Below, piece after piece: positions 1 through 64,000 of a DNA stretch of 64,000 nt (positions are counted from its first letter, which is position 1; the number at the start of each line of letters is the position of its first letter). Position numbers and translations under genes: made by a program. The DNA lies in assembly GCA_016748015.1 (NCBI GenBank), contig JAAOMT010000742.1, positions 41,543-105,542 of the forward strand, in the 5' to 3' direction. This DNA comes from Geosiphon pyriformis uo1 (Eukaryota > Fungi > Glomeromycota). The notes beneath the pieces were generated by a model. It was not told the DNA's origin and searched no databases. It worked only from the letters and a program-made list of their open reading frames with translations.

Positions 1-783
1 AACATCAACTCTTTCTCAGGAATTGCTCATCTGGAAGCTCACTAAAAATGTGTAGTTACTTTGCTGTGAAAGTCAACTCTTCTACAGGAATCTCGTTTGT
101 AGGCTACCCTAATAATTATAATAAGAAAAGAAAGAAAAATAAAAGAAGTGTAAAAGAAATAGGATCTTATTAAGGGAAACGTTTTCTATCCAGGCCTGGA
201 GTCACTAACAGTTTACTGAAATTGGTAGCTAATCAATTTCGAAATGTTAGTTGGGTTTTGGGGATTTTCCAAGTACAATAATTAAAGAATTTGGTTTTTC
301 GAATTATTTGATATTTATTTCTTTTTGTGTGTATAGAAACGGTTTTAAAAGATAAATCTAAAGTAAGATACATTTTCTCGAAGAGAGAAGTTCTTCTTTT
401 ATACAACTTATTGTAACACTATTCTATGAACTTGAACTTTGCTATTTTCTACAATTTTGCAGAACTAAAGATACATTTCGGCGAACTACAAGTTATTTTG
501 GCGAACTATTAGATATTTCAGTGAACTATCAATTATTTCGGCAAATTTCTACAAATTTCAGCGAACTTCTGAATGTTACATAGTTCGAGGTATTGCATGA
601 TTGATCATCGCAATTAGGTTACATTTGTGTTGTGTACAATTTGAGTTATTAATTAAATAATAATTTCGGACATTTTTGCTAATGTGATAAGTGATCATTT
701 GGAACGATAATATATGCTAATTAATAATAGAAATTATAAGATAATTTCATGCTAAATAATATCTCTAATTTCATCTGGTAACA
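1..783 (-). mobile_element. Family A Gypsy LTR (copy A2, truncated by window start), inserted into the 3' LTR of element A1
   Basis: Collinear with 9185-9985 and with the reverse complement of 56913-57873. Terminus CTGGTAACA at 775-783 (TGTTACCAG on minus). Carries variants not shared by the A1 LTR pair (e.g. gatcatttggaacgat vs gataatttgaaacaat). Confidence 0.9.
455..570. repeat. U3 tandem array of family A LTR: ~6 units of 20 bp, palindromic core TTCG-G-CGAA
   Basis: tttcggcgaac, ttttggcgaac, tttcagtgaac, tttcggcaaat, tttcagcgaac at 476, 496, 516, 536, 556. The same array is at 784-875, ~9655-9770 and (reverse) ~57130-57225. Confidence 0.85.
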
Positions 784-1090
784 TCGGCAAACTACAAGTT
801 ATTTCTGCAAACTATTAGATATTTCTGTGAACTATCAATTATTTCGGCAAATTTCTACAAATTTTGGCAAACTTTTGAATGTTACATATTTCAGGGTATT
901 GCATGATTGATCATTGCACTTAGGTTACATTTGTGTTATGTATAAATTGGGTTATTAATTAAATAATAATTTTGGACATTTTTGCTAATGTAATAAGTGA
1001 TAATTTGAAACAATAATATATGCTAATTAATGATAAAATTTATAAGGGTAATTTTATGCTAGACAATATCTCTAATTTCATCTGGTAATA
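784..1090 (-). repeat. 3' LTR of A1 (U3 part only; interrupted by A2)
   Basis: Shares diagnostic variants with 9680-9985; differences are nearly all transitions. Preceded on minus by PPT GAGGAGGAGATTA. Confidence 0.9.
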
Positions 1091-1777
1091 TAATCTCCTC
1101 CTCAAGACTGAGTTCCGTCAAAGTCCAAGTACTGTCTGTAATTTCCAGATAATAATCCAAAATTATTGAAGAAATTTGGTCTGAAAATTGTTGAAATTTC
1201 AGTTTTGTGAGCTTTCCAATGTATTGAATTTTCAAAGGTTGTAAAATTGGGTTTTGTAGGACGTTTTCACAGGTGTGGAATAGGTCATAAAGTCTAAGAG
1301 CAGCTTTTAGTTTATAGCAACTGTTTGTAGGTCCAGTTGTTGTTTTGAATTCGTTGTAGAGTTGTTTTTGAATAGCTTTTTTTGTGAGGTTTGCTGCTGT
1401 AAGCTCCTGTTTTCGTTCATGAAGTGTTTTTCCAATGTAGAAATATCTATATATTGGAGTATAGTTATGGTTTTCTTCATTAAGACACAGTTGAAGTTTT
1501 TGTTGAATAGTAGTATTTGGTGAAATACTAATAGGAGTGAACATTAAATTTTCTTTTAAAGCAAGCTTCAAAAGTTCTGGTAGATGAATTCCAGAGTAAC
1601 TTTTTGTGTTTTTTTTGTTGGGTGATAATTTCGTGAATTTGGGGCTAAATTGGCAACTATTTCTGTTTGGGTATAATTAATATGTTTTCCTGTAATGGTG
1701 ATAGATAACTCAGGTATTGTCTTTAAAGCTAGCATTAATTTTTGAGCTATTTGTTGAACATTTTGAGGAATAGTCAT
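1059..1777 (-). pseudogene. Accessory ORF3 of element A1 (~240 aa, one frameshift), unknown function, reads through PPT into LTR
   Basis: ORFs 1568-1777 and 1059-1571 join into one protein by comparison with copy 56225-56944, whose lesions are at different positions. Ends ...EEEIILPDEIRDIV* inside the LTR. Confidence 0.8.
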
Positions 1778-2021
1778 TATAAAAATTTGAGTGAGAAAAA
1801 TATATTAAAATTATTTTTGGTATGTGGGTTTTTATGTTATTTTTGTCTTTCAGTGTGTTTTTGTTTTGTTTTGTTTTTGTGAAGTTATTTTTTTAAATTA
1901 TAGAGAAATAACTAGTAAAATTAAATTAAGTATTTAAGTTGGATAGTTGTTCAATGACAACTATTGGTTCTAAGTTTTAGAGAATATCTTCGGGATTGAC
2001 TAAAGAGGAATGTGTACCAAT

Positions 2022-3230
2022 TTATGGAATTAATGGTTTAGAATTGTTTCTGGAATGATAGTGTTTTAAACGATCTCCATGTGCAACTTTTGCTAGGATT
2101 TTGTTATCAAGTCTTAACTTGTATGATCTATTGCCTAGTATTTCATGAATAAAAAATGGTCCATCCCATTTATTTTCAAAATTTTCACTCCATTGTTTTT
2201 CAGCTTTAGTTCTGTATAGGAGAACTTTGTTTCCAACTTTAAAATCATTGGTAATTGGATGCAATTTGTTGTCATGCCATTCTTTTTGTTGAGTTTGGAA
2301 ATGTTCAATATGAGTGGCTACTATTTGTCATTTTCCTTTCAATGTGTTGAGAAGCATGTAGGCTCTTCATTGAAGCGTTTCCTAAAAATTGTTTTCATCA
2401 ATTGGTTGTGCTCAGTATGTTTTTATTGTGAAACTAATTGGAAATGTTGTTGTTCTTCTATAAGTTAAATCAAATGGTGTGTGTTTTGTGGTATCTTGTT
2501 TTAGTGTTCTGTATGCTAGTAATACTGATGGAATAAAGATATCCCAATCTTGCTCAAAATCGGTTGAAACTTTGGCTAATGACTCACACAATGTTCTGTT
2601 AAAATGTTCCATAAGTCTGTTTGTTTGTGGATGGTAGAGCGAAAACAGAGGTCTTTTGACATTAAATTGTTCGCAAATTTTTTGTATTAGGTTGTTCACA
2701 AAATGTGTTCCCTGATCGGATAAAAGTTCAATTGGACATCCGTGTCTACAAATAATATTTTCATAGATGAAATTTGCTACTGATTTTGCATCTGCTCGTT
2801 GAATGGCTCTAGCTTTGGGCCATTTAGTAAGATAGTCTACAGCTACTGCAATATAACAGTTTTCTTGTGTGGTAATAGATAGTGGTCTGACTAAATTGAT
2901 ACCAACTCAGTCAAAAGATTGTCCAACTTTGATTGGATTTAATGGTTCAGTAGGGCATGTTCCTCCTCTTCTTTGACAACTATCACAAGATTTGACATAT
3001 TTGTGAATGTCTTTTCTCATTCAAGGCCAAAAGTAGTATTCTCGTGTTCTTTGGGTGGTGCTGTCTTTTCTGAAGTGTGCTGATAAAGGATCTAAGTACA
3101 TGTTGTATAATATAGTCTCTTTTTTCTGTTCTTGTATTAATCTGAGTGGTTTGTCTGGGTTTTTGAAATTTCGATGATAAATAATGTTGTTGTGTAGAAA
3201 ATATTGTTTGGCTTGTTGTTGTAGTCAATG
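2022..3230 (-). pseudogene. Integrase of A1 (Zn-binding, DDE core, GPY/F; no chromodomain seen)
   Basis: YHPQTNRLMEHFNRTL, DWDIFIPSVLLAYRT, KWDGPFFIHEILGNRSYKL. Confidence 0.9.
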
Positions 3231-3379
3231 TTTTTCATCTGGAGACCAATCTGTTGGGATTTTTAATGTTTCCAAATATTGTTTAAGATTGTTGTAGTTT
3301 TCCAAATTCATTGTTTGTTGGCTGTTTTGGTTGGTTAAGTTGAGTGTTGGTTTTTGTGTTTTCTAATCTTGTCTCATTC

Positions 3380-4650
3380 TGGAGAAACAGTCAACATTGG
3401 TGTGAAGTTTTCCTGGTTTGTGATGTACTATGTATTAATAGTTTGCTAGAAATCCTGTCCATCGGGTTTGTTTTGCATTCAGCTGAGTATTTTTGTTCTG
3501 AAGCTATTTGAGTCTAATATTATCAGTGATAATATCGAATTCCTTTGGCCAAAGATAAAAATTGAAATGATGTAGGGCCCAAATTACAGCTGCTGTTTTC
3601 AATTCAGTGGCAGGATAATTTTTTTCAGCTGGTTTTAATGTTCTGCTAGCATAAGCAATTACATGCTCATTTCCATTGTTATCTAGTTGTGATAGGATAG
3701 CACCAAAGGCAGTATAAGAGGCATCTGTTGCTAATTGGAATCAGTTGCTGAAATCTGAGTAGGCAAGAATTGGAGCTGTCATTAGTTTTTCTTTAAGGAT
3801 TTCAAATGCATTTTGTCATTCAGTAGTCTATTTGTATTCGACTTTTTTGGTGGTAAGCTGGTTGAGAGGTTTTGCGATTTCTGAGAATTCTTTGATAAAT
3901 TTCTAATAGTAGGAGGCTAACCATATAAATCTTCTTAGTTCTGTAGTGTTTCAAAGAGTTTTGAAGTTTTTGACAGTACTGATTTTTCCAGAGTCTGGTT
4001 TGATTCCATCTTTACTAACAATATGACCAAGGAAGGCCAAGCTTGTTTTTCCAAAGTAGCATTTTTCGATGTTGAGTTTTAGTTCTGCTTTTCGTAATCA
4101 TTGAAAAACTTTTCGCAGGTGTTTTAAGTGTAATTCAAATGATAGAGAATAAACATCAGTATCATCAAGATAAATGACTACTGACTTCCAAAGGAGTCCT
4201 TGGTACACAACATCCATTAATCTCTGAAACATTGCTGGTGCATTGCATAATCCGAAAGACATTATATTGAACTTGTAATTTCTGCCTTGGGTAGTGAATG
4301 CTGTTTTGAGGTGATCTTTGGGATCCATAGCAACTTGCCAGTAACTGCTTTCTAAATCTAGTGTTGAAAAGTATTTGGATTTTCCCAGGACATCTAACAT
4401 GTCATCAATTCGGGGAAGGGGGTAGACATCTCCAATTGTAACACTGTTGAGTTGTCAATAGTCAACACAAAATTGTATCTTTCTATTTTTCTTTTTAATT
4501 AGCACTACAGGTAAAGCCCAAGGACTCATAAAGGGTTGGATGAGCCCATTGTTAAGCATTTGTTGTACTTTTTTTTGAATGAATTGGTGGCTTTTTGGAG
4601 CAACTCAGTAGATTTGTTGTTGCCTTGGTTTGGCATCTCTTGTGTAGATT
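3380..4650 (-). pseudogene. Reverse transcriptase and RNase H of A1
   Basis: YFSTLDLESSYWQV, MSFGLCNAPAMFQRLM, VVIYLDD; RNase H ATDAS and VIAYASR motifs. Boundaries approximate. Confidence 0.9.
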
Positions 4651-5204
4651 TAATGTTGAACCAAATCAGTTCTTCCTAAGTCATTGTTGTTTTCAACAAA
4701 AATATCAGCAAATTCTGCAATTAGCTCTTTGAGCTGGTTTTGTTGTTGTGGTTCAAGTTGTCCCATGTTGATTCGAGATAGTTTTTCTATGACAACATGG
4801 TAGTTTTTAGAGCTGAGATTTGGGTTGATTTTTGGTAGTGAATGTCCAATAATTTCAGAAAAATTGGGGACTGTTTGAGGTAATTCTTGCTGAAATATAT
4901 TGCTGTGAATAACTCCAATTTCTAAATTATTTAATAAAACTATGGGGTAATTATTGGGATTGTAAAAAGTAACTTGGATTTTCTTTGTTCTTTCTGGAAT
5001 ATAAATGTTTGGGATCGAAATATTATGTTTCAAGCAGACTTGTTCATTGGACTCAAAAATTTGTTGTGTGGTTGTCGGCTTTGGGCAGGTGTAGATTTCC
5101 AGATGTTCTCCAAAGAATGAAATAGTAATTGGTTGTGGAAGTCTGAGAATCTGGTGGGATTTGTTCTGTATGTTAAGAGCTATATTAATTGGAACTGTGA
5201 ATTG

Positions 5205-5636
5205 TTCAGTTAAACCAAAACCTTGGGTTCCTCTATCACTTTTTCCTAATTGTTCTCTTTGATTGACTAGTTGCAAACCCGAAATGTTGATTAGAAGTAA
5301 GTAAATAGCTTGGACAATTTTTTCAGCATGTTCGATCTTGAATGGTTTGTCAGTTTCATTTTGAAGCATCACTGTAATGTCTCCAGTATATCTAGCATTG
5401 ATTATTCCTCCTCTGACATTGATTCTTTTGCTTGCCAGAGAGGACTGAGAGGCGATTTGAACCATTGCTCTTGGCGGGATTTCGAGTGCAATTCTGAGGT
5501 TGATTTTTGTGAGAGATTTGGGTTTGAGAACAAGAGTATTCTTGTCTGGATATCTTAGATCATATCCAGCATTAATTTTGTGTGCTTTTTTGGGTTTTAT
5601 TCCTTGTCCATTGTTGTTAAAGTATTTGAGTTGTAA
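5205..5636 (-). pseudogene. dUTPase domain within Pol of A1, between protease and RT
   Basis: All five trimeric dUTPase motifs recognisable: AGYDL, IAS(Q)SSLA, GGII(N)A(R)YTGDI, (V)QAI, RGTQGFG. Confidence 0.9.
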
Positions 5637-6659
5637 AACAGGCTGATTTTCGATAAGATAGATGGGCGTTGTTTTAATTTTTTCTGTTGCTTTAGGTTCT
5701 CCAAATTCAATTTTATTCTCATCACTTTCACTGGGCAAGAGAATGTTAAAAGCGTAGCATTCAGAACATCACTGTTCATCACAAGACATAATGCATTCTT
5801 CACATAGCCTAATGTTCATTTGCTCTAATTGTTGAATTTGAGCTTCTTGGGTTGGGTAGGTGTGACTTGCAATTTGGTGGTAGACTTCTACTTCATCTTT
5901 GTAATCAAATCCAGCTAATTCCATGGTGTATTCAATGTATTCTGCTTCCTTCATTTGACAGACATTTTTTTTGGTAGCTTCATTAATTAATGCCATTGCT
6001 AGGTCAAAAATCATCTCAGTATTATGGAGGTAGTAATAAAGTTTGTTGAGAGCACTGTTGTATGCTGCATTAAAGGGTGTTTCTCTTTTTACTTTTTCTG
6101 AAATTGATAAAGCATATTGGCAGGTCTGATTGCAGACTCCTCCTTTTATTGCTATATCAATCCAATTACATTCTTCCAGTAGCATATCTCCACAAGTCAA
6201 ACAAGGGGTGTTATCCTATTTTCCACTTCTTTTTATTAAATAGCCCCATTATTTTTTATGGCAAGCCTTGCAGTAATAACAAATATGATTTTCATATTCT
6301 TCTTCAGGTGAAATACAGGCTTCCATTAATGAGAGTTTCTTGTGGCAGTCCTTGCATTTGAGTGGAATGTAAGGGCGTTGTTTTCATGCTTCTGGTTTTG
6401 AATAGAGAACATTCCATCTGGTTGTCACTGGTTCTTTTGGTTCAGAAGAATCATTTGTTGAAAAGTACTGTTGTTCAGTTTTATCGGCCCAGTTGGAGGT
6501 TGATCCAAGTGCCATAAATGTTTCAATGATGGGCTTTTTTTCTTCTGGTTCGAATTTAAAAACTGGGGCTTTTTCGGAGTGTTTGTTGAATGTACCATAA
6601 GTGGCAGATACTCAGGTGTGTTGTTCTTAATAAGAGATTGTTAACTCTTATGTCTCCCA

Positions 6660-8950
6660 ATTCAAATTAGCATTGGCTTTTTGAAGCCAATTATTTCTGA
6701 CAAGAGCTTGGTACTGGGGCACATCTATTACAAAAACTTTGACTGGAATGGTGATTCCATTAAGAGTGAATGGAAAATTGTCAATTTCTCCTACTGGAGT
6801 CTTTTTCATGCCATCGGCAGTAATGATTACTGTTTGAGCTGGTCAGTCAACATTTCTCTTTAACTGTTGCATTAACTGGTAGATGATAATGTTTCCAGTA
6901 GATCCACTGTCTAGGATCAAGTGAATTGTTTTTCCTTCGACTTCTGCTTCAGTGTACATAGCCGTGATTGCTTTTTGTTCATTAGCGGCTGCATTGCTAA
7001 GCAGAAATGGGGACTCATTTGCTTCGAATTCAAAAGAGAATATATCTGAAAGGTTGGCGTTTTCAGCAATTCTGGCTGGTAAGATTGTGGTGGGAGTATA
7101 AGAAGGGTTTTGTTGTTGTGCTGCAGCTCTACCTTCCGAGAGTGCAGTATAGTGAAAATTCTGTTCTTCTGGCATTGTTAAATAACTGGGTTGAGTGTGA
7201 TAATGGTTGGGTCTTGGTTGAACTGGATTTCGGAGAACCAATTGGTTGTTCGAACTGATTCTATTGTTGTTTACTTGGTATCGGTTTTGTGGTGTGAATT
7301 GATTTTGTGTAATCAATCTTCGAGCAGGTACTTGATAATGTTGTGTGGGTGGTTGTTGGTATTGTTGTTAGATTGGCTGTAGGGCAGACTGATAATAGTT
7401 ATTTTGGTATTGGGGTCTTGGTAGATAGTAAGCTGGTAGTGGTGGTTGATAATAAGATTGCTGTAGTGGAGGGTAACATTGATTACTCCTATTTTGTTGG
7501 TCTCATTGTAGCTTTTTGCAATCTCATTTCCAGTGGCCAGAGATTCCACAGTAATGGCAATTCTGAGGCTGGTTATTAGAAAGTGGTGCAAAGTTATTTT
7601 GATTTTGTCTTTGGAGTAGTTGATATCTTTGGGGTTACTGTTGTTGTTGATTGGTAAAATAGTTTTCAACCTTCTTTGTGAGTTGGTCAATTTTTTCCTC
7701 AGCTGCTGAGCTGGTTTCTCCAATTGCCAAATTTACAAGTTTTGTTTGATTGGCCTCTTCTATGGCCATTTCGTATCTTTTTACATGCTGTATGGCAGAG
7801 TTTAAATCTTCTGGGGTATGTGAATGGACCTTTTTTAATTAGTTTATCTTTTAAACTAGCAATAAATTGATCCAAGATTTGAGCATTGGAATAATAATCA
7901 TTTGTTTTGAGTTGGCAAATTTGTCTGAGAAGTTTGTTGAATTTTCTAATATAAGTCATAACAAATTCGGAGAATTCTTGTTTGATATTGCAAAAACAAT
8001 TTCGAAAGATGATGAAGGTATTATTATCAGTAAACTGTTCAAAGAAGGCTGCTTTGAAAGCATTTCAATTATTGAATGAAATGGCCAAGTTTTCAAACCA
8101 TTCTCCTGCTGTTCCTTTGAGAAAGTAGGGAATTGTTTTTAACATTCTGCCAGCATTCCATTCATTTGCATCTCCAGCTTTAATAACTTGGTTGAGCCAT
8201 TCTTGGGGACTGGTCTCAATGTCTTCTCTATTAAATTCAGGGATTTTTGTGATGTATGCTGTTATTTTGTCTTCTTTGTTTTCACTGTTTATTGATTCTT
8301 CTTCAGTTGTTTCAGAGTTGTTTTTTTTGTTTGCTGCTGTCTCAGAGTGTTCACTTTGATTTTCAGCTAGAAAATCAAGAAGATTGGAACTAGTTTGAAG
8401 GGGTTTTTGCTGTCTGGTGGGACTTCTAAGAGATGTAAAATCTTCTGGTTTCGCAAATTGATTCAAAAATGAATTAGATATTTGTGCTTGTGCAAGTGAA
8501 GCTGGAAAAGATGTGATGATAAGTGGAAGTTTTGAACTGGTTCTTTGTTCAGGTGTTTGTAAGTGTTTGGCAGTTGTTTTTGGTAGTATTGGAGTATCTG
8601 GGGTGGTTTTTGAGTATTGCTTCAATTTGTGTTTGCTTTTGTTGCTGGTTTCTATCTCCAATTCAAAATCAATAGAGTATTGAGACTGCACTGGATATGT
8701 TTCTTCACAGTACTTGATAATGTTAAAGTTAAGTTCTTGAAAGTAAGTAGCAAGTGTTTCACTGTTAAGATCTTCAGTTCCCAACTGTGAATAGTGTGCT
8801 AAATTATTGTAAAAGTTGCTTCTAACTTCTGAGATATTTTAATTTCCAAAAAGATAATTGTTAATGTGGTTTTTAATGTATTGGTATACTGATTTCTTGA
8901 CAACTTTAATTCCATGAGTTGTTGTGTCTGGTGTGGTTGCCACTTTGAAT
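6660..8950 (-). pseudogene. Gag and aspartic protease region of A1
   Basis: IPEFNREDIETSPQEWL..., IPYFLKGTAGEWF (capsid-like), QILDQFIASL, CCHC knuckle, IHLILDSGSTG. Boundaries approximate. Confidence 0.85.
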
Positions 8951-8988
8951 TTGTTGTTACTGTGTTATTTCCATGGAAGAACACCAAA

Positions 8989-9985
8989 TATTACTGGAGG
9001 TTTTTGGTCTCTTTTTTTCAATGTTGTTGATGCCTGTTTGCTGTGAATTTACGTTTTCTGGATGTGGTTGAACCTTCAGTAACTGAATTTATCTTCAAAT
9101 TATCTCCTATAATTTGAACTGCTGGACTTATAAGTGGAATGGCCAATTTCTTGCCAGTTGCTTTTATGTAGTTATGTTGTAGTAAACGTTAACTCTTTCC
9201 TAGGAATTGCTTGTCTGAAAGCTCACTAAAAATGTGTAGTTACTTTGCTGTAAAAGTCAACTCTTCTACAGGAATTTTTGTCTGTAAGCTACTCTAATGA
9301 TTATGATAATAAAAAAAAAGAAAAGAAAAGAAAAGAAAAATAAAAGAAATATAAAAAAAATAGAATTCTGTCAAGGGAAACGTTTTCTATCCAGGCCTGG
9401 AGTCACTAACAGTTTACTGAAATTGGTAACTAATCAATTTCGAAATGTTAGTTGGGTTTTGGGGATTTTCCAAGTGCAATAATTAAAGAATTTGGTTTTT
9501 CAAATTATTTGATATTTATTTCTTTTTGTGTGTGTAGGAATGGTTCTAAGTGATAAATCTAAAGTAAGATACATTTTCTTGAAGAGAAAAGCTCTTCTTT
9601 TATACAACTTGTTGTAACACTATTCTATGAACTTGAACTTTGCTCTTTTCTACAATTTTGTTGAACTAAAGATACATTTCGGCAAACTACAAATTATTTC
9701 TGTGAACTATTAGATATTTTGGTGAACTATCAATTATTTCAGCAAATTTCTACAAATTTTGGCGAACTTTTGAATATTACATATTTCGGGGTATTGCATG
9801 ATTGATTATTGTACTTAGGTTACATTTGTGTTATGTATAAATTGGGTTATTAATTAAATGATAATTTTGGACATTTTTGCTAATGTAATAAGTGATAATT
9901 TGAAACAATAATATATGCTAATTAATGATAAAATTTATAAGAGTAATTTCATGCTAGACAATATCTCTAATTTCATTTAATAACA
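8989..9985 (-). repeat. 5' LTR of A1 (~997 bp)
   Basis: Decayed TG...CA termini (TGTTATTAAATGAAATTAGAG ... CCTCCAGTAATA on minus); collinear with 56913-57873. Confidence 0.9.
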
Positions 9986-10060
9986 ACATAGTCATATTGT
10001 ATTAGATAATGGTTGGGCCTTGTTTGTTAAACTCTAATAAAAAAATAAAAAAATAAAATA
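9986..10060 (+). mobile_element. 3' tail fragment of a LINE (A-rich end), abutting the A1 insertion
   Basis: GGGCCTTGTTTGTTAAACTCTAATAAAAAAA matches GGGCCTTGTTCATTAAACTTTAATAAAAAAAA at 40224-40255. Confidence 0.65.
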
Positions 10061-13000
10061 ATATATAAATTTAAATAAAAATTAATTTATATAAATGTAA
10101 TTTGGTTAATAAAAATAGTTTTGTTTATTTATTAGTTTATAATTTGTTGTTAATTTTATTTAATAGTATAATATATTTATTTAATATTCTTAAAGTATAT
10201 ATTATATTTGTTTTTTTTTAATTTAGATTGTAATATATTATATAATATAGTTTTAATTGGTTTAAATAATTAATTATATGTAATTTAATTTATATTTATT
10301 TTAAAATTTTTAATTTATTATATTATATTAAATAGCAAATAGATTATATTTATTAAATAAAAAACAAAATAAAAACATAAAAATTTAATATTAATAATAA
10401 AAACAATTTGTTTTTGAAGTGATTAAAAAAAATTGGAAAAATTTTTTGCCTTGAATTTTTTAGTTATTAAAAGAAAAAATATTATAGATAATCAGAAAAT
10501 TATTTTCAATTATGATAATTTTGGAAGAGTTATTACTTTTTTAAAATTTCAAGAAATTATTATTGATTGCAAATAAAAAAATTTTGGTAACAGTAATCTT
10601 AAGAAACCAAAAAGTACATTCAAATTGAGTGATATTATCAAAAAAATTCTAATAAATGCTTTTAAAGAAACAATTGTTTTAGTTTTGTCTGAGTTCAATA
10701 ATATTGTATTAGTTAAGTAGACTGTAATAAAAGGCTGTAATAAAGTTTATTGAATTGAATCAAGCTTTTATATCTGAAATAAATAGAGAAAAATGTTTTA
10801 AAAAAACAGTATATTTATATTATGTATATTTGTTACTTCATTTTTACTTACATTATTTTGACAAACTATTTATTATTAACATGTCAAACTTTTTTTGGAA
10901 AGCTCTCTTAATGCTATATGTTTTGCTACTATTATTTATCTAAAAAAAAAAAACAGCTTTACAACCACTATTTCTTGTTAAAAACCTAGCAAAACATGTA
11001 ATAAATTTTTTATTAATAAAAATAACTGATTTTGAACAAAAAATATGAGCATTAAAAGTTTTACCACAGGTTGGTACATTCCATATTTAGTTTTTTTTAT
11101 AATCTACATTTTGTGATAATTTCACAACAAATACTATAGTATTAATATATTGCTGGTTAGAAAAGCTGGTCCAAAAAAGTAATATTATCAGGAAAAATTT
11201 CTTATAATATCAAAGGTTCCAGCTATCTTAACTATATTTCTATTTTGCTAGTAGAAAAGCTGGTTTGAAAGAACAATATTGTTTCTATCCAAGTAAAAAA
11301 TGCAGCAATAAACTGTTTTATATTTCTGAAATAATAGTATATAAAATACAAGTAAAATATAACAGAAAACAATATATTTTTTTTGTTATACAAGATTCTT
11401 ACTTTTTTTTACTAAATTTTTTGAAAAATCCAGAATTTTTTATAGATAATACTGTATTTTAACTTAATAAAATCGAAAAAAATTAAAAAGTCCAAAACAG
11501 TTACAGGTTTATTACCTATAATTACACTTAAAATTTTTTATTACTATATTTTTTTCTTAATTCTGTAATATAAAAATTACTAATAGTTAATATTTAGAGT
11601 TAAACTAAAAAATTATTAATACAAATACATTTAATTTCTTAGTTAATTTATTAATTTGTTCTATAAGATTGGCAAAACTGCATTTTATATTAATAAAACA
11701 TAATTTTATTATACTTATAATCAGTAAAAAGATTTAATATTACTTAAATTACCAGACTAAAAAAAGCATCAAAAAATATATATAAAAAATTTATCCATAA
11801 TTAAAGTTTAAAACTTGCTATTAAAAACTATTAAACAAGTAATAAAAACTATTTTTTTTACATAAATATTTATTAACTTAAACTTATTTAAATTCATTAG
11901 TAAAAAATTTTTTTTTAATAATCTGCTTACTTATTATCAATCTATAATTAAGAAAAATATAATCATATTTACTATAATTTAAACAAATTGCTAATGTTAA
12001 ATAAAACCAATAAAATATAATATTTTTTATAATAAAAACTACAATTACAGTTTTATTTCAAATTAAAACAAACAATAGTGTATTTAATACATAAATAGTT
12101 TATAGAATTATGATTTATTATGTATATTTTTTTACTTATTAAACTAATAAAATTTAAGCAGTCATGTTTATTAGAAGAATATAAAACAAAGCTTTATAAA
12201 TATTTTTAGTATTTTATGATTATTTATTAATATTAATTCCAATTATATATATAATATCTTTTCTAATTAAAATAAATTATTAAGATACCAAAAAATTAAC
12301 TTAATTCTGATTATTAAATTTTATAATAGCTTTTTATTATAACTTGATTAATTGTATTTTAATTAAATTAATAACACTATATTTAACTAACATAATATAT
12401 ATAATCTCTACTAATATTTCTACAAAAAATGCTTAGATTATTTAATCAAATTTTAAGAAAATAAAGACTTTTTTAAAATTATTTACATTAAAAAAAACAT
12501 TTTTAATAATTTTTAATTTTTTCTGAAATAATTTTTAATTATAGTTAAAAGATTAATATTCAAAGCAAAAAATTTGTGAATTAGAATATTAATTAATAAC
12601 TTTTGAGAAAAAAAAATTATTTAAAACATTATTATTATTGTTATTATCAATGTTAAAGTTAATTCACTTAAGAAGTTTTTCAAATACTTGCTTTTTTTTG
12701 CTTTTTTAAAGATTATATTAATATTTTTTTGCTCTAAATTATCATTACTTTTAAGCTAAAAACTGGTTTTTTTTTACAAAAAAGTCTTTATTTATGTCTA
12801 TACTTTTAGTTTTAATAGTGTTTTTAGTATTTAATCAACTATTTTGCTAGTTAAAAATGCATCTTAAGAAGTATTAACATTAACTGTAACAACAAATTCT
12901 TTTAAGATTTTACTTTTATGTTTTTTTTTAATTAACAAATTTGTGATTATTAAACTAATACCAGATTTTTTTGTTTTTTTATATTTAAATTGCTGTTTTT

Positions 13001-14325
13001 GTTACCAGTTTTATATTCAAACAAAATAATAAGATATAAAAAGAAACAGAAACATTTTTTTCAAAAATATTACTTTTGAGAATTTAAGATATAAAAGAAA
13101 AAAAAGTTTTTTTTGAAATTATATTTTTGGTTTTTTTTGGTTTTTTTGATTATTTAAATAGTAAAATTATTAAAAAATATATTATATTAATGATTAGTTT
13201 GTTGTTGAAATTCTAAAATTTTTTTGTTAATAAAAATTATATTAAGATTAGTCTTAATTAATTACTTAAAAGAAATTTTAAATAAGAAAAAACTTTCATT
13301 TAAAGCCAAAAAATGTGTTTTATTAATAATTAAAAGTTTTGTGTTCTCGTTATTTTAAAAGAAATATTGTATAATTGTTTCAATTTTCAAAAAAATTTTT
13401 AAGTATTAAAACTATTAAAAACAACAAAAAAAGAACTTGTTTTTTTTTACTTATTGTTCTAAATTTAATTATAAAAATATAAAAGAAAAAGATATATATT
13501 ATTATTATATTTTAAAAGTTTAAAATAAATATAAATTATTATAAAATTAATAATAAAATCAATTAAAATTTTAATTACAAATTTATTATAATTTAATTAA
13601 TATTACTTTTAAATAAACAGAAATTTTAAGAATTTTAAAATAAGCAAAAAAAAAATTATTATAATATGTATAAAGTATTGCTTTTAAATATTTAATTATA
13701 AGAATTAAATCATGTTTTTCTGATTGGAAAATATTGACAAAAAGCGAATTTTTAATAGATTTATTTTTAATTAAGATAAAAATAGGCTTTGCTAAAAACT
13801 ATGTAATAATAAATAAAATGAATATATTAAATAATAATTTAATTAATATTAATATTTTAACAATATATTTACCAATAAAAATTAAATTAAAAAATAAACT
13901 AAATTATTATATTATAAAACTATTACTATCTTAATATATTAGATTATATAATATTTTTAAATAAACAACGTAATTTCAATTAAAACCTGAAACTAAAAAT
14001 ATTGTAACTAATTTAATATTTAAACTATTAAGTAAAAATAACTTTACATTTTTTTAAAAAATCATTTTTCTTCTTTGGAAAATTGTCTTTTTTACAATCT
14101 GCTTTTTTTACAAATTGGTCTGATTTTAACCGATAAGTTAAAATAATTAGTATTGTTTGTTTTTATTTTTTTGGTCACTTGATAATTGCTTGTGATTCCA
14201 TTTTTATAGGTCACATTGAATTATTCAAACAAATATTCATCTTTTGGAAATTCAAATGTGATACACATCATGCAGCCAATAGTGATAAAACATATAGCGC
14301 GACTCCTATTCCCTTGCGATATTGA

Positions 14326-14331
14326 ACGCGT
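14326..14331. promoter_or_regulatory. MluI cell-cycle box (ACGCGT) about 40 nt upstream of the MCM3 ATG; second CGCG core at 14298-14301
   Basis: Exact ACGCGT in otherwise CpG-poor DNA, directly upstream of a replication-licensing gene. Confidence 0.55.
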
Positions 14332-14370
14332 TGTTGCTTGTTCATTCTACTTCTTTCAGTATCTGGCAAA

Positions 14371-17159
14371 ATGACCACCGCAAACTTGGAAGCGCCGCAG
14401 TTTCAAGATGCTATATTCGACGAAAAAGTTCAGTTTTTCATGCAATTTTTTGACTCTACCTTTGCTGGTGGTCATTACAAGAAAGAAATATTACGTTTAA
14501 TAGAGACCAAAGGAAAACGTTTAATCGTAGGCCTAGACCACTTGAGAGTATATAATGAAGAGAAATATAAAAATATCAAAGAGTCCCCCAATGAATGGCT
14601 TCCACCTTTTGAGAAGGCTCTTAAAGATTTTGTGATAAAAAATAGTATAGACAAAACTGGCCTCGAAGATGAGCAATATTATATAGGCTTCGAAGGTAGC
14701 TTCGGTGAACACCATTTAAATCCACGAACACTGAGAGCAGCATTTCTCGGGAAATTAGTCTGTGTAGAAGGAATTGTCACCCGATGTTCCAAAGTTCGTC
14801 CTAAACTTGTCAAGAGTGTGCATTGGTGCGAAAAAACTCACATTTTTTATTCAAAAGAATATCAAGATTCTACTGCGTTAGGTAATTTGGTCAACAGCAC
14901 TCCTATTTATCCTACCGAAGACGACAATGGTAATCCACTCACGACTTTGTTTGGATATAGTGTCTATCTTGACCATCAGATGATATCCATACAAGAAATG
15001 CCGGAACGTGCTCCTGTACGTGGAATGTCAAAGTCTTTGGATGTGATATTGGACGATGACTTGGCTGATCGTGTAAAACCTGGTGACCGTATACAACTCG
15101 CGGGTGTATATCGAACAGTTGGTAATCCGAAGCCAGGTCACATTCCTGTTTCATTCAAAACTCTCATAGTTGCAAATAACATCAGCTTACTCTTAAGCAA
15201 AGCTGGAGGCGGAATTGTAAAAACCATCGTCACACCATCAGATATTAAATCGATCGAAAAATTGAAGTCAAAGAATGGAATACTTAAAATGCTAGCAAAT
15301 GCCCTAGCCCCTTCAATCTATGGTCATGACATTATTAAAAAAGCCATTGTTCTTATGCTTTTGGGTGGTAGAGAGATAAACATGGCAAGTGGGACTCATA
15401 TAAGAGGTGACATTAATATATTAATGGTTGGTGATCCCTCTACCGCAAAATCGCAAATTTTGCGTTTTGTTCTTAATACTGCTCCGCTTGCTATTGCCAC
15501 TACTGGTCGTGGAACTTCGGGTGTTGGCTTAACTGCAGCCATAGTCAGTGATAAAGAAACAGGTGAAAGACGTCTTGAGGCTGGTGCAATGGTTCTTGCT
15601 GATCGTGGGGTAGTTTGTATTGATGAATTTGACAAAATGAACGAGATGGATCGTGTGGCCATTCACGAAGTAATGGAACAACAAACTGTCACCATTGCAA
15701 AGGCTGGGATACACACAACTCTAAATTCTCGATGCAGTGTTCTTGCCGCTGCCAATCCTGTATATGGTCAATATAACGTGCATAAACCCCCAGCACAAAA
15801 TATTGCCCTCCCTGATTCGCTTTTATCTCGGTTCGATTTGCTATTTGTGGTCACCGATGAGATTAGTGATATTAGAGACAGATCGCTTGCAGAACACGTA
15901 CTACGGATGCATCGGTACTTCCCATCCAATCTAATGGCAGGTACACCCATTAGTGATGTTCCTCCTCAAACGCTTTATATGGGTCAAAAAGAGGAAATTG
16001 AAGTTGATCATGTCTGGGAAGACTACTTCGATCCTGCAGATGGAAAGCGACGATCTAGTCGATCTAAATCGAAAAAAAAGGATTTTATCCCAAACTCGTT
16101 ACTAAAAAAGTACATTCAGTATGCCAAAACCAAAAGTCCTATTTTGAATGAGGCAGCAGCAGCTCACTGTAACAAGGTTTGGGTCGAACTTCGAAATGCT
16201 AATAGTGACGGAAGAAATGCAAAGACATTGCCTATCACTACCCGAACATTAGAAACTCTGTTTCGTCTTGCTACAGCTCATGCTAAAGCACGTTTAAGTG
16301 ACATTGTCGAAGAAGAAGATGCACAGATCGCTGAAGAGATCGTCAGATTTGCTTTATATAAAGAAGTTCTTCCTGATGAACGTAAAAAAAAGAAACAAAA
16401 GAAAAAGCGTGATGATGATGGCTTCGATTCCAATAGCGAGGATAGTGATGATGATGGTGATAATGATGGCAATGATCAACATGAAAATAACGAGGAAGGT
16501 ATTGAAAATGCAAGAGATGAAATTATTAACAAAAGAAAAGGAAAAAGGTATTTAATTAACTTAAAAGTCACTTTCGGGCTTGATCTGATTCACAATCATG
16601 CCAAACTAAATTGCTCAAAAAAAAAGACCTGTCAAGGAAAAACCCACAAGACATCGTACAATAAATGGGGTAGCATCTGGTTCTAATACCAAAGCAGCCT
16701 CACAGGTCGAATCGCCTGATTTTATGGAAACTGACGAGACCCCGGCGTTGGAAAACGAGGATCTTTCCGAGGAGCAATCCAGAGCCGCCCTTGCGAATGA
16801 TAACCAACAGGGATCTTCGTCTTCAGCAACAAGCGGGTTCTCTCTCTCTGCGAATATTATCATTTCAGTTGAGAGGTAAAAATCTCGTCAATTATTAAGA
16901 CTCCATTTATAAATACAAATCCTTATTCACTCGATTTTTAATTATAATTAGATTGAGATTATTCAAAGATAATCTTTTACGGGTAATGAATTCATCTTTT
17001 CTTGAGGGCTCAATGCGGCTTACTTCTTTGTTACCAGAGTTAAATCGCGAACTATCAGATGCTCAGCGGTTTACTGAAATTGAAGCAGAAGCTGCTTTAT
17101 CTGAAATGCAAGAGAAAAATATGATTTACTATAGCGAAGGTATAGTTTATTCGATATAG
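14371..17159 (+). CDS. MCM3: DNA replication licensing factor MCM3; exons 14371-16547, 16627-16875, 16952-17159 (877 aa)
   Basis: MCM3-type Walker A GDPSTAKSQ, TTGRGTSGVGLTAA, ETGERRLEAGAMVLADRG, Walker B CIDEFDKM, arginine finger SRFD. Two GT-AG phase-2 introns (16548-16626, 16876-16951) give a continuous frame ending in the C-terminal winged helix (EAEAALSEMQEKNMIYYSEGIVYSI*). Confidence 0.93.
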
Positions 17160-18267
17160 GTTTTCTTGTGCAATGGCAACAGACATATTATGGGAACTTT
17201 AACAAGTGCAGCAAGGGAGGGTATAAAATAATTTTGGGAGGCCAATAATTGTAGAACAATAAATATATTTACCCAATTTAAGGCTTTCGTTGAATCGGCG
17301 ATTGTGGTTAGTTTTATCCACAGGTTGGACTTTGATTACAGGGAAAATAGCCACATTCATTCAGTCGCATAATAACAGACTCGAGTTGGTTTTTCCTTTT
17401 TAAGCTTCATAAGCTTAAAAAGTTTTATCCAGCATTTACGATCTGAACTTGAAATTCTGATAAGCAATTTGTCATTACTTAAATTGTTTTCAAGTTGTAA
17501 ATTTTAATTCGATGTTTTTTGTTAATTAATTTAAAATAAATAATATAATATTTCGCTGCTATCTATGTTGTAGCAATGTTATTAATTTAAAATTAATTAA
17601 ATATTTAATAAAGTAATACTTTTGCAGTTGTTTCTATTACATTTAATTGCTAAGTTATAATCGATATAATATTCATAATAAATAATGGAAAAAATGTGAA
17701 AGCTTTATATTTACCAAGATAATCCTTAAAGTTTTCGAATTTATCTTTGATTCAATATTTTTTTCCTATAAAAATCTATTTTAAGAATGTTTCACAATTA
17801 CAATTATATTTAAAATTAAAATATTTCAGTTAGGCTAAAATTCAGTATTTTTCTTAGTTAATTTATTCAAATATAATTGTGAGAAATTTGGTACAATAAC
17901 AAAAGAATCTAATTTACATTATTTTGAATGAATGCCAGGGAAGCATATAAAAGCGATAAAAAAAGAAAAAAGTAAAGATATGGAAATAATTTTTATTTTA
18001 TCTATCCTTTAGTAACCTGGTATCTGCTAGCCTTTTGAAATAATTACATAAAATTAATTCATTGGGCTCTCAAAATTAACATGCGTGGTCGAAAATGATT
18101 AAGTCATGTGTTTTGTGCTGTAGAAGAAATTCGAATGTCATGGAATCTGCATGATCATCTGGCAACAATAATTTAGTTTAATTTCATTAGCTATATCCAG
18201 TAATAAAATACAATGAAGAAACGTTCCAACGAAAAATAGAGGTTTACCTTCTATCCCTTGAGACTAT

Positions 18268-18614
18268 TGTTAAAACAGAAAAGTACGAGAGAGTATGAAA
18301 GCTTTTTTTATTTGAAATACAAAGTGGCATGATAGGGGATCTGCGAGTTCTTCTATCACTCAAGTCTGTGAGCCAAGGAATAAGTGACGTGGTAGAGGAT
18401 CTGCGAGTTTCTCTATCATTCAAGTCTGTGAGTCGAGCCATAAAGCAAGTGTGGGGCATAGATAAACTGTGAGTTTATCTGATGTTTAAACCTGAGAGGT
18501 GACCAGCACTTGCGCCTCTAGTTTATCAAGGGAACTGCGAGCTCACCTGATGTTAAGCGTGCGAGGCAATCTGGGAAATAAAAATTCTTGAAGTACTCGT
18601 TAAGAATATTACCT
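18268..18614 (-). mobile_element. ~347-bp insertion (probable solo LTR or MITE-like element) containing a double-hairpin array
   Basis: Starts TGTTAAAAC; flanked by direct repeat ACTAT (18263-67 and 18615-19). The minus strand has AATAAA before a terminal TTAACA. Removing it rejoins a decayed reading frame. The right terminus is degenerate. Confidence 0.55.
18330..18567. repeat. Four double-hairpin units with conserved CT-G(C/T/A)G-AG loops
   Basis: Loop motifs at 18341, 18366, 18401, 18426, 18467, 18492, 18535, 18559. Example perfect stem: AGATAAACT-GTG-AGTTTATCT. Confidence 0.85.
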
Positions 18615-19829
18615 ACTATTTGATTATAGGATAATCAGCCTGATCTTAAAGAAGCCAGAGATTGGAATATAGAATGTAATGAATGCAAATCCCAGCGAAC
18701 CCTCGATTCATCTATACAGCCCGATATTTACTAACTCTGGAACAGTCAATAATGTTAAAATAGATGACAATTGAAAAAAAGAAACCAAAAGAATCAAGAG
18801 GAGGTAGGTCTTTAAAACAATTACAGCTAAAAGATGTCTTCGTCATTAATATATTTTTTATGGCATTTCTCAGTATGGAGAAACTTCTATGAAAAAACGC
18901 CGAAAATAGTATTCCTATTTATAGTGACAATTCAAATGAAACTGACTTTTCTGATTGGGATCACGAAGAAAAGATAAATAATATAAATGAAAGTGATAAC
19001 ATATGAATTAAAATTAAACTATATATAATTTATATTTTTTTTTTATCAGATTAGGACTTCATTAACAAGACCTAATACCAATATACAAGTTACTGTTCAA
19101 CAGTCAGTGCTTTTTGAGCATTCCATAATTTACTTGCAGAATCATATAAGATTAAATGTAAATAAACAGGGAATGATAATAAAAGAGAATCATGGTTCAG
19201 GATATATCCCTAATATAATCCGTATTTGGCTCATCACAACATTATTCTTAAGTTAAAATTAAAAGAATTATTAAGATAAAGAATTATTAAGATAAAAAAT
19301 TAGGCTGATTGTGTGGCATATATAACATGTGCTTTTAAATATACAGAATTTTTAAAAAGTTTATTAAAAGTTATAATAACACTTTTGTATTAAGTAATAT
19401 TCATTATTTTGTCTGTTATATTATAATACTGTCAATTGTATTTAATGAAAAATAAAATACTTAAAAAAATATTTGAATAAAAAATTAGTTAATAATATAA
19501 AACAATAACATTTAAATTTATATATAAAAACCAAAGTACCAGTATAAAAAACAACAAATTTATGTATTTATATATTATTATTAAAAAAATAATATAAATT
19601 CAATAAATATAATCAGTTTTAAAATTACAGTTGCTTAATTATATTATTATTATTAAGTCTAATTATTATTTAATATATTATGTTAAATTAAGTAATCTAA
19701 ATTAAATATAATTTATGTATTTTTTATATATGATTAGATATAAGTTGAGTCTAAACTAAATTATATTAATTTTATAGAAAAAAACTTAATTTGAAAAAAT
19801 ATTTTATATATTATAACCAAAAATTACTA

Positions 19830-20400
19830 TTAATAATTAAATATAATACACTAACAAATAACAAAAAAAAACAGAATAATATAATAATAAAAATAATAAA
19901 AAGATAATTTAACTTTAATAAATAAATTAAATTAAATTAATAAAAATTTAATATGTAAGATTAGTTTTATAAATATTTTAATTGCTATTTTTTTAAAAAA
20001 TAATAAGAAAATCTAAAAGTAGAAAAATAGTTTATATTATTAACAAAAAATAATATATTGATATAATTCTATGTTTTATATTAGCACTCTTAAAATTTAA
20101 TTTTAAGTATTAATTATATTTTTAACAAATTTTTATTTAATATATTTCACAAAAATTAACAATTATATAAATTAAAAAAAAACCAATAGAAAAACTAAAT
20201 TATTGTATAAATTTTTGCTTTAAATAATTTGAATTTTTACAGTTTTAAAAAATTTTACTTATATACTTTTAAAAAAAAATTAATAATTAAGTTAATAATA
20301 ATATTAATAATTATATTAACAACTATTTTTAAAAATAAGATAACTAATTAATAATATTAATAATTTAATACATATAATTAATTAAATTAAGCAGTTTTAT
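19830..20400 (-). mobile_element. Very decayed family E LTR relic
   Basis: Collinear with 27480-28200 (e.g. atctaaaagtagaaaaatagtttatattattaacaaaaaataatatattg vs tctaaaggtaaaaaataattcatattgtcaacaaaaaataatatact). Ends not resolved. Confidence 0.6.
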
Positions 20401-22272
20401 TTATGTTTGATTTAATATTAATTAGTTAATGCTTTTTAAAAATTATTAATAGTATTATTAAAATTTTTTATATACAAAAGAATATAAAAAATATTAAAAA
20501 TATATGTTAGTATTTTATTTGACTTTTATTTGTTTCAAAAATAACTTGAACTTAATATAATATAGATTTGATCAAATTACAATAATAATTTATAGGTATT
20601 GTATCTTATTTTTTTTAACTTAATATTTTAATTATACAATATTTGAGAGTTGTAAATTATGTTAATAAATTTTAATTTTAATATATGATTAAAGATTTTC
20701 TATTGGAATAATTAAGACTTTGTATTAATCAAAAAAATAATTCAATATTTAAAGAAATAAAAAAAGAATGTATAACTTTTAATATATAAATTAGTGTATT
20801 GTTTTCTTGAAAAAAAAACTTTTTTTTAGTTTTTTTTACACAAAGTTTTATTGTAGAAATTGTAGCCAAATTTTTATAGTATATAATTTCAATAATATGA
20901 CCAACTAAAAAAACTAAAAAACCCAAACTAATTTATAAAAAACATTTTTAAAACATATAATTAAAGCTTTTTCTAATTGTAACTGCAATACAATCTTTAT
21001 AAAACTTTTCAAAAAGTTTATGCCATACACATTTAAATTTTGTAGTTCTAAATTGTATATATGTAAATTTATTTGATTTAACAACTTATTTAAAATTTTT
21101 TACTGTTCAATTTTCATAAGTACAAACTTATTGTAAATGTTTTTTTTTATTTAATTTAAAATTAATGGCTTAAAACAAGAAATGCATAAGTGAAGTCTTT
21201 TTTAAACTAATCTATTTTAAATAATTTATATAGAAATAAATTTATTAGTATCTTTATTAAAATTCAATTATATTTGAAAAAAGTTTGACAATAGATTTTT
21301 TTATTTTTTATAATTGAATATTTAAGTTGTTTATATATATATTTATTAAGAATTTATGATCAGTTTGTTTATTTTTTAGAAAGTTTTTTTAGTTTATATG
21401 ATTTTTATATACATATTACAAAAGAATATGAATATTTAATAGTTATAAAAATTTTACTATTTATATGTTCTAATTTTTTAACAGAAATAATTTTTTCTTT
21501 TGGTATTTAAAATTTTTTTTTCAAGATATATTTGATAGAGTAAATTTTTTTACAACAAAAATATTTGATATTTTATATATATATATGATTATTATTGTGT
21601 TTTATAAAGATGCAATTTATGTTGATTTGTAAATTATAACTATAAGTAATTATAAAAAAAATTATGACTTAAATTAATAATAATATTATAATATATAATC
21701 TTTTTTTATATAATATATTAAGTATCTAATACTTTTTATACTCTTTTGTAACTATTTATCTTTTTGTTTATATTATTTAAAACTTTATTAAAAAGAGATA
21801 TTTTATTTTAAAAAATATTAATTATATCTTTTAATTTTGTATACAAAGCAAAAAAATTAAACAAACTAATAACCAAAGTAATTAAAATATTAATTAGTTA
21901 ATAATAAACTTAATTTAAAAAGCAAAAATAACCAACTTAGATTTCAAAAAGACTAAATAAAAACCAATTACAAAATTAGTAATAACCAAAAAAATAACTA
22001 AAAAAACAACAATAAAAAAATCAATAAAGTAGAAGTCTTAATATAAAATTTAAAATTAATAAAACAAGATTTAAAAACTTTAGAAAAAACTACAAATTTA
22101 AATAAAAACTTAAAAAGACATCTTATAATTTACAGCCAAATAATTTGTATTTTAATACTTAAAACAATATTAACATCCAAAAGTTTTTTATTAAATACAA
22201 TATTTTTTTGAAATATTAGTTTTAATAATAGTCATATTTAAATTTTTTTTAAATTTAATAATAATATATTGC

Positions 22273-23178
22273 TATTATTACAGATTTTAGTTTTTTTTAA
22301 TGTTGTTAATACTGTTTTATTGTTAATTTTGTTATTAATAAAAATTGTTAAATTTTTAATAAGCTAATTTATTTTCAAAGTATTTTTTATATTTTTGAAC
22401 TATTTGTGTTATTAAATTTATAATAAAATAGCTAATTTATATATTAATTATTTTGTGTAGTTATTTTCTAGTAAAAATTAACTCTTTTACAGAAATTTTT
22501 AACTCTAAATTCTTTAATTATATATAATTACTTTATTATAAAAGTTAACAGATTTATAGAAAATTTTAACTAAAAATTACTCAATAAAATAAAAAAATTA
22601 AAAAAATTAAAAGAAATTAAAATAAAAAAAATATAAAAAAAAATGTTTTTTGTTTAGACTTAAAATTAATTAAGTAATTTCAAAATATTAGTTAAAATTT
22701 ATAAATTTTGTATAGTAATAATTATAAAAAAATTTATTGGTTTTAAAAATAGATTTTATTTGATTAATTTATAGTATTTAATTATCATCTTAAATTTAAA
22801 GTAAAATATATTTTTTAAAAAGAAAAACTCTTTTTTTATAATTTTGTATTTTTTTTGCTAATATTTTGGTAAACTAAAAGTATATTTTAATAAACTACAA
22901 GTTATTTTTATAAACTATTAATTATTTTAGTAAATTATTAAATATTTTAAATATTTTGGGGAATTTTTGAATGTTATATCATTCAAACTATTATATAATT
23001 TGAATATTATATTTAATTATATTTGTATATTATACAAATTAGATTATTAATTATATAGTAATATTTAATAATTTAATTAAATAATAAGTAACAATTTAAA
23101 ATAATATTTATTAATTAATAATAGAAATAATAAGAGTGATTTTATGTTAATTAATAATTTAATTTTCTATTAATAATA
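22273..23178 (-). mobile_element. Ancient solo LTR of family A (or close relative), extremely AT-decayed
   Basis: Collinear over its full length with 8989-9985. Termini TATTATTA...TAATAATA are TGTTACCA...TGGTAACA after C>T/G>A. Flanks TTGC/TTAC fit a decayed 4-bp TSD. Confidence 0.8.
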
Positions 23179-23927
23179 TTACAGTTACTAAGTAAAATTA
23201 GAAAAGTAAAAAATAAAACACGTATAATTATTAACTTAAAAAACCAATTTACTGATTTTAAAAACTATATAGTTAAAAAAATTGACCAATTTTGCTTTAA
23301 ACATATTTTAAAAAAGAATAATTTTTTTTATTTATACAAAAAAAAAGATTTTAATATTGTTTTCATCTATTAAAATTAATTAGCATGTTAAAACAATTAT
23401 AATTACATTAAAAAACTTAAAATACACAATAACATATTGCCAAATACTAACAAACTTTAATATAATTTTGAAAACTTTACCAAAAGTCCAAAAGCTGTCT
23501 TATATTAGTTGTAAACATATTTAAAAACATATTATACAGAGTAATAGCATAAAAAAAAAGAAAAACTCAAAGATTGCCATAATTTTGCGATTTTAAAAGT
23601 AAAAAAAAGAATAAAACTAATAAGTTTAACTTAAAAAACAAATTTCATACAAAAAAACTTTATATTATTCTTAAAAACAGACTTAATACCAATAAAACTA
23701 TGTATAAACTAGAATTTAATCTTAAAAAACACTAAGCACCATCTATTTAACAAATTTTTAATAATTAATAATTGTTTTCTAAGCATTTTAGAAGCAGCAC
23801 CAGAAAATAAAAAAAAAGTATTTTGTTTTTATCTAATTAGCCCAATTTTTAGATTAGATAATCTAATAATTTAATTAAATAAAGATATATATAAAGATAT
23901 GTTTTCAAAATTAGTAAAAATTGGTTA

Positions 23928-23947
23928 NNNNNNNNNNNNNNNNNNNN
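23928..23947. other. Assembly gap (20 N)
   Basis: Run of N. Confidence 1.
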
Positions 23948-24114
23948 CTTCTAACTAAAAATGCTTTAATGGACTCGTGATGTGCTGTAAAAGATTTTCT
24001 GCTAAACCCACTTCAAACGATAGTTTTCTTGCGGCGGGTTTATCCTATTTCCTGATATAAATTTAAATAACGTTCTTTTTAGACAACTTATTTTAAATTT
24101 CTCATATCCTATCA

Positions 24115-25607
24115 ATGGCACTCCAAATATTCTTTCACGCTTTATCTCACGATTTCTAGAGCTTATTGAATAGTCAGAATTTTTCTGATTTTAGTATTAT
24201 TGTTGGCGAAGCGCCTAATACTAGAACTTTTCATGTTCATTCTCAAATTTTAGCGGCAAAGATCCTCGTATTTTGCTATAGCACTCTCTGGTGATTAGGT
24301 TAAAAGAGAAAATAACAATATCGTCTTTTCTAAACCTAATATATCGCCAGATATTTTTGAAATGATTCTTCGGTGAGTAATTTTGTTTGCTTAATATTTC
24401 TATTCATGACTATTTAAATTTTTTTATTTTATCTAGATACATTTATAGTGGTGAAATATCTCTTAATGAACACAGACCACTTACAATCTTAGAATTGCTG
24501 ATTGCCACTGACGAGCTTATTCTAGAAAAACTTATTAATCACCTTGAAGATTATTTAATTGAACATCATGCGAAAGAGTTAGAAGAAAATTTTGCCACCT
24601 TTCATGAAACATTCTTCATCCATCATTCGTTCAAAAAGCTACAAAAGTTCTGCACCGAAATAGCTGTCAACAATCCGGCTGCAGTCTTTAACTCTCAAGA
24701 TTTTACCTCCCTTAATAAAAATGCTCCTTGCTCAATTTTATCCCGTGATGACCTAAATATGGATGAAAGTGAAATATTGGAAAAGATTATAGAATGGGGA
24801 GTCGCTAAATTAAGCAATGGGATTCAATTGGAAAAAGTTCTTAATTGGACAGATGAAAACTTTGAAGCTTTTAAGGAATCTATTGGAGAACTTCTACCTT
24901 TAATCCGGTTCTTTAACATTTCTTCAGTTGACTATTATTATAAAGTAAAGCCATTTGCGAGAATTTTACCTGGAACCTTATATGAAGATCTTTTACACCA
25001 TTATCTAGTACCAGGGAGTCATCAAAAATCTGTTGACGCTCAGCCATTACGGGTTTCACGATCAAATTTTGATTCAAAGCTTCTCCAATCGCATAATATA
25101 AATCAGCTTGATCATTGGATTCAGGGCAAAGACGAAAATAATTCTTTTGAAAACCGACTTGAAAATGATTTTAAATTACTACTTCGAGGCAGTCGAGACG
25201 GATTCTCACCAAATGATTTTCATCGGTTATGTGATAACAAAGGAGCAACTGTAATCAAAGTCAAAGGGATTGGTCAATTTATTGGCGGCTATAACCCAGA
25301 ATCTTGGCATTTTCGTTGGGATTGGATAGATGGAGAGGGAAGTTTTATTTTTTCCCTTGAAGATGGCAAAGCTCAAAATGCCAAACTTAGCAATTTAGTT
25401 AGCAAAAATGGACCTTTTTGTCATAAAGAGTTCGGACCCCAATTTGGCACTTAAAGTATTCGAACCCAGAGCAGTAATTTTCAATCTATTCCATGCAGTT
25501 GTAAAAAGGAAACAAATTATGGGCACGTTATAATACCTGGGTCAGAAAATATAGCGGTAGAATTTTTTTTTGATGATTATGAGGTTTTTCAAATCATCAA
25601 AAATTAA
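24115..25607 (+). pseudogene. BTB/POZ-BACK-TLDc domain protein pseudogene (intron 24373-24436)
   Basis: BTB: SDFSIIVGEAPNTRTFHVHSQIL, KPNISPDIFEMILRYIYSG. BACK: ILSRDDLNMDESEI..IIEWG. TLDc: FKLLLRGSRDGFS..FHRLCDNKGAT, IGGYNP, DDYEVFQI. Stops at 24157, 24296 and 25452, plus a +1 frameshift near 24259. Confidence 0.88.
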
Positions 25608-27461
25608 ATCACTGGATTAGATTTTTTCTTAAGGTTAAGCTAAATATGACTCCTAATTTTGAAATTTGTACTTACAGAATCATTTATAGTCAATCGCTCT
25701 TGTCCCCCTTCCAAGAAAGCCAAATTCGCAAATAAAATCTTATTTTAAAAGCAGTACATTCTGAATAGGATTAATAATGAATCTTTTTTTAGAGAACACT
25801 TTCTTACTTTTTGAATAAAAACATTAGAATTACCCACATCAAATTTTAATATCGAGCGATTTTTCGAAGTTTATGCAAGTCAAACTCAATAAAAAATATA
25901 TTATCAAAACAAAAAGTCGAGATTAAATAGCGATAGAAAATGATAAATTTGGATAAAAAGTTAAATATACGTAATTTGTATAAGTTTTCCTAAAAAAAGC
26001 AATATATATATAACTTTTTGTTATGATGGAACTTGTAAGATATGTTATATTTATAAAAATCAGTGATTGATATCAGAAAATATGATATATTTTATAAATA
26101 TCAAATAGTTATTAATTTTTCTTCAAATCTATTTTTCAGTTTTATAAATAGAGCTTAATTTTAATAAACCCAAACACATCAATCTTTTCAGAAGCCAGAT
26201 ATTTATAATTTTTATTATAATCCGACTTTACGGTGTCTGCACAAAATTCAGATAATCTAATTTCCAATTATATCCACATAATTTAAGAAACATATATCAA
26301 AGAAAAAACAATGAATGGCGATTCCAATAGTATAACAATCCGAAGCATAGCCAAAAAATAATTTTAAATTTTTTTTCCAAAATGATCAATAGTTCTAATC
26401 TTGGAAATGTAAAACAACGGGATGCTAGGATATCTATTAGAATTTGAGCATTTTGTAATGAAAGAGCGAAAAGATATTTGCATGATATTTTAAATAAGTT
26501 AAGTAACTACTAATAAAACTTGGGATTGTACATATGATAAGTACAACCGTTTTCAATTACCGAATGAGCCATTTAGTGTAAAACTGTCATTACACAATGT
26601 AATTATCATTATTATTATTAACATTAAACATTTATTAATTAACTTTAAGTTTATCTTTTTTTCTATACATGTTAACTCAAAATTTAAACAGCATATAAAT
26701 TTTCGGATTCTCTGTATTTAATTAAAAAAATACTTTTAAACCAATAGGAAACTGGTTAATTATTACTTTATTTAAAAGAAACACTTCTACAAAGCACTAT
26801 TAAGCAGTTTTTATAATGGTTAGTTTTTTATTAAAAAAACTATTAATTGTTTTAAGTAATAAAAAAGTTAAAACTTTTTTTATTAAACTTAATTTTGTTG
26901 TTTGATTTTTAATCTTGTATTTAATGTTTTTTATATAAATAAAATATGTATTGCTTATAATAATTAAATTAATAATTAAGTTAATTCACATAAATAATTT
27001 AGCTGTAATTGTTATTTGATAAAGTTTTAATACAAGTATATCTAATTTTAAAAATAAATATTAAATTAAAAAAATTAACTTATTTATTTAAAGCAAAAAG
27101 TTTATAATAAGTTGGTCTATAATTAAAAGTTATTTTAAAGTATTAAACAATAAAATTATAAATTTTATAATAAGTACAACTTGTTTTTTTAAATATGTTA
27201 TGTTTTTATAATTTTAGTTTGTTTTTGCATAATTATAATAGTACAATTATTTTTAATAATATTAAATATTATATATAAGCTGTATAATATATTTGGTATT
27301 ATTAAATAAAAAATTAAATTTGTTAAAAGATTTTCTAATTAATTAATAATATAGATTAAAACAAAACTGTTTTTATATAATATTTTGATCAGCATTTTAG
27401 TTTTGTTTTTATTAATGTCAAATTTGCTAAACTTAAAACTTATATTATAAAAACATATTAT

Positions 27462-28233
27462 TATTATAAATTGGAGTAACAAGCTAACAGATAACAAAAT
27501 AAAACAGAATTTTATAATGATAGAAATAATCAAAAAGGAATTTAACTTTAAAAAACAAATTGAATTAGTATAAATTCAATATGTGAGATCAGTTTCATAA
27601 AAATCTCAGTTGCTATTTTTTCTAAAAGATAACAAAATAATCTAAAGGTAAAAAAATAATTCATATTGTCAACAAAAAATAATATACTAATCTAATTTTA
27701 TGTCTTATATTAATGCTCTTAAAATTTAATATCAGATATTAATTGTATTTTTTAGTAATATTTATTCAATAATTTTTAAAACTAATAATTATATATAAAT
27801 ACCAACAAATAATTTTTTATTACAAAGATATTTAAATACTTAAAGAAAATTGAAAAAAAATTAAGTAAATTGGAAAAAATTAAATATTTTCGAAACAATT
27901 TTTATTACTTTGATTTATGTATGTTTTATATATTTGAACATGCTTTTTTAAAGCTAAGAGATATATTGCTTATATATAACTATTCAAAATAGTTAATAAC
28001 CAGATTAATAATTAAATAAATAATTAAGTTAATAATTAGATCAATGATCAAATTATTAATTAAGTCAATAATCAAGTCAATAATCAGGTCAATATTTAGG
28101 TTAATAGTTAAATCAATAACCAGATTATTAATTAGGTTATTGATTATTTTTTAAAAATAAAGTGGTTAATTGCATAATATTAATAACTAATATATATAAT
28201 AATTAATAAAAACTATGATTTTTAATCATAATA
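27462..28233 (-). repeat. 3' LTR of family E element with 12-bp tandem array (~27990-28145)
   Basis: Inverted homologue of 30692-31428; unit approximately CAAGTCAATAAT repeated about 12 times. Confidence 0.75.
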
Positions 28234-30691
28234 TTATCTTCTTCAAAAAAATTAAGCTCTAGTAAAATTAAACTATTTATAAGTTATTCTAATTAAAAAA
28301 TTTTGTTTAACTCAAAACTAACTAGTTTAATAATAAGATATACAAAATTTGAGATAAAATAAGCTTTGTATTTACGAAACCAAATCTTTGTATAAAAGTT
28401 TTGGCTCTTCTAACAATGATTAAAACTTTTGAAACATTTAAACATATAATGCCCAAAATTTTTGTCTATATTTTTGAAAATGTTTTTATTAAGAACTTTA
28501 TGTTTTTTATAATTTTATTAAGTTAATTATAAAGTTTTAATTGTCTTTTATATGATAAGTTTTTGTTTATAAACAAAATTTTTTTAATCATTTTTCTAAG
28601 TGTGTTAAAAGATAATAATATTGTTAAAGTTATATATATTAAGCATATATTTATCTATTTTGTTTTTGGTTTTTTTTTTGATAGTAGTTTTTTTTGAATT
28701 AATAACAGTATGTATTTTATTATTATTAATTATAAGAGTTTGTTTTCTAATAATTAAAATAGCATTTGAATAGTTTTTAATCTAATACTAATAAAAAGTA
28801 TTAAAAACATTTTAAATGGTTTGATCTAAAAAATAATTGTTTATATAAATTGAAAATATCTCTGTTTTAAGAATAATATATCTATTTATAACTGATTTTT
28901 ATTAATTATTTAAGTCGATATTATCATATTAAGTAATCAATTAGATCGTTTGTAATATTTCTTGAATTATATATTATATATAAACTAATTATAAAAAATT
29001 GTTCTATATTAATTTTGTAGAATTTAAGAACTATTATTTAAAACTTTGTTAACTATAAAAAGTTTTTTTTAGTAGCTAAAAAACTTATCTCTATAAACAT
29101 TGTTTTTGTTTAAATAATATTTTAAAACTAAGTTATTAATACTTAAAAAAAAAATTTTGTAAGTTTCTTTTTTTTAAGCTTTTTTTGGAACTGTTTTATT
29201 TTTTTAAAAACAATTATCGAATTGTATCAGTTTTTTTACAAGATATTTTCGTATTTTTTTATTGTAATTTTTTTAAAATATTGTTTCAATATTAGTTTTT
29301 ATTAGTAATATTGTTATTTTTCTATAAAACAGAGAAAAGAGCTTATAACTTATTATGTTATAATTCACAATTCTATAAATAAACAAAGCTAAAAGCAGTA
29401 CTTTGTTTCATAAATTTGTTTTTTTACTAATTTTGGCCAAAATTTTACATAATAATTTATTAAAATATTTTATTAAGCTATTTGTTTAGAAATAATAAGG
29501 AAAACAAATTTTATAATGTATTCTTATCTTTTTACAAAGTTTTTTAATTAATGTACTAAAAAAAACTCTTTTTTTATCAAATAAAAATTCTTTAAAACAG
29601 TTATGGCAACAAATAATATTTTTGTAAATGAAATTAGCAATAAAAACTGTTGTTTAATTTGAAATGGCTTTTGCTTTTACTTACTTTATAAGTTAATTAG
29701 TAGCTATAATAATATATTTATTGTTATTAAGAGTTATTATTAAGAGTTATTATTAAAGATTTAATAATATCTATACTAATTTTGTTAAATAATTAGTTAA
29801 CAAAAATTGGATGTATATCTTTTTTGTAGTTGAATTTTCTTTTTTTTTGGCAGATATTATAAGTTTTAATGTATTCAACAATGTTTTTTTTCAAGATAAG
29901 TTAATAATAGTAAGCTAAGATTTTTTGAATTGTTTTTGTTTTTTAAAGTATCTAACTAATAAATTAGTATACATATTATAGATTACAATTTCTCTTTCTT
30001 TAGTCTAAATTAAATTGTTTAAAAATAAATTAGTAATGAGTTTTTTTTCAAAGTTTTAAAAGTTTTTTATTATTATTTACTTTAATAATAGTTGATATTT
30101 TTTTTAAGCAGTTAATTTAGAAATACAGCAAATTTGAAAAAATCTTGTGCAAATTTTTAGTAATAAAAACCAAACCAAAAATAAGCATATTTTAGATACA
30201 TTCATTAATTGTTTAAGATTTTGAACTTTTTTTGTCTTGACAAAATCAAAATTTTTTTTTTTATAATAAAATAACCAAAAAACTGAGTAAATTGCCATTC
30301 AAAAATTAATTTTATTATGTTAATTTTTAGGCCAGTATTTTTTAAAAGGTCAAAAACCTTTTGCAAATATTTAAAATATCTATTTTAGATTTTTAAGTAT
30401 ATTATTATGTTGTCTAAATAAACTAAAACAAAGTTTTTGTTAACTGGTTTAAATACTTTATCTATTAATTATTAAAAAGTAGAAGAAATATTAGTTAATT
30501 TAAAAAACATAACAATAAATTTATATGTATTATACTTTGTAATAAATACAGTTTTTTTGCAACTTTTTAAATCTATTTTTACTTGTCAAAATTTAATAAT
30601 TAAGTCAATGATTAAAAAAAAGCAGTATTATAGAATTTATTTAATATTGTATTAATTTTGGAAAGTAAATATATATCTTTTTTAATAATAG

Positions 30692-31428
30692 TATTATAGT
30701 TGAAAATTATAGTTTTTATTAATTATCATATATATTAGCCACTAATATTACATAATTAGCCATCTTATTTTTAGATAATAATTATTGACTTAATCAATAA
30801 TCTGATTATTGACTTAATTATTAATCTGATTATTGATTTAATCAATGATTTAATTATTGATTTAATCATTAACTTAATTATTAATCTAATTATTGACTTA
30901 ATTTTTGACTATTTTTAATAGCTATATAAGTAATAAGTTTTTTAGCTATAAAAAACATGTAGTAATTGATTAAGAATAAAAAAAATAACAACTATTATTT
31001 TAATCTTTTTTTTATCATTTATTTTTTTTTCTTATTTTTAAGTATCTAAACATCTTAGGATAAAAAATTACTTGTTGGTATTTATTTATCTTTTTTCTGA
31101 ATCACATAATTATAGTATTTGAAAATTATTGAATAAAATATGATTGAAGAATATATTTGATATCTGATATTAAATTCTAAAAGTGTTAATATAAAGCATA
31201 AAATTATATTAGTGTATTATCATTTATTGACAGTATAAACTATCTTTCTACTTTCAAATTCTTTGATTATTCTTTGAAAAGAATAACAACTAAAATATTT
31301 TATAAGACTGATTTTATATATTGAATTCATATTCATTCAATTCATTTCTTAAAGTTGAATTTTTTTCTATTATCATATAATTTTGTTTTTTTTTGCTATC
31401 TATTAGCTTGTTATTTCAACCTGTAAGA
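30692..31428 (+). mobile_element. Solo LTR of family E inserted antisense into the RT of the family E element
   Basis: Termini TATTATAGTTGAA...TTCAACCTGTAAGA; 4-bp TSD ATAG (30688-91, 31429-32). Splits RT between LNTI and IKKD. 12-bp array at 30780-30910, TATA-like CTATATAAG at ~30921. Confidence 0.8.
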
Positions 31429-33070
31429 ATAGTATTTAATTAGCAATAGTTAACACAAAAGTATAGAGTTTTATTTTTTTGGAAATTATTATTACCAAAA
31501 AAACTTATTTATTTTTGGTTTTTTGTATAAATTCAAGTTGTTTTATTTATTTAATCTCTTTTTTAATAAACTTATTATTGTAATAACTAAATTGATATAA
31601 TTTTAAATAGACAAAAAAAGTTTTTCTGGTGATAATAGTATGTTTTATTATATTGGTTTGTCTAAAAATTTTTTTTTAAGATTATTAAACTGTTTTTAAT
31701 TAATAAATTTTTAAAATTCATTTTATTTTTAAAAAAGAGTTTTTTTGTTCTACTATCAATAATTATATCTTTGAGAGTTTATTTTCAAATAATTTTTGTA
31801 CTTTTTTTATTTTCTTCAAAAGTATTAAGCTAATAGGTTTCTAATCTTTGTAATAGATTTGACAAAACATATCTTTATTACAAGAAAAATATTGTACTAG
31901 TATTAAATACAAAAATCATGCTATTAATAGTTATATTTGAATTTTTTGCCAGATTTTTTGCTCAAAGTTTTTTAAAAAATATTATAGTAAAATCAACAGA
32001 TTATGTTGTTATTAACTATAATTTTTTTCTTGTCAACTTTAATATTATTCAAAAATTTATTATTGCTTAAAAAGATAGTATAAGTAAGTTTAATAGTTTT
32101 TTTTTGCTTTTTTTTATTTTCATATTTATTACTTTTTTTATTTTTTTATTTTTTTAATATTATTTTTTTATTTTTGTTTTAATTCTGAGAAAGTTGTCTA
32201 ATAACAATATTTAACTATATTAGATTTTTTACTATATATAATAATTAGATTATAGAGTTTATAATCAAGCAAAATTTCAGCTTTTTAAATTATTTATTAT
32301 TAACAATAATGGTGTATTTTTTGGTTTCTAAAACTTTTATGTTAGTTTTAATACAAATACTATTAATTTGAACAGAAACAGTTTTGGCTATACTAAATTT
32401 ATTTTTGTTACCATATATATTAGTTATTGGTCTGATTAAAAATTCATCAATTTTTTTCTAATAGCTTTCAAAAAGTATTTGGCAATAATATCAACAGAGA
32501 ATTTATTATTTAAAATTAGGTCAATAAAATAACCAACCATTTGTGGTTTATAAATTAATAAAATAATACTATTATTAACAAGTTCTGCTTGGTAAGTATG
32601 CTTATTAATCTTTGGAATTTTTTTTTTGAAATTAAAAATTTGTAAAAATTTTTTTTAAATTGTAAGTAAATTATTAATTAACTAAAAATAATATGTGTTA
32701 GAGTTTTCATGAAATTTTTTACAACAAAATAAGATTCGGATTTTTGTATAATTTTTGCAAATTTTAACTTGGAAAAATTCTTGAAGATTTTTATTTTTGG
32801 AAGTTTATTGTTATTAACCATAAATGTTAATATTTTGTTAAAATTTGAGACAAATTTAATTTTGGCTTTTTTTTTCTTTGCAAGAATAAAAAAATTAATA
32901 GCTAATTCATTTATGTTATAGTTATTATTAGTTAAATTAAAAAAATAAAAAATATTTTCTTCTGATTAGTTTGCATTTTTGCTTTTTAGAGATATATTTA
33001 TTAGTTTAAAGACTAATAAGTAGTGGCTTTAACTAAAAAATTCTTTTCAAAAAATTTCAAATTAGTAAAA

Positions 33071-36000
33071 TTATTATTATTATTATTATTATTATAATTA
33101 ATAAATAAAATCTAATTATTACTTAGTGTATAAAATTAGACTAAGTAATCCAAACTAGATACAACTTATATACTTATTATATGTAATTAGCTATTTAGAC
33201 CAAACAAAACAACATTACACATCTATAAGAACTTTTATATTATTATTTAGACCAGAAAAAATAAACATGGCTTATAATTATTAAAACTAATCACAAAAAA
33301 TTTAATAATACCAAAAAATCTAACTATACTATTAAACAATTTATTTAATAAATTACCAGTTAAATTAAACATCATACTATTATTACTTATCAAACCAGCT
33401 TTTTCTATTTCAGCTCTAAATTTAGATCTATTAAGCCAAATCATAGAATAATATTTTTTTACTAATTAATTTATAAAATTAATAACTGTTATTAGAGATT
33501 TCTTTTTGGTCTTAAAGACTTTTAATACCTTAATACACCAAACTTTTAGCATAAAATTTTTACAAATTATAGTATACAAACATATATTTAATAAACATCT
33601 AAACAGAGTGTTCATCACAGAAAAAAAAAAGAGATGTAAATTCCAAACAATAATTTTCAAAGACCAAAGACCTCCAACAGAATATTTTTTTAAAATTTAG
33701 TATTCTTAATACAAGTAAAAGCATGATCTAAGAGCTTTATCTTATTATATAATAAGTACAATATACCCAAATATTTTTTATTATACAATCTTTTTCTGAC
33801 TATTATCAATAAATATTTATGCTGGCTTTTATTAAATATGTGCATAAATTGGCAGAATTTTTGCTAGAAAATTCAGATAATATATACTGATCAGAGTATC
33901 ATACTTTTGTAATAAACAGTCAATCTATGTTTTTAATTAAATTGCTTAGTATTACTTTATAATTAAAACTAACTTCCCATTAAGCATAACAAATAGAATT
34001 ATATATATTATAAATAAAATGTTAGACATTATCAAAAACAGCTGTATTATTAGTTACAATATAATATTTATATACACTATTTAACAAAAACCAAGAAAAA
34101 CCAGCAGTCTTACTTGCTATTTAATTTGTTTTTTTATTGTTTAGAATTCTTGAATAACTCTTAATTTTTACTTATCTAACCAAAAATTTTTATCTTTTAT
34201 TAAATTTGTAACATGTTTTTTCTTTATCTAATAGCAGTTGCAAAAATCAGGTATTATAAAACTTTCCTTAGCAACACAAGTATTAACAGCTGCTTAGCTA
34301 TTCAAATACAAAATTACCACACAAGGTAAAAAAACACACTTCAAAGACAAAGCAACAGTCTGTAATTCAGCCAAAATCAATAACAAAAAACCATTTATTT
34401 TAATTTTAATATCTATATCTATAACCAAAAAATACACAACAGCTATTAGCAATATTAAAAAAATCTATGTTTTTTAAAGAACTATCTGTATATATCTTAA
34501 TAATACCAAATTAAATCTTATACAAGTGTTTACACACATCAAAAAATTTGTCAGATTTAAATACATTCAGATTACATAGCATATTGGTTTAAACAAAACT
34601 AACTAATAATATTTCAATATTATACAGAAATTTTAACAACAGCTTGAACCAAAATAATACAGAGCTTTTAGGATTCAATTTTTTTTAATAGTGAAATGTT
34701 TTCCAATTTATTATACTACTTTTTCTGTTCAAAAGCTTATCACTAAATGCTACTTCAAATCTTTTTAAAAAGCAAACTGAATTGTAATAATACTGAAAAA
34801 TTGTCATTTTAAAGAACATTAAACTCACTATATACAGACAAAATCTAATCTAAAAGAATCTTAAAGAAAATTTTTTTGGCCATTTTAATTAATATAATAA
34901 GTTAAGTGTTTGTTAAAACTCTATTCTAATTATAAGCTTAAAAATTATTAAGACCCATGTTTTTTTCCATAGAACTAAAATATTATTAAAAATAAACATA
35001 TATTTAGAAATTCCAAAAAACATTTCATTATAGTATTATTATTATGCTTTTAAAGTTCATTAAAAATATTAAATAGTTCAGCAGCATTCTTATTAAACAG
35101 ATTATTAATAATTACAATTAATTCTTTCATACTGATTTCTTTTATTACTCCAGAAAAAGCATTATTATTTATATAATTTAATGATGTGTATTAGTGAACC
35201 CAAAAATTAAACACTACTATAAGTATAATTTGTTTTTTAGTCCAGTCTTTTATAATTTTGTTAACACTAAACTTAATCTTTTTTGGCTTCAAAACCAACT
35301 TATTTTCTATTACCAAGTAATTCAAAACTATATTGTAAAAAAACTGATTCAAAATATTATTTATAATACTTTTTTTATTAAAACAAAAACTTTTCATGTG
35401 TTTCTTAATTGCTTTTTTAATAAATGCTTTCTCAGCTATTCTTGACTTATAAAACTTGAACTTACTGTACTTTTTTTAGATTGTTAATAATTGTTTAAAA
35501 ATATTTATTAATTTTTTATTATTTTAAACTATATTTATAATCTTAAAAGCTTTTTTACTATTCAAAAATAACCATTTTTTAACAAACCAATTAAACTTAA
35601 TTATATTATCTAAGCTCAATTTCTTAACAATCTTGGCAATTAGCATTTTTAATCTAAAAAATTTGAAGACTCTTTGTTTTTTAAACACTAAAATTTACTG
35701 ATTCAAAGTTTAAAAAATATCTCATTAGCTGATTTTATAATCATCTTTTTCAACAACTCTTATATGACATCCAAATTTTCACAAATTCTGGCTTCTGAAA
35801 ATTCATTTACTATTACTAAAAATTTAACAGAAAAACACTCCCTAAATTATGTCTATTTAGCACTATCTGTATTCTTAATTTTAAATTTCCAGTAATCTTT
35901 ATTAGTCTGTTTGCATATGCTATTTAAATAAACATTTAAAAAACTACTTAAACAAATCAAAACCAAAACTGCCTTGTAATTAGTATTGAAAAACCAAAAA

Positions 36001-37673
36001 CAAAGCCAACTCCATAATTAGCAATTGTTAATAACAAATTTTTACTTACAAAAATGCAATCTAAAATTTTCTCAATATTTTTCGAATTGCTTCAAGTAAA
36101 AGCTTTAATTAATAGATATTCACCAAATAAATTGACCAAATAGAACTTAAAACTTGCATTCTTTTTAGACCTATTTTTATTGAAATCTCCATTCAAAACC
36201 ACAAAAATACTAAAGTTAACTGCTCTAGTAATACAAAGTTAACTTCTGCAGTCTAACCAAATCTAATATTAGCAAAAGTACCAGTGTATAAACCCAAAAT
36301 TATAATTAAAAACTTGTTTTTGAAGAAAAGCTATACTAAAATAACCCAATTAAGAATTTTTTTTACTTTAGATATGTATTAAGCCAGAAAATAATTAATA
36401 ATAATAGCTATACCAGTGTTAAAAAAATTTCTATCCAAACCAGATGTGAAAATCTACACTCTATTAAATTTATTTACAATTCATAACTTAATATAAGATC
36501 TTAATTTTATTTCTATAACAATAGAAACCATGTTATTCAAACTTTTATGCCAATAAACAACGTTTTTTTGCTTTGCAAGAACATTAATATTCCAAACATT
36601 ACATATAGTAAACTTTTATATTAAATCAGTTATTAAAACAATAAAAACATTAAAGTGTTTAAGCCAGAGCACAATTAATTCAATTTTACTAAAACTAAAC
36701 TAACTAAAACTTTAAAAGCTATTATTTTCGATTTTAAGTCACCTATTTTGGTAGTTAGAATCTTTGAATTATTTAAATCCAAATTTGAAACTTTTTTTTT
36801 TATAACTCAAGAAAGAAAAACAAACAACATAAGTAAATTATTCAAAACCATATCCAAATTTGAATTTGAATTTAATAATACAGACACAATAAAAAAAGAA
36901 AATTGAAGAATAAATACCAGAAATACCAGATCTACAAAGCTTAATTTTTGTGTAATACTTGATACTTGATCTGCCAAAAGCTCTAATAAGCATTCCAAAA
37001 ATGCCAAGCAGACATTATTATATAAATTATTTTGAACAACCAAAAGACTTTCTTTAATATATAAAGCAATAAAAAAGAAAGGTTCAAAACCAAAGCCAGA
37101 GTAAGTATTATTAGAAAAAACAGTAAGCAAAACTATTTGAACCTAAAATTTGTCACTGAATATAGCAGAACAGAAAATAGAAACACTTTTCTTAGCATAC
37201 AATTTAGCCAACTAAAAGTGATTTTTTTCCAAAACAACTCTCTTAAAAATTTTTTTAGAAGACAAAACAAATATGTTTAATACATCACACTTTAAAGCTG
37301 AATGTCTAAAATGTTTACACTTTTTACAATAAACCAAATTTAACCTAGCCCAAAAAAATTTTATACTACCAAAAATTGGCTCTGTGCAAAAAGCAGTCTC
37401 AAGTTTCTTATTTATCTCAAAACCAACTACAGTACAGCAAATTTTATTGCCAATATCAAATAATTAGTTAATGATACAAGTTTTTTTACTAGCTTTTTTT
37501 AATAAAGCACCAAGATTATAAGTCATTGTTCTTACAGACAAAATAAACAAAAGTGCTTTAAACTAATTTTTAAACATACAAGTTTTACAATCTCCTATAG
37601 TTTTTGCTATATAAACAAATTTTTTTCTAATTAAGAATAACAATTTTGCTGTCAATTAATTTGTTTAAGTCAA
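33071..37673 (-). mobile_element. Decayed non-LTR retrotransposon (LINE) with APE endonuclease and RNase H; (TAA)n tail
   Basis: (TTA)n at 33071-33093. APE N-terminus ~36400-36630 (CNVWNINVLAKQ, SIVIEIKL, IFTSGLD). RNase H relic ~34280-34500 (IYTDSSL, LAELQTVALSLKC). The 3' UTR resembles 40123-40250. RT core not clearly readable and probably partly deleted. Confidence 0.72.
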
Positions 37674-40600
37674 TATTACTTATAAAGATTAAGAATTATA
37701 ATAAGTAAATAAAATAGCCAATCAAAAATAAAAATAGTAGAAAAAAAAATTTGAAGATTCTTCTTGAGAAATTACAAAATATCAGAATTTCAGAATTTTT
37801 ATATCTTTCTTAAAAAATTGCAGAATTTCAGAATTTCTTTCAAAAAAATTGAAAAATTTTAAAAAATCTTGTATAAAATGAATTATGTATATATAGTAAA
37901 AGTATTAAAAACAGAAAAAGTATTAAAAAAAAGTTCAGATTAGTTTAGAACAACAATACTTTTTTATTAATAATTATATGTAAAAATTCTTTGTTTTTTT
38001 AATTTTATGACCATAATTAGAGCAAAGAATAAAAAAGCTGTACTTGATATTTTTCCTGAAATATCTAATAAAATTTTAACTAAAAGAGCTCTTTCTATTG
38101 TAGAAGCAACTAAGCAGAACATTTTAAAAGTCTTCTCTTTACCTAGTAATCATAAAAAGCTGCTTTTAGTAGCTACTGAAACAACTTTATCATCTTTAGC
38201 TGGTTTTTCATCAATCAAAATTCTTTTAAAGAGACACATGTAGGTTAGTCTTAATGTTGCTTTTACCTTAACTAAAAGCCCAAAAGTTTTTAATAATAAA
38301 TCTGTAAACAAGCTGGTCTTCTTTTTTCTTGCTTTAACATCTGGTGCTGCTAGTACTATCTCTTCAAAAAATATGGTCAAAAAGACCAAAAGTTCAGAAA
38401 AGTGAGAGCAGCTGCTTGCCTTTGCTATTGTTATACCAAACCCCTTTGTGAGATCTTATATGAGATCTCTATAGCATCATCCGGCAGATTATCCAAGATA
38501 AACCAAGATTAACTACTGACTGTGTTGCCAAATGTAGTGTTTTCTGATAAATCATCACCAGTTTTAAAAGCAAAACAATCTTTTTCTGTTGGATTACCTG
38601 TTCTTAAGAACTAGACTGATCAAATAGAAACTGAATTATCTTCTTCTCTAGTTTCTAGTACTACTTCTGGTAGTGTTTGAGAGACTATTACTAGTTATCA
38701 AAGATTTGCTGAGTAGATGGTCTCCACTTTGATGTCTGGTGCCATTTTCAAGATCAAATTAACTTATGTTAAGACTGTTTTCCAGTTTGTGCATGGTTTT
38801 TTGGATGCAAAGTCAGTTGTAAAAGACAATATAAAACTCTTTTGTATGAAGTTTGCTTCCCAAATCTCTTTGGATACTGTATTTTTGGTCGAGCTCACAA
38901 GCTCTATTCACCTTGCTACTCTTAAAATTGTCAAGTCTTTGATGGTTTCTGAGTTTGGCTCCTCTTCTGCTGTTGTTGCATTGCATGATGTGCTTTTGGA
39001 TATGTTTGCTGTTAACATTAAGACAGCTCTCAGTGTTTTTGGTATAGTTGTTCATGTTGTGCTGAAGTCTGCTAGCATTTGGCAATATGTGGTGGTTTAT
39101 TTTGAGAAGTTAGACTCTGCTGTGTTTGCTCTGAATCATTGGTCAGTTTTGGTAGACAAAAATAGTATTAGAATCTTTTTTTTGGTGAATCAAAATAAAA
39201 CTATTCTGTTTTGTAATAGATTTAAGGCCAAATTGGTCAATCTTTCTTTTGGCTGTACTGCTTTTAAGATTAGTGATATGATCTCTCAGGTTGGTGATTA
39301 GACATGTTTTATTTCTTGGTCTCCTAATTCTGGTTATTATTTCTAGTTTGCTCTGATTATATTTGAGTCTTAGGCTAATTTGAATTTTGCAATTACCAAA
39401 ACTGGTACATTAAGAAAATGCTATATTTGGTGAGAAACTCTTGGTCATTGGCATTGTTTTAGGTGTCAAAAGATGGACCATCTGGCTGTGAACTGTGAGA
39501 TCTTTCCACTCCTCTTTCTCAAGACTCTCAAGTTGTTTAAATCACATTTTGTGAGTTTTATATTATATGCAAAGATCTTTTCTTCTTTTAAGCTTTCTGA
39601 GTTTCTTTTGTTGGTTGCTTTTGTTTTTTCTTCTGTGACTGTTAACAATTCTTTATTGTTCTTTTAGTTGATCTCTCTGGAATCTGATTTGGCCAAGCTT
39701 TCTGTTTTGGTAGAGTCTATTGTTAAACCTGTTGGTTTTTTGGTCAAAGTATTTGAACAATTCATTAATGGGATTTGGTTTCGAGTAGTAAACTTGGCCT
39801 TAAAATTAATGAAGTTTTAGTACATATAGGTTTTTTTAGTAAGATAATTGATAAGTTGAGAAGAGAAGTGGTTTTTTTGAAGAAAAAATGCTACATAGAA
39901 GACATTAATATATCTGGTAGTTCAGAGCTTCTATCTGTTATAAGTAATAAGATGTTTTCTGATTTGATGTCCCTTTAGGAGCATAAATTTGTTAATATTA
40001 GAACTAATTTCTTTAAAACTGCCAAGTGGCTGGTTGGATTGGTTTCTTGCAGTACAACTTTGTTTTTTGTCATTCAAAAGATGTTATCTTTGGATAAGTT
40101 TTCTTCTGTAGCATCAGTATAATGTGTTCTTGACTAGTTTAAGTGACTAGTCATGTATAGAAAGTGCATAATTAGCATTTAGTATAGATTACTTAATTTA
40201 ATGTATTGTTTTAAGTAGCTTGTGGGCCTTGTTCATTAAACTTTAATAAAAAAAACAATACTTCTTCCTTTAAAAATAGTTTTCTATAACTTGAAATAGA
40301 ATTATTTTTATATCAATAAAATTATTCATTATTATTTAATTCATGTTATTATCGCTTGATTAAAGAAATATTAATTGTTGATAAAATCTAATACTTAATT
40401 ACACTAGACCAATAAATTTTAATCATAGCTATTAATAAGATACTAATTTCTTATTTCATTTTTTTATTTATTTATTTTTATTTATTTTTTTTTGTTTTGT
40501 TTCTTTGTTGTTTATCAATTAATTATAAAAATTAAGCACTGAGTATTTGACATCAAAAATAGTTTGGTAAAAGACCTGAAAACAAAAGTAAAAAACTTAA

Positions 40601-43600
40601 AAATAGCTTACTAAAAGAGCATAACTGTTAAAATAAACTAATTATTATGCTAAAAAAAAAATTCAACCAAAACTTTTAGACTTTAAAATCTTCAAAAATT
40701 ACCAATATTCTCAACTATTAAACAACAAATTATGAATTTGTTATTTGTTTTAATATCCTAAATTATTATTTGTAATATTTGGTGCTCTTTGTAAAGTATA
40801 ATCCAACAAAAAACTAGTACTAACATTAATTATCCAGAAAAGTAACAGAATCAGAAATAATAGAAACAAATTATTTAAAATTCACCAAATCTTTATTTTA
40901 ATATTACCAAACTTATTTTGGATTAACAAATAACTATTGACCAGCAGAATTAGTTTTCAACTTTTATATCAACAAAAAAATTAAATTCTACTTGAAAGAC
41001 CAAGAAAATCTAAAAGTAATCTTTCAAAATTTCTAGAATAAATTATTCTAAAACACAAAATTTCTACAAAATTATTTGTTTGCTCTATTAATTACAAAAA
41101 TAAATCAAGAAATTAAGAATTAAACCCAGCAAAAATTTCTTATTATTTTTGTAAACAAAGATAAAAGAAAGTTACAAACTTTAGCAAAAACACCAAGAAA
41201 AATACAACTGCTTACTTAAAAGAAACAAAGAATCATTTTACTTATTTATCTATTATATCATTATGTATTAGAAAGTACTATCCACATACCATTTAGATTT
41301 ATATTATTATCAACTGCAAAAATACTATTATCCAGAGTATCATTCCAAAATAACCAGAAAAAAGCCAAACTATTAAAAATTTATAGCAATTTTTTTAAAA
41401 AATTTAAATTGTGACCAATAATTCTATCAAAACTTTGATTATTGTTACTTCAACCAAATTTCGGATCTATTAATCATTGGAAAAACATTAATTCAGAAAA
41501 AAAAAAGACAGCAATCAAAAAAATAATAATCAAAACTCAATTTTAATTAACTTAGAAATTATAATTTCAATTGTTTAAATTCAGTTAAACTTAAATAATT
41601 TAAATCCAGCTCCTATTTTTCCAGAAAACTTACTTTTTATTATTCTAATTAATCAACTGCCATTGTTATTTAGCAATAACTATAACAACAATTATTATTT
41701 ATACCAATAGTCTATACACCAATCACAAAACTTGAAAAATTTACTGGTAAAAAAGACAACACTCAAGTATGACTAAACAATATAGCAAAAATCATTACAG
41801 CCAATAGATAGAACAATCCCAAAACACTTTAAAACATTTCATACTTTTTTTAAGATACTACTAACTTGTAATATCAGAGTTTAGTTAACAAGCCACAAAT
41901 TTTTAACATATTTAAAACCATATTTTTACAATATTTCAGCAATTACAACAACATTAATCAGTTATTAATTAGCTTTACTATTATTAAACAAAACAATACT
42001 AAAACAGTCACTACATATTTAGGATATTTTTATCAAAAACTGTGTCAAATTCAGACAATTAAAGCTGACTACTTTATAGTATTACAGATTTTGAATTAAT
42101 TTATCTGTAGATTATACAACAACTTATTATAATAAGTATGTCTAATACACCCAAATACTTTTTAAAATATAGTTACAGATACCAAAGATTTTAAATTGGC
42201 TGAACTTAAAGCCAACTATTTACAAGCCATAAATCTAGTTATGAACAAATTATCTGAATTAAATTCTAAGCTAAAATAATTTAGTGATTTTATTAACCAG
42301 AAATTAGAGAAATACTTAACTAACAATTAGGTAATCTAATAATTTTTTTAATATTATTACAATTAAGAAAATTTCAATTGCTTCTAACAACAATCATATT
42401 TATTATTATTAGCCAATTTATTATCACAACAAGAAATACATAATTGTTACTACTGTAGTAAATAAGACTATCTAAAAGCAAATTGTTGTTCCAGGTCTAA
42501 CAATTTACAATTAAGAATATAAAAACTCCAATCACAGATCTTAAATTCTGAGTTATACTAACAACTTTACCAAACAATATTAGTATTAGTTTTAGTATAT
42601 CCCAATAATACAACAACTAATATACATACTTTTAATCTATTTAACCTCAATGCTGATAATTTATCAAATCTTACAGTTACAAATAATTTATTAATCACAA
42701 TAAATTCAAGCACTACTTTAAGTGATTGTGCCAATATTAACCAAAAATTCTAGGCTAAGAATCACTTACACCCAACAGAATTAAAGATTGGCAATAGTTA
42801 TGCACCAATTGATCTCTAGTTCATTAAACTAGTTATCAAGATTATGTTCAAGAAATTCAAAAAATAAGTACATCTAAACACAAATTTTCAAAACTATTTA
42901 AGTTTCTTAGTAATCTCAAAAATAGTAATACTCAAATTACTAGAAACTAATCTAATACTACTTACTAACAACATCTTATTAACAATAGTTATAGAGAATG
43001 AATCACTTGTAGCTATCTTTCTTTTTGAATTAGAAAAATCAGCAATAAAATTTTTATTCAATAAAGCTGCTTTTAATATTAAACCAATTACTACAATGTA
43101 CATAAATATTAAAATTGATGGCCAATCTATCAAACTAATTTTTAATAGCAAATTAGTAGACAGTATTATTATATAACAACTTATAGACTAATTAAGTTGC
43201 TGAGTTAATTGTACTGCCAATACCAAAATTATTACAGCTAATAAAATAATCAAAATTTCTATTGGCAAAATCAATAACTTTTTTTTGAAATTAATAGTAT
43301 TATTGTATTCATCAAAGTTCTTATTATAGAAGTCACACGATACCAAGTTCTTGTTAATAATAACTGATTGTCTAAAAGTAATATTATGTTTAACTGAAAT
43401 ATTCAAAAGCTACAACTTAATCAAAATAGTTAGTATGCTTGAGTACTAGCTATTTGCAGTTACTTTAAAGCAATCCAATTACAGTTACTAATAGAATTTA
43501 AGAAAAAAAAAAACTTACTTAAGAGACTTATTAAATTTTATAAAATGAAGACAATTACAAAGAGCTACCACCAATATTTTCTTAAAACAACAAGAAGAAA

Positions 43601-44436
43601 AAAAAATAATGAACTACAAGCAACCACCTTCACAGAAAAAACAGATAATAATTAACATGTTTTATACTTAATAAAACCAAAAAAAAAACCACTTTATATT
43701 TTACTCAAATACAAGAACTACAAAAAAAAGCTTTTCTTTATAAAAGCTTGAATATTATTCAAAAAAACTACTATATATATACTTGCTACTACTGCAAAGC
43801 ATACTATTGAGAATGCTTTAATTACTTAAAACAACAAGAAAAGTAAAACAATAAATTATGTCTTACTTGTGGAAAAACACTATTTAATAAAGGAATATAG
43901 AATAATATTTCTGGTTAAAAAAGAATATGTAATATATTATGCTAATACATAATTCTTATAAGCAACTAGATAAGCAGAGAAATGTTTTTTAATATTGTAT
44001 AGAACAAAATTTTTTTGTTTGGATAGTTATTTACATAATAAAAATAAAATCTGGAGAATAACAAGTATTAAAGTTAAAAACACTTTACTTAATAAAATAT
44101 TAATAATTAAAAACAACTTACCAAAACTCATTAAAACTATTTTTATTCTAAATTTAGACAGCTTTGTTGACATTTTGAGTGATCCAGAACAATTTTATAA
44201 ATACTACCAAAATTTGGCACTTATTAGAAAAGAGCAAAAACAGTATTTAGAATAATAAAATACCAAATTCTGTAAACATTGCTTAATTTTCAGTAACTTC
44301 AAATATTGAAATAATTGTAACCTTATTTTTAATTTATAATCATGTATAATTTATTCAATTTCTAAAAAAAAGAACCAATTAGTAAGTGCACTTTAGAATT
44401 AAAATTGAAATTTAATTGTGATTTAAACTTTGATGA
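37674..44436 (+). mobile_element. Old family B-like Gypsy element B1 (5' LTR, gag, PR, Cys-rich domain; continuation displaced by B2)
   Basis: 5' LTR 37674-40777 (split by the ORF1-only LINE), ending TGTAATA then PBS TTTGGTGCTCTTTG. Gag (KLEKFTGKKDNTQV, ELKANYLQAINLVMN) and protease collinear with 51300-55500. Confidence 0.85.
37965..40253 (+). mobile_element. Non-autonomous LINE derivative encoding only ORF1 (decayed, 38007-40122), with poly(A) and 13-bp TSD
   Basis: TSD AACAATACTT(T/C)TT at 37952-37964 and 40254-40266. RRM-like segments (QYVVVYFEKLDSA, KAKLVNLSFGCTAF) and CCHC knuckle CFRCQKMDHLAVNC (~39455-39496). Stop at 40120-22, then a LINE-type 3' UTR and A-tail. Confidence 0.82.
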
Positions 44437-45119
44437 TGTTATAAGTGATTATTTGGGGTCTTAAAGCAAATAACAAACCTTTAACTTGGTGCTCAATTAA
44501 TATGATGTTAGTTCCTAGAAGTTAACTGTATTTGAAGGTTTTGGTTGAGTTCTTTATATAATAAACAGAGATTTCAATGTGATTTTTTTTAAATAGTGTT
44601 CCCAATATTAACTCATGGGTTAAGTAGTTGTTGTCTGTTGCTTCTCAGAATTGTAATTCCATCAATTTTTTTCTCAACATAGTGGCTGGCAATCTTCTAG
44701 TAAGTTATCCTTAAATTTGAATATCTACCCTTATTCCTGGGTCTTTTACCAGTGCTATATTCTGATGTCAATAACTCAGCACTTTAATTTTTTAATCAAT
44801 TAGTACACAACTAAAAATAACAAAACAAAAAAAAAGAAAATAAAAGAAAATAAAAAGATAAGCCAAGACAATGAATATTAGTATTTCATCAATAACCACA
44901 ATCAAGAGCTATTGTTTCAGTATGGTTAAGTATTTAATTACTATCAACATGAAGTGTTGATAATAGGGAGTAGATTTGAAATATTAAATAATTATTTATT
45001 AATATTTGTAATGTGAACAGTTGCTTAAATCAAAGCTAAAACTTCTTTTGGTCTGTTTTTTTTGCTTCTAATGCTACTGCTATATATACCTAATTTATGT
45101 TCTACAAGATTGTTTACAT

Positions 45120-45262
45120 TCTTAAGCAATATGCTATGATTTCTTAAGCAATGTTCACATAGCTAAGCAATATGCTTTAATTTCTAATATTATTCCATAT
45201 TGCTAAGCAATGTGCCATAATTTTTGACATTACTTCATATTGCTGAGCAATGTGCTTATATG
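45120..45262. repeat. B2-specific U3 array with palindromic core ATTGCT-N-AGCAAT
   Basis: catattgctaagcaatgtgc, catattgctgagcaatgtgc, catagctaagcaatatgc and two cttaagcaat half-sites. Confidence 0.8.
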
Positions 45263-45334
45263 CTAACTACTATTCCTTTATTGGTCTACTATTTTCTATC
45301 TCTGTTTTTTTATAAGTAACATTATCTTCTCCTT

Positions 45335-45969
45335 TTAATATTAAGCTCCATCAAAATTCTTATTTTGAATTATATCAAATATTTTTTTTTCAAGTAGCAT
45401 TTGTTCTACTCTACTCTTTATTTCTTCAATTTGTGAGTTATTTATTCTTCACCATTGGTTGATAGTTATTGTTTCTATGTCAGAATGTAACAATATTTTT
45501 GGGTAGTTTTGAAATATAATATGTAGTCAATAAATAGTTCTAATGTATAGTGTCAAGTTTGTTTTCTTTCCAATAATATCTTCAATGTTCTGGATTATCT
45601 TTTAATTGAAGATTCTCTTGGATTTGTCAAGATATAACTTCTAAATATTTACTTTTTGTTCCAATTAATAGTAGCAGTATGATATTAGAAATTAGTCTAT
45701 TCATTGGTTTTAATTTTTTTTCATCAGTTTTTCTGTTGGAATGATGATGGTTATCTTTCCAAAAATGTTCTTTACTTTCTCTACTATTTTATCTGACCAG
45801 TTTATTGATTGTTTTTGTAGTCACTGGTATTGTGTACTTTTCCCTTTTTGTTTGGTGTTTTGATAACAAATTGGTTGGTTTTGATAATAATTTTCATGTT
45901 TACTTGCTGTTAATTTAAAGCCTGAAACAATTGTTGAGCTAAAATGTGAATATAGTCTGGTATTTCCGT
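45335..45969 (-). pseudogene. Accessory ORF3 of B2 (decayed)
   Basis: Manual translation: EIPDYIHILAQQLFQAL...KLYLDKSKRIF...TLYIRTIY*LHIIFQNYPKILLHSDIETITINQW*RINNSQIEEIKSRVEQMLLEKK; aligns to B3 ORF3. Confidence 0.7.
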
Positions 45970-48900
45970 TTTTTTTTGTTGCTTTTGTTGTATATACTGT
46001 GTTTTTATATATTCTTTTGGTTGTTTAATTTGATATGTTTGGTTCAATAACTATGATTGGTTCCAAATCTTGTGAAATTTCATTTGGTTAAACTAGTATT
46101 CTCTATGCTCTCAGTTGTAGAATATTACTGGTAAATGCTAATACTATGTTTTGATATAGTTTTAGTCAATCTCTATATACTGCTTTGGTTAAGATTTTGT
46201 TGTTCAACCTTAATTTATAAGCTTTATTTCCTAGAATTTCTTCTAATTGAAATGGTCCATTCTATTTGGGGTTAAATTTTCCACTTCATTGTTTTTCCAT
46301 TTTGGTATGATGTAAAAATACTTTGTCGCCAATCCTGAATTTGACTAATTTATTTGATAATTGGTTATTGTGTCTTTTTTTTTGTTTTTTTTGTGACTTT
46401 TGAATGTTATTAGCTGCTTTTTGTCATTTATTTTCTAGTGTCTTCATTAAGTCATATGTTTTTTTTAACAATGTTCTTTAAAAATTCTCTTCTGTTATTA
46501 GTTCTGTTAAATATGTTTTGACTTCTATCTCAACTGGTAATGTTGCTGTTCTATTGTATACTAATTTAAATAATGTTGCTTGTATAGTGTCTTGCTTTAT
46601 TGTTTGGTAAGCAAATAATACTAATAGTATGAACAAATCTCATTCATTCTGGTTTTTTTGGCTGATTTTAGCAATTGCTTCACACAATGTTCTGTTAAAT
46701 CTTTCAACTAATCTATTTATTTGTGAGTAGTATAATAATGATAATGGTCTTTTTATCTTAAATCTTTAACTTAATTTTGTTAATGTTCTATTCACAAAGT
46801 AAGTTTCTTGATTTGATAATAGTTTTTTTAAACATCTATGTCGACAGATCAAATCTTGATGAATGAATTTGGCAATGGATTCTGTATCTGCTTTTTGAAT
46901 GGCTTTTGCTTCTGGTCATTTTGTGAGATAATTCATGGCTACTACAATATATTTGTTGTCTTTGCTAATTATTGTTAATGGTCTGATTAAGTTAATTCCA
47001 ATGTAATTAAATAGTTGTTCTACTTTGATTGGTCTTAACAGTTTATTGGATCTTGTTTTTCCTCTTCTCTAATAAGCATCACAATTTTGAACATATTGGA
47101 TAATATTGGAATATATTGATAGCCAATAATATTTTTTTTTGATTCTTTCCATGGTTGCTTTTTTGTGAAAATGTTCTACTGTTGAATCTAAGTGCATGTT
47201 GAATAATATTGTCTCTTTCTCTGGTTCTGTAATTATTCTAATTGGTTAATCTGGATTTTTTTTGTTTTTTTTGGTAAAATATATTTTGATGGTTGATAAA
47301 ATATTTTGATTGTTGTTTTATGTTGTTTTGTTCCTTTTGAGATAATTTTCGTTGAACAATTGTGTATTTATGTAATATTAAAGTTGTTAGTATTTTTCTA
47401 TATTTATCTTTTGTTATATTTTTTTGGGTAAAATGTTTTTAAATTTGTTTCATTCGTTATAAACCATTGGCATTTTCATTTTTTTTTCCTTTTTTGTAAT
47501 GTACTGTATAATTAAATGATAAAAGTTCTATTTTCTATCTGGCATAACAATTATTTCTAAATTTTTGCTTCTAAATTAAAGTCAATCCTTTATGATTAGT
47601 GTATACATCAAACTTTTAACTTAAGTATTTTTTCTATTTTATAACTGCCCAATAGATAGCTAAGTGTTTTAATATTAGAGTTTTATAGTTCTTTTCAGCT
47701 GGACTTAAGCTTTTATTGGCATAAGCTACTAGGTGTTCTTGTTCATCTGGTCTTTTTTAAGATAATACTGTTCCTAATGCTTGACCAGATGCATTTGTTG
47801 TGATTATGAATGGCTTGCTATAATCTGGATAGATCAATACTGAAGCTTGAATAAGCTTTCTTCTTAATATATCAAAAGCTTTTTGCTAAGTTTCTGTCTA
47901 TTCATATCTGGTGTTTTTGTTTAGAGCTGGTATAATAGCTGAGCCAGTTTGGAAAAGTCTTTGATAAAACAATAGTAGTAATCCACAAATCCTAAGAATA
48001 CTCATAGTTCCGTCAAGTTGGTAAGTACTGGAAAGTTCTTAACTATCTCAATTTTATTTGAATTTATTTTGATTCCATTTTTGCTCACATTATGTTCCAA
48101 AGAAATACTTAGTTGTATTTAATTTTAATCTGGCTCTTCTTAGTCTTTCAAATACTTGTTGAAGATAGTGTAAATGATCATCAAATATTTTGGAGAACAT
48201 ATTGGTGTTATTTAGATACACAACTACTGATTTTCATAGCAGTCTAGTATAGACAATTTCCATAAGTCATTGAAATGTGGCTGGAACATTCATCAAGCCA
48301 AATGGCATAATCTCAAATTCAAAATTTTTTTCTTGAATCATAAAAGCCATTTTCTTTTTGTTTTTTGAATTTATGGCTACTTGTCAGTAACTACTATCTA
48401 AATCTAAAGTTGAGAACCATTTTTTTCTTCTAAAAGTGTCAAACAGCTCTTGGATCTTTGGAGTTGAGTAGCTATCTCCTTTTGTTACTTCATTTAGTTT
48501 CTGGTAATTTACACAAAAGCAGATTTTTCTATTTTTTTTATGAACTAGTACCACTGATGATGACCATAAGCTTATTAATAGCTGAATTAGCCCATTGTTA
48601 AGCATTTGATTGATTTCTTAATGAATGATTTTATGGCTGGCTGGTGGTATTCTGTATGCTCTTTGTTTAATTGGTATTGCATTTTTAGTCTTAATCTGAT
48701 GCTGAATTATGTCAATTCTGCCAAATTCATTTTTGCTGGCAAAGATATTATTAAAGTTGTTGAGTAATATTTTGAGCTACATATGTTGTAATAAGTCTAG
48801 ATTTTCTAAGTTTATCTGTTCCAATTGTTTTAGTTGAAGCAGATAACATTCTTCTCGTTCATATATTGTTTGAGATGTAATATCTACATATTCACACAGT

Positions 48901-51900
48901 TATGAAAAGTCTAGAATAGTGTTTGGCAGTTGGTTTTTAATTTCAGTGGTTAAATATCCAATAGTAGTTTTTTCTAGTATCTTGATAGTGTTTTCCATGT
49001 TGTTATAAATAGAAATTTTAATGTGACTATGGTTCTTGGCTGGTAGGTGTAGATTGATTAATTCAATCTCTTCTGATTTACAAAGTGTTGCTTCCATCTC
49101 AAAAATCTGAATCTGATTTTTTACTTTTCTCTCTATGACTAACATGTACTGGTCATATGGTGGAATAGAAATTGATTGACTGGTGAAAATAATTTCTCTT
49201 TTGTCAACAATTTTTTTTTCTGTTATATTAACTGATATATCTATTCTATCCATTGATTTAAATCTCTGTATTCCTCTTGCTGTTATTCTTAATTCTTCCC
49301 TGTTTTTCACTGATACTAATTGAGTTATTTTAACCAGAAACAGAAATATTGCCTGTGCTATTTTTTTGTCTGGCTCTATAATGTAGGCTTTTTCTGAATT
49401 ATTTTATAGCATTGCAATAATATTTTCTACATATCTTGTGTTAATTATTTTTTCTTTGATGTTGATTTTTTTTTGCTAAGCTACTCTTAGATGCTAGTTG
49501 AACTATTGTTGTTGCTGAGATTTTTAGTGCTATTTTAAGATCAATGCAAGTGCATGAATGTGGTTTCAATTTGATGGCATCTTTTTCTGGATATTTTAGA
49601 TCAAACTTTGCATTCATATTATGTGCACATTCAGATATAATGCCTTCATTATTATCACTGAACCATTTCAAGATCTGCTTCTTGGTAAAATTAGGGAGTG
49701 CAATGTATTGTTCAGGGTTTAAATCTAAGTCTGAATCATTGTTGTTGTCATTGCTAATTTGCATAAAGCTGGAACTATTGTTTTTGTTGTTATCATTGTT
49801 AAAGTTTGAATTGGAATTAAAAGTTAATTCCAATTCTAATGCATAGCTGCTAATTGGTTTTTTCTTTTTCTGGATTGTGTAGATCATGTGTGGTGGTGGA
49901 TTGTAAATAAAATTACACTCATTACAATATTAGAAGTTACAGGGAATCAAACAATAGTTACATAATTGTGTGTTTATTTCTTTCAATCATTGCTCTTGTT
50001 TTTTTTGAATGGGTGCTAATTCTTGGTAGTGTTTGTGGAATTGTTCTGGGTCTATAGGCTTTAGGATAATATCCGGGTTTGGGCCTTAGTCAAGTTCTAT
50101 AGGTTTTGGTGGGTTGTTTTTGATCATTCTTATTTCTTCTGGTGATGCTTCTTTGATTTTGGCAAGTGCTATTCACCAGATTTTGTTGTCATTGTGTTGA
50201 CAACTATTCAGATGTTTTACTGTTTTTCTCCAAACAGCTTCTATGGAAGTCTCTTTTTTACTCAATCATTAATTAAAATCATGTATTAACATGATTTATT
50301 ACAGGTTCTTTCTCATCCAGAAATGTTGTTCCATATTCCTTTGTCTAATAGGGTTTCTTCACAAGCAAAACAAAGTTTGTTGTCCTATTTTTCTTACTTC
50401 TTTGATCTTTTAAAGTGTTCTAAGATGCATGGGCAGCAGTAGAATTTGGTTGTCATAGAGTATTTTTCATTGTCGCTGTTATTCATAGAATATAAAAAGT
50501 ATAGCAGCATATAAATTAGCCAATCAGAAGTAGTCATAGTAAATGTGGAATTCCAGAATTCCTCTCAAAAGAATTGCAAAATTCCAAGAATTTCAGGATT
50601 CTCATACAAAGAATCACAGGATTCCAGAATTCTAAAATTTTTCTTAGAAGAATTGCAGAATTTCTGGTGTGAAGAATTAAAGAATTGAGAAATCTCAATT
50701 ATGTATATATAGTAGTAGTGTTAGAAGTAAAAAAAACAAACCTCTCAGTTTAGATTTAGTCTAAGCAACTTTTCCATTCATCAATAAATAATTATTCACT
50801 ATCTCAATCTACTCTCCACTATTAACACTTTATGTTGATAGTAATTGATACTTAACTACACTGAAACAATAGCTCTTGATCACAGCTATTGACAGAATAC
50901 TAATTATTATTGCCTTGGCTTATTTTTTTATTCCTTATTTCTTGTATTTTTTTTTTTTTTTTATTGTTATTTACTAATTAATTAAAAAATTAAGCACTGA
51001 GATAAAAACGTCATAAAAACTGGTAAAAGACCTGTGAAACAAAAATAAAATACTCATAAATTTGAGAATAACTTACCAGGAGAATTACTGACTACCATGT
51101 TGAAAAAAAAATTTGACAGAATTGCGATTCTGGGAGGCTACTGAAACAACTATTAAATCTCTGTCTATTATACAAAAAACTCTACAACAAAACCTTCAGA
51201 TCAACAAAACCTTCAGATACCAACACCAAATATCAATCAAGCACCAAGTTATGGGTTTGTTATTTGATTTAAGATCCCAAATAATCACCTGTAACATTTG
51301 GTGCTCTCTGTAAGGTATAATTCTACAGAAAACCAGTACCAACTACAACCATTCCAAAAGTAACAGAAGCAAAAATAATAGGGACAAACCATTTAGGATT
51401 TGCCAAATCCTTATTCCAATAGTACAGCCAACAATTAGGATTAAACAACAACTATTATCTAATGGAATCAGTCTTTAATTTTTATGTCAATAAAAGAATC
51501 AAAGATTTCCTAAGAGTACCAGTTGATATTGAGTCAGCAAGGAAGAATTTTTACATGGAATTAATTCAACACACCAGCTTACCACGAAATCATAGTTTCA
51601 TGCCAATCATCAGGAAAATTAATCAAACCATTAAAAGATATACACAACAACAATTCCCAATTACTTATACAGACAAAGAAAAAAAAAAACTACAAATACC
51701 AACAGTAATACCAAAAAAGATCCAACCACCCACTTGGAAGAAAACTAGAGTTAAATTGCCAACAAACTCATCATACCACTATATCCTCAGAAACACCATT
51801 AACATTTCATCAACAAGTGCATTCACATCAAATACAACATCAACATTTGGATGACTCTTATTTCAAAGTAAACAAAAGAAAGCAGAATTACTAGAAACCT

Positions 51901-52600
51901 ACAGCAATTATTTTGAAAGATTTAAATTGCAATTGCCAATGCCATCAAAATTCTGATTACTGTCACCTCAACTAAATTTTGGAAACGTGAATCCCTGGGA
52001 GATAATGGAATCAGAAAAGGAGGAAGAAGAAGAAACTGAAAATTGAAAATTCACTTACCAAAACCCAATTCTGAAAAACTTGAACATTGAAACCCCAAAC
52101 TTTCAGACTCAGCAAAATCAAAATTTAGAAAATCCGGAAGTTGAAACTCCGAATTTTTAAACTTAGCAAAATTGGAATGATTGAAACCCCAATATTAATA
52201 ATTAACAACTCTTACCTTCAGTAATCGTCATAAATTCACCACCAGTTGCTTCACAACAACAGCCATCACCACAACCCCAAATTTAATTACCACTTTCACC
52301 ACCACAACAACTAAATGTAAATCCAATAGTCTATGCTCCAATAGTAAAACTTGAGAAATTCACAAAAAAAAAGAACAACACACAAGTATAACTGAATGAT
52401 ATGAAAAAAACTATCACAGCCAACAGATGGAATAATGCCAGAGCATTTCAAGCCATCCCCTATTTCTTATAAGATACTGCCAACTCATGATATCAAAGTT
52501 TAGCTGCCAAATCTTAAACATTTTAAGAATTTAAAGTTGTATTTTTAGGATATTTCAGTAATAATAACAGTATTAATTGTTTAGCCAACATCTTTACCAC

Positions 52601-53995
52601 TGTTATCAGGTGAAAGCTATGAATTTGTAACTTCTTAGCAATGACAATTGCTTTCACCTGGAATACACACATTACCATGATTATGCTACTGACTGTAGCA
52701 TATCATGGGTGTATGAACTATTTCAGTGAATGGGAGAGCAGAAAAAAGTACGTAATAATGTCATTAAAAGTGAAAGAAAGTATTGTCATTATTATTTGTT
52801 TTTGGGCAAGAACCAGTCTTAGGTATTTTAAAGGGAAAAGAGAAATCACATCTCTTTATATGTATCAGAAATGCAACCAGCAACAAGGAGAAACCAAAAC
52901 TACTTAAGAAAATTGTAACCAGAATTCTTTCAATTAGTCATTGAAAGGGTGTGGTATTCAAATGCCTGCTTTGAAAATGAAGTTATAGGAATTATAAAGG
53001 ATTGTAAGAGTAAAACATAACTGAAATAGATTTAACTTTTTATTGTTGAGACCACTCTCTAACAACATGATATTTTATTACTTATTTTTATATTTAATAA
53101 CTTGTTCGGTAAAACAAGACTTAATGTAAAATGGTAATAACACATAATTTGAAAGATCAGAAATAATAGAAAGCTTGATGATTTTTGTTTTAGCAAATAC
53201 ATAAGAAGTTATAAATAATATGATTTCAAATGGTGATAAGGAATATGGAAAGGCATACTTGAGATTGTGATAACAAGTATTTAGAGCATAGAAAAAAGAA
53301 AAAGAGAGTAGAGGAAAGGACTAACTGCTTACTATAAAACTATAGTAAAGAGTTGGCTCAGTGTTGAACTGATACTTTTCTGAACTGACAGAGAGGCTGT
53401 ATATATAGCTAAATTACATCAAATCTACATACTATATTAGAACTATTTAAAATACATCCATTATTTATATACATTTAATTAATCAATTTATAATGAGCTT
53501 ACTCGGCATGTTATTTTCTCAGAGCTAGTGATTTTTAGATGATCAGATTTAGATGGCTGAATCTAAAACATTAATTGTTAATCAATGATACCAATTGTAA
53601 TTATGATCAACGTAATCAGAAGTAAATTAATTAATTACATTTCTTGATAACTATTTTTAATCATTGATCGCAGATCTGGAATGTTAGATTGTTCTAATAA
53701 GAATATATGAGAATACAAAACCTGTTGTTATCTAATTACATGTGACAATCATTTATTTCCATTGGTGTTTCTTAGTTTGCCAAGATTTTTTTGTATTCAA
53801 CTTAATTAACTGTTGGATTGTGTCATATTTCATTGTTGTAATTGGATTGATTGCTGATCATTTATTTTCAGATTGCTGGCTGATTTTGTTGATTAAATGC
53901 GATAATATAGGTCTTTTTTTCATGATTTTAATGTTAATTTCTATTGTATGTGTTGTAATTTTTGCATTGAAAAGTGTGAAAATTTTTTGATAACA
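52601..53995 (-). mobile_element. Solo LTR of a separate family (D), 1395 bp, inserted in B3 gag
   Basis: 8-bp inverted termini TGTTATCA...TGATAACA; 4-bp TSD CCAC (52597-600, 53996-999). Removal restores gag F-T-T-I-K-Q. TATA (~53400) and AATAAA (~53040) lie on the minus strand. Confidence 0.92.
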
Positions 53996-55768
53996 CCACA
54001 ATTAAACAAAGAGAAATAGAAGCAGTTATCACTTACTTGGAATGTTTTCACAAGAACTTGTACCAAATCCAAGCAATCCAAGCTGACTACTTTACAGCAC
54101 CTCATATTCTAAACCAGTTCATCTATGGACTGCATAGTAGCATTCTTTAATGCATATGTCCAATGCATCCAGCAGATCTTCAAGCCACTGTTACAAATGC
54201 CAGAGACTTTGAAACAGCTAAACTTAAAGCTAACCATGCTTAAACCATCAATCTAGTGATGAATGGAACATCTGAATTGGATTCTAAGTTAAAACAATTC
54301 AGTAATTCCATCAACCAAAAATTAGAGGAATACTTAGCTAACAATCAAGCAATCTATCAACCTCTACAATAATGTAATAATCAAGAAAATGTGAATTGTT
54401 TTCAGAATCAGTTGTGTCTATCATTCTTGACCAATTAACAGTGGCAGTAGAAGACATGTGTTTGCCACTACTGTAGTAAACAAGAACATTTGAAGATTAA
54501 CTGCAGGTTAAAAATAGACAACCAATAATCAAGAAATCAATATTAAAACCCCAATTGCTGGTTTCCAACTCCGAGTTATCAATCCAATCCAGCACCATAT
54601 TAAGTGACTTACCTGCCAATGATGCAACAGCCAATATATCAACCACCCATATATCAACTTCCAGTTTATTAACCACCAGTAATATATCAAGCATTGCAGC
54701 CACAAATAATTTATCAAACACCTGCAGTTCAAACACTACTATTAAACCCAGCTCAAATAACATCAGGAAATCCCAGATCAAGAGTTACTTAGAACTGAAG
54801 ATTGGCAATAGTTGTTTACCAACCAATTTCCAGTTCATCCAACCAGCCATCAAGATTACAACAGCAGAGTTTAAGAACCAGATATACTCAAAACCCGAGT
54901 TCCCAGAACTATTTCAGTCTTTTGATTATCCCAGAAAATGTCTCACTCAACAACTTGGAGACAAACCAGAAATTACTTACTAACAACATACCACCAGCCA
55001 CCATCATAGAAAATAAGTTACTAGCAACTATATTTCCCTTCAAAATTAAAGAACTATCAACAACTCTTTTGTTCAGTAGAGCTGCACTTGAAGAAAAACC
55101 AATTACCACCATGTACACTAATGCCAAGTAGATGGCCATACTATCAAACTCATTCTTGATAGTGGGTTAACAGGCAGCATTATCACATAACAACTCATGA
55201 ACCAATTAGGTTGCCAAGTTGATTGTGCTACCAGTGTCAGAATAATAACAGCTGATAGAGCGACCAAGACTCCTATCAGCAAGATTGATAATTTTTCCTT
55301 TGAAGTAAATGATATTATTACTTCAATCAAAGTTTTGGTAATAGAGGTTATGCAGTACCAAGCACTAGTTGGTAATAACTAACTAGTCAAAACAAACACT
55401 GTATTTGACTAGAACATACAGGAATTACAGCTTAGTCAAAACAGTCAACACATGTGAGTACTTGCCATGTGTGGACACTTCAAACCCATCATCACACCAT
55501 CAGCCCCACTTATCAAATTTGAGGAAGAAAAAAAAAATCTACTTGAGAAGTCTATCAAGTATCTTGGGCCAACAAAGACCACAACAAGCTACCACCAATA
55601 CTCTCTTGAAATGACAATGAAAAAAGAAAATGAAAAGAAGAACTTACCTAAAATGCTGACCAGACCTAGAAAACTGACAATGATCAAGACAAACTAACAA
55701 CAACTTGGGAGTAGAAAAAAGACAATTATGAAGAAAAAAAAAAAAAAAAAAAAAAACCAACACCAACT

Positions 55769-55788
55769 NNNNNNNNNNNNNNNNNNNN
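55769..55788. other. Assembly gap (20 N) hiding the 5' part of A3 and part of B3
   Basis: Run of N; family B sequence to the left, family A integrase end to the right. Confidence 1.
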
Positions 55789-57873
55789 TAAAGTTGGAAA
55801 TAAAGTTCTTTTACACAGAACTAAAGCTGAAAAACAATGGAGTGAAAAATTTGAAAATAAATGGGATGGACCATTCTTTATTCATAAAATTCTAGGCAAT
55901 AGATCATATAAGCTAAGACTTGATGACAAAATCCTAGCAAAAGTTGCACATGGAGATCATTTGAAACACTATAATTCCAGAAACAATTCGAACCATTAAT
56001 TCCACAAATTGGCACACATTCCCCTTTAATCAATTCTGAAGATATTTCCTGGAATTTAGAACCAATAGTTGTCATTGAACAACCTCCCAACTTAAACACT
56101 TAAATTAAATTTATTATTATAGTTATCTTCTTATAATTTAGAAACAATCTCACAAAAACAAAACAAAAATAACATAAAAACCCATGCACCAAAAATAATT
56201 TTCTTTTATTTCAAATTGCTTATAATGACTATTTCTCAAAACATTTAACAATTATCCCAAAAACTAATGTTAGCTTTAAAAACAATACCCGAATTATCTA
56301 TTACTGTTACTGGAAACCACATTAATTATACCCAAACAGAAATAGTCACAAATTTAGCCCCAAATTCACGAAAATATCACTCATATAAGAAGAACATAAG
56401 AAGTTATTCTGGAATTCACTTGCCAAAACTTTTAAAGCTTGCTTTAAGAGAAAATTTAATGTTCATTCTTATTAGTATTCCACCAAATGCTACTATTCAA
56501 CAAAAACTTCAACTGTATCTTAATGAAGAAAACCACAACTATACTCCAATATATAGATATTTCTATATTGGAAAAACACTTTATGAGTGAAAACTAGAGT
56601 TTACAGCAGCAAATCTCACAAAAGAAGCTATTCGGAAACAACTCCACAACAAATTCAAGATGACAGCTGGACCTACAAACAGTCATTATAAACTAAGAGC
56701 TGCTCTTAGACTTTATGACCTATTTCATATCTGTGAAAACGTCCTACAAAACCCAATTTTACAATCTTTAAAGATTCAATATATTGGAAAGCTCACAGAA
56801 CTGAAATTTCAACAATTTTCAGACCAAATTTCTTTGATAATTTTGGATTATTATCTGGAAATTACAGACAGTACTTGGACTTCGACGGAGCTCAGTCTTG
56901 AGGAGGAGGTTATGTTACCAGATGAAATTAGAGATATTGTTTAGCATAAAATTACTCTTATAAATCTTATCATTAATTAGCATATATTATCATTTCAAAT
57001 TATTACTTATTACATTAGCAAAATATCCGAAATTATCATTTAATTAATAACCCAATTGGTACATAACACAAATGTAATCTAATTGCGATGATCAATTATG
57101 CAATACCCCAAACTATGTAACATTCAAAAAGTTCGCCAAAATTTGTAAGAAATTTGCCGAAATATCTAATAGTTCACAGAAATAACTTGTAGTTTGCCAA
57201 AATATATCTTTAGTTCAGCAAAATTATAGAAAATACCAAAGTTCAAGTTCATAAAATAGTGTTATGACAAGTTGTATAAAAGAAGAGCTTCTCTTTTCAA
57301 GGAAATATATCTTACTTTAGATTTATCTCTTAAAACTGTTCCTACACACACAAAAAGAAATAAATATCAAATAATTCAAAAAACCAAATTCTTTAATTAT
57401 TGTACTTGGAAAATCCCCAAAACCCAACTAATATTTCGAAATTAATTAGCTACCAATTTCAGTAAACTGTTAGTGACTCCAGGTCTGGATAGAAAACGTT
57501 TCCCTTGACAGAATTCTATTTTTTTTACATTTCTTTTATTTTTCTTTTATTTTCTGATTACAATCATTAAGGTAGCCTACAGACAAGATTCCTGTAAAAA
57601 AGTTGACTTTCACAGCAAAGTAACTACACATTTTTAGTGAGCTTCCAGACAAGCAGTTCCTGAGAAAGAGTTGACGTTTATTACAACATAACTACATAAA
57701 GTAACTGGCAAGGAATTGGCCATTTCACTTATAAGCCCAGCAGTTCAAATTATAGGAGATAATTTGAAGATAAATTCAGTTACTGGAGGTTCAACCACAT
57801 CCAGAAAACATGAATTCACAGCAAACAGGCATCAACAACATTTAAGAAAAGAGACCAAAAACCTCTGGTAACA
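55789..57873 (+). mobile_element. 3' part of family A element A3 (IN end, ORF3, PPT, 3' LTR 56913-57873) inserted in the Cys-rich region of a family B pol
   Basis: Reverse-complement match to 784-2240. LTR has 9-bp inverted termini TGTTACCAG...CTGGTAACA; PPT GAGGAGGAGGTTA at 56900-56912. Family B pol resumes at 57874. Confidence 0.93.
56225..56944 (+). pseudogene. Accessory ORF3 of A3
   Basis: ORFs 56267-56590 and 56660-56944 are in one frame separated by a TGA; closely similar to A1 ORF3. Confidence 0.8.
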
Positions 57874-58224
57874 GCACCCACCAGAGAATAATAGAAAGAG
57901 CATTTAGCACAGTTAAACACTCAATTATGTGACCACTGTTTAATTCCATATAACTTTCAATATTGTAATGAGTGTAACCTTATTTACAACCCACCGATCT
58001 GCATAATCTACACAATCTCAGAAGAAAAAGAACCAATTAGCAACTGCACATCAGAATCAGAATCAAATTTCAATCCTGACTCAAACCTTGACAATAATGA
58101 CGAAAATAATGGTTCCAGTTCTGTTCAAAATAGCAATAACAATGACAATGATTCTAACTCAGATTCAAACTCCAATTCAAACTACGAACAATATATTATG
58201 CTCTCTGACCTCACCAAGGAGCAA

Positions 58225-58650
58225 GAACTAAAATGGTTCAGCAACAATAATGAAGGTATCATGCCAGAATGTGCACATGATACTGATGCAGAGTTTGATC
58301 TGAGATATCCTAGAAAAGATGCCATCAAATTGGAACTACATTTACGCACTTGTATTGATCTGAAAATAACATTGGAAATTCTAGCAACCACAATGGTTCA
58401 ACTAGCATCTAGAAGTAGTTTAGCAAAAAAAGAAATTAACATCAGAGGAAGAATAATTAATACAGAATATGTAAGAAATATCATTGTTATGCTACAAAAC
58501 AATTCAGAAAAGACCTATGTAATAGAGTTAAACAAAAAAATAATGCAGGCAATATTTCTGCCTTTGGTCAAAATAGCTCAGTTAGTATCAGTGAGAAATA
58601 GGAAAGAATTAGGAATAACAGCAAGAGGGATACAGGGATTTAGATCAACA
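58225..58650 (+). pseudogene. dUTPase domain within Pol of B3
   Basis: AHDTDAEFDL, LASRSSLA, GRIINTEYVRNI, MQAIF, RGIQGFRST. Confidence 0.88.
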
Positions 58651-61600
58651 GGTAGAGTAGATATACCAATTAATATAATGGAAAAAGAGATTATTGACAA
58701 GGGAAAAATTATCTCCACTAGTTAACCAATTTCCATTCCACCATATAACCAGTATATGGTAATTATAGAAAGGAAAGTGAAGGATCAGAACCAGATTTTT
58801 GAGACAGAAGCAGCATGTTGTGGATCAGGAGAAATTGGACTCATCAATTTCCACATACCAGCCAGGAACTATAGCTGCATCAAAATTCCCATTTATAATA
58901 ACACTGGAAAAGTTATAGAGATACCAGAAGAAACCATCATAAGACATTTAACTACTAAAATAGAGGACCAACCACCAAACCCCATTCCAGACTTTCCACA
59001 GCTTTGTGGATATGTTGACATCACATCACAAATGATATATAAACAAAATGAATATTATTTGCTCCAACCAGAACAATTGGAACAAATGAACATAGAAAAA
59101 TTAGATCCACTACAATGTATGCAGCTCAAAATGTTACTTAACAATTTCAATGACATCTTTGCCAGCAAAAATAAATTTGGCAAAACTAACATCATCCAAC
59201 ATTAAATCAAGACTAGAGATACAATGCCAATTAAACAGAGAGCATACAGATTACTACCAGCTAGCCATGAGATTATTCATCAAGAAATCAATTAGATGCT
59301 TGACAACAGACTAATTTAGTCATCAATAAGTCTATGGTCATCACCAGTAGTACTAGTCCATAAAAAAAATAAAAAAATCTGCTTTTGTGTGGATTACCAA
59401 AAACTGAATAGAGTAACAAAAGAAGACAGCTATCTAATCCCAAAGATCCAAGAATTTTTTAATGCTTTAAAAGAAAAGAAATGATTTTCAATATTAGACT
59501 TAGACAGTGGTTACTGGCAAGTAGCCATAAAACCAGAAGACAAAGAGAAAACAGCTTTTACAACTTGAGAAGAAAACTTTGAATTTGAAGTAATGCCATT
59601 TGGCTTGATGAATGCTCTAGCCACTTTCCAGTGACTTATGGAAATTGTTTATACTGGGCTACTATGAAAATCAGTAGTTATATACTTGGATGACACTAAC
59701 GTGTTCTCAAAAACATTTGACTATTATCTGCATCATTTCCAACAAGTGTTTGAAAGACTAAGAAGAGTCGAATTAAAGCTAAATACAACCAAATATTTCT
59801 TTGGGAAAACTGAACTCAAGTTTTTGGAACATGTTGTAAGTAAAAATAGAATCAAAACGGATCCAGACAAGATTGAAATTGTCAAGAACTTTCTAGTACC
59901 AAATAATCTTACAGAATTGTGAACATTCTTGGAATTTGCTGGATATTACTGCCACTTTATCAAGAACTTTTCTAAAATAGCTCAATCACTACACCAACTT
60001 CAAACAAAGAACACTAAATATGAATGGACAAAAATTTAGCAAGAAGCTTTTGATACATTAAGAAGAAAGCTTATTCAAGCTTTAGTATTAATCTATTCAG
60101 ATTATAGCAAGCCATTTATAATCACAACTGATGCATCCAGTTAAGCATTGGGAGCCATATTATCTTAGAAAAGACTGGACGGACAAGAACATTCAGTAGC
60201 TTATGCAAGTAGAAGCTTAAGTCCAGCTAAAAAGAACTATGAAACTCCAGCACTGGAATACTTAGCTATTTATTGGGCTGTCACCAAATAGAAAAAATAC
60301 TTGAGCCAAAAGTTTGATGTGTATACTGACCACAAAGTATTGACTTCAATTTAGAAGTAAGAATTTGGAGATAATTGTCATGCAAGATAAAAAATAGCAC
60401 TATCACCATATATATTTACAGTACATTATAAAAAGAGAAACGACAATAGAAATGCTGATGGTTTGTCATGAATGAGACAAATCTAAAAACATTTCAAACC
60501 CAAAAATATAACAAAACATAAATATACAAAAATATCAACAACTCCAATATTACATAAATACCCAATTGTTCAAGGAGAAATTATCTCATAAGAATAAAAA
60601 AACATAAAACAAGAATCAAAATATTTTATCAATCATTTAAATATACTTTACCAAAAGAACAAAAAAAATTCAGATAAACCAACCAGAGTAATCACAGAAC
60701 CAGAAAAAAAAACAATATTGTTTAACATGCACTCAGATCCAACAGCAAGACATTTTTATAAAGAAACAACAATAGAAAGAACCAGAAAAAGATATTATTG
60801 GCCATCAATATATTCAGACATTATTTAATATGTTCAAAATTGTGATGCTTGTCAAAGAAAAAGAGGAACAAAACCCAATGAATCATTGAGACCAATCAAA
60901 GTAGAACAACCATTTGATCACATTGGAATTGACTTAGTCAGACTATTAACAATTACCAACAGAGACAACAGATATATTGCAGTAGTCATGAATTATCTCA
61001 CAAAATGGCCAGAAACAAAAGCCATTCAAAGAGCAGATGCAGAATTTGTTGTCAAATTTGTCTATCAAGACTTGATCTGTTAACACAGATGTCTAAAAAA
61101 ATTGCTATTGGATCAAATAACTCACTTTGTGAATAGAACATTAGCAGAATTAAGTCAAAAATTTGGGATAAAAAGACCATTATCATCACTATATTATTCA
61201 CAAACAAATAAATTAGTTAAAAAGTTTAATAGAATATTGTGTAAAGCTATTGCCAAAATTAGCCAAAAAAACCAGGACAAATGAAATTTAATTATATCAT
61301 TTGTATTATTTGCTTATCAGACAATAAAAGACACTATACAAGCAACACCATTCAAATTAGTATATGGTAGAACAGCAACATTACCAGTTGAGATAGAACT
61401 CAAGACATATCCAACAGAACCAATAACAGAAGAGAATTTTCAAAGAATATTATTGAAAAAAACATATAACTTAATGAAAACACTAGAAAACACATGGCGA
61501 AAAGCAACTGATAACATCTAAAAAGCACAAAAAAAACAAAAAAAAAGACACGATAACCAACTACCAGAGAAACCAGTTGAATTCAAGATCAGAACAAAGT

Positions 61601-61947
61601 ACTTCTATATTGTACTAAAGCAGAAAAACAATAGAGTGGAAAATTTGATCCCAAATGAGATAGACCATTTCACATAAAAGAAATTCTTGGAAATAGAGCT
61701 TATAAATTAAGATTGAACAACAAAATCTTAACCAAAGCAGCACATAGTGATTGACTGAAATAATATCATCACATAGCATTATTATCTACCAGTAATATTC
61801 CACAATTAGGAGTATAGAAAATACTAGTCAAACCAGATGAGATTCTACAAGATCTAGAATCAATCATAATTATTGAACCAAACACATAAATTGAACAATC
61901 AAAAGAGTATATAAAAACATAGTATACATGACAGAAGACAGTAGAAA

Positions 61948-62576
61948 ATGGAAATTACTGACAGCATACACTCATTAGCACAACAATTTTTTCAATTGAT
62001 ACAACAACAAAAGATAGAAATTACAATTAACCAACAAACTATCCAATATACAAACACCAGAAAAAAACCATAAGACAAAATACAGAGAAAAACAGAAAAC
62101 ACTATAGACAAAATAATTGCAAAAGTGAAACTAGCAATGGAAACACAACCAAAAGTAACCCAATATTAAGAGTTGACTATAGAAATTTGGAATTGGTGGA
62201 TATAACAATTTCCAAAAAACTTTTGTTATTTTTATTTAGGACAACACTTGAACATTCAGAACTTGTACATGGATAAAACAAAATAATTATTTGACACAAC
62301 AATATTGCAGCAACTGGAACAATTTGGGGAAAAAAACAATTTAACCACACAAGCAAAAACCATTTACTGGCTACACACTGGATTTCAAGATCGACCAAAA
62401 ATCTTACTCAATCCAAAAATGGACTTCATTACCATTAATCAAATGAGAAAAATAACAAATATGTAATTTGAAGACTTATAAAACAAAATAGAACAAATAA
62501 TTCTTGAAAAAAAGTTCAAGAAATACTCAAAGATGAAAATTTAGAATTAAGAGATCTCAATAAAGCTCAATATTAA
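61948..62576 (+). pseudogene. Accessory ORF3 of B3 (decayed, ~210 codons)
   Basis: Manual translation: MEITDSIHSLAQQFFQLIQQQKIEITINQQTIQYT...NFCYFYLGQHL...TTQAKTIYWLHTGFQDRPKILLNPKMDFITINQMRKITNM*FEDL*NKIEQIILEKK. Confidence 0.75.
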
Positions 62577-63168
62577 AAAGAAGGGAATATTGTTACTCAT
62601 AGAATATAGAAAGTATAGTAGCATATAAATTAGCCAATCAAAAGTAGCTTGAATAAATATAAAATTCCAGAATTCTTCTTAAAGAAATTGTAGGATTCTA
62701 GAAATTTCAGGATTTTTATATAAGGAATCACAGGATTTCAGGTGTGAAGAATTGAAAAATTGAGAAATCTCAATTATGTATATATAGCAATAGTATTAAA
62801 AGTAAAAAAAACAGACTTCTTAATTTAAATTTAGTCTAAGCAATCTTTCCATTCATCAATAAATAATTATTTACTATCTCAATCCACTCTTCACTATCAA
62901 CACTTCATGTTGATAGTAATTAATACTTAACCACACTAAAACAATAGCTCTTGATCACAACTATTGATGAAATACTAACTATTATTGCCTTGGCTTATTT
63001 TCTTATTCCTTATTTCTTCTATTTTTATTTTTTTTCTTTATTGTTATTTACTAATTGATTAAAAGATTAAGCGCTGAGATAAAAACGTTATAAGAACTGG
63101 TAAAAGATCCATAAAACAAGGGTAGAACACTTATAGATTTGAAGATAGCTTACCAAAAAGATTACTGG

Positions 63169-64000
63169 TGTTACAGATGATTTTTTGGGGTATCGAGTGA
63201 ATAACAAACCCATAACTTGGTGCTCAAAGTGATTAGTGCAGATGATAATCTGAAGGTATTTTATCTGAAGGTTTTTTAATCGAGTTATTTGTATAATAGA
63301 CAGAGATTCAATGGTAACAGTTTATTAGTAGTTTTCTGAAACCGTAGTTTCATCGATTGCTTGTTCAGCTTGATGGTTGATGATTTTCTTGGTACAATAT
63401 CCTCCATAAGTGTATACCAGTGCTGTTTCTTGACGTCTGTTCCTCTGTAAGTCCTCCAAGAGTAAGTATTGTTTAAGCAAGTTTATTTCTCCATAAGTTC
63501 TCCAAGAGTAAATCTTTTAATCAAGTTAGTAGACAACAAAAAAAATAAAAAAAAGATAAAAGAGAAAATAAGAAATAAGCCAAGACAATTTGCAAATTAG
63601 TATTCTGTCAATAGCCATGATCAAAAGCTATTGTTCCAGTATGATTAAGTATCAGTTATTATCAACATAAAGTGTTGATAGTGAAGAATGAATTTGATCT
63701 AGTGAATAATTATTTATTTGAGAATTGTGGTAACTAAGCTAAAGATTCTTGGTGTCAATTTTGTCTTTTCTGCTTCTAATGCTACTGCTATATATACATA
63801 TTTGAGATTCCTCAATTTTTTAATTTTTTGCAACAGAAATCCTGGGATTCCTAGAATCCTGCGATTTCTGATAAAAGGAATCCTGGAATTCTGGAATCTT
63901 GCAATTTCTTACTGGAGAATCTTGAAATTCCTGGAATCCTGCAATTCCTCTAAGAGGAATCCTGGAATTCTATATTTACTACGTCTACTTCTGATTGGCT
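63169..64000 (-). mobile_element. Family B LTR (B4), antisense insertion in the 3' LTR of B3; truncated by window end; ~40-bp GGAATCC/GGAATTCC array at 63835-63972
   Basis: Begins TGTTACAGATGATTTTTTGGGG, the reverse complement of the family B LTR end; collinear with 44437-45110 and with the reverse of 50500-51296. Confidence 0.9.

Follow-up and report, generated by a model that had tools for sequence, protein, structure and literature searches.

A third gene and its neighbouring U3 repeat array form a precisely bounded block in Ty3/Gypsy elements of Geosiphon pyriformis and plausibly act as lock and key

According to the available sections of PMC3798896, the foamy virus transactivator Tas, a protein of 209 aa in the feline virus, binds elements in the U3 as well as at an internal promoter. 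In Arabidopsis, VANDALs are DNA transposons whose VANC protein carries DUF1985/DUF287 and targets several non-coding regions (PMC5735166, in its accessible part), and the accessible text of an Arabidopsis TE-protein atlas names anti-silencing factors for DNA transposons (10.1101/2024.04.02.587720). LTR elements make up 41.2% of the G. pyriformis genome, with a similar expansion in Ambisporaceae (PMC11952901, as far as the available text goes). Here, we analysed a 64-kb stretch of this genome (hereafter the window), which carries nested, decayed LTR elements along with a few host genes (MCM, BTB/TLD proteins). In its elements a third gene, ORF3 (~210–240 aa), sits between integrase and polypurine tract. 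The ORF3 family is real and apparently undescribed, the block that ORF3 forms with the U3 is precisely bounded, and a lock-and-key function of the two is plausible as judged from the sequences. We found no earlier description of the family or of an ORF3-U3 cassette in the main text of mostly openly accessible full-text papers.

Elements and U3 arrays of the window

In the window elements dUTPase, reverse transcriptase (RT), integrase and an SH3 tail of the Tf2 kind follow one another as is usual for Ty3/Gypsy, and the elements are identified as Ty3/Gypsy by their LTRs, a polypurine tract and an RT upstream of an integrase with this tail. The segment 45120–45969 (minus strand) spans ORF3 and the U3 array of one of them, B2. 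The features are as follows:

48147–49671, minus strand: B2 dUTPase region and RT
46148–47002, minus strand: B2 integrase core, then SH3-like tail (transversions relative to B3 1.7%, up to 45962)
45335–45969, minus strand: B2 ORF3, dead copy of a 211-aa protein (stop at 45337–45335)
45322–45334, minus strand: B2 polypurine tract, directly after the ORF3 stop
44436–45321, minus strand: B2 3' LTR, starting TGTTAC at 45321, with CCAAT at 45284
45113–45276, minus strand: B2 U3 array, 40-bp period, four ATTGCT-N-AGCAAT palindromes
45082–45088, minus strand: B2 TATA box, where the divergent block ends on its 3' side (change-point fitted at 45088)
61948–62576, plus strand: B3 ORF3, dead copy with 6 stops and a frameshift near 62508 (database relatives ~200–211 aa)
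62591–63167, plus strand: B3 3' LTR, with a GGAATTCC/GGATTCC array before the TATA (62779)
50477–51297, plus strand: B4 5' LTR, with a B3-type array at ~50548–50698, then a gag-like frame
63169–64000, minus strand: further B-type LTR (ends with the window), with the best-kept GGAATTCC array (63838–63970) and a different U5
1059–1777, minus strand: A1 ORF3, 239-aa type, last codons overlapping polypurine tract and LTR start
454–568, minus strand: A1 U3 array, 20-bp units with TTCG-G-CGAA (A-type also at 9676–9769 and 57129–57203)
56225–56944, plus strand: A2 ORF3, one premature stop
27991–28146, minus strand: family E 12-bp array, ORF3 homology upstream not detected

A dUTPase domain lies upstream of RT in all three elements (4650–5768, 48699–49671 and 57895–59205). 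Host sequence includes an MCM helicase subunit gene in a single long frame (14326–16686) and a BTB/BACK/TLD gene (24381–25454). AT-rich DNA retains very decayed LTR relics at 22291–23176 and 19658–20386, of families A (20-bp units) and E (12-bp units), and in the A1 3' LTR (478–1088) a 306-bp unit, with the end of ORF3 and the U3 array inside it, is duplicated in tandem.

The initial annotation had told apart the U3 arrays of B2, of B3 and B4, and of A, and these proved real, type-specific and far above chance expectation. The B2 array consists of four CAYATTGCT-N-AGCAATRTG units at 45115, 45156, 45196 and 45236 (0.14 expected by chance), the GGATTCC/GGAATTCC type has seven matches spread over B3, B4 and the 63.8-kb LTR (0.17 expected), and 13 of the 14 TTCG-G-CGAA matches (0.09 expected) lie inside A LTRs, where the third array indeed stands beside a third ORF3 type of 239 aa. 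No U3 contained a foreign array motif with fewer than three mismatches when the types were cross-checked. The 40-bp periodicity was reached by 0/500 shuffles for B2, B4 and the 63.8-kb LTR and by 3/500 for B3, the 20/40-bp periodicity of A by 0/500. For family E, the 12-bp array stood (0/500 shuffles), while the ORF3 relic suspected beside it did not, its score being at the chance level, which 178 of 200 codon shuffles also reached.

Each B array is flanked by a host-type CCAAT box, common to all B LTRs, on one side and on the other by the TATA box, from which the last unit is ~25 bp away; the 20/40-bp spacing is a helical-turn spacing. The GGAATTCC array is kept in three LTRs, one of them with a different U5. 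Among the joints of other copies in the run X1 contigs, 14 of the 15 listed fall in the U3, so the number of array units varies among copies. The B2 array (45196–45254) and a B3-type array (63887–63950) have the pentamer ATTGC/GCAAT and the 40-bp period in common and may therefore descend from one unit.

A subfamily-specific repeat array upstream of the TATA box on a shared pol works like those of Tnt1 and Sirevirus, although the elements here are not copia. This opens a strong rival explanation, which could well be right even if we lean slightly away from it: the arrays would serve host transcription factors as enhancer sites and diversify through amplification of their units, and ORF3 would be a hitchhiking neighbour with a separate job. 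The host-type CCAAT box of all B LTRs fits it, and so does the strong E array without detectable ORF3, in a family that is badly decayed. In the accessible parts of the sources, Tnt1 groups differ in U3 with RNaseH fixed (PMC1838419), and Sirevirus elements have family-specific palindromic motifs upstream of the TATA even without an ENV-like gene (PMC2829016); such family-specific arrays in elements with no known self-encoded binder count against a self-encoded activator.

ORF3 and U3 differ between B2 and B3 as one block

B2 (minus strand) and B3 (plus strand) align over 5.4 kb at 76%. Their claimed likeness in pol and R/U5 was confirmed, with mostly ~80% identity in pol, where the differences in 100-column windows are nearly all transitions, and 79% identity downstream of the TATA. 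This near-exclusive presence of transitions in pol is the decay pattern after insertion; the A1 LTR pair differs by 69 transitions and 9 transversions. Between these regions ORF3 is only 53–65% identical, with many transversions (100-column windows), which is still a weak DNA alignment, so that the earlier statement that the two ORF3s align only as protein went too far. The U3 is 58% identical overall and below 50% in 100-column windows, and identity recovers after the TATA.

The initial annotation had suggested mapping breakpoints near the integrase end and the TATA box, and the fitted change-points fall there. On transversions alone, which decay seldom produces, the best-fitting pair of edges was 45962 and 45088 (log-likelihood gain 125), i.e. 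within three codons of the ORF3 start and at the TATA box, with transversion rates of 1.7% before, 22% inside and 7.3% after the block. At fourfold sites, transversions amounted to 8/129 in pol and 7/18 in ORF3 (p=4.5e-4) when all codon pairs fourfold in both copies were taken, and to 7/100 and 2/10 (p=0.19) in a stricter count whose numbers are too small to decide. Silent divergence is not raised by faster protein evolution, and the ancestry of ORF3 and U3 thus appears older than that of their flanks. Hence, of a cassette that was supposed to be either swappable or fast-evolving, the single bounded block and a synonymous divergence far above that of pol uphold the former, whereas fast protein evolution as the sole cause drops out. 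Most likely, to judge from these alignments, the block of ORF3 and U3 was exchanged as a whole between elements. Downstream of the TATA, B2, B3/B4 and the 63.8-kb LTR are about equidistant (6–8.5% transversions), and only B2 has a different array.

Such edges do not by themselves call for a functional link. In LTR reverse transcription, strand transfer at R and one switch at the integrase end would give them unaided, and template switches at these two places would carry ORF3 along with the U3 as the hitchhiking explanation has it, which weighs against a self-encoded activator. What this explanation leaves unaccounted for concerns the ~35 nt made up of the ORF3 end, polypurine tract and LTR start, which B2 and B3 still have in common: ORF3 and U3 could have come apart there, yet the block runs through this conserved stretch unbroken, in the one case at hand. 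Loose ends of other copies fell at the ORF3/U3 junction in 0 of the 6 listed (of 395), a sample that is no measure of linkage.

An unlikely third explanation makes ORF3 a helper associated with chromatin or with the particle, which would target integration, control copy number or handle RNA and would be in conflict with the host. Its types would be old balanced alleles on a homogenised pol, and its link to the U3 purely structural, because ORF3 ends at, or overlaps, the polypurine tract and the start of the LTR. In A and in the metagenome element L001 described below, the last ORF3 codons do run into both of these. The stop of the B2 and B3 genes comes before the polypurine tract and no overlap ties ORF3 to the U3, yet both differ together. 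Furthermore, there is no positive evidence for any such role.

The ORF3 family and its protein

The ORF3s of B2, B3 and A belong to one homologous family that can be aligned end to end. The types, at 19–42% identity, have all kept the reading frame, a pattern in the N-terminal part and an ORF3 end at the polypurine tract. The B2 copy has 11 premature stops, one frameshift near 45880–45889 and a mutated start codon, at whose position most other run X1 contigs have ATG (depth 13380/13634, a summed depth and not a copy number). The initial annotation had raised the question of purifying selection, and the answer is clear: transversions between the B2 and B3 ORF3s are more frequent at third (51/184) than at second positions (24/184; p=7e-4), so ORF3 was under purifying selection. 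What lies between integrase and 3' LTR is therefore a conserved sense ORF under such selection, that is, an additional ORF3. No ORF3 was detected upstream of the decayed LTR at 37.7 kb, and no ORF3 relatives were found in viral contigs or phages.

Intact relatives are present in public records. P0196, of the B2 type, is 60% identical to the B2 ORF3 over residues 31–211, 42% identical to P0125 (B3 type) and ~20% identical to A. All named relatives are G. pyriformis hypothetical proteins: for type A, 119 of 120 listed entries (of 202 in all; the remaining one is the window's own), 71/71 for B3 and 2/2 for B2. A profile search of 1.84 billion representatives yielded 120 proteins, and among the 20 looked up were five metagenome proteins. 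With the further Geosiphon-named types C (P0205, P0209) and D (P0226 and others), the Geosiphon proteome holds at least six ORF3 types. In a tree of 18 hand-chosen rows, B2, B3, D and A/A' came out as well-supported clades, C as a single row, and B2 as the sister of B3. The host-factor explanation does not account for a split into at least six deep types, under purifying selection, within one genome. Database lengths for the family are unreliable, since ORF3 is joined to LTR or gag sequence in many of the Geosiphon gene models (for example P0128, P0137 and P0205; in the window 44691–63167). Both B2 (45990–46010) and B3 (61900–61920) have a TATA-like stretch (TATATAAAAA) ~40 bp upstream of the ORF3 start, a candidate internal promoter.

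Four ORF3 types were seen together with their DNA (B2, B3, A and L001), and they adjoin four different arrays. L001 is a young metagenome element with RT-RNaseH, an integrase with one internal stop, an intact 230-aa ORF3 in the same position as in the window elements, a tract and an LTR start; its array of ~10-bp CTTAATT units (0/500 shuffles) is of low complexity. At L001:772–795 the RT-RNaseH stop codon is followed by integrase as a separate in-frame ORF with its own ATG, suggesting readthrough or separate initiation of integrase. A second metagenome contig, L002, has an integrase end and then an ORF3 running off the contig end. Integrase and ORF3 group the four elements identically (A with L001, B2 with B3), so most of the ORF3-U3 co-variation is plain shared descent, as the host-factor explanation would have it and to the detriment of a self-encoded activator; B2/B3 is the only pair that separates ORF3 and U3 from the pol phylogeny. 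ORF3 is more divergent than integrase in 6/6 pairs (identity 0.19–0.41 against 0.52–0.74), a faster divergence that a helper under host conflict would also show.

In both structure models (pLDDT 77 and 75, pTM 0.65 and 0.64), an N-terminal helix and hairpin, modelled with low confidence, are followed by a basic linker that is disordered and by a helical core of good confidence. Transmembrane segments usually exceed a hydropathy near 1.6; the top 19-residue values of 11 representatives ranged from 0.27 to 1.29, with no transmembrane stretch, and the protein is predicted to be soluble and helical. An Env-like identity of the errantivirus type was rejected, since no hydrophobic signal or transmembrane segment occurs in these 11 representatives. 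The basic linker is present in 9/11, and a [RKH]-X2-5-PY pattern, which we take to be PY-NLS-like, is found in the linker of 7/11 representatives and 41/86 A-type database copies and is missing in two metagenome proteins and in the B3 type. One Asn of the core, invariant in the 10/10 representatives covering the site, opens a helix; its first two turns vary with the type, and R148, L149, Y150 and F153 further along are conserved. Four B3-like sub-variants keep NL[ST]TQA[RK]AIY in that helix (28 of the 47 proteins covered the site). A type-variable helix suits a putative recognition helix, no proof though this is; the core has a net charge of -7 to +7 among the 11 representatives.

Pfam, PHROGs, NCBIfam and PDB sequences gave no convincing match, whether to a known DNA-binding family or to any other, and Foldseek returned nothing at E<=0.001 against the PDB (both models) or viral structures (one model). 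The best VIA-align Z scores (5.8 and 4.5) are in the range of common helical arrangements, and the CHD1 C-terminal domain (Z 5.7, rmsd 2.9, 80 aligned) was not accepted as a match. DUF1016_N (YhcG N-terminal) gave a Pfam E of 0.12 in 1/26 members, far under the cut-off, and an hhalign probability of 2–3%, with a score above 60/60 column shuffles and reached by 1/60 block shuffles; this faint likeness falls on the expected W-x-IG...N-L-x-x-M-R-x-F-Y core and is not significant. Matches to FtsQ and phrog_23683 (5/26 members each) involved only closely related A types and were treated as chance. In the ESM Atlas the whole protein was below recognition level; for the core alone, the two best clusters were unnamed Mucoromycota proteins (0.94 and 0.93), which we regard as a lead only.

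A possible private activation circuit and its known counterparts

We propose, at close to even confidence, that ORF3 is a self-specific activator or anti-silencer of the U3. ORF3, a conserved accessory gene, would encode a likely nuclear DNA-binding protein that binds the U3 palindromes of its own family and switches on its own LTR, and the helical core, through the helix after the invariant Asn with its type-variable start and conserved basic residue, may read the palindromes. Where one particle contains two different RNAs, the first-strand transfer at R, immediately downstream of the TATA, combined with another template switch where integrase ends, would carry ORF3 and U3 over as one, so that each pair could form a private activation circuit on a shared pol backbone. 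In this scheme we infer the exchange route, nuclear import, the binding of ORF3 to the U3, its specificity and its direction. The wider proposal, somewhat more tentative, is a sequence-specific LTR activator encoded by a fungal Ty3/Gypsy lineage itself. One genome would hold at least six orthogonal ORF3/U3 lock-and-key pairs, each exchanged in one piece onto a common pol, and the activator would be a Tas/VANC counterpart among retrotransposons, from a protein family without a named fold.

The self-activator reading draws on the observed gene with its fixed position, purifying selection, type-specific arrays and block edges, on the fourfold-site excess, the unbroken course of the block across the conserved ~35 nt (one case) and the four types with four arrays, and on the constant B3 helix motif alongside a constant GGAATTCC array as well as the soluble helical protein with its basic linker and PY pattern. 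Against it stand the missing match to a DNA-binding family, the single informative pair, the strong array of the badly decayed family E with no ORF3 detected, a core that is not uniformly basic and the lack of the PY pattern in the B3 type and two metagenome proteins. The same linkage evidence would also suit an operator-binding repressor by which ORF3, bound to its own array, limits the copy number of its own type, and the short distance of the last unit from the TATA is compatible with this; however, the arrays lie upstream of the TATA with no overlap, and with 202 and 71 relatives in the database the family is a very abundant one, which makes repression very unlikely. Array position is the one point that favours activation or anti-silencing over repression.

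If the self-activator reading is true, a type-specific, self-encoded activator would explain how several related families amplified independently in one silenced genome, an env-less fungal retrotransposon would have complex-retrovirus-like regulation, and natural orthogonal protein/palindrome pairs would be at hand, whose proteins can be taken intact from public databases. Should the rival reading hold instead, the conserved, unnamed ORF3 family and the precisely bounded ORF3-U3 exchange still stand.

Among described systems, ORF3 resembles foamy virus Tas in being a small, highly divergent protein encoded beside the 3' LTR (PMC3798896, available sections), and, as with Tas and Tax, its gene lies next to the U3. 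Unlike the foamy virus, the Geosiphon elements are Ty3/Gypsy without env. No Pfam, PDB or viral-fold match points to Tas/Tax homology, and motif scans of the window found no recurrence of the U3 palindromes upstream of ORF3, hence no Tas-like internal-promoter site of that motif. With VANDAL/VANC, ORF3 shares an accessory protein that diverges faster than the core enzyme and family-specific motifs in tandem repeats whose unit number varies among copies (PMC5735166, accessible part); unlike the VANC targets, the Geosiphon motifs are confined to the U3, and DUF1985/DUF287 are absent among the Pfam matches listed for ORF3 (18 and 26 members; 25 of 33 families listed for the 26). Modular U3s with palindromic repeats upstream of the TATA and a conserved pol are also known from Tnt1 (PMC1838419) and Sirevirus (PMC2829016), which are Ty1/copia and for which the accessible parts of these papers describe no self-encoded binder and no swap block from the start of a third gene. 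Bdelloid rotifer elements likewise have a family-specific third sense ORF after integrase in dUTPase-bearing lineages; in the available text these ORF3s are env-like, transmembrane, GDSL or DEDDy (PMC5408684), whereas that of Geosiphon is predicted to be soluble and helical and has no named family. By analogy, ORF3 would work like Tas or VANC while being, on present tests, a member of neither family.
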